Position numbers and translations under genes: made by a program. The notes under the pieces were generated by a model, which saw only the letters and a list, made by a program, of their open reading frames with translations, ran no database searches and was not told the origin of the DNA. This document shows positions 1 through 64,000 of a stretch of 64,000 nt of DNA, piece after piece. This stretch comes from Macrostomum hystrix (lineage: Eukaryota; Animalia; Platyhelminthes): positions 1,116,001 through 1,180,000 of the forward strand of contig CATNEN010000009.1 in NCBI GenBank assembly GCA_950097015.1, written 5' to 3'. The first letter of the stretch is position 1; the number at the start of each line of letters is the position of its first letter.

Positions 1-165
1 CTGCTGATAGACTAGCCTGTCAGAATCTGCTGATAGACTAGCCTGTCAGAATCTGCTGATATACTAGCCTGTCAGAATCTGCTGATAGACTAGCCTGTCA
101 GAATCTGCTGATAGACTAGCCTGTCAGAATCTGCTGATAGACTAGCCTGTCAGAATCTGCTGATA
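1..165. repeat. 26-bp minisatellite (CTGCTGATAGACTAGCCTGTCAGAAT), truncated by window start
   Basis: About 6 near-perfect tandem copies read directly. Confidence 0.95.
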
Positions 166-929
166 AAGATAGCCTTAATTGAGCCAATTGAAATTCAGAG
201 TGAAAATGAAGGCTCTGAGTGCAACTCTACAGAATTTTATCCTTAATTTGAGTCAATTTGAATCCTATATTTTACGGCATTTGACTATTTCGAATTAAAA
301 AACGCGAAGAAGTAATATTACCGGATCTTAATCAATTTAGCTATTACAACAAAAGCCTCAAGTACAAGCAATACAAAATATTTAACACGCTACAGTCACG
401 GACTTCTATGTGTATTGTTCTCATCAATAAGTTAAGCAACTTTAACAATAGCTTTCATTTTATAGTATCACAGCTACAGAGAAAACATCTTATTGTACAG
501 AAACAGGACAGGGCAGAGAAGCAGGTAACTGGTGTGTTGAGCGAGCCAATCTGAGCATGGGTATTTATTGTGACAAGTGTCAAAATGTCAGCGTGCACCA
601 ACAGTGTTCAGTTAAGAGCACTGAAAACAATCTGGGTAAACAGTGCTCATCAACTGGAGCAGCTCTCTAATTAATTAGAAAGGCGTGTAAAATGCTTAAA
701 ATTCAAATAAGTCTGCGGAAATTATAATATTAAAATTTATGCGCTTTTCAAGGGCAGAACTTGGTTTTTTGGAGAAAAACTGGCATGAATGAAGCCATGA
801 AAGTGGAAGAGCTGAGTTGGAAATGCTGCGAAATCTCTGCGTACAGCAAAATAGCAAATTTTACTCATTAGCACGGCCAGTTTTTACCTTTGAGACTTTG
901 ATTCAGGATTGCTAAATTTTAGAAAATAC

Positions 930-1170
930 AATCCACTGGAATCCCTAATCAATTGGCTAGGCTAGCAATCCTCTGGAATCCTTAATTAATTGGCTAGGCT
1001 AGCAATCCTCTGGAATCCTTAATTAATTGGCTAGGCTAGCAATCCACTGGAATCCTTAATTAATTGGCTAGGCTAGCAATCCTCTGGAATCCCAAATCAA
1101 TTGGCTAGGCTAGCAATCCTATGGAATCCTTAATTAATTGGCTAGGCTAGCAATCCTCTGGAATCCCCAG
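930..1170. repeat. 37-bp minisatellite just 3' of the NACHT-TPR stop codon
   Basis: GGCTAGGCTAGCAATCCTCTGGAATCCTTAATTAATT, about 6 copies. Confidence 0.95.
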
Positions 1171-1185
1171 TATATTGGCATGGAG

Positions 1186-4100
1186 TCAGTCCCTCAGCGT
1201 CAGCGTGGCAAGCATGTCGCTCACTACCTCGTCAGCTCCATCGTCCTCCGCCATCGCCGAAGCAGAACCTGCGGCCGCGCTGCCCCCCGGCAAATCGGCC
1301 AGCTGGTCCTCGTCCAGCAGCACAAAGTCGTCTTCGTCAGCGGCGGCTTGGTGGTCGGAGTTGGACAGCGAGCTGAAGCTGTAGCTGCCACCGGCTGACT
1401 GGGCCTGGTCGTCCTCGTCCTCCTGGAGCTCGCGCTGGCTGAACTCGGCCTCCTGCTCGGGCCCGACCTCCGATGAGTGCAGGTGGCGCAGGTAGAGCGC
1501 GGCCCGTCTGTAGCGGGGCTCCAGCAGCACCGAGCCTGCGCGGCAGGTCTTTGGATGATCGGGCCCGTACACCAGCTGAATGACCTCCGCCCAGCGCCGA
1601 AAATACATGTAGGCCCGGAGGAAGCAGGACTGGGGAGGCCGAGTGGTCAGATATTAGATACGACTCACCTGCCTGTCTCAAACTTGGCTTCATCAAACTA
1701 AATGACGTCATCAAACTAAATGACGTCATCAAACTGGTTAACATAAACAAACTGAATGAACCTAACTATCTGAATTACCTAAATTTTATTATTCTGAGGT
1801 TATGCAAGCCTCATCTGATCTCAAAGAACTTTGTCGCACAAATGTCCGCAGCCTCCAGGAGCTCACCTTGTCCTCGTAGGCGATGCCGATGTTGATGTAC
1901 AACCGGCCCACCAGGCGGTGGCAGTCGCCGAACAGCAGGCGGGCCAGCCGCAGAGCCGCCTTGTACAGCCGCAGCTGGCGGTCTGAGCCACGCTTGGCCA
2001 GGACGCCCTGCGTCATGGCGGCCTCGCTGGCGAGCTGGCGGTCCAGCTGCCGGGCGAAAGCGTCGGAGGCTGCCTGCACCAGGCTCAGCGCCTTGCCGAC
2101 AGCCTGCTCTGGAGTCAGCCAGGCGTGGCCGCCGCCGCAGGCTCGCCAGGAGTCCAGAGCGAAGCCCAGGCGCATCTGCAGGACCGCCAATCGGCGTCGC
2201 CCGCTCTCCCGGCGCATGCGGCTGTAGACCCCGATGGCGGCCTCGGCGAACTTGATGGCCCGCCTCAACGTCGGCTTCTGGTCGCTGGTGACAAAGTCCG
2301 ACAGCTTTAGCCGGTCGTCGTACAGGTGGAACATCAGGCCGCAGAGGTCCGCTGTGATTGGCTGGGGCAGGCCGGCCGCCTTGGCCAGCTTGTAGGCGGA
2401 TTTTGCCGCTTCCAGGCACCTGCGGGGTGAGAATAACCAATCAGAACGTAATGGGACAGTCAAAAGAAACGCTATTATGTAATAAAAATATTAATTGAAG
2501 GAGGGCTGCGGGCAATGGCACATCATCTAGCGACACTAGACCCGCAGCCAGCGAGGAGGCAATTCTGCCCAATATGCTGAATCTTAAGCACGCACACAGA
2601 CACCGTACGCAGGCATGCCCTCACATAGGTGTGTATATCTGCCCTGACTTTCTCATCGTCAGGCAGTGTACACTCTCACTGTGCCTAGGAGGTTGGTTCT
2701 CAAGTGCGTAAATTGCACGACAAGCCCCCAAGCCTTCTCTCCGCGGCTGCGGCCCAAATGAATGTGGCCACGCTTCGGAATCGAGCTCAGGGACCTTCGT
2801 GCGAGAGGCGTTAGACCTCTCTGCCACTCACAACAATCCCGTTGGTAGAGTCAGCAGAAATCCCACTTGATAGAGTCAGCAGAAATCCCATTTGGTACAG
2901 TCAGCAGAATTCCCATTTGGTACAATCAGCAGAATTCCCATTTGGTACAATCAGCAGAATTCCCATTTGGTACAATCAGCAGGATTCCCATTTGGTACAG
3001 TCAGCAGAATTCCCATTTGGTACAATCAGCAGAATTCCCATTTGGTACAATCAGCAGAATTCCCATTTGGTACAATCAGCAGGATTCCCATTTGGTACAG
3101 TCAGCAGAATTCCCATTTGGTACAGTCAGCAGAATTCCCATTTGGCACAATCAGCAGAATTCCCATTTGGCACAATCAGCAGAATTCCCATTTGGTACAG
3201 TCAGCAAATATCCTGTTTGGAACAGTCACCAGAAATTATTTTTAGGACAGTCACCAGAAGTCCTAGAATTATAAAAAGGGAATAAATTTTACCCGCATAT
3301 TAAGCAAGCATATAGAAGCTGACATCTCATATCAGGCTCTCCCTGACCTGCGGTAGTGCCCGGCCAGCAGCAACACCCGGCAGATGAGCAGGTGGCGGTG
3401 CAGGCAGCAGGCGGAGCTGCCCGCAGCCTCGAGCAGTCCGCAGTAGCGCTCAGCCATGGAACCGTAGTCGCCGCACTGTGCCGCGTCTCTCCACAGGCGC
3501 AGCAGGCGGTCGCTGGGCTCAGGAGCGTCGCACTGCTGGAAAGTCTCCAGCACGTCCCAGCGGCAGAGAAAATCCTCGAGGCGGCCGAGGGCGCCGCTGG
3601 CCAGGGCGGCCGGCGGGAATTCGTCAAGGCAGCGGTCCAGGCCGCACAGCTCCGGCCGCTCAAAATGGTCGGCCAGTCGGGACAGCCAGAACTGCCCGCT
3701 GGCCTGGTACAGGGAGCTGGGGTAAAGGGCAATTGGGCAGTGGGAATCACGTTGAATCAGATGATCAGAGGCGTGGAGAAAACTGGGGATCAGAGATGTA
3801 GGAAAACTTGGGATCAAAGGCGTGGGGAAAACTAGGGATCAGAGATGTAGGAAAATTGGGGATCAGAGATGTAGGAAAACTGGGGATCAGAGATGTAGGA
3901 AAACTGGGGATCAGAGATGTAGGAAAATTGGGGATCAGAGATGTAGGAAAACTGGGGATCAGAGATGTAGGAAAACTGGGGATCAGAGATGTAGGAAAAC
4001 TGGGGATCAGAGATGTAGGAAAATTGGGGATCAGAGATGTAGGAAAACTGGGGATCAGAGATGTAGGAAAACTGGGGATCAGAGATGTAGGAAAACTGGG

Positions 4101-7100
4101 AATCAGAGATGTAGGAAAACTTGGGATCAAAGGCGTGGGGAAAACTAGGGATCAGAGATGTAGGAAAACTGGGAATCAGAGATGTAGGAAAACTGGGGAT
4201 CAGAGATGTAGGAAAACTTGGGATCAAAAGTGTGGTGAAAACGGGATTAGAGGCGTGGGGAAAATTGAGGATCACAGAGGTCACATACCGAGCGGCCTTG
4301 CGCAGCGCGGGGTGTCGGAAGGCCAGCCAGCGGTCGGGCTCCAGAGATTGCGGCGCCGGAAGCGTCAGCAGCGGTGCCAGAGCGCTCAGCACGCCAGTCC
4401 AGCGTCGCTGGGACCAGCCGAGCCGCGCGCTGCCAGTCATGAGCTCCGCTGCATCGGCGATGGAGGCCTTCTCCGAAGGCTCGACGCCATCCTTTTCGGC
4501 GAAGGGACCTCCGGGCGCGATGAGCGGGCCACTGCTCAGCAGGCCGACGGCCTCGGACTCAAACAGGCCGCCGTGGGCCGAATTGGCCAGCAGACTGAGC
4601 AGCGCCTCCGCCAGGGCCATTGCCGAGTTGCCATCGGCGTCGCCATCAGCTTCTGGAAGGTCAGCGACTGCGTCAACCACAACGCTGCGGCACAACTCGG
4701 AGAGCGAGTCGCAGACCGACAGGCAGTGACGGCGCCGACTTCGGACAGCGCTGAGCTGCAGGAACATCGCCTGGTCGGAGGAGCGAGCCAGCCGGGCCAC
4801 CTCGGCGGCCGAGAGCGGCGGTTGCGGGCCGGCCTTTTGGGAGGGTAGGTCGGGCAGGATGCTAGATTAATGTTTCTTGGGGACCGAAGTTTTCTGGTTG
4901 AGGGACCGTCCTGACTGAGGGACTGAAGGTTCCTGACTGAGGGACTGAAGGTTCCTGTCTGAGGGACTGAAGGTTCTTGACTGAGGGACTGAAGGTTCTT
5001 GACTGAGGGACTGAAGGTTCCTGACTGAGGCACTGTCGGACTGAGGATATGAAATGACAAAATACGCTCGTATACTGTACGTATGAAAAAATATTATCTT
5101 GAAGTAAGCATGGCTTAGACCATGAACAGTGAACCCTGAACAAACCGATAGATCCATCTTATCTGACGAGATGAAGCTCAGAAACTGAATTCACCAAACG
5201 ACCAGAACTTACTGCGTCTGCTGAAGCTGCAGCCACAATGAGCCGGCGCTCCGGCTCGCACAGCGGCAGCACCAGCTCGCAGTCGATGCAACCGCCGCCG
5301 GCACCTACGGCGCCGCTGCCGCTCGGAACACCAACATCGTCTCGACTGCGAAGAGTCTTGGCGGGCTCGCAGTCAGGCGGGCAGGACATCAGCACCCGGG
5401 CGAATGCGGCCAGGTTGCTGGGCAGCCAGTTCAGCAGGCGGGCGGCTCCGGGCTCGCCGCGCAGTCGGTCACAGCCAGGTAGGATGAGGAGCAGCGGCCT
5501 CCGCGGCCCGGAGAACTCCAGCAGGAAGGCGACTGCGTCGGACAGCCGGGAGACGGGAGCGTCCTCGCGCAGCAGGTCCGAGCAGAAGGGAGCCTGCAAG
5601 GCGGTGAAGGAAAATTATGACTTGGTCTAATTATGACTAGAAACATGAAAGTCATCAATCCCAGGGGATTATTGAAGGTCAGCAACAACGTTTAAAAATC
5701 AAAAGGCCAGCGAAAATCCTTGGGAATCAGGGTAGGTCAGACAAATCTTCTCGGGATCCTCTCGGGAATGACGGTAGGCACAATCCCTGGGGATCAGCAA
5801 AAATCCCAGGGTATATTAAAGGACAGCAGCGATCCGAAGGGATTATAAAAGGTCATCTGCAATCTTTGTGGATAATATTGAAGTTCAACAAAAATCCCTA
5901 GGAATTGTGCTGACAGTCATGAATCCACGCATGACGGATAAAATCTTTACCTGATAGGCCAACAGCTCAGGCGGTAGCGGCGGAGTCAGCGGGCAGCCGC
6001 TGGGTGCGGAGGCGGAAGCTGCAGCGGTGGCAGCAGCCGACCAGTCGACACCGTCGAGTAGCTCGGCCAGCAGCCGGATGAGCAGCCAGCGGACGTCGCC
6101 GCTACGATAGTCGGCATCGGGCGAGTGGTAGATGAGCACCGCGCCGCTGACAGCCGGCCCGGATGGTTCGCGCCGTCTTCCGCGAAGCCAACGCAGCAGC
6201 TGGCAGGCGACGCTGGCTAGCACGCAGGATTTGCCTTCGCCTGGCTCGCCAACCAGCAAGACAGGCGAATTTCCAGATGCCGCCTGTCTCCAGTTGTCCG
6301 TCTCCTCGTCTTCGCCGTTGTCTTCGCTTTCATCCTCCGCATCGTCATTCTCATCTTTAGCGTCATTTTCGTCAGCGGAGTCACCATTGGGCGGCTGCTG
6401 CAGGAGCTGGGGCGGCGGCAGCACTGGAAGCAGCCGGCGACGTGGCAAAGGTGGCGGCAGCGGTTGCGTTGTAGGCGACAGAGTTAACAGACGGCTTGGC
6501 GCCTCAGCTGCTGAGCTGCTGAGCCTGATTGGGTAGGTGGACCGACGGAGGAGCGTTGAAAGATAACAGATGTGTGGGAGGATGGCATATGCGTGGGAGG
6601 ATGGTATATGCGTGGGAGGATGGCATATGCGTGGGAGGATGGCATATGCGTGGGAGGATGGCATATGCGTGGGAGGATGGCATATGCGTGGGAGGATGGC
6701 ATATGCGTGGGAGGATGGCATATGCGTGGGAGGATGGCATATGCGTGGGAGGATGGCATATGCGTGGGAGGATGGCATATGCGTGGGAGGATGGCATATG
6801 CGTGGGAGGATGGCATATGCGTGGGAGGATGGCATATGCGTGGGAGGATGGCATATGCGTGGGAGGATGGCATATGCGTGGGAGGATGGCATATGCGTGG
6901 GAGGATGGCATATGCGTGGGAGGATGGCATATGCGTGGGAGGATGTCACATGCGTGGGAGTTTAATCGTTGCAGTTTATTGATATTATTGGTGACTAAAT
7001 TTAGAATGCGCGGGCGGCAGACCTGGGTGCGGGATAGTCCGGGCAGAGCTTTCGCAGCAGCCGGTTCACCAGGCCGTTTCGTGTGCGCGGGTGGCGCTCG

Positions 7101-8449
7101 GCGGACCGTCTGTCGCAGTCGGCGGCCTGCGACTCGGCCAGGCCGGCTAGCACCCAACGGCAGCTGCGAACTCGCAGCCGGAGGGCGACCCAGTGGCGCA
7201 ACGAGTCGGCGGGTCCGGCGCTGTCTGATTCTTCGGGACGCAGAGGCAGCAGGCGGTTGTTCTGCGGAGCGCAAAAGCATAAAGGATAAAGCATAGGGGA
7301 TAAAGAAAAGAAAATAACAGACACCAACTATCCCAAAGAATGGAATAAATGAAAAGAGAGTATCACAAAGACACTCGCCACCACCCCAGCAGATCACGTG
7401 ACACAAAAGATCACAAAGACACTAACTACCACCCCAGCAGATCACGTGACAGAAGATCACATGACACTAACTACCACCCCAGCAGATCACGTGACAGAAG
7501 ATCACATGACACTAACTACCACCCCAGCAGATCACGTGATAGAAGATCACATAACACTAACTACCACCCCAGCAGATCACGTGACAGAAGATCACATGAC
7601 ACTAACTACCACCCCAGCAGATCACGTGACAGAAGATCACAAAGACAAAAACCATCCCAGCATATCATGTGACACGGAAGATCACAAAGACACCAACCAT
7701 CCCCAGCAGATCACGTGACACGGAAGATCACAAAGAAAGACACCAACCATCTCAACATGTTTTTTAAAAAGCGCTCAAAGCAAAGCCGGCAGCTCACGTG
7801 ATAGTACTGCAGCAGCAGATCACCGGGACAGGCGTCGCCGACAAATCGTCGATTGGCGAAATTTCTGGCTCGCGCCGACAACTCGGCGACATCGTCGACT
7901 ACACAGACGGCGTCCTCTAGCAGCGGATGATGCGCCTCGGTCAGCTTGTCGATGGTGGACCTGCGCAGGTGGAAATGCAGGGCGAACTCGCCCGCGTAGT
8001 CCGGCTGGCCGGGGAAGGCGTGCAGGATGCCAACGGACTCGTGCACCAGGTTCACGTACAGCGTCACGTCGCTGCTGCTGCCAGAGTCAACGCCTTCCCG
8101 CTCGAAGTCGTGATTGGCCGAAGCGATGACGTCCTGATCAGCATCAATGCCGATTTTATCGCTGCTACCACCGTTGCAGTTATCATTATGCGGTTTAGTG
8201 CCCTGAAGGTTTCAGGGCAGGAAATTTGTGAGCCCTAGAAATAATCAATCATCTAAAATGAGCACCAAGAGGCTCCTGAGATGCTCCGCCCGGACTCACC
8301 CAAAATGTAAATTCGGTGGCCACAGAAAGGCCAGGAAACTCCGCATTAAGAAATGGGATCACATTATCCGACAGGTCGAGAATCCGCAGGTCCAGCTCGT
8401 CAAAGCAGGACACCTTCAGCAGAAGCGCCTTGCCGCACCAGCTGGTCAT
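1186..8449 (-). CDS. Multi-exon NACHT/STAND-like P-loop NTPase with C-terminal TPRs and acidic tail (NPHP3/NWD/TEP1-type architecture), ~1219 aa
   Basis: Nine exons with GT-AG ends and matching phases: 8449-8300, 8202-7798, 7261-7023, 6524-5951, 5593-5213, 4833-4289, 3716-3348, 2419-1867, 1629-1186 (3660 nt, one open frame). Walker A VLLVGEPGEGKS; Walker B position LLLILPGCDRL followed by LNWLP..ARVLMS; TPR-like HRLVGRLYINIGIAYEDK and VYGPDHPKT. Start codon uncertain. Confidence 0.8.
2480..2829 (-). mobile_element. tRNA-derived SINE family A, copy 1 (intronic)
   Basis: Aligns with 12365-12714 and 61793-62157. Minus strand has A-box-like TGGCAGAGAGG, B-box-like GCTCGATTCC and tail GCCCTCCTTCAATTAAT. 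Confidence 0.8.
2850..3215. repeat. 25-bp intronic minisatellite (CAGCAGAATTCCCATTTGGTACAAT)
   Basis: About 14 tandem copies; accounts for the three repetitive ORFs here. Confidence 0.95.
3780..4260. repeat. 24-bp intronic minisatellite (GGGATCAGAGATGTAGGAAAACTG)
   Basis: About 19 copies between exons 6 and 7. Confidence 0.95.
4905..5045. repeat. 22-bp intronic minisatellite (GACTGAGGGACTGAAGGTTCCT)
   Basis: About 6 copies. Confidence 0.9.
6570..6958. repeat. 19-bp intronic minisatellite (GGGAGGATGGCATATGCGT)
   Basis: About 20 near-perfect copies. Confidence 0.95.
7375..7740. repeat. 45-bp intronic minisatellite
   Basis: CCCCAGCAGATCACGTGACAGAAGATCACATGACACTAACTACCA, about 7 copies. Confidence 0.9.
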
Positions 8450-11226
8450 GCTGAGGCCGGACTGCTACGATTGGTCATTGGCTCTGGGTGACCGGGTGGG
8501 AGTTGGAGGCATACAAATCATGTAGCTGATGACAGCAGTTCGCTGCAAGGTCAAGCGAGTTAAATTTTGCTATACTTGGCCAGGTCTACAATTTCAAGAG
8601 CTCTTCCTGCAATACCAGGACATTTGAGAATGTATGGACTATGTACGCATGTTTAGTGTCTAGAGGGTCTAGACTAAGAACAACAAAAGCTATAAATCAA
8701 TGCAGTGAGCTCACGATCAATTTGGCATATTCCAAAAGGCTAAATGTGAAATGTATTGCAGACAAGAAAATACAGAAAAGTATAACAAAAAATTATAAGA
8801 AAGAGCTAAAAAACTACTCATATGTGCTAATAATATATTTAAGTAGCAGTTAAGACAGCCTATGAAACACTAGCATTGCATTACTGTATATTACAATTGA
8901 AAAAAATTCATTGCCATAGGTGTCAATAAGACAAAAATTTAGGTACTGATGTATTTCACAGCCTTATTTATTTATTTTACTCAACAAGCTAGTCACAACT
9001 AAAAGCAAATAACTGCATAGCACAATAATAGATGTTTTATAGTTTTTATATAGCTATATTACTAATATACCATTTTTAAAGGTCTTATAGCTACCTATAG
9101 CACTTAAAATTTTTAAATCATAATAACCTAACCACAATTATAACATACCAACCTAAACTATTCAAGGCTTTAATGCTAAATATGCATTTACTCTATTGCA
9201 AAAAATACCAATCTGTTGTCAGTGTATATAGTATACAGTGCACTTTTTGGAGTTTGTATAATGTGATATGAAGACCTAGAAACAAAGAAAATCATGACTA
9301 GCTTATTAGCTAATAATTTAAAGCAAATAAAAAGTTAATTTAAAATAAATTGGAGATGTTTTAGAAAGAACATTACACTTCTCTTTGTTACAACAGTAAC
9401 AAAATAAAGAATTCAGAACAAACCATAACTATTAGTAGCTAATATGAAAACGTAAATAACAATTAAGAACAAATTACGTAAAGAACAAATTATTATTCCG
9501 TGGATAATAGTCTACAAACACGTAAAAAACTGTGTAACAAACTATTTATTATCAAGGGGGTTGGTTATTTCAAAGCATTAAGCATTTTACACAACAAAGT
9601 GTTGTGGTTAAGTTACAAGTTTTTAGTTCAGGACTCTACTTATTTTATTCTTCAAGCCGTTATTATATTCTTAAGTAAAGTTAGTCAACCAATTCCGATC
9701 ATAAATTCGATTAATCATGCTAACCCCAGTCCAGTCTCTATATTAAAAAACGTCGAAATATAAGTTTTGGGCTTTTTAAACTTGCGCTTTAATATCTTCG
9801 GGGCCTCAGTACACTATAACAAACGCAAACGCGTAATATCAATTAACTGTAGCTAGTTAAAAGCATTTGAGTTCTCTATAGAAGCTGGATAGCTATGGGA
9901 TCATCTTAGCTGCTTGTGAGTCTGAGGAAGGACCACTAGAAGAATAGAAGAATATTCTAAAGAATCTGTCGATGTGATTCGAATCAAATATTTACATCTT
10001 TTTTTTTAATAACTAGCTAAGAAATACTGACCAAAATACTAACACATTGTTGTAAAACTACAACAAAATACTAAAAAAGCTTAGTATGCACAACACACGT
10101 TTGTGTAAACTTAAAGGTGAACTCATGTTTGAATAAGGACTTTTGATTTGTTGAAAATAAAGTGTATAGTAATTTTTGTGCATTTAGTAACATTATGAGA
10201 AAGTTCGTGTCTTTTTGTTGCTTTATTGGGCTCAGGCTTTTGCAGGTCTTCAACAAATTAAACGGCCCTATGCGTACTTATAAACTGTCATGATCGAAGA
10301 CGCTACATACTGTATACTCTCTTTAAGCTTCTGTAAAATTTGCACCTGTTTTTCTAGACTATTGGTGTCACATTTCATGTTATTTTTAGGGCTGCAGTAT
10401 GCAAGTGCTATTTTTGTAGCGTGCGACATGCCCTACATGTACAGCACATGCACTTTAATAATTGACATAGTAATATTACTCAAAAAGCGTAAGATTGTTT
10501 CTGTACCTAATTGTACTGTAAATTTTCCTGTTTCGAAGGCTGTTCTGCTGCTACGTATAAACTCCTGAAACGAAAAAGGACTGCGCAAATTACACGTAAA
10601 ACACGTAAAACGAACCCTGCTTTGCCACAAGCCGCGTTAGCCGGGTTGGAGACTGAACCGAATTGCAAGGCAGCTGGTCGAATTGAAGACGCTGGCTTCG
10701 CATTGCTAGCTATGATCGGAGGAACTATCGCACTCGCATCAAATCAAAATTTGAGAACTGCCTCGTCTATTAGTACGTGCGTGCATGTTTGGGTTTCTGA
10801 TTTTCAGTAGCATTACTTCACACCGAATTCTAAAGACCATTGCTTGTTTAGTCGCGGAAAAACGGCGGCGTATCCTCTGAAGATTTGGAAAATAGAATCC
10901 CCAATTGAAATATTTTTAAACACAGCATAAATATATCTTAAATTCTTTGGTAAGAGTAAAAGCCTAAAATATTCTACCTCACACAGGTATAATTTAAACA
11001 GAGATTCTATTTCACTTCACACCATCGGCAAGTGAGATAAAAATTATGACTGGACAGAAAGAGTAAGAACGAACAACAAGTTGATGTTGGTGCAGTTTTG
11101 GCAGACCATAGTGTGAGAGTTCTGTCATGGAAGATATCATGCTAAAAATACTTGCAGAAAAGCTCCTGGGTAAAATCTCGTAAATAAATATAGCTCAGAC
11201 TAAGATAAAATAGCAGGTTAAAAAGG

Positions 11227-12207
11227 CTACAAAAATTTCGTTGGGTCATTATCGTCCTTGTGCGAGGAGGAGCGATGCCTTCGCTTCTTGGTGCCGACAA
11301 CGCAGAAGTCGCTCAGCCAGAGGCGCAGGGTCCTGTCCGCCGCCAGCACCAGGAAGCAGGCCAGCAGGCTCGGCGGCGCGGTGTCGAAAGGCGTGGCGCC
11401 CCGAGCTCCCTCCAGGGCGCTCATGTACTCCTCGCGGCAAAGCGTCAGGTTTCCGCTGGAGTTGCGCAACGTGGCAAAGTTGAACAGCAGCGGCACCGTC
11501 AGGCAGCCGCTGGCTCGAAGCAGCAGAGAGCACAGCAGGCGGCCTGTACGCCCGTTGCCGTCCCGGTACGGATGGATGAGCAGGAAGCGCTCCAGGAACA
11601 CGGCCGCCAGCTGAAAGGCTTCAGCGCGACACGCGATGTCCCGCAAATGCTTGGAGCAGTAGTCAAACAGAGCGTCCAACTCAGCGGGTATCAGATCCGG
11701 GTTAATGTACTTGAAGCCGGCTGCTGAGCCAGTCGGTGCCGCCTCCAGAGTGCGAAGAATACCGGCATCAGGAGCGCTGCCCGCGGGCATGAGCTGCCGG
11801 TGCAGCCGGTGGGCGAGATCCGCATTAAAATTCTGCTCGGGCCGATCGCGGAGACCAACGCCGAACAGCCATTGATAGGCTCGCTGAAGGCAGTTGACTT
11901 CGGCCGAATAGGCTTCATCACCGGCATCGCCCACCAGGACATGTTCAATGGTGACGTCCTGACCTCCGGAGAATAGGCGAACCTCGCACAGAGCGTAATA
12001 CCTGGCCAAGTACGCATCGTCGCTTAACTGCTGACCGGAGTCGCTGATTGAGCGCTGATAGGCAACTGATTTAGCACTAGGAATCTGGCTTTCCAGATTG
12101 CCCAGGTTGTCCAGCAGCTCGCGGACTGGCTCACCCGGAAGCAGCTGCTGTGGCTGATGATCAAGGCTAACAGCGGAATGGTCCAACTTTTTCAGCCTTA
12201 GAGCCAT
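11227..12207 (-). CDS. Fic/Doc-domain protein 1 (putative AMPylase), intronless, ~326 aa from MALRLKK
   Basis: Fic motif variant HPYRDGNGRTGR; LHRQLM and GILRT elements; flap region FKYINPDLIPAELDALF. ORF track 11227..12333; ATG at 12207 preferred. Confidence 0.9.
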   Translation of the reverse strand: MALRLKKLDHSAVSLDHQPQQLLPGEPVRELLDNLGNLESQIPSAKSVAYQRSISDSGQQLSDDAYLARYYALCEVRLFSGGQDVTIEHVLVGDAGDEAYSAEVNCLQRAYQWLFGVGLRDRPEQNFNADLAHRLHRQLMPAGSAPDAGILRTLEAAPTGSAAGFKYINPDLIPAELDALFDYCSKHLRDIACRAEAFQLAAVFLERFLLIHPYRDGNGRTGRLLCSLLLRASGCLTVPLLFNFATLRNSSGNLTLCREEYMSALEGARGATPFDTAPPSLLACFLVLAADRTLRLWLSDFCVVGTKKRRHRSSSHKDDNDPTKFL

Positions 12208-12364
12208 CGAACAGCTGGAAACAGACGAACAAGAGCTTTTGATTGTTTTAGCCAGGAGGTTAGAACTACCAACAATAAACCAAGCGGTCGAGAATTCGAA
12301 TTCGAGTCCAGGGGAGACAAAATGCATGAACAAGTACTGTATTGCTCATCGATTCAGATCAGGG

Positions 12365-12714
12365 ATAATAACAAAAATAATTACAGGAGGGCTGTGGGTA
12401 TAGCACATCATTCAGTGACACTAGACCTGCATGGAAGCAATTCTGCCCATTTGGCTGACTCCTGTGCACACGCACACAGATACCGTACTCAGGCACACAC
12501 TTACACAGGTATGGACACCTGTCCTGACTTTCTCATCGTCGGGCAGTGTACACTTCACTGTGCGTTGGAGGCTGGTCCTCAAGGGCGTAAATCGCTCAAG
12601 CACACAAGCCTTCTCTCCGCGCCCCAAATGAATGTGGCCTCGCCGTCGCCGTGGAATCGAGCTTAGGGACATTAGCGCGAGAGGCAAACGCGTTAACCCT
12701 CTGCCACCGAGCCC
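12365..12714 (-). mobile_element. SINE family A, copy 2
   Basis: Homologous to copies 1 and 3; imperfect flanking repeat TCAGATCAGGGAT / TCAATTCAGGGAT may be a decayed TSD. Confidence 0.8.
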
Positions 12715-12723
12715 TCAATTCAG

Positions 12724-12930
12724 GGATTGTAGCCTAGTGGTTACACTGTGGGACTCACGACTTGAAGGTCGGGGTTTGAATTCCCGAATCCTGCACAGGA
12801 ACGATTTGTGTAGAACAATTAAATAGGTACCAGCATTAACTGGGGTAATTGAGGGTGGATGCGGCGTCCCTTCAGTCCATGGACTGAACAGTTGTACGCA
12901 CTTAGCGCCGTGCAATAACTGTTGCTGTGC
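12724..12930 (+). mobile_element. tRNA-derived SINE family B, copy 1
   Basis: A-box TAGCCTAGTGG and B-box GTTTGAATTCC; shares GTACC(A/G)GCATTAA and CAGTCCATGGACTGAACAG(T/C)TGTAC with 63770-64000. Confidence 0.6.
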
Positions 12931-13353
12931 TGTCGGCTGCACATCCGGCACAAATGGGGCATGTGGAATCAATTATTATTACTATTAAATTCAGCCAGAT
13001 GTAATCCGTACTGCCCCAAGTACATCGACTGAACAGCTAGCTGCATGCAGCCTTTTGATGTCCCCGACGACACATCTGGCCTCAGCCCTTGAAGTTGCCA
13101 ATGCGTCGATTAAGGTGGGATAAAATCGGTCCGATACTCTCACTAAAATGCGTTACATAATTTGTTATTCTCTCACCACAGCTACGAAAACAATAAATAA
13201 ACACAAAGCAAAACAGACTATTGAATTAAATAACCCGCACAAGTGGGCTTTTTATTTGAAAACCAACCTTATTTACAATGCTCTCTGACTAAAACACAAG
13301 CCTTAGTTTAACTGCATGACAAACAGCATCAATTTACATAGAATTCACAGATA

Positions 13354-13586
13354 CGATGGGTGTCCAAGCAGTTACCGCAGGATTATTTCACTCGGTTAAA
13401 AGAAGCTAAAAATCATGCGGCAAAACCGTGTGTGGAAGCAAGCCAGAAAACGTGACCACTGTTTTTGCATTGACTTGACACATCTTGTGTTTTTAGGATC
13501 TGTGGTTCGACCTAAAATACAAAAAAGTTGGCCAATATATTGAGGGGCTAGAGCAAAAATTTCGGTAACTGCTTGGACACCCATCG
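13354..13586. mobile_element. Tc1/mariner-type MITE (233 bp)
   Basis: Perfect 24-bp TIR CGATGGGTGTCCAAGCAGTTACCG; TA on both sides (13352-53, 13587-88). Confidence 0.9.
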
Positions 13587-13709
13587 TACAATAGCAAAAT
13601 TGCTGCCAAAGCAGAATATTTTTAACTTGGGCGTTTAGGATATCATCGCCTAGAGTGATTACCAGCTGTGACCTATGCCACCTTGGTCTCTCACTGCGGA
13701 GAAGAAGAG

Positions 13710-14742
13710 TTACATTGTTCCGCATCTCACGGTGGACACCCTGTCCACGGTTTGATCAGCGTCTGCGGCTTCAGAGCAGCAGTAGAGCCACTCCGTCCAG
13801 TTCGTGACGGCCCTGTCAACAGCGGTGAGCAGGTAGGCAGCCAGGAGTCCGGGGTGTCCGCCGTGGCCCCTGGCCTCGCGCAGGCAGCGCAGGTAGATGT
13901 CGCGCGACCGCGGATCGGCCAGGCAGACGGACAGCGGCTCCGGCAGCAGCGGGCGCAGCAGCAGAGCGCAGAGCAGCCGGCCCGTGCGCCCGTTGCCATC
14001 GCTGAAAGGATGAATGGCGAGGTACTGTTCCAGGAAGCTGGCAGCCAGCTGAACTATCTCCAGGAGGCCGCCTCGGCTGGACTGTCTGGCGGCCCGGCAG
14101 TCTGCGAACAGCGCGGCCAGACGGCCTTCAATCTGCTCCGGCGGGGCGTAGTAAAAGTCCGGCTCGTCAGCAGGCCGCGCTGGCCGGGTGCGGTAGGCGC
14201 CGGCGTTGGTCAGCAGGCCGCGGCACACGATGGAGTGCAGCCGGCTGGCCAGGCTGGGCGTGAAGTCCGCCACGGAGACGGGGCCGGCGAGAGCTTCGCT
14301 GTCAGCAGGGCCGAACAGAAATTCCACAGCGCCCCACATGTTGCGCGTCACCTGATTAGCTACCGACGATGACTGATGAAGCTGAGGAGTTGCTGGAGCA
14401 TTCAAAGCCTGAAATTGTAAATTACATATTCGCTTTTAGTCAAGTAGGTCAGAAGGACTTCACCTGCTCCAGCTTTATCTCCAATGAGAAGAATCTTGTC
14501 ACCTGTTCGGACTCCTCGAAGGTCTGCGTTCCCTCCAGCTCGGACTGGTTCGCGTCCAACACAAAGTAGAACCGACACACTGACCGAAAATCTTTCCGCT
14601 CTGCGGCACTCAGACTAAAAAACTGCCGTCTTAGCTCCGATAGATTGGCTTCAATGCGAGGCACGCCAAGCAGCAAGTCCTCCTTGTAGGGAGCGATGAA
14701 GAATGGTCGGCTGACGAGAGGGCCTTGCATGCAAGGGACCAT
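13710..14742 (-). CDS. Fic/Doc-domain protein 2, two exons (14742-14464, 14408-13710), ~325 aa
   Basis: Canonical HPFSDGNGRTGR. A 55-nt GTGAAG...TTTCAG phase-0 intron joins ORF 14449..14766 to ORF 13710..14405 in frame. N-terminal QSELEG sits at the inhibitory-helix position. Confidence 0.9.
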
Positions 14743-16720
14743 CTGCAAAATTGAATTATTATTCAACTATTGTGCTGAAATAGTAAAAGTGATCTTGAAA
14801 GAATTATTCCAACATGTTAGTTCTTTTCTCTGCTTGAGATTGAGGTTGTGACCCTCCAGTCCAGATGAGCCCTGAGGACTGAGAGTGAGATACCAGTGAA
14901 AGCCTTAGAAGGAGACCACTCGTGCTATAAAGAGTTGCTACAATTAGTGTGTTAGAACAGCAAAAGATAAGTATTGCAAAGTATTACTTCAGTTAAAACG
15001 GCCCATTTCAGGGCCACATGCCAAAAGCATAGGGACATACATGCAGAACTAAGAGAGAAAGGAGTAAGATCGGCCTAAGTAATACATTACCAAGAGAGAG
15101 AAAGAAAGAATTATAAGCCCTTTTACACTTTAAATGATAATAGTTGCCTTAAAATATAATTAACATAGAAATTAACTGATATTATTCATACTTGCTTTAA
15201 AATCACAATTTTGGTGAGTCTGGTAAATTATTTTTCAGGTAAAATTTATTTTTACACTTTAAGGCTAACAATAGCAATCTCCAAGTTTCCTGCTCTAAAT
15301 TATTTTATTTGTTTTTATTAACTCAGGACAGACACCCAATATTGAAAAAATATGAGCATATATACCTGACATTTTAAAAATGAAACAAAAGTCCAGGGGA
15401 CTCAAAAGAGTGTCAGGCAACAAGGGTAATAGTGATACAGTACATTATATTGCGAAACTGTTTCAAAGGGAATGCCTAGTGCCACATGAACTCTTGTAGG
15501 TAGGAGTCAAACAGGGTGTTAGACATCCCATGCATGCATTGCATTTGCCTTGCAATTGCCCCACATGCCCTAGGCATGGTTGGTGTGGATCTTTTATAAT
15601 GTAGGTATGTTTTTTCTGTATTAGGTGTGCATCCTGAGTAAACAAAGCAATAACATAGTTTAGAGTGGGAAACCTTGAAATTGCCACAACTATAACTGTA
15701 ACCCAAATAACCCTAATAAAACTACAGCTGTTACAAAACAATGTTTTTATTCAGCTCATATTTTGTTCACTAAATAAAATGATAGAGCAATATAATTTTT
15801 ATGAAGTTTTATTGATCATTACAGCAAATGAAGCTAGGCCAAACTATTAGTAAATTGACAAAAAGCAAAAAAGCATTGACCCACACAACACATAATATTA
15901 CTATAAATGATTCAATAATCAATAGTTCTTGAAAAATATAAAACAGCTAGAGCTAGGGAAGCCTTATTTTTTCCTTTTTTAACAAATGGTAAAAAAACTA
16001 AATCCTGGCTAGGGAGGAGATCTAATATTTTTTTAGCTTTTTAAATCACTTAGCTATTTACAAACTGAAATTATATTAGTCACATCAACTGACCATGAGT
16101 CAACAACATTTCTACATATTGGCATCCATGTAAATAGAATGGTGACACAAGCCTAAAGTTTTCGTCAGGTCTAATGGTAAACACATAGCGACTAAACGTA
16201 TTTTTAGGCTGCTAATAGGCACGTATTTCTACATTTAGTTAGTAACGCAATTGCGCAACGTATATTTACGAGGTGCCATATCATATCGTATAACGCACCC
16301 GAATACCATAATTCGAAAAAAAACTAAAAATTGTAGCAATAGCGTATTACAAAATGACGTCTATTTGCAAATTAATTCAGTGCCCTGCGTCGTCACCAGA
16401 TCTCACGAACCTATATATAATACGAGTATAACAAACGCGGTTAGCACTCACGTCAAAAGAAGCTAAAAAGTAAATTCTAGAATGCTACAGTCAATTTATT
16501 TTGGTTATAACCTCGAAAATAAAAAAATTAGATTAAAACTATTTTATTGTGAGTAATCACGTATTGACAATACTTACACAGGATGATGACATGCTCCGAC
16601 TGCACAACTAAATTTTTTCCGTGTAGAAAAAATTTCTGGGCTTAGTTGGAGGTTTGCGAAGTAGCGACTTGCGGAGATGCACCTTATTCTGTGCAACCAA
16701 GGCTAAATTTAAAATAGCTT

Positions 16721-17130
16721 AACCCCTGCCTTCTGCATGCCTGATTGTTTGTGTTTGTGTTTGCGCGTTGGACCGGGGTGTGAGGCGTTGTATGGGGGGT
16801 GGGGCGGGTGTGCACCAGCCATGCGTGCTCTGAGCGGCGAGGTTTCACCAGCCGTCTGCGCGCGTGGCTTGGTCCTCTTGTCCCTACCCTTCAGGCATCT
16901 AAGTCCTCCCCTGGTTTGATCTGCTTTGTGCGTGTGCGGGCTTGGGGTGAGAGGCACTCCGGCTGCCGCCCCCTTCCCCGCTTGGCTTGCTGCTGTGTGT
17001 CAGGTGCCTGTGTCCAGGGGTCCAGATGGCGCGATGGGCGACTCCGAAGTAGTTCGCCGGCCTGGGGGCATGCCGTTCCTGTGCTTGTGCGTCAAGTGCC
17101 CCAGGCCCTCCTGCAATTAAGAAGAAAAGA
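16721..17130 (+). mobile_element. Unclassified GC-rich retroposon-like segment ending in the SINE-A tail
   Basis: Ends TGCCCCAGGCCCTCCTGCAATTAA followed by an (AAG)-rich run; SINE-A copy 3 ends TGCCCACAGCCCTCCTGCAATTAA. Confidence 0.4.
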
Positions 17131-17291
17131 AGACCGCCAAGGCTGGCCTCAAGATTCCCTTAGAATTCTATCGGGAAAACTGGCAGGTAATAGGGGATTA
17201 AAAGAGTAAAATTGTACAGCAAGGGCTTTGAATCTAGTTTGACCGCATCAATAGAATGAACATTGTTAACTCAAGGTTCGAATGTTGCTCT

Positions 17292-17700
17292 TCATGTGGC
17301 ACTAAGCTCCCACACTAAGCTCCCGCCGGTGCTAAAGCTAGGCCGAACCCTGCTATACATTTGTATGAATGCTGTCAGGTCACGTGATGACTCGTGCAGC
17401 TGCATCTGCATGAAGCCTGCCTTGAGGTCGATCTTGGAGAACACACTGATCCTCGGCTTGTGCACCGCGCCCCTGCAGACACCGATGATCAAACCGCTGA
17501 AGCCGACCTCTGAAGCTTGCATTTTCACCTGGAAACCCACTTGCTCATCAGGTCGCGGCCTCAGATGTTCTCCCCAGATCTCGTAACGTGAAAATCGCGC
17601 TGCAGCTATTGACTGCGATACTGGATGGCAATAGTTGCGATTCCAGCTAGGGCGATATATGCCTTCCGACCTAGGCTCGTAGCTGCACCACTGAAGGCCT
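17292..17700 (-). pseudogene. Ty3/Gypsy-type reverse transcriptase remnant
   Basis: FSKIDLKAGFMQMQLHESSRDLTAF matches the gypsy RT motif 3-4 region; no YxDD; flanks degenerate. Confidence 0.7.
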
Positions 17701-18524
17701 AGCTGGATGTCGCCTAGACTCTTTGCCGTAGCCTCGTTGAGCAGGGAAACCTTGACCGGCGTGCAGTCATAAGGCTGACGATCTTGTGGGTGCATCCTAG
17801 ATGCAGCTCGACTCGGATCTGCAGAGCCTTGCCGCGGCAGCATCGACTGAAGTGATGCCCCAGTTATTCCACTTCTTGCCGTGCGCGGGGCATTTTGCCT
17901 TGGCATCATGACTGCGACCGCATCGCTGGCAGGAGCCTTCAGCCTCCGGTTCTGCGGCTTCTTGTTGGCCGGAGCGCCGCGGTGGCTTCGAGACCTAGCA
18001 ACACGCACAGCTTGGACGGTCCCCGATGAGCTGGCTTTTCGCATTCGATTTCAGTCAATACACAGCACAATAGGTTTGCCGTGGAGCCCCGGTGCCATAT
18101 TCTGTTGCCCAATCTGTCCGGCTGCCTATACGTCAGCCTTGAACACTCGCGAGGCGTGTACCCATGGGTCAGCTGAGGGGACAGCGTTACAGGTTAATCG
18201 CAATTTACGAGTATTATGTTTCAAAGAAAAAATACGAAAAGCGAAACTTTTTTGCAACTGCAATCTCAAACTCATTGAAGTTAATTACTCAATGAACCAT
18301 TTTATTATGACACACATGTTAAACAAATTCGCGACATTTTCACACAATCGCAGAAACAAGGAGAAAGTTACACTGGAGTTTAAGCAGAAAACTAACCGTA
18401 GCAAAATTATAGCAGCACTGATTAAGGAGAATGGCTTATATTTTCTAATCGGGTCCTGCTGTGTCTTGCCAATGATGCTAAAATATTTACTAGCTCGGAT
18501 AAGCATTCTAGAATTTCTGTCTAA

Positions 18525-18950
18525 CAACTCGACTTCCTGTCTAACAACCCGACTTCCTGTCTAACAACCCGACTTCCTGTCTAACACCCGACTTCCTGTC
18601 TAACAACCAGACTTCCTGTCTAACAACCCGACTTCCTGTCTAACACCCGACTTCCTGTCTAACAACCAGACTTCCTGTCTAACAACCCGACTTCCTGTCT
18701 AACAACCCGACTTCCTGTCTAACAACCCGACTTCCTGTCTAACACCCGACTTCCTGTCTAACAACCTGACTAAAACCTTCCTGTCTAAAACCTGACTTCC
18801 TGTCTAACAACCTGACTTCCTGTCTAACAACCTGACTTCCTGTCTAACAACCTGACTAAAACCTTCCTGTCTAACAACCCGACTTCCTGTCTAACAACCC
18901 GACTTCCTGTCTAACAACCCGACTTCCTGTCTAACACCCGACTTCCTGTA
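18525..18950. repeat. 20-bp minisatellite (CTTCCTGTCTAACAACCCGA)
   Basis: About 21 copies with 19-bp and longer variants. Confidence 0.95.
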
Positions 18951-19289
18951 ACACTTGACTTTCTGCCTTTCTGAAAGATTATCTTTCTATCAACTTAGCG
19001 TCTTGACTGAAAATGGGACCGTTAGCAAAACTAAAAAACCAGAGCTGCAGAAAAGTTTAAAATCAACGGAAAAGCAAATATAAAGGGGCGGAAGAGATAC
19101 GTCGTAATAAAACAACCAAAGAACAGAACAGAAATTCTGAAATAAACAAAACAGCGAATGTCAAATAAACAGAGAAGCAAATGTTAAAAAACAGACAACA
19201 AATGTGAAACAAACAGAACAGAAAATGGCAAAAAAGCAGCAGGAATGAGACAACATGCGTTGCAAAAGCAAAAGTACATTTGATAAAAG

Positions 19290-20290
19290 AACGTATGATA
19301 AACAAAAACATGTGCTAAACAAAAGCATATGATGGACAAAAACATGTGATAAACAAAAACATGTGATAAACAAAAACATGTGCTAAACAAAAACATGTGA
19401 TAAACAAAAACATGTGATAAACAAAACTCCCGTGGCCGCAGTTGCGAAAGGGGGATAGGGGGAAGCTCCATTAGAAAGGGAGTTCGACACGTACACTTTG
19501 AGCCCGCCCAAGAGGGAGAAGGAAAGCCGGCCAAGGATTCCCCAACCCCCTGGGAAGAAATGCACATGCTACCTCCGCATCTGCTCGCAAATCCCTAGCT
19601 CCTTAATTACTCTCGCGCGCGTTTACAGTTGTCTTCCTGCCGCAGCCTTTAGCTCGGCCTCGCCAGAGCCCACCCCTAGTGAATTAGCCACTCATAGCTG
19701 AGGGCTGTCTATAGAGAAATAAAAATAGAAGCGGACAAAGAAGGGATTTAAATTGTAATTAAATTGCCTAACAATAATTGTTACTCCGCCAGGACAATGG
19801 GAAGCGCAGGCGCCGACCTGCCTACAGTGACATTTACATGTATCTAAAGGGGAAAGGTCATAAAGTCGAGCTGGGCTCGAATACACTAAAGAAGTGGGGA
19901 CATGAAGAATTATTGATCACTCATAACGCCCGAGTGATTCCCGATATCTGATCGCGGTTTGGAGGGGAATTATGACCTAAGCTAGCTCATACAGTAGAGT
20001 TATGGCCCGCGATCAGTCACTCCTACGGGGGTCTAGAACAGATCCAGGGAGAGGGGATTCGACGGCTACTTAATTCACCGCCGCCCCAAACCCGGCCCTA
20101 AGATTAATGGTCTTGATTTTGTGGCCAGCTGCTAGTTGGGTCGCGATTGTTAATTGTTTAAAATTCGAAAAATTCTACTGGCTCACATCCCCACTCGATT
20201 CCCGTAGCACACTCCACATCACTAAACAAAAACATGTGATAAACAAAAACATGTGATAAACAAAAACGTGTGATAAACAAAAACATGTCT
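19290..20290. repeat. 17-bp minisatellite (AAACAAAAACATGTGAT) split by an ~800-bp unique insertion (about 19428-20221)
   Basis: The same unit resumes on both sides of a non-repetitive block. Confidence 0.75.
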
Positions 20291-20461
20291 AACTCGCAGA
20301 GCAGAAGCAAAAGTACATGCTACTTAGCCAAAAAGCTTCCCAAGGCGAGTTCCACCCGAGAATTTCATCGTCAGTTTCCCGCTGTCAGCGCTTCGGGCCC
20401 AGCTGAGTGCCGAATGATGGACCTGAGCCTGTGAACCGAAACTCAACGGCTGAATAACCAA

Positions 20462-22780
20462 ACACCTGTCACTTATCAGCTCCAGTCTCTCACCTGTCAC
20501 TCATCAGCTCCAGTCTCTCACCTATCACTCATCAGCTCCAGTCTCTCACCTGTCACTCATCAGCTCCAGTCTCTCACCTGTCACTCGTCAGCTCCAGTCT
20601 CTCACCTGTCACCCATCAGCTCCAGTCTCTCACCTGTCACTCATCAGCTCCAGTCTCTCACCTGTCACCCATCAGCTCCAGTCTCTCACCTTTCACTCAT
20701 CAGCTCCAGTCTCTCACCTGTCACCCATCAGCTCCAGTCTCACACCTGTCACCCATCAGCTCCAGTCTCTCACCTGTCACCCATCAGCTCCAGTCTCTCA
20801 CCTTTCACTCATCAGCTCCAGTCTCTCACCTGTCACCCATCAGCTCCAGTCTCACACCTGTCACCCATCAGCTCCAGTCTCTCACCTGCCTCTCATCAGC
20901 TGCAGTCTCTCACCTGCCTCTCATCAGCTGCAGTCTCTCACCTGTCACTTATCAGCTCCAGTCTCTCACCTGTCACTCATCAGCTGCAGTCTCTCACCTG
21001 TCACTCATCAGCTCCAGTCTCTCACCTGTCACTCATCAGCTGCAGTCTCTCAGCTGTCACTCATCAGCTCCAGTCTCTCACCTGCCTTTCATCAGCTGCA
21101 GTCTCTCACCTGTCACTCATCAGCTCCAGTCTCTCACCTGTCACTCATCAGCTCCAGTCTCTCACCTGTCACTCATCAGCTCCAGTCTCTCAGCTGTCAC
21201 TCATCAGCTGCAGTCTCTCAGCTGTCACTCATCAGCTCCAGTCTCTCACCTGTCACTCATCAGCTCCAGTCTCTCACCTGTCACCCATCAGCTCCAGTCT
21301 CTCACCTGTCACTCATCAGCTCCAGTCTCTCACCTGTCACTCATCAGCTCCAGTCTCTCACCTGTCACTCATCAGCTCCAGTCTCTCACCTGTCACTCAT
21401 CAGCTGCAGTCTCTCAGCTGTCACTCATCAGCTGCAGTCTCTCACCTGTCACCCATCAGCTCCAGTCTCTCACCTGTCACACATCAGCTCCAGTCTCTCA
21501 GCTGTCACCCATCAGCTCCAGTCTCTCACCTGTCACACATCAGCTCCAGTCTCTCACCTGTCACTCATCAGCTCCAGTCTCTCACCTGTCACTCATCAGC
21601 TCCAGTCTCTCACCTGTCACTCATCAGCTCCAGTCTCTCAGCTGTCACTCATCAGCTGCAGTCTCTCACCTGTCACCCATCAGCTCCAGTCTCTCACCTG
21701 TCACACATCAGCTCCAGTCTCTCACCTGTCACTCATCAGCTGCAGTCTCTCAGCTGTCACTCATCAGCTGCAGTCTCTCACCTGTCACCCATCAGCTCCA
21801 GTCTCTCACCTGTCACACATCAGCTCCAGTCTCTCACCTGTCACTCATCAGCTGCAGTCTCTCAGCTGTCACTCATCAGCTGCAGTCTCTCACCTGTCAC
21901 CCATCAGCTCCAGTCTCTCACCTGTCACACATCAGCTCCAGTCTCTCACCTGTCACTCATCAGCTCCAGTCTCTCACCTGTCACACATCAGCTCCAGTCT
22001 CTCACCTGTCACTCATCAGCTCCAGTCTCTCAGCTGTCACTCATCAGCTGCAGTCTCTCACCTGTCACCCATCAGCTCCAGTCTCTCACCTGTCACACAT
22101 CAGCTCCAGTCTCTCACCTGTCACTCATCAGCTGCAGTCTCTCAGCTGTCACTCATCAGCTGCAGTCTCTCACCTGTCACCCATCAGCTCCAGTCTCTCA
22201 CCTGTCACACATCAGCTCCAGTCTCTCACCTGTCACTCATCAGCTCCAGTCTCTCACCTGTCACACATCAGCTCCAGTCTCTCACCTGTCACTCATCAGC
22301 TCCAGTCTCTCAGCTGTCACTCATCAGCTGCAGTCTCTCACCTGTCACCCATCAGCTCCAGTCTCTCAGCTGTCACACATCAGCTCCAGTCTCTCACCTG
22401 TCACTCATCAGCTTCAGTCTCTCAGCTGTCACTCATCAGCTGCAGTCTCTCACCTGTCACCCATCAGCTCCAGTCTCTCACCTGTCACACATCAGCTCCA
22501 GTCTCTCACCTGTCACTCATCAGCTCCAGTCTCTCAGCTGTCACTCATCAGCTGCAGTCTCTCACCTGTCACTTATCAGCTCCAGTCTCTCACCTGTCAC
22601 TCATCAGCTCCAGTCTCTCACCTGTCACTCATCAGCTGCAGTCTCTCACCTGTCACTCATCAGCTCCAGTCTCTCAGCTGTCACTCATCAGCTGCAGTCT
22701 CTCACCTGTCACTCATCAGCTCCAGTCTCTCAACTGTCACTCATCAGCCACTCACCTGACCTGTCACTCATCAGCTCCTT
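20462..22780. repeat. 28-bp satellite, ~2.3 kb, abutting the cGLR stop codon
   Basis: CCTGTCACTCATCAGCTCCAGTCTCTCA, about 80 copies with higher-order variant patterns. Confidence 0.97.
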
Positions 22781-25700
22781 CGATTCCGTCCTTCTCTCGC
22801 AGGTAGTCCTTCACTCTCCGCATGACCAGGTGGACCCGATCTCGCTCATCAGGTGATGAGAATCGCTGCTGGCCGATCAGGTTCTCGACCTTCTGCCAGG
22901 TGGTTGTCACGCATCTCCGGCGCAGACTCGGCTGCAATGGAATTCAAATTACATTTCAAATTCAAATTGCGGCTGCACTAAGTCATGAGCAGACTCACAT
23001 TGTCATTCAGGAAGCTGATCACGGTGCCAGCCAGCCCGGTGTCCACAATCATCTCCCGGTTGCCGTGAATGGCCTCAACCAGCTTCGCCTCATCGCTGCA
23101 GTAATGCAGCATCATCAGCAGCTCCTGACTGTCCAGTCGGCCAGAACTGCTCCCATGGCCGAAGTCCCTGAGCAGCGCCTTCACTCCTTCCTCATCTCCG
23201 CTCAGCTTCCTGGACTCGAGTTGCAGCGACTTCATCAGCGCGTGAAAGTTGATGTAGACAGAGCTGCTGCTCCTGTGGGGCACCTTCCACGGGAAGGCCG
23301 CTCTCATGTGGTCAGGCAGGAAGTGGAGATCTGGCTTCCGGGCAAAGCTGAACATGAACTTCCACGCCGAGTCCGATGAATTCAGAGAATTCCAGACGAA
23401 ATCCACTCGGGCTTCAAGAAATCTACTTTCATATCCGAATTCAAAAAAGTCATCTTGCTCGACTTCAGGACAGCTGACCCCACAACTCGGGCTGAAGGAA
23501 AGACCATCACCGACACACGACTCAATGGGATTTTCCTCTCTGAGCCGCAGCAGAGCTCTCAGACTCTCTCTGGCAGTCCTGGCGCAGTCTGGAATCCGAC
23601 TGAGCAGCGAGTCGATCTGCTGCAGGTGACTCGCTTCATCACCCAGCATCTCCAGAGCTCTCCTCACCGCGTCATAGATCTGGTGATACTCAAACTGCTC
23701 ATTTGATTCTGGGATCCTGAGTTCATTGACGAGCGGCAGGATGAGGAACGGGTGGAACTCGATCACAGTCGGTGAGTTCTTCATCAGTGTCTGCTCAAAC
23801 TCTGCCATCAGCTGCGGCAGCTCATCCATCACGTGACGCACAACTTCAGCAATCTCGGCCCTTCCCTCGTGGTCCTTGCGCAGGTAAATGGCGGCGTGTC
23901 TCATGAAGAAGTGGCGCATGCACTGCTGCTCACTGCTGCTTGAGTCAGTGAGGGAATCGAGCAGCAGCTCCAGTGACTGTCTCAGCAGCTTCATCAGATT
24001 CTGCGGCTGCCACTCATCAGCTGGTGTCCTGTCCAGCATGTAGAAGAGCAAGTTCTTCGCGTGGTAGGTCTTCAGGCCCTTGACTCGCTTTGCGATCACT
24101 CGCTTGATGAGGTACTTGAGCAAGATGAAGAGCTGACCCTGGAGTGTTGTGAGACTGTGCATCAGCCCCCTCTCCATCAGAGTGGTGCTGACTCGCATGC
24201 AGCGGCCCTCCTGGCCTGGAGGAGCTGCGGAGACCACGTGGCACTGGGTGCCGTATATGTTCTTAAGGATATCCTGAGGAATGTAGCAGTATCCAAAGAC
24301 TTTGAAATCCGGATATCCACAGCACGGGAAGGCCTTGACTTGGTCAACTGAAGGCGTCAGAGTCATTCCTTTGGATGCAATGTTCGGCTTGATGGCTGCA
24401 AATTGTGTGAGTGAAAATTAATCTGTTGAATGGTAATAAATTAATAATTCTTAATGTCTTTGCAAATTTCTATTCTCTCACCTAACCCTAACCCGTTTCT
24501 GTTATTCGAAATTCGAGCTATTCGAAATTGATGGTGGACAGGCAGGTCCCATGGGAGTAGTTAGTGACACCAACCAGTGCCCAGAGACCACATTGGACAC
24601 ACTTGCAGAGGCCGCATCCTATGGTATGCAGTGACTGTGGACTGACGAGTTCTCTGCATCCACTGCCATCTCTCCCTCTCCACATCTCACTGCTTTGCTT
24701 CTCAGGAATTATGTTCTTCAGGAAATGGCAACTGCTGTGAAATTCCAAGGCTAGAAAACTAATGCTTTTCACGAATGTAGTTTTATGAATGAATCTATTT
24801 AAAATGTTATCATTTGCAATATTTTTACATATTATCTAGCTTCCCTGAAATTTAAAATTTTTCGCTCGCTCACAACAAAGGATGATAAAATAAACTGAAT
24901 GGGTGTCCAGCAGAGTAGCGATCTCAAGCTGCTCTCATGCCTTGTACAGTCCCTAAATGTACTCACAAACTAGCCACAATTCACTCACAGTCGGTCCGAT
25001 GTGCAACATGGCCGTCGCTGAGCTCAACTTCAACGCATGTCACTTTTTCCAAACTTCTGTGTTTCCAAGTGCCAGCCAGATGCAGCGTCACTCGAGTGTC
25101 CATCACAGTGACATCCATGTCGGAGTCCGCATCAGTCTGTCCGCAGATTCCACTGAGGCAGTTGCCCCAGCCGTCAGCGAAGCTGCCGATCAAATGGCAC
25201 TCACCGACGCTCCTCCGTCTGAGAATTTGCTCCAGGACAGCCGCGGTGCCGCTCTGAACGGCCGCGTTGATTCGAGTGAACCCCGACCTGCTGAGCGACT
25301 CGTGGAGCCGGCAGGAAAGTTCGCTGCGAAAATGGAGTATGAGCACACGTGAGCACAGCTGCTTGCAAGGAAATTATTTGACATAGTTTATATAATAATA
25401 ATAAAATGGGGTTCGCAGAAATTTGTAAATGAGTAGTATGCGAGAGGGGCTATCTGGGACAAACGTCTACGCAGTCGCCATATTCCATCCGCTACTCTCG
25501 CATCGTGAATGTCAAAGTCTGGCAGATTGTGCAGTCTCTCTAGTCGGCTGAGTCTTCTTTTCGTTTTCCCCCAGTCGTTGTATATCCTATTCAAATACTC
25601 GGTGTGTCTTGTTACGGTTTTGTTTTATTCTTTCAATCTTTGTTCGCACTTCTGCTCGCAATTCTGAAATATCTGACTCTGCTGCTGTGAGTCTCGAGCT

Positions 25701-28700
25701 CAATCTATCATGCCGAACTCTAGTTGTATTTTCTGCTACTCTTCCTTCCACCAAGTTTGCTCGATTATCAGTGGCGGTTCTCAGAGTGGCGATGTCTGAT
25801 CTCAGAATGGCGATGTCTGATCTCAGAGTGGCGATGTCTGATCTCAGAGTGGCGATGTCTGATCTCAGAGTGGCGATGTCTGATCTCAGAGTGGTGATGT
25901 CTGATCTCAGAGTGGCGATGTCTGATCTCAGAGTGGCGATGTCTGATCTCAGAGTGGTGATGTCTGATCTCAGAGTGGCGATGTCTGATCTCAGAGTGGC
26001 GATGTCTAATCTCAGAGTGGCGATGTCTAATCTCAGAGTGGTGATGTCTGATCTCAGAGTGGCGATGTCTGATCTCAGAGTGGTGATGTCTGATCTCAGA
26101 GTGGCGATGTCTGATCTCAGAGTGGCGATGTCTAATCTCAGAGTGGCGATGTCTAATCTCAGAGTGGTGATGTCTGATCTCAGAGTGGCGATGTCTGATC
26201 TCAGAGTGGTGATGTCTGATCTCAGAGTGGCGATGTCTGATCTCAGAGTGGCGATGTCTGATCTCAGAGTGGTTATCGCTGCAACAAGAGTATCAAGTGT
26301 ATCCCGATCACGAACAAACTGTAAATATAGTCTGTCACTCTCTTCCTTCTGCTTTGCTACGTTCAACCGCAGGTCTTCCATGTTTATTTGTTGTTGGTGT
26401 GTTCAGCGCTCTAAGGGCTTTCAAGCGATCTCTGATGGGTTTGATTTCTGGATTTTTTTCGTCAACATTTATATAGTTGTATAGATTTATAGCTATATAA
26501 ATGTTGCGCCTGTCAAGATATGAAACTTGAGCACTAGTGAGTGTGCTTCCGCGATCCAACGATTCACCTGCAAAATTAATTTACATTTTTACTAGCAAAT
26601 TTTAAATTGCAGTTCTTTTTTCCTGATTGATCGTCACAGGTAAGGTTGATTCCACTTTTCAAAAGCAAAGATTAACGAATTCCTCCTGTGAAATCTTTCT
26701 GTTGGAGTTTTTTGTTGGATTTATAAAATAGGCAGGCGCAATGACCTCATTGTAAAATCTGTTTAGCCTGCCCTGTGGAATGGTTGGAAACAGGAGGATC
26801 AGATTGCAGTTCCCGCGAATTGTTTTGTTCGGGAGCTCGAACCAGTTCTGGGCAATGTAAATTACATTACAATTGTTGTGCCGTCCTCTTGTAAAATAGT
26901 TTTCTATCTGCTTCTGTGGGCCTGTCATGCAATTATCAAAGACAATCAAATGCTTTCTCCCCTTTTCTAGCTCATCTGGTTGGGGTAGAAGTTTGGTCTT
27001 TGGATCAATCTGTGGGTCTCCATAGGTGAGCACTTTAATGTGCTGCCATTATCATTGTCTTGCATGCGTTTTGCACATTCGGCAGCTACAATTTCTGGGT
27101 TATTGTGAAGGCTTTTTGGTTATTAAAACATGCATTAATGTCCTCTTTGTCCAGTTTGTTTTGAAGTCCTGCAAGCAGCATTTTATACTCATCTTGATAC
27201 TCATCTTGATACTCATCTTGATACTCATCTTGACACTCATCTTGACACTCATCTTGACACTCATCTTGACACTCATCTTGACACTCATCTTGACACTCAT
27301 CTTGACACTCATCTTGACACTCATCTTGACACTCATCTTGACACTCATCTTGACACTCATCTTGACACTCATCTTGACACTCATCTTGATACTCATCTTG
27401 ACACTCATCTTGACACTCATCTTGACACTCATCTTGATACTCATCTTGACACTCATCTTGATACTCATCTTGACACTCATCTTGACACTCATCTTGATAC
27501 TCATCTTGATACTCATCTTGATACTCATCTTGACACTCATCTTGACACTCATCTTGACACTCATCTTGATACTCATCTTGATACTCATCTTGATACTCAT
27601 CTTGATACTCATCTTGACACTCATCTTGACACTCATCTTGATACTCATCTTGATACTCATCTTGATACTCATCTTGACACTCATCTTGACACTCATCTTG
27701 ACACTCATCTTGATACTCATCTTGACACTCATCTTGATACTCATCTTGATACTCATCTTGACACTCATCTTGACACTCATCTTGATACTCATCTTGACAC
27801 TCATCTTGACACTCATCTTGACACTCATCTTGACACTCATCTTGACACTGTGGGAGAGTAGATGTGCGGAGTGTCATAGTCTAGGAATCCAGGTCTCAGA
27901 AGCATATCAAATACTCTGAATGTCTTTCCACTGCCAGATGTTCCAACAACAATGCATCTGAAGTGACTCGGGAATGACTCATTATGAGAAAACTTTAGCT
28001 GATTACGCGTCCAGTGAGGATTGATGTCCATTTTTCACCCAGGAAAAAATTATAAACAATAATTTCGAATCTCGTCGAGAGGTGTGTCATTTTGGGACTG
28101 ATATGTCTTTTGGGGACTTATATATGTCATTTTGGGACTTGCCTTTGTCATTTTGGGACTAGTCTTGTACCCTCGGAAAGTACCCTCTTGTCAAATTTGA
28201 AACCACTTTCCTTTTTTATGCTATCTCTTATCTTCTCATAGATTGCAGATCCACACTGTCTGGATTTGGAGCAAGTGGTTGAATCCCTGGGAGTGTTTTC
28301 CATTCAGTTACAGTATCCTTTATCTTTTTAGCCGCAGTAACAACACTGCCAACTGATTCTGCTACGTTCTTAATATTGTCTTTGCTATCACTAATAACTT
28401 TAAAGATCCGAGCACCCTGTGCAATTATATCAGCAAGACCTGAGCTTTCTTTCCACGGATAGCGGCCTGCTGGGAAAAGTCCAGATCCACGCTTTGTTCG
28501 ATTAAGTTCCTATTTGTCATAATTTTTGTCAACTTCATACGAGGTGCGGTCAAGTTCAAGTGAGACAAACGCAATATCTATGGTAAATCCCACCCGATCA
28601 TCTTCGCAAGTGTTTCATATTTTAGCTAGACTAATACACAATCAGTGACAAAAAATCAGCTTTTTTCATCGACTTCTGCCTTAGCTACAACTTGATAAAG

Positions 28701-31700
28701 TGCATCAGCCACAAGAACCCAAAAAATGGCGGCCTAACAATGGTGACCCCTACTCCCTACTCCCCAGACCTGGCGCCAGCTGACTATTTCCTCTTCCCAA
28801 CGATCAAGGGGGAGCTGGGGGCGTATCAGCGGAGACACCGTCAAGGTGGAGTGGGAGCGAGCCTGCAGCCGCCTTTCGCCAGGTGCCTTCGCCTCAGCCT
28901 TTGACAGGCGGATCGAGCGGCTCAAGAAGTGTGTCGAGATGAAGGGCAACTACGTCGAGAAGGGCTCGAAGATAGCAGAGGACGAATATGGGGCCTTTTC
29001 TGACGTTGACATTTAGAAAATTGAAGAAGCGCAAGAACATCCATTATTTCTGGGCAATAGTACCACATTTTTTGGGTCTCTCGACCTGTACTTTTGTTCA
29101 ATGAGAAAGCGTACAGCTGTTGCTAGTTTTTTTAACTGAAGTTTTGCTAATTGTATGTTAAAATTAATGCTCTTTTAGAATAAATCATCTGCTTTCCCTC
29201 TAAAGTGTTTAATAACGAGGCTGCCGACACTGTCTCACTTGAACTTGACCGCACCTCGTACTTTCATTCTGCCCAGCAGCTGAATATGTTTTATTGTAAC
29301 AATCAAAACCACAAGAACAGACAGCATGCGCTTGATCGTGAGAAGGACCACAGCATCCGCGTCTCCTTTTATCTAAATTGTAGTTAAAGCAATTCCAACT
29401 GATCTGCAGACCTACAGGACGATTTCCACTCAGCCAACCAGCACAATCTCATGAGGATGCTGCCAGCTGCCCTGCACCCTGTTGCGCCTTCCTCAAGTGA
29501 AGCCCGTTTAAGTTTGAGTTTCCTGGCACGCTGTCGAATTTATCCGCTTCCAAATGAGTGCCAGCTACGAATGCCACATAGAGCCTGGTGAACACATCGA
29601 GTATAGTGGTCTACAAAAACAATCACATCACTTTTAAGACCGCTTAAAAAAGTAAATACTGTTGAAGACCTACAGAAGTCCGGCTAATTCACACGTAGAG
29701 ACTGAATGGCTCAGACGGAATCCGAAAGACTTTCAAAGATCGAAGCTAGATGCTGACGAGAACAGAATTAAGTCAGAATCATTTAGCTGTGTGTCAGCAA
29801 CAAGAATAAACTGCATTCCAATATGCAGCATGTCAAGATTATCGGACCTGTTGCCAAATGAACACAATAGTATAGAAAGTAAATTAGCAAACATTTGCTA
29901 AATACTGTTTACTTGAGTTCTGTTGCCTGGTATATCCAAGATATTTGAGAGGCATATGACATGAGAAAATTTTTTTTATTAAAAAAACACATGGAAAAGT
30001 TACGTATGCACACACTTACACTGGAATGCATTCTGTCCGAGACCGAGACTTTTTACTGTACTCCGTGGAAATTCGTATGATCAGCATGGCTGACCATAGA
30101 CTATTTCATCCTTGGCGTGTGGTATTGCATCACTCCATGAAAATCTGAAGCGAATTCTATGCAGTTCTTGCGCATCGGTTTTTTATTCCTTAGACGAATG
30201 GGTGGGTAGCTGTAACGCAAAGCGTCTATGTCCTAAACCTTCCAGCCCTATATATGTACAGTAAGCTGTTGTCCTTCACTGCAGTCTTTCTCTGCCCCCT
30301 CCAAGCTCACTGTGCCTGTGTGAAAAACTGTCTACTTGAGTGGCATGGACCAACTTATTACCAGCGACGAATCGTTTAGCGACTCCAGCAGTTCAGCATC
30401 GAGCCAAGAGTTAGCCATCGAGAGTAACAGTGAGGAGGACAACGATGAAGCTGATGAGAATGGACCTGCTTGGAGTATCGTAAACGATGAAGCTGACGAG
30501 CGATCTGGAATAACTGCCTGAGTTTCTCGGGACATCTGGCGTTACGAATGGCGTGGCATGCAGATCCCAGTGCGCTGAGCTATTTTGAAAAGTTCATTAC
30601 GGAGGACATGATTAATCAGCTAAAGGAGAACACCAATGGTCGGGCTTGGGAGGAACTGCGAAGCTTCGAAGAGCGCAGCGAACTGATAACCAGCCATTGC
30701 CGCCTGGTCTGGCGGATTGGAAATACTGCTCAGCAGCTGAAATAAAAAGACACTTTCCATTATTTTCTATATGGGAATTGTGCGAAAGCCTGAAATCCAG
30801 AGCTACTGGGCTACCAGCAGATTCCACGACAGCCAGTTGTTCCAAAGCGAAAGCTGCCTGTCACGGAACCGATTTCAGATTCTTTCATATCTGAGGTTTT
30901 ATGATTGCCACGATGCCGAAGCTACAGACCCACTGCACAAAATCCGGCCATTTCTTAATAGCTTTTGGCAAGCATGTCAGAGCAACTTTATGCCGGACAG
31001 GGATATTGCAGTTGATGAGGAACTAGTTCATCTAGGTATGGTATAAAGACCTACTGCCTGTGTGATTCGAAAACCGGCTACCTGTGGAATGTCCTAGTCC
31101 ACTCGACATCTGAAGAAAGCAACAAATTCGGCTCAGAGTTCAGTGGCCACAATCTGTCCATTAGCGAGCGCATCGTCGCTGAGCTTTCCAAAGACCTGTT
31201 CGATCTTGGTCATCGAATATTCGTTGACAGCTTTTTTGTTCTTATCGCTTAGCAATGTTCCTCCTTGAGCACAACGCTCTGCTGACTGGAACCATTCGCT
31301 GCAACAGAGGCATCCACCGGAGCTCCTCCAACTGCCAACACCGGCTCCATCACATTGCTACATGCGTAGCGGCGATGTCCTGGCTGTTAAAGTATCGGAC
31401 CGGAAGGCAAGCGGGGTTAAAACTCTGTACCTCATCGATACGTTCGGAACGTATCAGTGACAGTGATTGATTACTCAAAGTCAATGGGCGGTGTCGACAG
31501 AATGGACTCTGCACTTCAGCCATACCATCCGACCAGGAAGATGTACCGCTGGCACCAGAAGCTCGGCATTCATTTCCTGCTGCAGCGGGCGCACAATTCG
31601 TGGATCGTTTATCACCTGTCAGGCGGCACACGCAAGTTTTTGCAGTTTGTGGAGCAGCTGGTTGTTGTCCTCATCGACAGCACTGGGCCAGGCAAGAAGC

Positions 31701-34700
31701 GGTGCTTTCGCCCTGCGCATGCAGCTGCTGGACCTGCTGGCTCGCATCTTCCCTTCAAGCTGGCTGCGATGCCTGAAAACCAGCGTCCTGCTCGTCGCTG
31801 TAGAGTTTGCTATCAAAACGGCAGAAGCAAGCGCACTGTCTTCAGCTGCCAGGAGTGCCCCGGTCAGCCTGGCCTCTGTGTCCCCGAATGCTTTCTTCAA
31901 TGGCACAGCTGAGCTTCGATCTGGGTGACTCGACCATGGAGATGAACTGCTGATTGAATTCCCTCAGTTTAAAAAAAACATCTAGGGATCTGTTTTAATA
32001 ATGGGAGGGTAAACAATAAAGTGTTAAAGGCAACAATATTTCACAGTTTGAAGTATATAAATGCCAACTATACTTGCTCGTGCATCTTTAATCTTTATGT
32101 ATTGTGTTAAATCCCATTTTACTAAATCTCTGATCTTGTATATTCATACAAGAGTTTATACTAAAAAATGATTTATGACAGCTTCGATAGAAAATTTTGA
32201 AGCGGGCCATTTATGTCACTTCCATCGAACTGTAAGTTTAATTACTGTACTGTTCCTGTTAAATTATATTTTTATTTCCTTGCAACTTTTCAGCCCATGT
32301 TTTGTGATGAATTCGTAGCTTGTTTCTTAAGCAGACTCGCGTCAACCTAGCAAATATTCTTGTCTACTCGCAGATCGGATAATTCTTTCTGAATGATTTC
32401 AAGGTCTCTAGTCTGTTCCACATCGTTCCATTCACAGTTTTCTTTTTTTGCAAGTAAATGAACCCAATCCGTATTTTACTGCCACTCTTCGTACGACTTT
32501 TTCGCTGGAGGATTTACGCCCATAGTCACTGTTCCGCATTACTTTGATTTTGTTACATCTACCGATGCAAGATATGATAGGTATCGCAAACAGAACAAAC
32601 CAGGAATGACGTTTTAGCTTTTGAAAACTATGGTCAGCCTGGCTGAGCATGCGGATTTTCACTGGGTGCTGCTTGTGCACGGGGCAGATGAGCCGCAAGT
32701 GCCATAGACTGTCGGAGCCCAGAAAATGTATATGGTCAGCCTGGCTGACCATCGGATTTGAATGGGTTAAGGAAAGATGTTTGCCCTAGAAGTATTTTAA
32801 AATATTACGATGCATAACCAAGTCCAGGTACAAAATGGTAAGTTGCGGGTGGCAATCGTAAACCAAAAAGCAAGCATCAGGCGCTACTCACGTGATGTCG
32901 ACACGAGCATCAATCGACATTGGATCGACGGCATGACCGCTCAGAACTGCTGCAAAGTCAGCATTTCCGAAGCAACAGAGAAGCCAAATGTGTCTTGGCA
33001 GCTGGTCGGATGCGGAACAGGGCAACACCGATGGCTGATTGCTAAACAGCGAATACGAGACGGACGATCCTCGCAAAACAGCCAAATCGGTGGCCGTCAG
33101 AGCGTCCAAATCAGGTAAAATTAGAGCAGATGACTCAAAAAGCTGAACTGCGATGTGCGGAAGCTCCAGCCAGATGGCCAGATGCAGAGGGGTCCAGCCA
33201 GAACTGCTTTTACGATTGACGTCAGCACCAGCAACAATGAGCAACCGGATAAGCTCAGAGTGATCCCATTCAACGGCAAAATGAATAGCCAGGCAGCCAT
33301 GGGTGTTCGGTAGATTGATGCTTGCTCCACATTCGATCAGCTTTCTGGCAATTTCCAAATGCCCTTGAGCAGTTGCTGTGTGAAGTGCTGAACAGCCATC
33401 TTTATTCTGTAGATCGATGCTTGCTCCACAGTCGATCAGCTTTCTGGCAATTTCCAAATGCCCTTGAGCAGTTGCTGTGTGAAGTGCTGAACAGCCATCT
33501 TTATTCTGTAGATCGATGCTTGCTCCACAGTCGATCAGCTTTCCGACCACTCCCAAGTGTCCCTGGAAAGCTGCGCTGTACAGTGGTGACCAGCCATCTT
33601 TATTCTGCAGATCGATGCTTGCTCCACAGTCGATCAGCTTTCCGACCACTTCCAAGTGTCCATTGACTGCTGCGCTGTTCAGTGGTGACCAGCCATCATT
33701 ATCCTGTAGATCGATGCTTGCTCCACAGTCGATCAGCTTTCCGACCACTTCCAAGTGTCCATTGACTGCTGCGCTGTTCAGTGGTGACGAGCCATCATTA
33801 TTCTGTTGATCGATGCTTGCTCCACAGTCGATCAGCTTTCCGACCACTTCCAAGTGTCCTTTTGTCGCTGCGCTGTTCAGTGGTGACGAGCCATCATTAT
33901 TCTGTAGATCGATGCTTGCTCCACAGTCGATCAGCTTTCCGACCACTTCCAAGTGGCCCTCATCAGCTGCGCTGTTCAGTGGTGACCAGCCATATTTATC
34001 CTGTAGATCGATGCTTGCTCCACAGTCGATCAGCTTTCCGACCACTTCCAAGTGTCCCTCATCAGCTGCGCTGTTCAGTGGTGACGAGCCAACATTATTC
34101 TGTAGATCGATGCTTGCTCCACAGTCGATCAGCTTTCCGACCACTTCCAAGTGTCCTTTTGTCGCTGCGCTGTTCAGTGGTGACGAGCCATCATTATTCT
34201 GTTGATCGATGCTTGCTCCACAGTCGATCAGCTTTCCGACCACTTCCAAGTGTCCCTTGACAGCTGCGATGTTCAATGGGGACCAGCCATTATTGTTCTG
34301 TCGATTGATGCTTGCTCCACAGTCGATCAGCTTTCCGACCACTCCCAAGTGTCCCTGGAAAGCTGCGCTGTTCAGTGGTGACCAGCCATCTTTATCCTGT
34401 AGATCGATGCTTGCTCCACAGTCGATCAGCTTTCCGACCACTTCCAAGTGTCCCTGGAAAGCTGCGCTCTTCAGTGGTGACCAGCCATCATTATTCTGTA
34501 GATCGATGCCTGCTCCACAGTCGATCAGCTTTCCGACCACTTCCAAGTGTCCCTGGAAAGCTGCGCTCTTCAGTGGTGACCAGCCATCTTTATTCTGTTG
34601 ATCGATGCTTGCTCCACAGTCGATCAGCTTTCCGACCACTTCCAAGTGGCCCTCATCAGCTGCGCTGTTCAGTGGTGACCAGCCATATTTATTCTGTAGA

Positions 34701-35614
34701 TCGATGCTTGCTCCACAGTCGATCAGCTTTCCGACCTCTCCCAAGTGTCCTTTTTTTGCTGCGCTGTTCAGTGGTGACGAGCCAAATATATTCTGTAGAT
34801 CGATGCTTGCTCCACAGTCGATCAGCTTTCCGACCACTTCCAAGTGTCCCTGGAAAGCTGCGCTCTTCAGTGGTGACCAGCCATCTTTATTCTGTTGATC
34901 GATGCTTGCTCCACAGTCGATCAGCTTTCCGACCACTTCCAAGTGTCCTTTTGTCGCTGCGCTGTTCAGTGGTGACGAGCCATCATTATTCTGTTGATCG
35001 ATGCTTGCTCCACAGTCGATCAGCTTTCCGACCACTTCCAAGTGTCCCTTGACTGCTGCGCTGTTCAGTGGTGACGAGCCATCTTTATCCTGTAGATCGA
35101 TGCTTGCTCCACAGTCGATCAGCTTTCCGACCACTTCCAAGTGTCCATGGACAGCTGCGCTGTTCAGTGGTGACCAGCCATCTTTATCCTGTAGATCGAT
35201 GCTTGCTCCACAGTCGATCAGCTTTCCGACCACTCCCAAGTGTCCTTTTTTTGCTGCGCTGTTCAGTGGTGACGAGCCAAATATATTCTGTCGATCGATG
35301 CTTGCTCCACAGTCGATCAGCTTTCCGACCACTCCCAAGTGTCCTTTTTTTGCTGCGATGTTCAGTGGGGACCAGCCATATTTATTCTGTCGATTGATGC
35401 TTGCCCCACAGTCGATCAGCTTTCCGACTACTCTCAAGTGGCCATGCTCAGCTGCGATGTTCAATAGTGTCCAGCCATCTTTGTTCTGCCGATCGATGCT
35501 TTGATAGAAATAGCAGGAAATAGTTAAGATGATGATAAAGATGAAGATTGAGAGGACGATAATTACAATTAAAAAGTAATTATTCAAATTCTCGTGTTGA
35601 GCGGCATTTGTCAT
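22764..35614 (-). CDS. Ankyrin-repeat cGAS-like receptor (Mab-21/cGLR nucleotidyltransferase), 4 exons, ~1540 aa
   Basis: Exons 35614-32892 (hydrophobic N-terminus plus 24 ANK), 25323-24989 (GSFADG...DSDMD), 24395-22999 (VDQVKAFPC, RVSTTLMERGL, LKTYHAKNLLFY, MRHFFM) and 22931-22764. All three donors are GTGAGT, acceptors end in GCAG, phases 2/1/0 match, total 4623 nt open. The cGLR call is strong; the ANK-to-NTase splice is inferred. Confidence 0.75.
25587..26381 (-). CDS. Coiled-coil protein with 21-bp heptad repeat (LRSDIAT)n, within the Polinton-like segment
   Basis: 264-aa ORF with about 23 heptads and unique N- and C-terminal flanks. Confidence 0.5.
   Translation of the reverse strand: MEDLRLNVAKQKEESDRLYLQFVRDRDTLDTLVAAITTLRSDIATLRSDIATLRSDITTLRSDIATLRSDITTLRLDIATLRLDIATLRSDIATLRSDITTLRSDIATLRSDITTLRLDIATLRLDIATLRSDIATLRSDITTLRSDIATLRSDIATLRSDITTLRSDIATLRSDIATLRSDIATLRSDIAILRSDIATLRTATDNRANLVEGRVAENTTRVRHDRLSSRLTAAESDISELRAEVRTKIERIKQNRNKTHRVFE
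26600..28031 (-). pseudogene. A32/FtsK-HerA-type DNA packaging ATPase, frameshifted and repeat-expanded
   Basis: Walker A CIVVGTSGSGKT (ORF 27837..28031); Walker B LIVFDN, RGRHNN, IYIAQ and TIRGNCN (ORF 26659..27033). Halves are in different frames, separated by a 12-bp array. Confidence 0.8.
27185..27850. repeat. 12-bp tandem repeat (CAAGATGAGTGT / CAAGATGAGTAT on minus strand) inside the ATPase
   Basis: About 55 copies encoding QDEC/QDEY, continuous with QDEYKMLLAGL. Confidence 0.95.
28228..28509 (-). pseudogene. Small amphipathic-helix ORF with KRGSG motif, 5' end disrupted
   Basis: Hand translation (not on ORF track): ELNRTKRGSGLFPAGRYPWKESSGLADIIAQGARIFKVISDSKDNIKNVAESVGSVVTAAKKIKDTVTEWKTLPG...; upstream in-frame TAG and mariner insertion. 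Confidence 0.45.
28540..29258 (+). mobile_element. Internally deleted mariner transposon (719 bp)
   Basis: Perfect 28-bp TIR CGAGGTGCGGTCAAGTTCAAGTGAGACA; TA TSD; YSPDLAPADYFLF motif; C-terminal RLKKCVEMKGNYVEK. Confidence 0.95.
30060..32770 (+). mobile_element. piggyBac DNA transposon with frameshifted transposase (about 30336-31912)
   Basis: DDD residues AVDEE, FVDSFF, GGVDRMD; C-terminal Cys-rich domain CRVC...CQEC...C..EC. Right end ...AATGGG|TTAA (32767-70). Subterminal TATGGTCAGCCTGGCTGA repeats have an inverted match at about 30065-30100; left TIR not found. Confidence 0.85.
33125..35500 (-). repeat. 24 x 99-bp ankyrin coding repeats
   Basis: 33-aa period; repeats 1-20 share GHL(E/G/R)(V/E)VGKLIDCGA, 21-22 are near-identical to each other, 23-24 are divergent caps. 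Confidence 0.97.
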
Positions 35615-36196
35615 TTAGCCGTTTTGGTTCTCTTCTGTTTAGTTAGGCAGAAAAGTGAAATTCGTTGCCATCTTAGAAGAATTTTTGGCGTAATAGAAAA
35701 CTTTATTCAAAGATAACCTCGGCTTCTGTGCATACTGGCGTCTTTTAGTTTGGTGGTTGCTGTCAATGGCAACCTTGACGGAGAGAGCGGTAGGTTTCGT
35801 GGGACAATAGAACTGAGTACAGTGAAGGCAGAATTAAGAAATTCATCTCTCCTCTAACTGGCTGTGTAACGAATGCAAAGCCACAACCATTTTGAGACTC
35901 GAGCTTTGCTGCAGCGCTATCAAATTGGACTCAACTGAGCAGTCCTATCTTGGCCTGCACCTGGGTTTGTGCCGAAAGCGTTGTCCTAGGCACTACACTA
36001 GTTTTATCTCACCACTGTCTGAATATAGATAAATGCCAGCATGATGAATGTAAGATTTGTTTTCAATCCAGAGTTTATCCCAAAAACATACTTTTTTACA
36101 GCAAATTTATCGAGCCTTTGATTGAGTTTAGCAACATTTGCTAAAACTTTGATTTTATTTCATATATGACTAGTATCTGGGTGGCAGAACGCAGGA

Positions 36197-36660
36197 TCAA
36201 GGCCTTAGCACCTTCACAGGCGGAACAGGTCGAACAGGCAGTTGATTTCGGCGGCACTCATTGGCCAGAGCGATCAGCTTGACCTGACCCTTGAAAAAAT
36301 CGTTGTAGGAGCTGTCGGTAGCGTCTAACCTGATGCATCTTCGAGGTGCAGCGCCCAGAAAATCGCGACTAGAATAGTTGAAGCTGGTGCTGTTGATGAA
36401 GCTACGGTTGTAGTACATTGAGGCTGCCTCCGTCAGGTTGGACACTGCGACCCCCAAGTCCACCAAAGCAGCCCGCGGTAAGGTCGAGTCTCCACCTTGC
36501 GCAGCGGCTGCAGGCTGCCGTAGGAATCGTAGAACAGAGTGCCGGGTCCCTTCCACTCCCACATGTTGGCGCCCATGGCCCCGTTCAGGCAGTTTTAGTT
36601 GTCCAGGTACGGCTGCGACTGCGAAGAGCAGCCAAGTCAGGCATTGGGTCCGAGAGAAGT
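36197..36660 (-). pseudogene. Coding-like segment of unknown family, probably disabled
   Basis: GC-rich, protein-like in two frames (NCLNGAMGANMWEWKGPGTLFYDSYG..., then NLTEAASMYYNRSFINSTSFNYSS...) with a stop and a frame change. Confidence 0.3.
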
Positions 36661-37162
36661 CGCCAGCTTCAGTCACCGCAAGCTGTGAGTTCACGCCGTT
36701 GCGACGTGACGTAACTTCAGTTGTCTTTGCCCAGAACATACCCGTCTTGTTTGTTGCAGTGCCAAGGGAATTTACAGACATATATGCATACTACACTACT
36801 TCAAAGCTTTCAGGAGGAGCAACCTCTCCGAAATATGCTTGCTCTAGAGGATTCTTCACGTAGTTCAATGCTGTTCTCTAAATTTACCATCTGTAGAGCT
36901 GAGCATAGGTACTCACAGTGCATTGCTCAATGCATAGTTTGGTCGCATGGGTGCGATAGGAAAATTAATAACCATGCAGTCGCACCCATTGTGTCCGCAG
37001 CCATTGCCTGTTAAAGTGACAATGACCAAAGCATACTTTTTCTGAGGAGAGGGTGAGAGAGCGAGAGAGCACAGGCGACAATATAAGCCCCAGGTGGGCA
37101 CCGATTTTTGGTTGCTGTGCTGAAAGGTGCAGTGCGAGGCGAGTCCACCCCACAGATCAGCG

Positions 37163-39526
37163 ATGGGTTGCATTCCCAGCAGCTTCTCGATCGCTCCTGC
37201 GACAGGTTCGTTGCTGTTCAGTGTGTTTTGTTTAAAGCACCGAAGCCTCCACAATGTTTGGTTTTCTCATAAAACCTTTGTTCGCAACATCTCTCTCTAC
37301 TTTGGTCACTTCAGGTCATTCAAGAAAGAAGATCAAGATCAAAGGAGGTATGGGTTCGGCGCTTTGACCCGGTTTTAAGTCTGCTTTCTTTTATTAATCT
37401 GCGAGGTCTTAAATGCAGACGCGTTGCACTAAATGTACTTTAAAAGTACTTGCCACGGCATCGCAAAGAAAGTCTTTGCACTAAAATTACTCGCTATGGA
37501 GTCATAATGACAGGCACACCATGCAGGCAAGGCTCCAAAGCACACCCAGTCAATAGGCTCCAAAGCACACCCAGTCAAGGCTCCAAAGCACACCCAGTCA
37601 AGGCTCCAATGCACACCCAGTCAAGGCTCCAAAGCACACCCAGTCAATAGGCTCCAAAGCACACCCAGTCAATAGGCTCCAAAGCACACCCAGTCAAGGC
37701 TCCAAAGCACACCCAGTCAAGGCTCCAAAGCACACCCAGTCAAGGCTCCAAAGCACACCCAGTCAAGGCTCCAAAACACACCCAGTCAAGGCTCCAAAGC
37801 ACACCCAGTCAAGGCTCCAAAGCACACCCAGTCAAGGCTCCAAAGCACACCCAGTCAAGGCTCCAAAGCACCCCCAGTCAATAGGCTCCAAAGCACACCC
37901 AGTCAATAGGCTCCAATGCACACCCAGTCAAGGCTCCAAAGTGCACCCAGTCAAGGCTCCAAAGCACACCCAGTCAAGGCTCCAAAGCACACCCAGTCAA
38001 TAGGCTCCAATGCACACCCAGTCAAGGCTCCAAAGCACACCCAGTCAATAGGCTCCAAAGCACACCCAGTCAATAGGCTCCAAAGCACACCCAGTCAAGG
38101 CTCCAAAGCACACCCAGTCAATAGGCTCCAAAGCACACCCAGTCAATAGGCTCCAAAGCACCCCCAGTCAATAGGCTCCAAAGCACACCCAGTCAATAGG
38201 CTCCAAAGCACCCCCAGTCAATAGGCTCCAAAGCACACCCAGTCAATAGGCTCCAAAGCACCCCCAGTCAAGGCTCCAAAGCACACCCAGTCAATAGGCT
38301 CCAAAGCACACCCAGTCAAGGCTCCAATGCACACCCAGTCAAGGCTCCAAAGTGCACCCAGTCAAGGCTCCAAAGCACACCCAGTCAAGGCTCCAAAGCA
38401 CACCCAGTCAATAGGCTCCAAAGCACACCCAGTCAATAGGCTCCAAAGCACACCCAGTCAATAGGCTCCAAAGCACACCCAGTCAATAGGCTCCAAAGCA
38501 CACCCAGTCAATAGGCTCCAAAGCACACCCAGTCAAGGCTCCAAAGTACACCCAGTCAAGGCTCCAAAGCACACCCAGTCAATAGGCTCCAAAGCACACC
38601 CAGTCAAGGCTCCAAAGCACACCCAGTCAGTAGGCTCCAAAGCACACCCAGTCAATAGGCTCCAAAGCACACCCAGTCAAGGATTTAAAGCACACCCATT
38701 GCTGATGTTTTTGGATTTCATCAATCTAAGTCGGTAATTAGTGTTCAGCCTTACTATTGCAATCATTTTAGGTCACAAAAAACACAAGAAACTGCGCCAC
38801 ATCCGCGTGGTCAGGATCGGCAGCGTTGGCAGCGGTAAGCAATCAGCCATGCGTTTATCGTGCATCTTCTATATTTAAACAGACGGTACAATATCATCTT
38901 ATTGTTTCCCGATCCTGCAGGTGAAGGCGGTGACGCACCGGTGAGTTTCACTTTTAGGATTTTAGCGAATTTCTGGTCATTTAACAACTAACATTTGCCT
39001 TGCATATATACTCGTACCTCTATGGCGAATCCATATTGGTTCAATAAAAAGTTCAACAAATAATCAGTACAGTATGATTAACAATGGCCAACATGGTTAA
39101 TTGCATGATGCATGTTATCTGAAATACCCCGTGGTTACTGCTAGCAATTCATGGATCAAAATCATGCGAATGCCGCGCCTTTATTTTAGGATGCCGGTGG
39201 CTCAGACGATGGTGGAGACCGGGTAAGTATGAGACTCTGAGCCGATTGATGCTTCCTATAGCTAGCATCGATGGCGCACCATGGGTTCATTTATGACACT
39301 TTCTCCCAGCACGAAATTGGCATAAGTCATCAATTACATGCAGAGCGATGGTGGAGGCGACAACGACGACTATGGCGGAGGCGACGACTATGGCGGAGGA
39401 GGCGACGACTATGGCGGAGGTGGCAACGACTATGGCGGAGGTGGCAACGATTTTGGTGGCGGCGGCACCGACTATGGTGGAGGCGGAGGCGGCTGGGACG
39501 GTGGAGGCGGAGGCGGCTGGGATTAG
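37163..39526 (+). CDS. Micro-exon gene, 124-aa protein: MGC lipidation motif, basic patch, acidic Gly/Tyr-rich tail
   Basis: Exons 37163-37205, 37315-37347, 38772-38834, 38921-38940, 39190-39222, 39344-39526 with GT-AG ends and phases 1,1,1,0,0; 375 nt open frame. Confidence 0.65.
37520..38700. repeat. 23/25-bp intronic minisatellite (AGGCTCCAAAGCACACCCAGTCA +/- AT)
   Basis: About 49 copies in intron 2 of the micro-exon gene. Confidence 0.95.
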
Positions 39527-41429
39527 AATTCGATCACGGGAAAGCGTCGCTAAAACTATTGTCGCTTACATTCAATCTGATTTTATTTTTTTGGACAGAT
39601 TTTTATCCGGATAAGGTGTAAGAGGCAGCTCAAAGACTCGTAGAGCTCGTTCAGTCACGTTACTGACTGGAGCCAAAGGAAAGTTTGCCTTGCCTAATTG
39701 GTCCTAAAGAACAGTGACGGCAATCGCGTACAGCTGTGTTTTTGTGTTTCTTTTTGTATCGTACATGTGCCAGAAAAAAATTCACTGTCTTTGTGTATTT
39801 CTTTATTATTTTCTAAGTTTTTTTCGTAAAAAGAAATTTCTTATTTGAAAATTCGCTTCAAACGTAAAAAACGATGTGTTGTCGTTTTGTTCAAACTCAT
39901 GCGCTTTTTATTGGAACAGCTGGAATTCGAAGTGGCCCCTCAAGGGCCGCTTCGATTGTGCTGAGAGAAACAGCCTAGTTTAGCCGAGCTCGTACTCTCT
40001 GGTGTACCTAGTACAGGTAAGTCGTATGCTTTGGCAGCCTCATTAGGTATAATGGGTACATCCACGAAGAAGAGAGACGCCCGCCCCGCGCTGGCGCGCT
40101 TGGCAGGGGAGGAAGGCTGCAAACTGAGAAAGACTCTGTAAAGATCATTAAAATTGCAGCTGGGCCCATCTTTGGCCAGTTGGAGCATGAGGCGCTAGTT
40201 TGAAACAACATGGGTACAGTTCAACAAAAAAGTTGTCCTTTTGGCTGAGCTCGAATAAGGCCGATGTGGAGGACTGAAAAAACTTTTTCCATACTTATTG
40301 CGTTAGTGATTAATATGGATTACAAGCTAAGAAATGCTTGCTAAATGTCGACTTATAATAAATTCTTGCTAAATTTCCACTTATAGTAAATAGTAGAGAA
40401 TCGAACGCCACTCTCACTCAAAGAACAAAGAGTATAGGCCTATACGTATATCGTACACAGAGGAATACACAAAAAATTGCAACTGCACTGTAAGTTGTTC
40501 ACGAGTTGTTCGCGAAGGGACTGGCATGTAAATAACTTTATATTTTAATTAATTTTCGATGATTGGTGGTAGTTAGTTCATATCAATGAATAATGTAGAC
40601 TAAGCTAGCCAGAAGCAGAGCGGAAATTAAAGTAGGCCTATACCATTTAATTTAAACGGAAGACAAGCAACGCAACACACACCTGCTACTCTTTAAAATT
40701 GCAGATGCAGCTAGCTAGTCTTAAAGTTTAATTAATAATTTTTTATAAAATTGGCTTTAAAATTGTTATCTCTACAGTTTTTTCAATTGTGGTTCCGTAA
40801 ATTAGTTTTACCCATTAAAAGCCTGAGGAAAGTCGTGCGCTCATTTCAAATGCTGGAAAAATTCGGCTAGGCTCGGCCTACTATGTACGTATGTAGTAGA
40901 CATACATCATGATCTATTAAAATGCCACATTCAGTTCAGAGTACTAACTACTAGGGGTACTTAGAGTGTTTGCTGTGTGTAGTTAAGTTAAAGTCGTCTA
41001 AGTACTTGATTTCAATAAATTACTTCCATTAGGCCTATCCACACAATTTCTAAAGTGGCATGCTTATAGTATAGCTATAATTTCTTACCTTATATTGCTT
41101 ATTGCACCCATATTTAATCATCATCATGTAGATGTAAATAGCTTTATTTCATTATATATAGCTAATTAGGCCTATGAGTATTAAATATTGTAGTGCAGTG
41201 ATGAAATGATGTTGTAGCTAATTATTATTGATTGATATTTGCAAATATATGAACTGTAATTCTTTTAGTTTGACAGCATTTTTAACTTAACCCCACATTA
41301 AATCATAAATCATAGTTATAAAGTTATAGCTACTATCCTAAACATATATTTTAAAACCTTAATTAAAAATCCTAACTTTAGACTTTCGTAAGACAAAAAA
41401 GTGATTGCCATTTTAGGAGGCAGTTGCTA

Positions 41430-41875
41430 CAAGGGGTGTCCCAAAAGTCCATGCACTTTCTTCATTTCAGCCGGTTCTGAGCAACCAAAAATATTCAGAC
41501 TGCAGCAGTTACAAAGACAATTATCTGACTGTAAAAATGTCTTGCTGATTGTTCATGTATCTACTGTCATTCTCGAGATATTTTACTTTTAGAGTAAAAC
41601 TTTTACAGTTCTTTTTTCTGTTTTTTTAGTGTTACGGATGTTTCGTTGAAGTGCATCAGATGGAAAGCTGTTGTCTACGGCACTTTGTAGAAGTGGTACA
41701 GGGGGTGGGGCACTAGAAATAAAATATCTAGAGAATGACAGTAGATACATGAACAAACAACAAGCCATTTTTATGGGCAGATAATTGTCTTTGTAACTGC
41801 TACAGTCTGAATATTTTTGGTTGCTCAGAACTGGCTGAAATAAAGAAGGTGCACGGACTTTTGGGAAACCCCTGG
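41430..41875. mobile_element. Tc1/mariner-type MITE with ~155-bp imperfect inverted arms
   Basis: TA|CAAGGGGTGTCCCAAAAGTCC ... GGACTTTTGGGAAACCCCTGG|TA; arms align through ATTCTCGAGATATTT / AAATATCTAGAGAAT. Confidence 0.85.
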
Positions 41876-43251
41876 TATTTTTACTAGGTGCTATTTTGCT
41901 GCATGCCAAAACTACCACTAGCACTATGCCACTATGCTGTGTTGCAATCAGAGACGTTGATCTGATATCAGAGATGTGCAGCTGAAAGCACACTCTTATT
42001 TGGTATCTTATCTTATCAGAGATAACATTTAAAACATTTTAATAAGTGGAAAATAAAATTATGCAAGTTTCAAAATTATAGGCAGTGTGTGGCTATGTCT
42101 ATGGCAAAATACTTGTGCTTGTAGGTTTCAAATGACATGGCAGTGCATGCAGTGTGCATGGCTATGTCTATTGTGAAGAGGTACAAAAATAGAAAAAATA
42201 ATTAAGGTAGGCAGGCCTAGGGTTAGATGATTCTGGGTGACACTACTTTGCCATCTGAGCATACCACTATTATAAATGAGTGGCTTGTTTGTTCCCTGTT
42301 CCCTGTCTCCCTTTAATAATTTATTATTTTTTAAAATATTGAGAAAGTTTTTTATCTTTCCTAAAAATTAAATGTGAAACTAGGGAAACTAAAATTATAG
42401 CTAAAAAAGTATAGCGCAACATAATTTATCCTTGGTGCCAAACCTAAAATTCAGGTTTAGGTTTGGCAATGTGGCAATATATCCTAATGTTGCTAGACTA
42501 TACTGTAACACTGCTTGCCTTGAATATACTGCAATGCAACATGGGAAATTCAGAAAATGTGATGGGCAGTCAGACGTTACTTGTCCAGCTATTCCAATAA
42601 AGGTTTGCTACTCATTGTTTAACAATATCTTTTTAGATATAGTTCCTATAAATTTTGTATTAAAGAAAAGCTAACACTATTAATGTTTGCTACAATAGCC
42701 AAGACAAACACAATCACCTAAGTCTTTAAAACATCTATATATATAAAAGTGAAAACTCTGTCTGTCTGTCTGTCTGTCTGTGTGCAACCTTTTGTCTTTA
42801 TAGACGCCGAAACCACTCAACCAAATCGCACCAAACTTTGCACATACCTAAAACCACCTACGCTGAGTGCAATAGGCTACTCAAATTCCCGAAAAATCAT
42901 TTCCTTCCTGCTCAAAAGTGCAAAAAACTGCTCAAAATCGTCAAAAAAATCACTCAATTCGACATATCGTCGCCCCACTTTGTCAGATTTTCTCCAAATT
43001 TGATCCACTTACACTTTACATGTTTTCCAACAATGCTGTCAATTTTGAACATCTCTACTCAATCCAGAGCAAAGCTGCATCATCTCAAAGTGAGTCACTT
43101 TTTGTTTTCCGAGGACAGCCACCCCAACTCCCCTCCGCCACTCTGCGGGCCAAATTTTATTACAGCCACCCCCTCCCTTCCCCGGGCGCCGGAACCCCAG
43201 ACTGTACATTGTATTTCAAGCCGTGAATGTACACAGCCCAAACCCCTAGAC

Positions 43252-44149
43252 CAGGGGTCGGCAAACTCCGGCCCGCGGGCCAGATGCGGCCCTCGAAGCT
43301 CCCAAATCCGGCCCGTTGCCCCTTCTGACATCTACAGTGTCCTGTTTCATCTTTCTCGGTCTAATCCCTCCCGTGTCTCATCTCTCCAGTGTCTTATCTC
43401 TCCACTGTCTTATCTTACCCGTGTCTCATCTCTCCAGTGTCTCATCTCTCCAGTGTCTCATCTCTCCCGTGTCTCATCTCTCCAGTGTCTCATCTCTCCC
43501 GTGTCTCATCTCTCCCGTGTCCCATCTCTTCCGTGTCTCATCTCTCCCGTGTCTCATCTCTCCCGTGTCTCATCTCTCCACTGTCTTATCTTACCCGTGT
43601 CTCATCTCTCCAGTGTCTCATCTCTCCAGTGTCTCATCTCTCCCGTGTCTCATCTCTCCCGTGTCTCATCTCTTCCGTGTCTCATCTCTCCCGTGTCTCA
43701 TCTCTCCAGTGTCTCATCTCTCCACTGTCTTATCTTACCCGTGTCTCATCTCTCCAGTGTCTCATCTCTTCCGTGTCTCATCTCTCCCGTGTCTCATCTC
43801 TTCCGTGTCTCATCTCTTCTGTGTCTCATCTCTCCCGTGTCTCATCTCTTCTGTGTCTCATCTCTCCCGTGTCTAATCTCTTCCGTGTCTCATCTCTCCC
43901 GTGTCTCATCTCTCCCGTGTCTCATCTCTTCTGTGTCTCATCTCTCCCGTGTCTAATCTCTCCTGTGTCTCATCTCTCCCGTGTCTAATCTCTCCCCTGT
44001 CTCATCTCTCCCGTGTCTAATCTCTCGCGTGTCTAATCTCTCCCGTGTCTTATCTCTCCCCTATCTCATATTTATACAGTCAATGCGGCCCGCTGTCGTC
44101 TTTTAGGTTCTCTCTTTGGCCCGCCAGCAAATAAGTTTGCCTACCCCTG
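43252..44149. mobile_element. hAT (Charlie-like) MITE nested in Helitron unit 1 (second copy 46612-47509), with internal 16-bp satellite
   Basis: TIR CAGGGGTCGGCAAACT / AGTTTGCCTACCCCTG; 8-bp TSD CCCTAGAC / CCCTTGAC; empty site CCCTAGAC|TGTCTACTGG at about 44687. Confidence 0.9.
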
Positions 44150-44809
44150 CCCTTGACTGTCTACTGGCCCCCAAGCAGCACTGAGACTGAGTGCGTGCGT
44201 GTGAAAACTCTGTCTGTGTGTGTGTGTGCAACCTTTTGTCTTTATAGACGCCGAAACCGCTCAACCAAATCGCACCAAACTTTGCACATACCTAAAACCA
44301 CCTACGCTGAGTGCAATAGGCTACTCAAATTCCCGAAAAATCATTTCCTTCCTGCTCAAAAGTGCAAAAAACTGCTCAAAAATCGTCAAAAAATCACTCA
44401 ATTCGACATATCGTCGCCCCACTTTGTCAGATTTTCTCCAAATTTGATCCACTTACACTTTACATGTTTTCCAACAATGCTGTCAATTTTGAACATCTCT
44501 ACTCAATCCAGAGCAAAGCTGCATCATCTCAAAGTGAGTCACTTTTTGTTTTCCGAGGACAGCCACCCCAACTCCCCTCCGCCACTCTGCGGGCCAAATT
44601 TTATTACAGCCACCCCCTCCCTTCCCCGGGCGCCGAAGCCCCAGACTGTACATTGTATTTCAAGCCGTGAATGTACACAGCCCAAACCCCTAGACTGTCT
44701 ACTGGCCCCCAAGCAGCACTGAGACTGAGTGCGGTGAGTGCGGTGGCGTCCCAGTGCGCAGGGCTCTCCGGTCGATATTTCTCTCCAGCCAGCCTATTTC
44801 TCTCGATAT

Positions 44810-45433
44810 GCTGACGTTGACTGGCTGTCAGAGAGGGCAATTCTGTGTCCTAGAAATGATGCCACCAACGAAATTAACTACCAACTGCTTCAGGAGTTGC
44901 CAGGTGCAGTTTTCACCTACAAGTCAATTGATACAACGTTGACTGATGACACCGCTGTGGAGTATCCTGTTGAGTTTCTGAACTCTCTAGATCCTCCTGG
45001 AACTCCATCGCACAACTTGCAGCTGAAAGTTGGGGCACCAATTATGCTCCTCCGCAACCTGAATGCGCCAAGGCTGTGTAACGGCACCAGACTGATAGTC
45101 AGGCGGCTCTTCCCACACGTGATTGAGGCCACGATAATGACTGGATCTGGCAGAGGAGAGTCTGTGTTCGTTCCCCGGATTCCAATTATCCCCACGGACC
45201 TGCCATTTCAGTTCAAGCGACTGCAGTTCCCTGTGAGAGTGTGCTTTGCGATGACTATTAACAAGGCTCAGGGACAGTCGCTGAAGGTGGCTGGCATCAA
45301 CCTGGAGACTCCTTGCTTCTCGCATGGGCAGCTTTATGTCGCCTGCTCCCGTGTTGGAACTCCAGCTGGCCTATTCATTTTCGCACCAAGGGGAAGAACG
45401 AAGAATGTGGTGTATCCCCAGGCCTTGAGGTGA
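44810..45433 (+). pseudogene. Helitron PIF1-like helicase C-terminal fragment (copy 2 at about 48180-48790 is frameshifted)
   Basis: RAILCPRN, LKVGAPIMLLRNL, LCNGTRL, RLQFPVRVCFAMTINKAQGQSL, FSHGQLYVACSRV; Rep domain and N-terminal helicase motifs absent. Confidence 0.92.
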
Positions 45434-45585
45434 CTCGCAAGCAATTAATAGAAAAGTAGTCACGAATTGACCTTGACCTGTCTAACTCTGAACTCTGAAA
45501 CAGTTTAATTTTGTTTCTTTGACATTGTTATTGTTATGCCATGGCTATTTTCCTTATGTATACGCGTGTACATGCATACTGTATA

Positions 45586-45860
45586 CAGAGGCAGATTTAG
45601 GGGGGGGGGCGGGGGGGCAGTCGCCCCCCTAAATTTTAATCATGGGAATAAGATGCCCCCACCAGGGGCGCCAGTCGCAGCACTGGCGCTCCTTTTCGGC
45701 CGCTGGCGCCCCTTTTTCAGCCGCTGGCTCCCGTTTTTCAGCCACTGGCGCCCTTTCTTGGCTCCTGGCGCCCTTTTTCGGCCGCTGGCACCCCCTCTGT
45801 GATTCTCATGGCGCTCCCCTGACAGACCGCCCCAAAACAAAATTCCTGGATCTGCCACTG
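45586..45860. mobile_element. Second hAT-type MITE nested in Helitron unit 1 (copy 48945-49323)
   Basis: Imperfect TIR CAGAGGCAGATTTAG / CTGGATCTGCCACTG; perfect 8-bp TSD ACTGTATA. Confidence 0.9.
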
Positions 45861-46097
45861 ACTGTATAGAGGAGTGGCTAAGAGACATGTTTCTAAAGAA
45901 GTAATCAAGAGGGGGCTGTTTGGACAAACTTTTCACTTATTTTTTACTTAAAACGCCCTTAAACAAACTCTTCACTTTTCATTAATGCAGTAAATAAATA
46001 AATGGTGACCATCACTACAAAGTTAATACAGAGACGTGAATTGCTTACTGCTTTGCTTTAAATTTCTGCCCCAAAAACAACGGGCAAAAAAAGCTAG

Positions 46098-49000
46098 TCT
46101 ATATATATAAAAGTGAAAACTCTGTCTGTCTGTCTGTCTGTGTGCAACCTTTTGTCTTTATAGACGCCGAAACCGCTCAACCAAATCGCACCAAACTTTG
46201 CACATACCTAAAACCACCTACGCTGAGTGCAATAGGCTACTCAAATTCCCGAAAAATCATTTCCTTCCTGCTCAAAAGTGCAAAAAACTGCTCAAAATCG
46301 TCAAAAAAATCACTCAATTCGACATATCGTCGCCCCACTTTGTCAGATTTTCTCCAAATTTGATCCACTTACACTTTACATGTTTTCCAACAATGCTGTC
46401 AATTTTGAACATCTCTACTCAATCCAGAGCAAAGCTGCATCATCTCAAAGTGAGTCACTTTTTGTTTTCCGAGGACAGCCACCCCAACTCCCCTCCGCCA
46501 CTCTGCGGGCCAAATTTTATTACAGCCACCCCCTCCCTTCCCCGGGCGCCGGAACCCCAGACTGTACATTGTATTTCAAGCCGTGAATGTACACAGCCCA
46601 AACCCCTAGACCAGGGGTCGGCAAACTCCGGCCCGCGGGCCAGATGCGGCCCTCGAAGCTCCCAAATCCGGCCCGTTGCCCCTTCTGACATCTACAGTGT
46701 CCTGTTTCATCTTTCTCGGTCTAATCCCTCCCGTGTCTCATCTCTCCAGTGTCTTATCTCTCCACTGTCTTATCTTACCCGTGTCTCATCTCTCCAGTGT
46801 CTCATCTCTCCAGTGTCTCATCTCTCCCGTGTCTCATCTCTCCAGTGTCTCATCTCTCCCGTGTCTCATCTCTCCCGTGTCCCATCTCTTCCGTGTCTCA
46901 TCTCTCCCGTGTCTCATCTCTCCCGTGTCTCATCTCTCCACTGTCTTATCTTACCCGTGTCTCATCTCTCCAGTGTCTCATCTCTCCAGTGTCTCATCTC
47001 TCCCGTGTCTCATCTCTCCCGTGTCTCATCTCTTCCGTGTCTCATCTCTCCCGTGTCTCATCTCTCCAGTGTCTCATCTCTCCACTGTCTTATCTTACCC
47101 GTGTCTCATCTCTTCCGTGTCTCATCTCTCCCGTGTCTCATCTCTCCAGTGTCTCATCTCTCCACTGTCTTATCTTACCCGTGTCTCATCTCTCCAGTGT
47201 CTCATCTCTTCCGTGTCTCATCTCTCCCGTGTCTCATCTCTTCCGTGTCTCATCTCTTCTGTGTCTCATCTCTCCCGTGTCTCATCTCTTCTGTGTCTCA
47301 TCTCTCCCGTGTCTAATCTCTCCTGTGTCTCATCTCTCCCGTGTCTAATCTCTCCCCTGTCTCATCTCTCCCGTGTCTAATCTCTCGCGTGTCTAATCTC
47401 TCCCGTGTCTTATCTCTCCCCTATCTCATATTTATACAGTCAATGCGGCCCGCTGTCGTCTTTTAGGTTCTCTCTTTGGCCCGCCAGCAAATAAGTTTGC
47501 CTACCCCTGCCCTTGACTGTCTACTGGCCCCCAAGCAGCACTGAGACTGAGTGCGTGCGTGTGAAAACTCTGTCTGTGTGTGTGTGTGCAACCTTTTGTC
47601 TTTATAGACGCCGAAACCGCTCAACCAAATCGCACCAAACTTTGCACATACCTAAAACCACCTACGCTGAGTGCAATAGGCTACTCAAATTCCCGAAAAA
47701 TCATTTCCTTCCTGCTCAAAAGTGCAAAAAACTGCTCAAAAATCGTCAAAAAATCACTCAATTCGACATATCGTCGCCCCACTTTGTCAGATTTTCTCCA
47801 AATTTGATCCACTTACACTTTACATGTTTTCCAACAATGCTGTCAATTTTGAACATCTCTACTCAATCCAGAGCAAAGCTGCATCATCTCAAAGTGAGTC
47901 ACTTTTTGTTTTCCGAGGACAGCCACCCCAACTCCCCTCCGCCACTCTGCGGGCCAAATTTTATTACAGCCACCCCCTCCCTTCCCCGGGCGCCGAAGCC
48001 CCAGACTGTACATTGTATTTCAAGCCGTGAATGTACACAGCCCAAACCCCTAGACTGTCTACTGGCCCCCAAGCAGCACTGAGACTGAGTGCGGTGAGTG
48101 CGGTGGCGTCCCAGTGCGCAGGGCTCTCCGGTCGATATTTCTCTCCAGCCAGCCTGGGATAGAAGAAAGAGAGAGGCTGGCGTTGACTGGCTGTCAGAGA
48201 GGGCAATTCTGTGTCCTAGAAATGATGCCGCCAACGAAATTAACTACCAACTGCTTCAGGAGTTGCCAGGTGCAGTTTTCACCTACAAGTCAATTGATAC
48301 AACGTTGACTGATGACACCGCTGTGGAGTATCCTGTTGAGTTTCTGAACTCTCTAGATCCTCCTGGAACTCCATCGCACAACTTGCAGCTGAAAGTTGGG
48401 GCACCAATTATGCTCCTCCGCAACCTGAATGCGCCAAGGCTGTGTAACGGCACCAGACTGATAGTCAGGCGGCTCTTCCCACACGTGATTGAGGCCACGA
48501 TAATGACTGGATCTGGCAGAGGAGAGTCTGTGTTCGTTCCCCGGATTCCAATTATCCCCACGGACCTGCCATTTCAGTTCAAGCGACTGCAGTTCCCTGT
48601 GAGAGTGTGCTTTGCGATGACTATTAACAAGGCTCAGGGACAGTCGCTGAAGGTGGCTGGCATCATGCTCCTTGCTTCTCGCATGGGCAGCTTTATGTCG
48701 CCTGCTCCCGTGTTGGAACTCCAGCTGGCCTATTCATTTTCGCACCAAGGGGAAGAACGAAGAATGTGGTGTATCCCCAGGCCTTGAGGTGACTCGCAAG
48801 CAATTAATAGAAAAGTAGTCACGAATTGACCTTGACCTGTCTAACTCTGAACTCTGAAGCAGTTTAATTTTGTTTCTTTGACATTGTTATTGTTATGCCA
48901 TGGCTATTTTCTTTATGTATACGCGTGTACATGCATACTGTATACAGAGGCAGATTTAGGGGGGGGGGGGGGGCGGGGGGGCAGTCGCCCCCCTAAATTT

Positions 49001-49560
49001 TAATCATGGGAATAAGATGCCCCCACCAGAAATTTTCGGTCGCTGGCGCCCCTTTTCGGTCGCTGGCGCCCCTTTTTCAGCCGCTGGCTCCCGTTTTTCA
49101 GCCGCTGGCGCCCTTTCTTGGCTCCTGGCGCCCTTTTTCGGCCGCTGGCGCCCCTTTTTCAGCCGCTGGCTCCCCTTTTTCAGCCGCTGGCTCCCGTTTT
49201 TCAGCCGCTGGCGCCCTTTCTTGGCTCCTGGCGCCCTTTTTCGGCCGCTGGCACCCCCTCTGTGATTCTCATGGCGCTCCCCTGACAGACCGCCCCAAAA
49301 CAAAATTCCTGGATCTGCCACTGACTGTATAGAGGAGTGGCTAAGAGACATGTTTCTAAAGAAGTAATCAAGAGGGGGCTGTTTGGACAAACTTTTCACT
49401 TATTTTTTACTTAAAACGCCCTTAAACAAACTCTTCACTTTTCATTAATGCAGTAAATAAATAAATGGTGACCTTCACTATAAAGTTATTACAGAGACGT
49501 GAATTGCTTACTGCTTTGCTTTAAATTTCTGCCCCAAAAACAACGGGCAAAAAAAGCTAG
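46098..49560 (+). mobile_element. Non-autonomous Helitron, unit 2 (head-to-tail with unit 1)
   Basis: Junction GCTAG|TCTATATATA at 46097/46098; ends CTAG|T at 49560/49561; near-identical to unit 1. Confidence 0.9.
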
Positions 49561-50315
49561 TAATTTATATAGTTTTTAGTTGCTAGGTTAAAATAGAATT
49601 AAGAAAATGGTAGCTAGCTAAGTAGTTCGTTGTAAGATGTTGAAGGCAAACTTTTCTACTTAGGTCCCTTAGCTTGAATCTATTGCAACTTGGCATTACT
49701 TAGTTATTCAATTTGTTGCTAAAGTTATAGTGAAAGTACCAAAAATGTAAATGAAAGTAATATAATATATTCATATTTTATTGTTCAGGTTTTAAGGTTC
49801 AGCGGGATAGACAGAATTGCCTCCTTACTAGCTGCAAGTAACTTATTGCATTGCTAAAATTATTAATGAAATTAAATAGCAGTGGTTATATAACCACCTA
49901 CAAAATAGCAGCTGAAATTTCTTTTAAATTTAAAAGTATATTTTGAAACCAAAATGGTTTTTTTTCAAAGTAAGATTTATTACTCGTTATTATATACAGT
50001 TCAGGATTATTCGTAACTCAATAAATTACTTTCATTTAGCTTTTGCGGTTTTGAGTGTCATGTTTTGCCATTAAATAGTTTGATTTCTTCTTCAGTTAAA
50101 AATTAAATCTTTTAAGATCTTAAAAAGCCAATTAAGGGCCATGTCCTATTCAGAATAATAATATATACTCGATATTTTTTCATTATTAGCACTATCAAAT
50201 TTTTATTCACAGAAATATTTTTGTGTGCTTATCCTGTTCACAGTATTGATTGCGACATCTGCCTCCTGCTCATCAGCTTCCATTTATTTCGACGCCAACT
50301 CCTTTCAGCCTCAGA

Positions 50316-52295
50316 ATGATGTCCGCGCCAGCCGCCTCATCAGCGTCTCTGCCGGCCGCTTCGCCAAACCCGACTGCAGCCACTTCCGCATCCTCGCCTG
50401 TCGCCTCCGCTGCTGAAACTGCCGTCTCCCTTGGCGTCGACGAAGAGCTCAGTGACGGCGAGCACCTGCTTGGAGACAGCGCTGGCAGTGGCGTCGGCGG
50501 TCAGCAGCCAAAGATCATCGTCAGGACAGCCGCCAGCCGGAGTCGTCGGGTTGCCGCTGGCGGCGCACACGGCCTCGCCAGGGACGCCGGCGCGGCCAGC
50601 GGAGGCTGCGACTGCGGCCCGGTCTGTCGGCGCCTCGGCATCAGCCGCTTCCCGCCAGCCGGCCTGTGGTTTGTCAAGGACGTCTGCGGTGTTTTCTGCG
50701 CCATGTTCACCTGGTTCCTGATCTTCTACGCTGAGTATGTTGTGCTATTCATTGTGCTCATTCCGGCGCCGTCATTCGCTTTCAAATGGATCAACGGTGT
50801 GATCTTTCATGCGCTAATCTTTCTGGCCTTCTCATCGCACTGCAAAGCAATGCTTAGCGATCCCGTGAGTTCAATTCAGTGATTCAATCTATCCTTATCC
50901 AGCTGTTGACTGGCCTGACCCAGCTGTTGACTGGCCTGACCCAGCTGTTGACTGGCCTGACCTAGCTGTTGTTGACTGGCCTGACCTAGCTGTTGACTGG
51001 CCTGACCCAGCTTTTGAGTATCATGACCCAGTTGATGACTAGCCTGACCCAGCTTTTGAGTATCATGACCCATCTGTTGACTAGCCTGACCCAGTTTTTA
51101 GTGTGATGACCCAGTTGTTGACTATCTTGACCCAGCAGTTGACTAGCCTGACCCAGTTGTTGACTATCTTGACCCAGCAGTTGACTAGCCTGACCCAGCT
51201 TTTGAGTATCATGACCCAGCTGTTGACTAGCCTGACCCAGCTTTTGAGTATCATGACCCAGTTGTTTACTAGCCTGACCCAGCTTTTGAGTATCATGACC
51301 CAGCTGTTGACTAGCCTGACCCAGTTTTTGAGTATCATGACCCAGTTGTCGACTATTTTAACCCAGCTGTTGACTAGCCTGACCCAGCTTCCAGCACGCC
51401 CATATTCGCACCTCACACCCATCGCAGGGCGCGGTGCCGCTAGGCAATGCCACGAAAGAGAACATCCTGCGCATGGGCTACCGTGACGGCAAGGACAGGG
51501 TAATCTACAAGTGTCCAAAGTGCTGCTGCATCAAACCGGAGCGCTCGCATCACTGCAGCGTCTGCCGCCGCTGCATCCGCAAGATGGACCACCACTGCCC
51601 CTGGGTGAACAACTGCGTTGGCGAGACCAACCAAAAGTACTTCGTGCTCTTCACCGTGAGTGGCTGGCTGTTCTCTGATTTGCTCAAACCCGAATTCACA
51701 ATTCAAGTTTTCCTCCTTACCCGACATTGCAGCTGTACATCTGCATCTCCAGCTTCTTTGCCATCTACCTGACTATTCACTACTTTGTGCTCTGCGTTGG
51801 CTCCGAGTGGGAGGGTGAGCGACCTATTTGGTGTGCCTGGCATCATGGGAACAGCATTTCCAGATCCCCGATTCACCTCAATTTGCAGCATGCTCCTCCG
51901 GCTTCTCGCCGCCAGCCACCACAATATTCCTGGTGTTCCTGCTGGTTGAAGGCGTCCTGTTCGGCCTCTTCACTGCCATCATGTGCGGCGAGCAGCTGCA
52001 CGGCATCATGAATGACCAGACTGTGAGCGGCTGGGAAATGACCAATTTCGATTCCCTACCTGGATTAATGACCGATGACCAATTTCTTCCTCAAGCCTCA
52101 CCCTGACCCCGCTTGATTCCTTGACCCCAGGGCATCGAGAACCTGAAGCGCGAGCGGCACAACTGGGAGAAGAAGTCGCGCTTGGTCTCCATGGAGTCGG
52201 TGTTCGGCCATCCGTTCTCCTGGCGCTGGCTGAGTCCGTTCAGTTCGCCCAACCTGAGCAACGGCAAAAACCAGCCGTACATGTACTCGGTGTGA
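50316..52295 (+). CDS. ZDHHC3: DHHC palmitoyltransferase, ZDHHC3/7 subfamily, 5 exons, ~385 aa
   Basis: Exons 50316-50864, 51428-51655, 51733-51814, 51889-52022, 52131-52295; [58 protein letters not shown], four TM segments. Confidence 0.93.
50890..51395. repeat. Mixed ~18/21-bp intronic minisatellite (CAGCTGTTGACTRGCCTGACC)
   Basis: Tandem copies fill ZDHHC intron 1. Confidence 0.9.
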
Positions 52296-52364
52296 CACAC
52301 GATTGACCGAATTCGGCTCTGTGCTGGATGCGGCGCCTTGGGGAGGCGCTTTAGCATGAGCAAA

Positions 52365-53330
52365 ACTTTTTTTTCTTACTTATTCCATGTTAGACACGAT
52401 CCCCAACACGTTGGACACGATTCTTAACATGCTAGGCACTATCTACAACTTGTTAGACACTATATTTAGCATGTTAGACACGATCCCCAACATTTTACAC
52501 ACGATTCTCAAATGTTAGACACGATCCCCAACATGTTACACACGATTCTCAAAATTTTAGACACTATTTTCAGATGTTAGACACCATCACAAACATGTTG
52601 CACTCTATCCCAAACATGTTACACACTATCCTAAACAGGTTACACACTATCCCAAACATGTTAGACACGATCCCCAACATGTTGGACACGTTTCTTACAT
52701 CTTGGACACAATCCCAACATGTTAGACACGCACGATCCCAATATGTTAGACACGATTCCCAACATGTTAGGCACTATTCCCACATGTTAGACACTATTCC
52801 CACATGTTAGACACGATCCCCAACATGTTAGACACTATTCCCACATGTTAGACACTATTCCCACATGTTAGACACGATCCCCAACATGTTAGACACGATC
52901 CCCAACATGTTAGACACTATTCCCACATGTTAGACACGATCCCCAACATGTTAGACACTATTCCCACATGTTAGACACGATCCCCAACATGTTAGACACG
53001 ATCCCCAACATGTTAGACACTATTCCCACATGTTAGACACGATCCCCAACATGTTATACACCATCACAAACATGTTACACACTATCCCAAACATGTTAGA
53101 CACGATCCCCAACATGTTAGACACGATTCCTAGCATGTTAGACACGATACCTAACATGTTCGACGCGATTCCCAACATGTTAGACACTATTCTCACATGT
53201 TAGACACTATACCCAACATGTCAGACACGATCCCAAGCATGTTAGACACGATACCCAATATGTTAGTCACTATCCCAAACATGTTAGACACGATCCCCCA
53301 CATGTTAGACACGATCTTCAACATGTAAGA
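52365..53330. repeat. 20/21-bp minisatellite (CATGTTAGACACGATCCCCAA)
   Basis: About 45 degenerate copies 3' of ZDHHC. Confidence 0.92.
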
Positions 53331-53959
53331 CGAGGCAGGCGCATATTAACAAGTTTTGTTATTCTGTACAAAGTCAATTCGACCCGCTTGCCTTTACTGC
53401 ATGACAGCAGTCCCACACAATGACCCCTGCCTGTTCGCTGAGCCTATATGATGAACAATTAATATTGTCGAACTCTCTGATCTGCTGCTTACAATTCACT
53501 CGGCATTCTCACTGTAGATTCCTTTTGAGCTCTCTCTCTAAGCATTGCACTTGGATACTGGCTGCTTAAAGTCTCAGCTCTTTAACGCAGTGCGACCCCA
53601 GTACTGTACACATGCCTATGTCTGTTTTAATTTTTACTGACTAGATTTCTCCTGACTGCAGCACAATGCCCTTAGGGAATTCGGTTCACCTGTATGATGC
53701 TTCTGCTATCGGCCTTAGAGTCTGTCATTGTATAGCCTATGCTGATGTGGGTTCAATTCAGAATCGTCAATAATCGATTGATTCTGCAGATTCTGCTTTC
53801 AGATTTCGCCTCTTTTCTAGCTCATTGTTTGTTAAATGGCCACCCACCTATGTCATATGTCTGGTTATGACCTTTTTGTTGTCATAGGTCACGGTGTGGC
53901 TCATAGATCATAGTTCAGGCAGACCGTCATCATTGACTCCATGAAACTTATATCAGTCA

Positions 53960-54450
53960 TAAGTGACGCTATGACCATTACTGTCCGTCATAAGTGACGC
54001 TATGACCGTAATTGTCCGTCATTAGTGACGCTATGACCATTACTGTCCGACGTGTCCGTCATTAGTGACGCTATGACCGCAATTGTCCGTCATCAGTGAC
54101 GCTATGACCGTAATTTTCCGTCATCAGTGACGCTATGACCGTAATTATCAGTCATCAGTGACGCTATGACCGTAATTGTCCGTCATCAGTGACGCTATGA
54201 CCATTACTGTCCGTCATAAGTGATGCTATGACCGTAATTGTCCGTCATTAGTGACGCTATGACCGTAACTGTCCGTCATCAGTGACGCTATGACCGTAAT
54301 TGTCCGTCATCAGTGACGCTATGACCGTAATTGTCCGTCATAAGTGACGCTATGACCGTAACTGTGCGTCATAAGTGACTCTATGACCATAACTGTCCGT
54401 CATCAGTGACGCTATGACCGTAATTGTCCGTCATAAGTGACGCTATGACC
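53960..54450. repeat. 31-bp minisatellite (GTGACGCTATGACCGTAATTGTCCGTCATCA)
   Basis: About 15 copies. Confidence 0.92.
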
Positions 54451-55466
54451 ATATATCTCATAAGCGACCGCTGCTTCAGAGATCAGTTGTCACGCTTTCG
54501 TTCGTCATGAGTGAGAATATGATGCATGTTGGATTAGTTTGGTGACTTCTAATCTACCCTAAGCCACAATGTGATGTAAGATGAGTGAAAGTGACCAATA
54601 TTTATATCTAGCAGATTTATTGCAGCTATTCCTGCCTGAGTGTCCTCTCGCTGTTTCTAGTGTACATCAGCACCTGTTAGCAACTTTTCTCTAATCTGTC
54701 GCCTTAGAATTCTGCTTATTGTTTACCTGCCTATTACTACTTATTAAATTTTATATCATCTAAATGAAACAGTCGAAAGGGAAAATACTGGCTACCATTA
54801 TTAGTACTGCCTATTAAATGTTTTACATTTTGTGCTTTTTGTCTACTGTAAGTAGCGTGTACTTGCTAGCACATTGTAGCTTCACTGCTGCTTTTATAAT
54901 TGTTCCCCAAGTGTGTACTACTATTAGTACTAAAATCAAAACTCAGTTTCTTAAAAACTTGGAGACCCTGCACACATCTGTGTGCTCTATTTGTTTAGTC
55001 TGTGATTTGATGCATCCCGCCTGACTGAATTGTTGTTAATCTATTGCACTTTTTGTCTTTAATTTGTCTGAGCAATGCTGCAAACTGGATTATAAAATTA
55101 AATATTTAATTCGAAATATATGTAGCAAATATGTGAAACAGCGACTGGCACCCAACTGCCTTTGACTTGTCACTCACCACTAACCTGTAGTCGGTCACCC
55201 GCCCCCAGTCTGTTCCACGCCCCCAGTCTGTTGAACGCCCCCAGTCTGTTCCACGACCCCCAGTCTGTTCCACGACCAAATCCTGCTACGTGGCCCTAAG
55301 GTGTGCTATGACCCCAGTCTCACCCATGACCCCAGTCACCCATGACCCCAGTCAGGGTTCCCCAGTCTCACCTAGAACTCCAGTCAAAGTCCTAAAGCCC
55401 TACTCAACCGCTGACGCTGCTTACATCTCCCGCAGCCGCTGCTGTGCCCCTGTCGCAGCCGCCGCA

Positions 55467-57097
55467 ATGTCCTGCCCGCCAACCTCGGCCGTGCGCATTC
55501 GCACCTACCATCCCACCGAGGCTGAGTTCGCCAATTTTTCTGCCTACGTCTCAGACACCATCGAGGCCAGCGGAGGCCACCTGGCCGGCATCTGCAAGGT
55601 GGTGCCGCCCAGCTCGTGGCGACCCCGCCAGGCCGGCTATGACGACTTGAGTAGGCTGAGCATTCCGCAGCCAATCAAACAGCGCATTGTGGGCACGGAC
55701 GCCGGCGCCTACCAGCTCTGGAATGAGACGCTGAAGTCACTGACGCTCGAGCAGTACAAACTGCTGGCCGAGAGCGAGCTTCACAGGTGACAGTCAGACT
55801 CGCTGACACATCAGACAGACTCGCTGACACATCAGACAGACTCGCTGACACATCAGACAGACTCGCTGACACATCAGACAGACTCGCTGACACATCAGAC
55901 AGACTCGCTGGCACATCAGACAGACTCGCTGACACATCAGACAGACTCGCTGACAGATAAAACCCACCTCAACCCTCCAGGCCCCCCGCCCGCTGCAGCA
56001 GCCCTGAGCAGCTGGAGCGCAAGTACTGGGCCAGCCTAACGCTGAACCCGCCAGTGTACGGTGCCGATGTCAGCGGATCCGTCACCGACGTGGACCAGCC
56101 GCTGTGGAACATGCGCCGGCTCGGCACCCTGCTTGACAGCCTGGACCAGCGCATCGCCGGCGTGAACACGCCCTACCTGTACTTCGGCATGTGGAAGAGC
56201 ACCTTTCCGTGGCACACGGAGGACATGGACCTGTACTCGATTAACTACCTGCACTTCGGCGCCTCCAAGCACTGGTACGCCGTGCCGCCGGCCAACGGTC
56301 GCCAGTTCGAGCGCCTGGCCGATGCCTACTTCGGCGCCTCCAAGGCCGAGTGTCCGGCCTTCCTGCGCCACAAGACCTCCGTGCTCAGCCCGCAGCTGCT
56401 GCGTCGGCACGGCGTGCCGTTCGACTCGATTGTGCAGCACGGCGGCGAGTTCATCATCACCTTCCCCTTCGGCTACCACTGCGGCTTCAACGCCGGCTTC
56501 AACTGCGCCGAGAGCACCAACTTTGCCAGCCGGCGCTGGATCCACTTCGGCCTGGCTGCTCGCATCTGCCGATGTCAGGATGACAGCGTCATCATCGACA
56601 TGGCGCCCATTGTGCACCGCTTCGGCGACGTCAACTGTGCCGATCAGTCGCCCAGCGGCCGTCGACGCCCGCCGCCTCAGGGCCGACACCCCGCCGAGCT
56701 GGAGGCCGCCGCCGGCGACACCCGGCAGCAGCGGTCGCGGCCGCCGATTCCTTCGCCTTCGAAGTCAAACAGCCCAGCATCTGGAACATCGTCGGAGAAT
56801 CCTAAGCGCCGTCGAAAGTTGCCGAAAGTCTCCGCAGCGGCCGAGCCGGACGAGAAGTCAACGGACGCCGATGTCACCGATGTGGTCGACTCTCTGAGAA
56901 GCTCGCATTCGCCGATGATGCGAAGGTGTGGCAGCGACTCGGAGACGGGCATCGAGGTCGCATCCGAGCCTATCGAGAAGCCGGACACCCTGGACGCACC
57001 CGAAATCGTCCCCGATTTTGCTAGCGAGGCTTCGATCGAATCGCCAAGGAGCTCCGGCCAGATGATGAACCTGTTCGACCGACTGCGGTCCGCCTGA
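55467..57097 (+). CDS. KDM4: KDM4/JMJD2-family histone demethylase (JmjN plus JmjC only), 2 exons, ~478 aa
   Basis: Exons 55467-55786 and 55981-57097 (phase 2). JmjN YHPTEAEF...GICKVVPP; Jmj[47 protein letters not shown]. Confidence 0.93.
55795..55955. repeat. 21-bp minisatellite filling the KDM4 intron (GACTCGCTGACACATCAGACA)
   Basis: About 7 copies starting a few bases after the donor. Confidence 0.95.
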
Positions 57098-57444
57098 TGC
57101 CTGCCTCTCTGGCTGTCCTATCAGCTCTGTGTGATCAGTCTTAGTATTATTTTATTAAGTTCCCAGCGAACCCAGACAGTGCATCCGCAGCCTCATCTGT
57201 GTCTGTTGTTACTTTTTCACCTGCCGTTTGAACAGGATGGCTCATCCTCTGCTGCCTCTTTGTCCGTGCATTTCTCTGCGCTTCTGTTTGGCTCTCTGAG
57301 ATACGCAGCTAGTACTGTGTGAGTAGGCTGTTTTGCTTGTTATTTCATGTAAGTAAAATATTTTTTAATCCTGTTTTTATGGTCTTATCGTAAGCACCGG
57401 ACTATCGGTAGTGGGATGCGCTTTTTGCCCTACTTATTTGATCC

Positions 57445-58075
57445 ATCCTGTCCTGTCCCATCCTGTCCAGCCACATCCTGTCCAGCCACATTCTGTCCAG
57501 ACCAATCCTGTCCAGCCACATCCTGTCCAGACCAATCCTGTCCAGCCACATTCAGTCCAGACCAATCCTGTCCAGCCACATCCTGTCCAGACCAATCCTG
57601 TCCAGCCACATCCTGTCCAGACCAATCCTGTCCAGCCACATCCTGTCCAGACCAATCCTATCCAGCTACATCCTGTCCAGCCACATCCTGTCCAGCCACA
57701 TCCTGTCCAGACCAATCCTATCCAGCCACATCCTGTCCAGACCAATCCTGTCCAGCCACATCCTGTCCAGACCAATCCTGTCCAGCCACATCCTGTCCAG
57801 ACCAATCCTGTCCAGCCACATCCTGTCCAGACCAATCCTGTCCAGCCACATCCTGTCCAGACCAATCCTGTCCAGCCACATCCTGTCCAGACCAATCCTG
57901 TCCAGCCACATCCTGTCCAGACCAATCCTGTCCAGACCAATCCTGTCCAGACCAATCCTGTCCAGACCAATCCTATCCAGCCACATCCTGTCCAGACCAA
58001 TCCTGTCCAGACCAATCCTGTCCAGCCACATCCTGTCCAGACCAATCCTGTCCAGCCACATCCTGTCCCGACCCA
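57445..58075. repeat. 15/30-bp minisatellite (TCCTGTCCAGCCACA / TCCTGTCCAGACCAA)
   Basis: About 42 alternating 15-mers. Confidence 0.95.
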
Positions 58076-58549
58076 CGGGCCCCAGCAAGCAAAAGAAACA
58101 AATGCAATACTGCAAATCCAGCTTTTGCAATAGGCAATGTATTGTACAGATTAAATTTATGACAGATTTTAGCATAGAAAATCGACAGTCCGTTAATATA
58201 CCATCTGGTTGAATGCGCCCTAAGATTAGTGACTTTTTATTTTGATTTAATAAATTCTACGTCATCTGTCTTAGCCCGCTGCGAGAACAAAGAATTCGTT
58301 TGTATATGTGCTGTATAGTAAAAATCGTGCTTTATAAGTAAATAAATTGTTTATGACTTGAAAGCATTGTCAATTTGTTACTTGCTTTTCGTGTTCTCAC
58401 ATAGTGAGTTGAGATGCTTTGACATGCTCTAGTCATAAAAAACTGCAAAATACAAAAGAAGAGGAACTGGTTTCAATTCCTTAAATATGTAATAACATCA
58501 TGGGATTATGTGGTACAAAGTCGATGCTCTCCCAGCTTTGAGCCCACTG

Positions 58550-59260
58550 CTCTTCTAGATCCCATCTTTGTGTTCAGTGCTCTCTTAGATCCCATCTTTG
58601 TGTTCAGTGCTCTCTTAGATCCCATCTTTGAGTTCAGTGCTCTCTTAGATCCCATCTTTGTGTCCAGTGCTCTCTTAGATCCCATCTTTGTGTTCAGTGC
58701 TCTCTTAGATCCCATCTTTGAGTTCAGTGCTCTCTTAGATCCCATCTTTGTGTCCAGTACTCTCTTAGATCCCATCTTTGAGTCCAGTGCTCTCTTAGAT
58801 CCCATCTTTTTGTTCAGTGCTCTCTTAGATCCCATCTTTGAGTCCAGTGCTCTCTTAGATCCCATCTTTGTGTCCAGTGCTCTCTTAGATCCCATCTTTG
58901 AGTCCAGTGCTCTCTTAGATCCCATCTTTGAGACCAGTGCTCTCTTAGATCCCATCTTTGAGACCAGTGCTCTCTTAGATCCCATCTTTGAGTCCAGTGC
59001 TCTCTTAGATCCCATCTTTGAGTCCAGTGCTCTCTTAGATCCCATCTTTGAGTCCAGTGCTCTCTTAGATCCCATCTTTGAGTCCAGTGCTCTCTTAAAT
59101 CCCATCTTTGAGTCCAGTGCTCTCTTAGATCCCATCTTTGAGTCCAGTGCTCTCTTAGATCCCATCTTTGAGTCCAGTGCTCTCTTAGATTTCATATTTG
59201 TGTCCAGTGCTCTCTTAGATTTCATCTTTGAGTCCACTGGTCTCCCAAATCCCATCTTTG
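58550..59260. repeat. 30-bp minisatellite (GATCCCATCTTTGAGTCCAGTGCTCTCTTA)
   Basis: About 23 copies. Confidence 0.95.
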
Positions 59261-59332
59261 AGTCCACTGCTCATACAGATTGCAGTTGTAAGATCACTGA
59301 TTATGTTTACGGGGCAGGTCTTTGAGCTCAGT

Positions 59333-62300
59333 CTATTGTCCGCCGTGCAGCTTATCGGTCGATGGTTGCATGGCCTCAGCCGCAGCCGCCCGGCCCTGGC
59401 AGAAGCCGAGCTGGCAGGCCTGGCAGCCGGTTCTGTCGTGCTTCCGGTTCGGGTTGCCCGCCCTGCGCCACAGCTGCACCCGCTTCTCCCCGGTGCTGAC
59501 GCGGTAGAGCGTCTGCCCGATGCGCCAGAATACATTGTACATCACCTGGGGTGAATGGACTCAAGACTAGGCTTCAGCTCATTTTACAGCTTGATGACTC
59601 ATTCACTGATTCTACAGCTAGATGACTCATTCACTGATTCTACAGCTAGATGACTCATTCACTGATTCTACAGCTAGATGACTCATTCACTGATTCTACA
59701 GCTAGATGACTCATTCACTGATTCTACAGCTAGATGACTCATTCACTGATTCTACAGCTAGATGACTCATTCACTAATTCTACAGCTACATGACTCATTC
59801 ACTAATTCTACAGCTACATGACTCACTCACTGGTTCTTTAAATTGATGACTCATTCACTGATTCAACAGAAAGATGACTCATTCACTAATTCTACAGCTA
59901 CATGACTCATTCACTAATTCTACAGCTACATGACTCATTCACTAATTCTACAGCTTGATGACTCATTCACTAATTCTACAGCTTGATGACTCATTCACTA
60001 ATTCTACAGCTTGATGACTCATTCACTGGTTCTTTAAATTGACGACTCATTCACTGGTTCTACAGCTTGATGACTCACTGACTCTACGATCGTACGGCTT
60101 GAACTCAGTCACCAAATTCTTTCTAAGAAAATTCTCAGCTGCAGCGCTCTCACCTTCTCGATTTCCTCCGGGTACCACTGCGGTTCCTCGAAGACGGTGT
60201 CCGCTCCGCCTCGGTGCCCATCGGTCTCGTGGCAGCGCTGCTTGAACAGGCGGAACAGCAGGTTGTAGCCGCGGTGCAACAGCGTCCCACCGTCCGGGTC
60301 CAGGAGTCCCGGCCCGACGCAGTCCACGCGGAACAGGTGGAACACAATGCGGCCCTTCATGGAGGTCCACTCCTTTGGGCATTGCTGCTTAAATTGGTGG
60401 GCACAGGACAGTACAGGCTTGGTGAAATCTACCTGCTTTTTGTACGCAAAATCTGATTCGTCACATTTAATCGTTGAAGAGGTTTTGACGCGTTCCAGGT
60501 AAAAACTTTTGAAGAGGTTCAGTTGGATACTTCTGAAGAGGTCCAGTTTGAAACTTTTGAAGAGGTCCAGTTTGAAACTTTTGAAGAGGTCCAGTTTGAA
60601 GCTTTTGAAGAGGGCCAGTTTCAAGCTTTTGAAGAGGTCCAGTTTGAAACTTAAAAAGGTCCAGTTTCAAACTTGAAAAGGTCCAGTTTGAAGCTTTTGA
60701 AGAGGTCCAATTTGAAACTTGAAAAGGTCCAGTTTGAAACTTTCGAAGAGGTCCAGTTTGAAGCTTTTGAGGAGGTCCAGTTTGAAACTTGAAATGGTCC
60801 AGTTTGAAGCTTTTGAAGAGGTCCAGTTTGAAGCTTTTGAAGAGGTCCAGTTTGAAACTTTTGAGGAGGTCCAGTTTGAAGCTTTTGAAGAGGTCCAGTT
60901 TGAAACTTAAAAAGGTCCAGTTTGAAACTTTTGAGGAGGTCCAGTTTGAAACTTGAAAAGGTCCAGTTTGAAACTGTTGAAGAGGTCCAGTTTGAAAAAA
61001 CTTTTGAAGAGGTCCAGTTTGAAACTTGAAAAGGTCCAGTTTGAAACTTGAAATGGTCCAGTTTGAAACTGTTGAAGAGGTCCAGTTTGAAGCTTTTGAA
61101 GAGGTCCAGTTTGAAACTTGAAAAGGTCCAGTTTGAAACTTTTGAAGCTAGGTCCAGTTTGAAGCTTTTGAAGAGGCCCAGTTTGAAACTTTTGAAAATT
61201 GGTCCGGTTAGAAACTTATAAAGATTTTAAGAAAAGGGCTCTTGAAAATGGTCTATACAAGTTAGTTTGAAATCACCAGTAGAGCAAGTAACATTTGTTA
61301 AGCTGGCTATCATCAGTTAGAAGGCAGAGTGACTTTTTGTAGTTTCTCGTGAACGCTGATGGAGCTAAAAACGAGCTGCTATTTTCTAAACCATGTGCCT
61401 CACATTGGCAGGCCTGCTAAAGCGGTTTTATGCAGCTATTGTTCGTACCCTCAATTCATTCAATGCAAGACAATGGTACTGACATCTATTGTGTACAAGC
61501 AGCCTTCTTCGACAGTTGCTGTCTCGCGACAACTCTTAGTTAAAGCCTGAGAAAGCGATGTTCGTCAACTTGGCGAGATGTTTTCTTGTCCTTTTTACGG
61601 AATCCGTGACTGCATGGGTTTGAGATGGATGTCAGCTGCTATGCTCACATTCATCAGGCCCCAACGCCCCAGCCAGCATTGAAATTCGTGGGCTGAGGCG
61701 CAGGTGGGCGGCTGCATCGAGCGTGCCTGATTAGGTCACTGCGCTTCTTTAACGTACCAAGCAACTTTCAGTAGCGAATAAGGACATTGCTTGGGGGTCG
61801 GTCGCAGAGCGGTTAACGCGTTTGCCTCTCGCACCAAAGTCCTTAAGTTGGATTCCACGGCGAGGCCACATTTATTTGGGGTGCAGCCTCGGAGAGAAAT
61901 CTTGGGGGCTTGTCGTGCAATTTACGCCCTTGAGGGCCAACCTCCAAGGCACAGTTCGAGTGTACACTGCCTGACGATGCGAAAGTCAGGCCAGATGTAC
62001 ACACCTGTGTGAGCGTGTGCCTGCGTACAGTATCTGTGTGCGTGTGTTGCTCAGGAGTCAGCGAAATGGGCAGAATTGCCTCCTCGCTGGCTGTGGGTCT
62101 AGTGTCAACAAATGATGTGCCACTGCCCACAGCCCTCCTGCAATTAATATTACTATTATAAGGACATTGCTTAGGGACGCCTGACATAGCGGTTTCTGAA
62201 ACTCACCGAGCACCGGAATCGAACCTTGGCGCCGTCGTAGAATGAGCAGCCCACAATGCTCAGCTGCAGATGGACAGCCGAGCTGTTGCCGAGCCGCTGG

Positions 62301-62566
62301 CTGAGCGGCTCCCTGGAGCTCCACAGGCAGCCGTAGTCACCGTCGGCCGGTGGCAGGCCGCCAGTGAGTCGCCGAATTTTCGCTTCGACTGCGTCGTCCA
62401 GTGGCGACAGGCCGGCTGGAGACTCCAGCCAGAGCCGCGCCTCGCCGGAGTACTCGGAGCTGCCGGCCAGCGCAGCCGCCAGGCGCTGCCGCTGGGCATC
62501 GAACTGGGCGAGCCAGACCCGCCGAATGTCGGCGCTGCGGGGGGGGGGCATTAAGCAGATTGACAA
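59333..62566 (-). CDS. Hypothetical multi-exon protein with Cys-rich C-terminus; family not recognised
   Basis: Protein-like exons about 62550-62200, about 60530-60154, 60118-60083 and 59545-59333. The last three join in phase 0 as ...PEEIEK|NLVTEFKPYDRR|VMYNVFWR... using a 35-nt intron. The link between the first two exons is unresolved. Confidence 0.5.
59590..60075. repeat. 28-bp intronic minisatellite (GATGACTCATTCACTGATTCTACAGCTA)
   Basis: About 17 copies. Confidence 0.93.
60530..61200. repeat. ~19-24-bp minisatellite (GAAGAGGTCCAGTTTGAAACTTTT)
   Basis: About 30 variable copies continuous with an exon boundary. Confidence 0.92.
61793..62157 (+). mobile_element. SINE family A, copy 3, full length with TSD
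   Basis: 15-bp TSD ATAAGGACATTGCTT at 61778-61792 and 62158-62172; tRNA-like head GTCGCAGAGCGG...GTTGGATTCC; AT-rich tail. Confidence 0.9.
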
Positions 62567-63769
62567 ATCCCCGCTGTGTGTTTTCCTCTCCTCATTGTAC
62601 CAGTATTTCTCCCCTCTGCTCTCCCCTCTGCTCTACCCTCTGCTCTCCCCTGTGCTCTCCTGTTTGTCTGCCCCTGAATTCAGTGCTTCGGATTCCATAG
62701 TTCATGTTGGACTCTCAGTAATGAAAGTCAGAAAAGTCTTCCATTCGTGTCTCACTGTAGCCACCAAAACATTAAGGCAATACTGTAAATTATGCTCAAA
62801 AGTTGCGAAACTTGGATCAGAAAATTATGCACAGAATAATAATAGGGATAAATTTGAGGCTAGGCTCAATCGCCATGTGGGCACCTGTGCGATCGCTCGC
62901 CCGGCCTAGTCGTGCTGTTTTCGTTTTTTTCTGCTGCGAAAAACACAGAGAAGAAGAAATCTCTCATCAATCTCTCGCCTCTCATGCCGCCCGCAATGCA
63001 CCGCAACGGCCCAATTCAAACAATGGCGCCCCCCCGCTCGGCAACCGGAAACCGGGCGGCGTCCATGCGGGCCTCGCTGAGCACACAGCTCCCCCCTCCA
63101 GGCCTCATCAACGTAGCAGCCGCCTGCTGCATCTCGGCTCCTCTTCCTGAGATCCGCCAGGAAATGCGAGACCGAAAATGAGGCGCAGGCTGTGGGGTGG
63201 ATGGCATTTTAGAGGCTGGCTGTCGCAGCAGCTGATGAAGAGAGAATTCCCCCCGGGACATTGTTCCCCGCTTTGTCTAGAGATCCCAGAGGGAAGCTTT
63301 TAGTTTGAGAAGTAAAACAGCAAAAAGTTCGGCCTGGCCAGAAGCCTTCAACACAGCGGGCTTTTTCTTCCTAAATTCTTCCCAAAACCAACAGCCCAGT
63401 GCTCGGATGGGATTTCAGCGGCTACCGGGGCGGAGGGGCTTGGAGCTCAGGAATTCAATGCCGCATGTTTGCTTGGCAACGCTCCGTGCGGTTGAATGCC
63501 TTCAGGGAAATTGGACAAAGTGTTTAACCTGAGGTACTCAGTGCTCGATCACGGTCTGGCAATGGACTGATGCTTTTCAATGCCTGCAGAACTTTGCTTT
63601 TAGCCGCGATTACTGCAGCAATTTCAAGCCCTGATTTCACAACACATCCTTATTAAATGAGCACAGATTTGTCTACTGAGAACGTCAATTGATAGTAACA
63701 ACGCTTCAACACAAAAATATGAGCAGATATGTTGTCTGCCGCTGTGTTCTCCGTCTTCTCCAATAACCC

Positions 63770-64000
63770 GTCTCTGATCGAGAGGTCGGGAGTTCGAATC
63801 TCAGCCGGAGGGACACAAATTGGGTCTTTGATCAAGACGATTAATTCCCCATCCCTTTTATGAATTAAAAAAAGCTGCAAAATGTGTACCGGCATTAAAG
63901 TACAGGTAAGAACTTGGGTGTGCGTAGCTTGCCCTGTCCCAGTCCATGGACTGAACAGCTGTACACGGAAAGTGTTGAGAAATCTAGAACCCACTCTCGC
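63770..64000 (+). mobile_element. SINE family B, copy 2 (runs off window)
   Basis: B-box GTTCGAATC; shared core with 12724-12930. Confidence 0.55.

Follow-up and report, generated by a model that had tools for sequence, protein, structure and literature searches.

The cGAS-like receptors (cGLRs) closest to the gene described here are ankyrin (ANK) fusions that have already been catalogued. ANK–cGLR proteins, entries from Macrostomum lignano among them, appear in Fig. 1C and Tables S2 and S3 of Li et al. (2023; 10.1101/2023.02.22.529553), the tables including PAA86972.1 and PAA45980.1. Five M. lignano relatives were cloned in that study (Table S3, Nos. 89–93) and fall outside the 15 enzymes picked for in-depth analysis; the main text does not mention M. 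lignano and reports no activity for the cloned relatives (10.1101/2023.02.22.529553). The same work describes Stylophora pistillata cGLRs that carry fused ANK repeats or death domains and reads these ANK repeats as possible protein/ligand interaction modules (Fig. 4C; Li et al., 2023; 10.1101/2023.02.22.529553). They share with our gene an NTase (nucleotidyltransferase) core fused to ANK repeats, but are related to it by description only, belong to another phylum and are likewise uncharacterized.

We analysed a window of 64 kb from Macrostomum hystrix, to whose first letter all positions are referred. Because Li et al. (2023) already contains ANK–cGLR fusions, including those of M. lignano, the novelty implied by a preliminary description of this locus was overstated: the gene is not of a new kind and belongs to the ANK–cGLR family already catalogued in Macrostomum. 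What is particular to the locus is an N-terminal anchor, predicted from hydropathy, a 22-repeat array with fixed variable positions and a swollen first intron.

Gene structure and transcript evidence

The gene lies on the minus strand, with a coding sequence made up of four exons (35614–32892, 25323–24989, 24395–22999 and 22931–22764) that, once spliced, amount to 4623 nt and encode 1540 aa, with a single terminal stop and matching phases throughout. Coding exon A (32892–35614), which begins at Met1 and ends two bases into codon 908, encodes the predicted anchor, then the ANK array and finally the linker; it corresponds to a 908-aa ankyrin ORF (35614–32892) that is spliced onto the NTase exons at 25323. 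The minus-strand donor (...GAC ATC AC|GTGAGT at 32892) and acceptor (TTTTCGCAG|C GAA CTT at 25323) read as the preliminary description had given them, and they delimit intron 1 (25324–32891; 7568 nt, GT..AG, phase 2) at the boundary between the ANK and NTase domains. Exon B (24989–25323) encodes the N-terminal helices of the NTase, strand 1, G954-S955 (25187–25182) and D976/D978 (25121–25113), and is followed by intron 2 (24396–24988; 593 nt, GT..AG). Exon C (22999–24395) contributes D1037 (24345–24343), the Mab-21_C part with its KTYHAK and HFFM motifs and the greater part of the helical C-terminal extension. Beyond intron 3 (22932–22998; 67 nt, GT..AG), exon D (22756–22931) supplies the last 55 codons, the stop TGA (22766–22764) and then 3 or 8 nt of 3′UTR, with alternative donors at 22761|22760 or 22756|22755. 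The RNA contigs also cover a 5′UTR (35615–35701), which holds a 10-codon upstream ORF (ATG at 35671–35669) and an in-frame stop immediately 5′ of the main ATG. On the other side, a 3′UTR intron (20429–22755) consists almost entirely of a 28-bp minisatellite (20463–22778, 83 copies); its unit reproduces the end of the exon together with the stop codon and the donor. A downstream 3′UTR exon starts at 20402–20428, with 26 nt present in RNA contigs. No paralogous copy of the gene was found elsewhere within the 64-kb window. Three features had escaped the preliminary description: the predicted N-terminal anchor, a C-terminal extension of 300 aa and the 3′UTR intron.

The RNA evidence comes from Logan contigs, which are short-read assemblies, for four runs of one study. 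An 856-nt contig, one per run in all four runs, lies on 24331–24395, 24989–25323 and 32892–33347 and so links the ANK exon to exon B and exon C. The GT..AG joint of intron 2 (24395/24989) is present in all four runs and that of intron 3 (22931/22999) in three, which bears out the two further phase-matched introns and the 1540-aa ORF proposed earlier. The locus is therefore very probably one spliced gene encoding an ANK-fused NTase of the cGLR family; a single mRNA, in which four coding exons are joined to a 3′UTR exon, encodes the 1540-aa protein. The alternative is a pair of genes, one for an ANK protein ending at TGA 32888–32890 and one for an NTase with a first exon of its own, joined only as an artefact of short-read assembly. 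This would be helped by the nature of the contigs, by their origin in a single study and by the fact that the mapping of RNA contigs left out 27201–30999 inside intron 1. It is nevertheless contradicted by the data: the join falls exactly at GT|AG and in frame in each of the four runs, two alleles being seen at 25322, and in M. lignano the annotated paralogues are single proteins that combine ANK and NTase, an intron lying at this boundary there too. Moreover, no contig runs through the donor and the RNA depth is zero just beyond it (32576–32772). We regard the two-gene reading as extremely improbable and retain the single spliced gene.

Intron 1 was correctly described as filled with elements, and contains mobile-element remnants and tandem arrays. 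On the plus strand, a piggyBac-type transposase (30771–31912) matches DDE_Tnp_1_7 (54.8 bits) and zf-Tnp_2 (36.1 bits), and imperfect 40-nt inverted repeats (30060–30099 and 32628–32667) flank it. Its transposase and zinc-finger domains are both present but are split over at least two frames, with no single open frame, so this piggyBac (PGBD) copy reads as a decayed remnant. A MITE-like insert of 723 bp (28538–29260) has perfect 30-nt terminal inverted repeats, and the TA at both of its ends would be compatible with a TA target duplication. The tandem arrays have units of 12 bp (27187–27849, 55 copies) and 21 bp (25779–26272, 23.5 copies). A Polinton-like relic is suggested solely by a sub-threshold Pox_A32 match (17.4 bits versus a cutoff of 22.8; ORF 27837–28031). 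The intron ORFs 25587–26381, 25609–26484, 27026–27919 and 27086–27877 were rejected as genes, being translations of the 21-bp and 12-bp arrays, and the coiled-coil Pfam matches of intron ORFs over these arrays are low-complexity artefacts. Three intron positions, including that at the domain boundary, are common to the paralogue PAA93879.1, in which the boundary intron measures 94 nt, compared with 7.6 kb here. The large size of intron 1 is secondary: transposon insertions and tandem arrays have swollen an ancestral intron.

The nucleotidyltransferase module and its relatives

The protein begins with a short N-terminus and a hydrophobic helix (residues 13–37), continues with the ANK repeats (44–835) and a 70-aa linker, and ends with the NTase core and Mab-21_C (approximately 906–1235) and the 300-aa helical extension. 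The profile matches anticipated by the preliminary description were obtained for Ank and for Mab-21_C (PF20266, 35.3 bits versus a cutoff of 24.1 in the Pfam search of exon C, 22984–24417, minus strand). By contrast, PF03281, the Pfam model of the Mab-21 N-terminal NTase, matched neither exon B nor the M. lignano homologue P0001 nor six paralogues, a result that signals divergence and leaves room for an NTase fold. Searches of PDB sequences with single sequences and with NTase-core profiles gave nothing useful, and a profile of the full family gave weak top matches that are all cGAS or cGLR1 and fall on the Mab-21_C part.

The fold was examined on the AlphaFold model of P0001 (pLDDT 83), which is 69% identical to the window protein and was used in its place. 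Foldseek returned cGAS and Cv-cGLR1 as the top matches for this model, with a probability of 1.0, and VIA aligned residues 5–320 with residues 161–521 of human cGAS (Z = 19.1). The Mab-21/cGAS fold that was expected is thus found, on this homologue. The likeness extends to animal cGLRs and cGAS (human cGAS, Cv-cGLR1 (8gjw) and Drosophila cGLR1), with which the bilobal NTase fold over 260–270 residues (Z = 18–19), Mab-21_C and the pattern of GS and acidic triad are shared. The differences from these proteins are an identity of only 12–17%, some ten additional residues here between GS and the acidic pair, a neutral core pI and the added ANK, anchor and C-terminal modules.

All of the catalytic motifs listed in the preliminary description are present: G954-S955, D976-M-D978, D1037 in VDQVKAF, KTYHAK at 1128 and HFFM at 1181. 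In the predicted topology GS follows strand 1, the acidic pair opens strand 2 and the third Asp lies in a later strand. Since the NTase-core profiles match no PDB sequence, equivalence with cGAS E225/D227/D319 is drawn from this predicted topology alone. Within the family the five columns are well kept (G in 66, S in 65 and the three Asp residues in 64, 63 and 59 of 67 members). By the Mab-21_C match, the model and these columns, the C-terminal 630 aa is a cGAS/Mab-21-type nucleotidyltransferase with a conserved catalytic set.

The best relatives are P0001 (69% identity over 630 aa) and P0002 (67%) of M. lignano, both of which begin within two residues of the exon B boundary and have no start Met. 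A profile search returned 82 clusters below 1e-30; the nine high-scoring clusters that were looked up are all from M. lignano, and six of the seven scanned with Pfam contain long ANK arrays. Some 80 clusters of the same ANK and NTase family would thus be present in M. lignano, nine of them identified by look-up. The more distant profile matches include mollusc cGLR and Mab-21 proteins. Like our protein, the M. lignano ANK–cGLRs (for example PAA93879.1, 1575 aa) run from an ANK array through a Mab-21/cGAS-type NTase to a helical C-terminal extension; the catalytic columns are common to them and the NTase identity is 35–42%, rising to 69% with P0001 and P0002, which are truncated models. They differ from it in the anchor, the 22 repeats at 90% nucleotide identity and the 7.6-kb boundary intron, all found here. 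The C-terminal extension (about 300 aa, helical) is specific to the family: it has no match in the PDB (best E value 0.2) and no convincing look-alike in the Atlas (scores of at most 0.59), and in the AFDB clusters it retrieves nothing beyond its own family except weak matches to the C-terminal ends of Mab-21 proteins from molluscs. A search of a protein collection with the 908-aa ANK ORF returned only generic ANK proteins, with neither a self entry nor a Mab-21 fusion among them, and is therefore uninformative.

Predicted anchor, ankyrin array and possible modes of activation

The predicted signal-anchor helix (35504–35578, minus strand; residues 13–37) has a Kyte–Doolittle mean of 3.54 over 19 residues and no charged residue. 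No hydrophobic N-terminal anchor is present in any of the 30 paralogues compared, and residues 1–50, which cover the anchor region, retrieved no relative when used as a query. Judged by hydropathy alone, the chances are about even that this helix would tether the protein to a membrane, with the ANK and NTase modules in the cytosol.

The ANK array (33308–35485, minus strand; residues 44–769) is composed of 22 near-identical 33-aa repeats with a period of 99 nt and a mean nucleotide identity of 90%, and Pfam Ank gives 22 matches. Together with two degenerate C-terminal repeats (33110–33307, minus strand; residues 770–835) they make up the 24-repeat solenoid recognized earlier, and the linker of about 70 aa then leads to 32892. 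The repeats vary mostly at positions 1, 2, 3, 5, 9, 10, 13, 14, 18 and 32. Five of these ten (2, 3, 5, 13 and 14) are library positions of DARPins, and from ANK and DARPin structures the variable positions presumably lie on the binding face. The near-invariant framework is also DARPin-like, whereas the natural array of 22 repeats and the variation at positions 1, 9, 10, 18 and 32 are not. For the variable codons, which were chosen after the fact, pN/pS is about 1, a value that cannot tell diversifying selection from relaxed constraint.

By analogy with characterized cGLRs, the protein is probably catalytically competent and would make a nucleotide second messenger from NTPs. We may wonder how such an enzyme would be activated. 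Tentatively, activation may be controlled through the ANK array, a putative sensor whose fixed variable positions would bind a protein or another non-nucleic-acid ligand; the evidence for the solenoid as a ligand sensor is only suggestive. A rather unlikely alternative, set just behind this reading, is that of a true ANK–cGLR whose array is a localization or scaffold module; ligand sensing would then fall to the NTase core or to the C-terminal extension, after the manner of canonical dsDNA- or dsRNA-binding cGLRs. In its favour, all characterized cGLRs sense through their NTase domain (Li et al., 2023; 10.1101/2023.02.22.529553). ANK arrays commonly serve as scaffolds. A pN/pS of about 1 fits simple relaxed constraint, and the near-identical repeat groups 3/8, 6/14/17 and 7/10/11 show recent duplication or conversion, not tuned diversity. 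The overlap with DARPin library positions points the other way, as does the pI, which is near neutral for the NTase core (7.3) and 5.55 for the whole protein, compared with the higher predicted pI of nucleic-acid-sensing cGLRs (10.1101/2023.02.22.529553).

Much less probable is a third reading, a non-enzymatic Mab-21-fold adaptor that would produce no second messenger and would act either as a scaffold anchored in a membrane, in the way of MiD49/MiD51, or as a nucleotide binder like MAB21L1. In MiD49 and MiD51 (MIEF) a cytosolic Mab-21-type fold follows an N-terminal membrane anchor, the order predicted here, a resemblance that is functional only. The VIA Z scores of the P0001 model against MAB21L1 (17.8) and MB21D2 (18.4) also come close to that against cGAS (19), and the M. 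lignano members are without reported activity. However, MiD proteins have neither catalytic activity nor ANK arrays, whereas GS, the DxD pair and the third Asp are kept in 59–66 of 67 family members; because these columns are conserved, we do not class the gene with the inactive MiD49/51-like adaptors. Mab21L1/2/3 have no predicted functional active site (Li et al., 2023; 10.1101/2023.02.22.529553), and the ANK–cGLR family therefore differs from them in this respect. We favour the enzyme, with the array as its possible sensor. A bolder form of this proposal seems quite unlikely: the array of a membrane-anchored cGLR, diversified in the germline, would itself detect pathogen proteins directly, and the messenger would reach some receptor that is not canonical STING, although flatworms are otherwise reported to have lost cGAS–STING. 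In a planarian, no STING was found (PMC13563047).

Implications for Macrostomum cGLRs

The locus illustrates how gene prediction can break up a sensor–enzyme fusion when a long intron full of elements lies between the domains. In M. lignano, the closest models start within two residues of this boundary without a Met, and counts of cGLR domain architectures may therefore be underestimates. The large expansion of ANK–cGLRs in Macrostomum contrasts with other flatworms, which are reported without cGLRs and STING. As a predicted anchored member with a DARPin-like variable array, this protein would offer a practical candidate in the search for non-nucleic-acid ligands of cGLRs and for the reader of the signal in this lineage.

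Gene model and transcripts

The gene is encoded on the minus strand, where a 908-aa ankyrin ORF (35614-32888) has the 3′ end ...GAC ATC AC|GTGAGT and the acceptor side at 25323 reads TTTTCGCAG|C GAA CTT, both exactly as in the preliminary description. Three nucleotidyltransferase (NTase) pieces are visible in the frame-by-frame translation of 22700-25400. Spliced together, 35614-32892, 25323-24989, 24395-22999 and 22931-22764 comprise 4623 nt, with 1540 codons and a sole, terminal stop, which bears out the 1540-aa ORF over phase-matched introns proposed earlier. The motifs named with it could all be located in the spliced protein, namely G954-S955 (25187-25182, minus strand), D976-M-D978 (25121-25113, minus strand), the third aspartate D1037 (24345-24343, minus strand), KTYHAK at residue 1128 and HFFM at residue 1181.

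RNA contigs came from four runs of a single study, in which 74-77% of the sampled NTase-exon words are present; the contigs represent RNA, since they are spliced. They were placed outside 27201-30999 (inside intron 1). Contig joints at 24395/24989 and 22931/22999 skip 593 and 67 nt, respectively, both as GT..AG on the minus strand. The junction between 32892 and 25323, for which an RNA check had been suggested, is bridged in all four runs by an 856-nt contig whose bases 1-65 correspond to 24331-24395, 66-400 to 24989-25323 and 401-856 to 32892-33347. Loose contig ends at 32892 and 25323 each carry sequence of the partner exon, and the same junction occurs on two alleles (C/T at 25322). The alternative, transcripts in which the ankyrin ORF ends at the TGA at 32888-32890, was not seen: contig depth is zero at 32576-32772, and thus no contig runs past the donor to this TGA. 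The gene model is real and well supported. The 5′ contigs are colinear with the genomic sequence over 35328 to 35664-35701. Because an in-frame stop stands immediately 5′ of the ATG at 35614 and the ankyrin array holds no further methionine, Met1 is the sole start able to include the array.

The longer 5′ contigs also contain a ten-codon upstream ORF (MATNFTFLPN, 35639-35671). Contigs and genome show 21 coding differences (over 22764-25323 and 32892-33347), 15 of them nonsynonymous, and in one run a 15-change patch at 25039-25071 recodes residues 994-1003, a low-confidence loop; these differences may reflect alleles or a close paralogue. Elsewhere in the window, two Fic/DOC-domain ORFs (11227-12333 and 13710-14405, minus strand; 56.8 and 59.2 bits) occur about 8-11 kb downstream on the strand of the gene, and a JmjC hydroxylase-domain ORF (143 bits) lies at 56054-57097 on the plus strand.

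Repeat-rich introns

The 7.6-kb intron 1 (25324-32891) is filled with elements, as had been described. It holds a 21-bp tandem array (23.5 copies), a 12-bp tandem array (55 copies), a 723-bp insert at 28538-29260 that looks like a MITE, with perfect 30-nt terminal inverted repeats and TA at both outer ends, and, on the strand opposite the gene, a decayed piggyBac-type transposase with split frames, flanked by imperfect 40-nt inverted repeats. Long ORFs and coiled-coil matches in the intron are spurious products of the two arrays. A 64-aa ORF (27837-28031, minus strand) that extends into the 12-bp array matches the Pox_A32 packaging ATPase below threshold (17.4 bits against a cutoff of 22.8; profile positions 3-34). 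Short RNA contigs (depth 6-30) map to 26243-26392, at the edge of the 21-bp array, and to 25519-25616, near the acceptor; repeat transcripts originating at other loci could account for them, as could fragments of the intron. In the Macrostomum lignano paralogue PAA93879.1, introns fall at residues 949/950, 1066/1067 and 1527/1528 and match the three coding introns here, the second and third exactly and the boundary intron within about five residues. As this boundary intron is shared and measures 94 nt in PAA93879.1, its position is ancestral and its large size here is secondary.

A further intron had gone unnoticed. Contigs that reach 22755 or 22760 carry on with 26 nt matching 20402-20427, which in the canonical reading gives donors 22756|GT and 22761|GT and the acceptor AG|20428. 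The two alternative donors, 5 nt apart, are both used in RNA and lie 3-8 nt past the stop codon, making this a 3′UTR intron. It consists nearly entirely of a 28-bp minisatellite (20463-22778, 83 copies, 93% matches) that starts within the last coding exon and whose unit copies the final codons, the TGA stop and a CAG|GTGAG donor.

Family, fold and active site

Of the profile matches anticipated earlier, Ank (22 stretches of the N-terminal ORF) and Mab-21_C (exon C, 35.3 bits against a cutoff of 24.1) were recovered in the Pfam scan, which gave no match to the N-terminal Mab-21 model. An NTase-core profile matched no chain among PDB sequences. The closest proteins, P0001 and P0002 from M. lignano, show 69% and 67% identity across the full 630 residues; both start at most two residues from the exon B boundary and lack a start methionine, and are therefore truncated gene models. 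An exhaustive profile search gave 631 representatives below 1e-3 and 82 below 1e-30, and all nine high-scoring representatives looked up are M. lignano proteins. Long N-terminal ankyrin arrays are present in six of seven relatives scanned by Pfam (for example PAA93879.1, 1575 aa). Weaker matches (~1e-10 to 1e-17) include mollusc proteins annotated as cyclic GMP-AMP synthase-like receptor or as Mab-21-like.

The proposed Mab-21 fold was supported by an AlphaFold model built on P0001 with the family alignment (pLDDT 83, pTM 0.84). Foldseek ranks cGAS and Cv-cGLR1 at the top (probability 1.0), and VIA-align gives Z 19.1 against human cGAS residues 161-521 (about 265 residues aligned), 18.4 against both MB21D2 and Cv-cGLR1, and 17.8 against MAB21L1. 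With MB21D2 and MAB21L1 so near cGAS, the fold alone cannot split enzymes from inactive Mab-21 proteins, whereas the active-site columns do. Across 66 relatives plus the window protein (n = 67), these columns hold G in 66, S in 65, the paired aspartates in 64 and 63, and the third aspartate in 59. In the P0001 model GS follows just after strand 1, DxD opens strand 2 and the third aspartate lies on a later strand, a predicted placement that is the expected NTase topology. About ten extra residues separate GS from the acidic pair in this family. Residue 1186 (23898-23896, HFFMRHA) is a histidine; 57 of the 67 members, and P0001 itself, have aspartate after HFF. The last 300 residues (about 1236-1540; 22999-23751 plus exon D) form a conserved, confidently modelled helical extension (pLDDT 81) with no fold match in the PDB; in AFDB its only matches lie within its own family, apart from weak ones to the C-terminal ends of mollusc Mab-21 proteins.

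Predicted anchor, ankyrin array and place among cGLRs

Residues 13-37 are an unbroken run of I/L/V/F/S/T/Y/C; the Kyte-Doolittle mean over 19 residues is 3.54, compared with a maximum of 2.58 in 30 M. lignano paralogues, most of which stay below 2. A search with residues 1-50 found no relative. We read this stretch as a predicted signal anchor and, because R and K come after the helix, the ankyrin and NTase parts would probably be cytosolic. Repeats 1-22 share 90% nucleotide identity, repeats 3/8, 6/14/17 and 7/10/11 being among those 0-1 nt apart. Amino-acid variation clusters at positions 1, 2, 3, 5, 9, 10, 13, 14, 18 and 32, of which 2, 3, 5, 13 and 14 are those randomised in designed ankyrin binders. 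Over repeats 1-20, the variable codons have a pN/pS of 1.15 and the framework one of 0.14; diversifying selection is unproven, as the variable set was defined post hoc and its pS is also raised. The pI is 7.3 for the NTase core, 5.2 for the array and 5.55 for the whole protein. Nucleic-acid-sensing cGLRs have a higher predicted pI (Li et al., 2023; 10.1101/2023.02.22.529553), which argues weakly against direct nucleic-acid sensing; that the array would act as the sensor is a reasonable hypothesis only.

That survey covered about 3,000 cGLRs, some with fused TPR or ankyrin repeats (Li et al., 2023, Figs 1C, S2A and 4C). Its Table S2 lists Ank_2 on M. lignano PAA86972.1, PAA45980.1, PAA68676.1 and PAA68216.1, and its Table S3 includes, among the domains cloned for screening, five NTase domains from M. 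lignano (numbers 89-93), which have the same motifs as the window protein. The main text does not name M. lignano, and cGLR-01 to cGLR-15 are the 15 enzymes analysed in depth (Li et al., 2023). Among the paper texts searched, none linked Macrostomum with cGLR and, beyond Li et al., none dealt with a membrane-anchored ANK–cGLR. In a planarian, cGAS and STING were both not found in a 2026 study (PMC13563047). The protein belongs to an ANK–cGLR clade that is published but uncharacterised, and it probably functions as an enzyme; the points worth following are its predicted anchor, its cassette-like variable array and the receptor that would act downstream.

What the first reader, a model, noticed from the sequence alone, without database searches (positions are those of the whole stretch)
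33125..35500. Natural DARPin-like variable repeat array with shuffled cassettes
Seen: the framework GHLEVVGKLIDCGASI is almost invariant, even at DNA level. Variation concentrates in the hairpin (L/Q/R-Q-N/D-K/N/I-D/Y/F/V-G-W/S) and first helix (N/K/Y-S/I-AA-xx; xx = KK, VH, VK, TK, FQ, DE, VN). Cassettes recur (QQNNDGSS/ATK in repeats 6 and 14; QQNKDGWS/KSAAFQ in 7 and 10; NIFGSS/AKK in 3 and 8; KYGWS/ADE in 9 and 16) and recombine (11, 15, 18). Established: these are the ankyrin binding-surface positions randomised in DARPins. Inference: unequal crossover or gene conversion generates a variable recognition surface, loosely analogous to VLR or plant NLR LRR diversification.
Basis: partly seen in the sequence, partly recalled or inferred. 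Interest (0 to 1): 0.82.

Follow-up and report, generated by a model that had tools for sequence, protein, structure and literature searches.

The report
Hypervariable ankyrin array on a cGAS-like gene
An expressed flatworm gene joins about 24 near-identical ankyrin repeats, which differ almost only at the residues that normally touch a ligand, to a cGAS-like immune-type enzyme; the array has been completely reshuffled since a recent gene duplication, as in fungal immune receptors, but what it binds is unknown.

Summary
A 908-aa minus-strand ORF (32888-35614) holds 22 units spaced exactly 33 aa apart. Units 2-20 have an almost invariant framework, synonymous sites included. Variation sits at the hairpin and at the end of helix 1, covering 5 of the 6 positions randomised in DARPins.

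RNA-derived contigs show this exon is transcribed from its own ATG. It is spliced in frame, across a 7.6-kb GT..AG intron, to a cGAS-like (Mab21/cGLR) nucleotidyltransferase.

A recent inverted paralogue lies 220 kb away (flanking exon dS 0.01-0.03). It has 15 repeats instead of 24, and their order and content are not colinear with this array. Framework DNA is as similar between the two arrays as within each.

At the a-priori DARPin positions, nonsynonymous change exceeds the synonymous rate about 2-4 fold in all 13 arrays tested. For this array alone the most conservative count is borderline (1.9, p=0.05).

At least 38 ANK-cGLR genes of this build exist in the genome. No dispersed donor cassettes were found, and nothing shows somatic change, so the VLR analogy is weak. 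Fungal NLR "highly internally conserved" repeats are the closest known system.

ANK-cGLR fusions in Macrostomum were already catalogued (Li et al. 2023). The scan has flagged the same pattern twice before on other DNA of this genome.

The parts
35615..35701 (-). 5' untranslated leader, as far as RNA-derived contigs reach
   Evidence: Contigs of runs X2, X3 and X4 run unspliced from 35328 to 35701, 35664 and 35686 with zero differences. An in-frame TAA directly precedes the ATG.
35504..35614 (-). Start codon (35612-35614) and an N-terminal, very hydrophobic 25-residue segment (residues 13-37), a possible membrane anchor
   Evidence: ORF start. Kyte-Doolittle 19-residue mean is 3.54. The segment is covered by the RNA contigs. 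It is the only confident part (helix 4-39, pLDDT about 78) of an otherwise failed single-sequence model. It is absent from the paralogue.
33530..35410 (-). Units 2-20 of the ankyrin array: a near-invariant framework with hypervariable hairpin and helix-1 positions
35411..35503 (-). Unit 1, a more divergent first repeat (21-27 nt differences from the others)
33332..33529 (-). Units 21-22: a second repeat type (different helix 1 and 2), duplicated, 1 nt apart
32892..33331 (-). Two diverged capping-type repeats (23-24) and a linker tail, up to the last exonic base 32892. 98.7% identical to the paralogue.
   Evidence: exon end from the contig break at 32892
32886..32891 (-). Splice donor GTGAGT; the ORF's apparent stop codon lies inside it
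25324..32891 (-). Intron 1 (7,568 nt, GT..AG), filled with a piggyBac-type transposase relic and minisatellites
   Evidence: Pfam zf-Tnp_2 / DDE_Tnp_1_7 on 31457-31912; TRF
24981..25323 (-). Exon 2: nucleotidyltransferase core start, with GS and D-x-D motifs. The 5' end is exact; the 3' end was not determined.
   Evidence: The loose end of the spliced contigs reads in frame into this exon. ORF and motifs. Macrostomum lignano orthologues begin exactly here.
22978..24366 (-). Exon 3 ORF: Mab-21 C-terminal (HhH/H2TH-like) domain plus a helical C-terminal extension. The exon's 5' end was not determined.
   Evidence: Pfam Mab-21_C 35.4 bits against a cut-off of 24.1. 68-70% identical to M. lignano 'Mab-21 domain-containing protein'. 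The orthologue's model matches cGAS and Cv-cGLR1.

Best explanation
The array is the N-terminal domain, encoded in exon 1, of an expressed ankyrin-cGLR fusion protein. About 24 ankyrin repeats are followed by a cGAS-like nucleotidyltransferase.

Shown:
- The repeats share a framework that is kept almost identical at the DNA level.
- Differences are concentrated at the hairpin tip and the end of helix 1, the concave face that ankyrin domains use to bind partners.
- The array has changed repeat number, order and content completely since a recent gene duplication.
- The same build recurs in at least 38 genes of this genome.

Inferred:
- Germline unequal crossing-over and gene conversion, within and between the two sister arrays, keep homogenising the framework and shuffling units. 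New substitutions at the binding face are retained by diversifying selection.
- The array works as a variable ligand-recognition or regulatory module. It would couple binding of a protein or other non-nucleic-acid ligand to activation of the cGLR enzyme, much as the repeat domains of NLRs do.

The ligand, the enzyme's product and any variation between individuals are unknown.
For: Array anatomy and site pattern.

Expression and in-frame splicing to the NTase exon:
- An 856-nt contig in each of three runs covers 32892-33347 and then leaves the genome.
- Its continuation encodes the first residues of exon 2.
- The boundaries are GTGAGT and AG.
- Two runs join the A-type exon and one joins the B-type exon, so both paralogues are expressed.

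cGLR identity:
- Pfam Mab-21_C is above its cut-off.
- The nearest named relatives are M. lignano Mab-21 proteins, some with ANK.
- The model of the 70%-identical orthologue hits cGAS and oyster Cv-cGLR1 first, with probability 1.00 and TM 0.5 by target.

Turnover:
- Between paralogues, exon dS is 0.009-0.03 and intron substitution divergence is 3.7-6.5%.
- Yet there are 24 versus 15 repeats, and the best-match order is not colinear.
- Framework nucleotide divergence is 2.2% within A, 2.6% within B and 2.5% between them. Variable codons differ by 23-27%.

Selection:
- Framework omega is 0.06.
- Omega at the six a-priori DARPin positions, relative to the pooled synonymous rate, is 2.59 (p=7e-4) here and 2.1-4.3 in 12 other arrays.
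- The tree-free lower bounds are 1.6-4.2.

Family: 38 of 40 ANK loci hit in the genome sit just upstream, on the same strand, of NTase and Mab21_C exons. Their entropy peaks fall at the same positions.
Against: - For this array alone the tree-free count is borderline (omega 1.91, p=0.052). The dN/dS computed within the variable codons is only 1.2.
- The tree-based counts can be inflated by recombination.
- The PHI test is not significant here (p=0.10).
- There are no data on variation between individuals. The apparent variants in RNA contigs are exactly the six A/B paralogue differences.
- No ligand, no enzymatic activity and no link to infection are shown.
- STING was found only as one sub-threshold match.
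- Repeats within an array may be older than the paralogue split. High divergence at variable codons therefore does not by itself date the changes.
Confidence: 0.6

Rival explanations
1. Neutral young array. The repeats were amplified recently by unequal crossing-over. The framework is held by folding constraints, and the surface positions are simply unconstrained and drift. Nothing selects for diversity, and the array is a scaffold or spacer.
For: dN/dS within the variable codons is about 1.2, which is compatible with neutrality. The conservative count for this array is borderline (p=0.052). PHI is not significant here.
Against: Nonsynonymous change at the a-priori surface positions exceeds the pooled synonymous rate in all 13 arrays tested. 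In the conservative count 10 of 13 reach p<0.05. Drift does not predict that the same few positions are the most variable in arrays with different frameworks. It also does not predict that framework synonymous sites (2.2-2.6%) are less diverged than paralogue introns (3.7-6.5%).
Confidence: 0.22
2. Host-directed regulatory domain. The array binds conserved host partners for localisation, autoinhibition or oligomerisation of the enzyme. Differences between repeats tune an extended interface rather than track foreign ligands.
For: Long ankyrin solenoids such as ankyrin-1/2 bind many host partners along their inner groove; these are the best natural matches. An N-terminal hydrophobic segment suggests membrane tethering.
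Against: A conserved host interface should be conserved between recent paralogues. Instead, number, order and surface residues are all reshuffled while the enzyme exons are 97-99% identical.
Confidence: 0.13
3. Somatic, VLR-like assembly. Units are copied into the expressed gene from a cassette library in somatic cells.
For: Only the formal resemblance of modular repeats with variable faces.
Against: A DNA search of the whole genome finds this repeat type only in the two arrays themselves. The germline genes are already complete open reading frames, and RNA contigs match the germline sequence at 99% or better.
Confidence: 0.02
4. Assembly artefact or decaying pseudogene.
For: Long near-identical tandem repeats are prone to mis-assembly.
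Against: The frame is intact over 908 aa. The gene is expressed and correctly spliced in frame. k-mer-level agreement with independent runs is high. A second intact copy exists.
Confidence: 0.03

Closest known systems
Highly internally conserved (HIC) ANK/TPR/WD repeat domains of fungal NOD-like receptors (HET-E/D, NWD family and Podospora ANK and TPR NLRs; Dyrka et al. 2014, PMC4986451)
   Same: Repeats within one gene are about 85% identical. Repeat number differs between copies. Units are reshuffled within and between loci. Variable or positively selected sites lie on the concave face (inner helix and hairpin) of the ANK solenoid. The repeats are attached to an innate-immune signalling module (one search compared).
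   Different: The signalling module here is a cGAS-like nucleotidyltransferase, not a NACHT/NB-ARC NTPase. The repeats are N-terminal rather than C-terminal. The host is an animal; Dyrka et al. found only 0.8% of metazoan repeat proteins to be HIC. Polymorphism between individuals is shown in fungi but not here.
Animal cGAS-like receptors with appended ankyrin repeats (Li et al. 2023, 10.1101/2023.02.22.529553; Stylophora pistillata and Macrostomum lignano entries in their Table S2)
   Same: The domain architecture is the same: ANK plus a Mab21/cGLR core. The nearest named relatives of this gene are M. lignano proteins of that catalogue's kind.
   Different: The catalogue records the fusion as a domain architecture only. 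Near-identity of the repeats, hypervariable surface positions, array turnover and the size of the family (at least 38 genes, with arrays up to a 2,726-aa ORF) are not described there or in any paper found. That paper states that most platyhelminths lack immune-type cGLRs.
DARPins (designed ankyrin repeat proteins)
   Same: A consensus-like framework repeated head to tail. Diversity falls at positions 2, 3, 5, 13 and 14 of the 33-residue module (the list of randomised positions is from my own knowledge of Binz et al. 2003 and agrees with the differences between repeats of the DARPin chain aligned).
   Different: This array is natural and much longer (24 versus 2-3 internal repeats). Position 33 is fixed, and positions 1, 9, 10, 18 and 32 also vary. 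Diversity arises by evolution, not synthesis.
Lamprey variable lymphocyte receptors and plant NLR LRR domains
   Same: Solenoid repeats with variable ligand-facing residues in immune receptors. Plant NLR LRRs also diversify in the germline by unequal recombination.
   Different: Those are LRR, not ANK. VLRs are assembled somatically from flanking cassette libraries, for which there is no sign here.

Membership tests
Ankyrin repeat domain (Pfam PF00023 / PF12796) | 33-residue helix-turn-helix-hairpin modules matching the Pfam profiles above the curated cut-off | tested here: met
   Ank E 5e-150 (22 stretches) and Ank_2 E 1e-216. DARPins and ankyrin-1/2 are the best PDB sequence matches.
cGAS-like receptor (cGLR / Mab21 family) | Mab-21 domain recognised by profile | tested here: met
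   Mab-21_C scores 35.4 bits against a cut-off of 24.1 on exon 3. The short NTase exon alone is not recognised by Pfam.
cGAS-like receptor (cGLR / Mab21 family) | cGAS-type bilobal nucleotidyltransferase fold | tested here: met
   Tested on the 70%-identical M. lignano orthologue P0121, because the window's exons were not joined. The model has pLDDT 76 and pTM 0.77. Its best Foldseek hits are mouse and human cGAS and Cv-cGLR1, with probability 1.00.
cGAS-like receptor (cGLR / Mab21 family) | Catalytic G-S and [DE]-h-[DE] motifs plus a third acidic residue | tested here: inconclusive
   GS, a D-M-D motif about 20 residues later, and an S-V-D motif at the start of exon 3 are present by eye. No residue-level structural superposition was made.
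cGAS-like receptor (cGLR / Mab21 family) | Ligand-activated synthesis of a cyclic or linear oligonucleotide that signals through STING or another receptor | not testable with these tools
   Needs biochemistry. The only STING_LBD match in the genome is below the cut-off (25.6 bits).
Fungal-type HIC repeat receptor (Dyrka et al. 2014 criteria) | Repeats at least about 85% alike over at least 100 aa | tested here: met
   Mean identity to the consensus is 0.876 over units 2-20 (627 aa). Mean pairwise identity is 0.827.
Fungal-type HIC repeat receptor (Dyrka et al. 2014 criteria) | Repeat-number differences and reshuffling between copies or alleles | tested here: met
   Met between recent paralogues: 24 versus 15 units in a non-colinear order. 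Differences between individuals could not be tested; the contigs are too short.
Fungal-type HIC repeat receptor (Dyrka et al. 2014 criteria) | Excess nonsynonymous change at concave-face positions | tested here: met
   Omega at the a-priori positions is 2.59 (tree-based) and 1.91 (tree-free, p=0.052) here. It is above 1 in all 13 arrays. No likelihood site model was run.
Fungal-type HIC repeat receptor (Dyrka et al. 2014 criteria) | STAND NTPase (NACHT or NB-ARC) as the central domain, which defines an NLR | tested here: not met
   Pfam finds no NACHT or NB-ARC in the ANK exon or the downstream exons. The partner domain is a cGLR. It therefore works like an HIC repeat receptor but is not an NLR.
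VLR-type somatically assembled receptor | Incomplete germline gene plus a library of donor cassettes | tested here: not met
   The germline ORF is complete. This repeat type occurs only in the two arrays.

The most novel reading that the evidence does not exclude
Macrostomum-type flatworms have turned cGAS-like enzymes into a large germline-encoded repertoire of sensors: at least 38 genes, with arrays of 12 to about 80 repeats. The ligand specificity of these sensors would lie in fast-reshuffling, hypervariable ankyrin solenoids rather than in nucleic-acid binding by the enzyme core. That would be an NLR-like or fungal-HIC mode of receptor diversification grafted onto cyclic-nucleotide signalling, with some members possibly membrane-anchored.
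Probability: 0.35. Interest if true: 0.85.

Novelty: new variant of a known kind. Interest (0 to 1): 0.62.

Why it matters
cGLRs are known as sensors of nucleic acids, and most have unknown ligands. A family in which the enzyme carries a long ankyrin solenoid, reshuffled between recent duplicates and variable only on its binding face, suggests that some cGLRs read protein or other ligands through an appended, evolvable domain.

It would also show that the concerted-evolution-plus-hypervariable-site strategy described for fungal NLRs arose independently in animals. It offers natural DARPin-like libraries with an enzymatic read-out. Whether repeat shuffling creates new recognition specificities then becomes testable in a laboratory flatworm lineage.

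Tried and rejected
1. Word-based protein search with the tail of the ANK exon. It was swamped by generic ankyrin proteins, with no informative relatives.

2. Single-sequence AlphaFold model of the whole ANK exon. Mean pLDDT was 45, with spurious beta strands, so it could not be used to map sites. The mapping rests instead on the sequence alignment to DARPin chains.

3. PDB sequence search with exon 3. No match; the fold search on the orthologue was needed.

4. Pfam on the NTase exon alone. No significant family.

5. Allelic variation from RNA contigs. The six 'variants' in the tail are exactly the A/B paralogue differences, and the variant 93-nt contig is paralogue B. This gives no information on individuals.

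6. Splice acceptor at about 35497 in front of the first repeat, which I first assumed from the T-rich stretch. Rejected, because contigs run through it unspliced to 35701.

7. Donor-cassette library. Rejected by the genome-wide DNA search.

8. Two DARPin papers did not print the list of randomised positions. That list is therefore from my own knowledge, checked against the DARPin chain.

9. The spliced protein was not joined.

Full report
WHAT IS THERE

Tandem Repeats Finder reports a 99-nt unit, 22.2 copies, 91% matches at 33306-35501. On the minus strand this is part of one open frame, 32888-35614, 908 aa. In it the motif GHL recurs 22 times at exactly 33-residue spacing. Pfam Ank and Ank_2 match at E 5e-150 and 1e-216.

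In units 2-20, 22 of the 33 codons are invariant or nearly so, third positions included. Variation is confined to unit positions 6, 7, 9, 10, 11, 13, 17, 18, 21, 22 and 26.

An alignment to DARPin chains of solved structures fixes the register. In DARPin numbering the variable sites are 1, 2, 3, 5, 9, 10, 13, 14, 18, 31 and 32. Five of the six fully randomised DARPin positions (2, 3, 5, 13, 14) are the most variable here. Position 33 is a fixed Q, and its neighbour 32 varies instead. The list of randomised positions is from my own knowledge of Binz et al. 2003. It agrees with the differences between repeats of the DARPin chain shown.

Units 6 and 14, and units 7 and 10, are identical at the DNA level. 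Units 9 and 16 differ by 1 nt, and units 3 and 8 by 2 nt.

THE GENE

The window comes from a 220-Mb genome. Its nearest named protein relatives are Macrostomum lignano proteins at 68-70% identity.

Contigs of three public runs were laid on 32000-37900. They match the array at 99% or better. On the 5' side they run unspliced from 35328 to 35664-35701. The ATG at 35614, which is preceded by an in-frame TAA, and the very hydrophobic residues 13-37 are therefore in the RNA.

On the 3' side an 856-nt contig in each run covers 32892-33347 and then leaves the genome. Its continuation, read on the minus strand, is the sequence that follows the AG at 25324-25325. It continues the frame into an ORF with a G-S ... 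D-M-D nucleotidyltransferase signature. The donor is GTGAGT at 32886-32891, so the ORF's apparent stop codon lies in the intron. Intron 1 is 7,568 nt long. It holds a piggyBac-type transposase relic and minisatellites.

The next ORF, 22978-24366, carries Pfam Mab-21_C above its cut-off. M. lignano orthologues begin exactly at the exon-2 boundary and bridge exons 2 and 3. A model of the 70%-identical orthologue has pLDDT 76. Its best structural matches are mouse and human cGAS and the oyster receptor Cv-cGLR1, with probability 1.00.

Each was searched by reference, and the joined step was left out.

The array is thus the N-terminal domain of an expressed ankyrin-cGLR fusion. This agrees with another first-reader note on this window.

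THE PARALOGUE AND ARRAY TURNOVER

A gene-sized inverted duplicate lies 220 kb away on the same contig. Its enzyme exons are nearly identical to the window's. Exon 3 dS is 0.016, exon 2 dS is 0.03, and the capping repeats and linker have dS 0.009. Intron substitution divergence is 3.7-6.5%.

Its array nevertheless has 15 repeats instead of 24. It contains unit types absent from the window's array and lacks some of the window's types. The best matches of its units in the window's array fall in the order 12, 5, 11, 12, 5/18, 5/17, 3/8, 17/19, 17, 15, 17, 9, 4, which is not colinear.

Framework nucleotides differ by 2.2% within array A, 2.6% within B and 2.5% between them. That is less than the introns. 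Variable codons differ by 23-27%. Identical units occur at non-adjacent places: A6=A14, A7=A10 and B2=B5.

This is what continuing unequal exchange or gene conversion, within and between the two arrays, would produce. A genome-wide DNA search finds this repeat type only in these two arrays. There is therefore no cassette library of the VLR kind.

Both paralogues are expressed. One run's spliced contig joins the B-type exon 2 and two join the A-type. A variant 93-nt contig is an exact B unit. The six 'variants' seen in the tail are exactly the A/B differences. The contigs therefore say nothing about variation between individuals.

SELECTION

Nei-Gojobori estimates among units 2-20 give dN/dS of 0.89 overall, 0.06 for the 22 framework codons and 1.20 for the 11 variable codons.

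I then used positions fixed in advance (the six DARPin positions) and counted changes by parsimony on a tree of the units. The nonsynonymous rate there is 2.59 times the pooled synonymous rate (p=7e-4) in this array and 4.33 times in the paralogue. It is 2.1-4.0 times in 11 further ANK-cGLR arrays. The other 27 codons give 0.26-1.0.

Recombination inflates such counts, so I also took a tree-free lower bound: a minimum spanning tree over the distinct codons at each site. This gives 1.91 (p=0.052) here, 3.06 (p=0.003) in the paralogue and 1.6-4.2 elsewhere. It is above 1 in all 13 arrays. A few of those loci overlap the same gene, so about 11 are independent.

A PHI-type permutation test for recombination between sites is not significant in this array (p=0.10), although 86 of 435 site pairs are incompatible. 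It is significant in the paralogue and in two other arrays (p of 0.001 or less) and not in a fourth.

The case for diversifying selection is therefore good for the family and only moderate for this array taken alone. No likelihood site model and no population sample were available.

THE FAMILY

A protein search of the genome with the array hit 40 distinct ANK loci. Of these, 38 lie directly upstream, on the same strand, of matches to the NTase exon and the Mab21_C exon. The NTase exon alone has 138 matches. Array ORFs reach 2,726 aa.

Many arrays have their own framework, of 33 or 34 residues. Mean identity between units is 0.64-0.81, and entropy peaks fall at the same module positions. Others are old and diverged, at 0.34-0.47.

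Two earlier follow-ups of this scan reported the same pattern on other DNA of this genome. I reached it independently before reading them.

COMPARISON WITH WHAT IS KNOWN

Li et al. 2023 catalogued about 3,000 animal cGLRs. They noted that a minority carry ANK or TPR repeats. Their domain table lists several M. lignano proteins with Ank_2, some of which entered their biochemical screen. The fusion itself is therefore known. That paper also says most platyhelminths lack immune-type cGLRs.

The near-identity of the repeats, the hypervariable face and the array turnover are not mentioned there. I found no paper in the held library that links cGLRs, ankyrin repeats and positive selection.

[quoted passage not shown] These show about 85% identity between repeats, repeat-number polymorphism, reshuffling within and between loci, and positively selected sites on the concave face (Dyrka et al. 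2014). The present gene meets those repeat criteria. It has no NACHT or NB-ARC domain, so it works like such a receptor without being an NLR.

VERDICT

The finding is a new variant of a known kind, and one more member of a family the scan has already met.

The functional reading rests on inference. It holds that the array is a variable recognition or regulatory module that gates a cGLR.

Noticed in passing
window 35504-35578 (-): Residues 13-37 of the protein form a 25-residue, extremely hydrophobic segment (Kyte-Doolittle mean 3.54) with positive charges only on its C-terminal side. This suggests a membrane anchor that leaves the array and enzyme in the cytosol. The paralogue lacks it. Many other family members start with a milder hydrophobic helix (mean about 1.7).
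   Followed up: partly
window 30646-31928 (+): Relic of a piggyBac-type transposase (Pfam zf-Tnp_2 E 1e-8, weak DDE_Tnp_1_7) inside intron 1. It is absent from the paralogue's intron.
   Followed up: partly
window 25587-26381 (-): A 21-nt minisatellite (25779-26272) keeps a 264-aa frame open inside intron 1, coding a heptad-like repeat. The paralogue has a shorter version.
   Followed up: no
window 37030-37349 (+): A separate plus-strand transcript upstream of the ANK gene. RNA contigs show a 109-nt GT..AG intron (37203-37311) and a further splice after 37349, probably across the 23-nt minisatellite at 37524-38698.
   Followed up: no
   Followed up: no
window 42838-45433 and 46198-48787 (+): Two consecutive stretches carry the same series of ORF lengths and the same 16-nt minisatellite (43343-44069 and 46703-47429). 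This is a direct duplication about 3.4 kb long.
   Followed up: no
whole window: Minisatellites are unusually dense: more than 25 arrays with periods of 12-103 nt. One example is 83 copies of a 28-mer at 20463-22778, just downstream of the cGLR gene and also present in the paralogue.
   Followed up: no
G000:C2:9104529-9104996 (-): The only match to the STING ligand-binding domain in the genome is below the Pfam cut-off (25.6 bits), in a 337-aa ORF. It is a candidate receptor for this large cGLR family, or a sign that another receptor is used.
   Followed up: no
G000:C39:20413943-20421073 (-) and other loci: Other ANK-cGLR genes have very long arrays in single ORFs (2,726, 1,911, 1,810 and 1,630 aa). 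Several use a 34-residue unit with its own framework.
   Followed up: partly
window 24981-25346 (-) versus L031 9187-9552 (+): Between the two recent paralogues the NTase exon shows more nonsynonymous than synonymous change (dN 0.054, dS 0.030). The counts are small, but the enzyme core may also be evolving fast.
   Followed up: no
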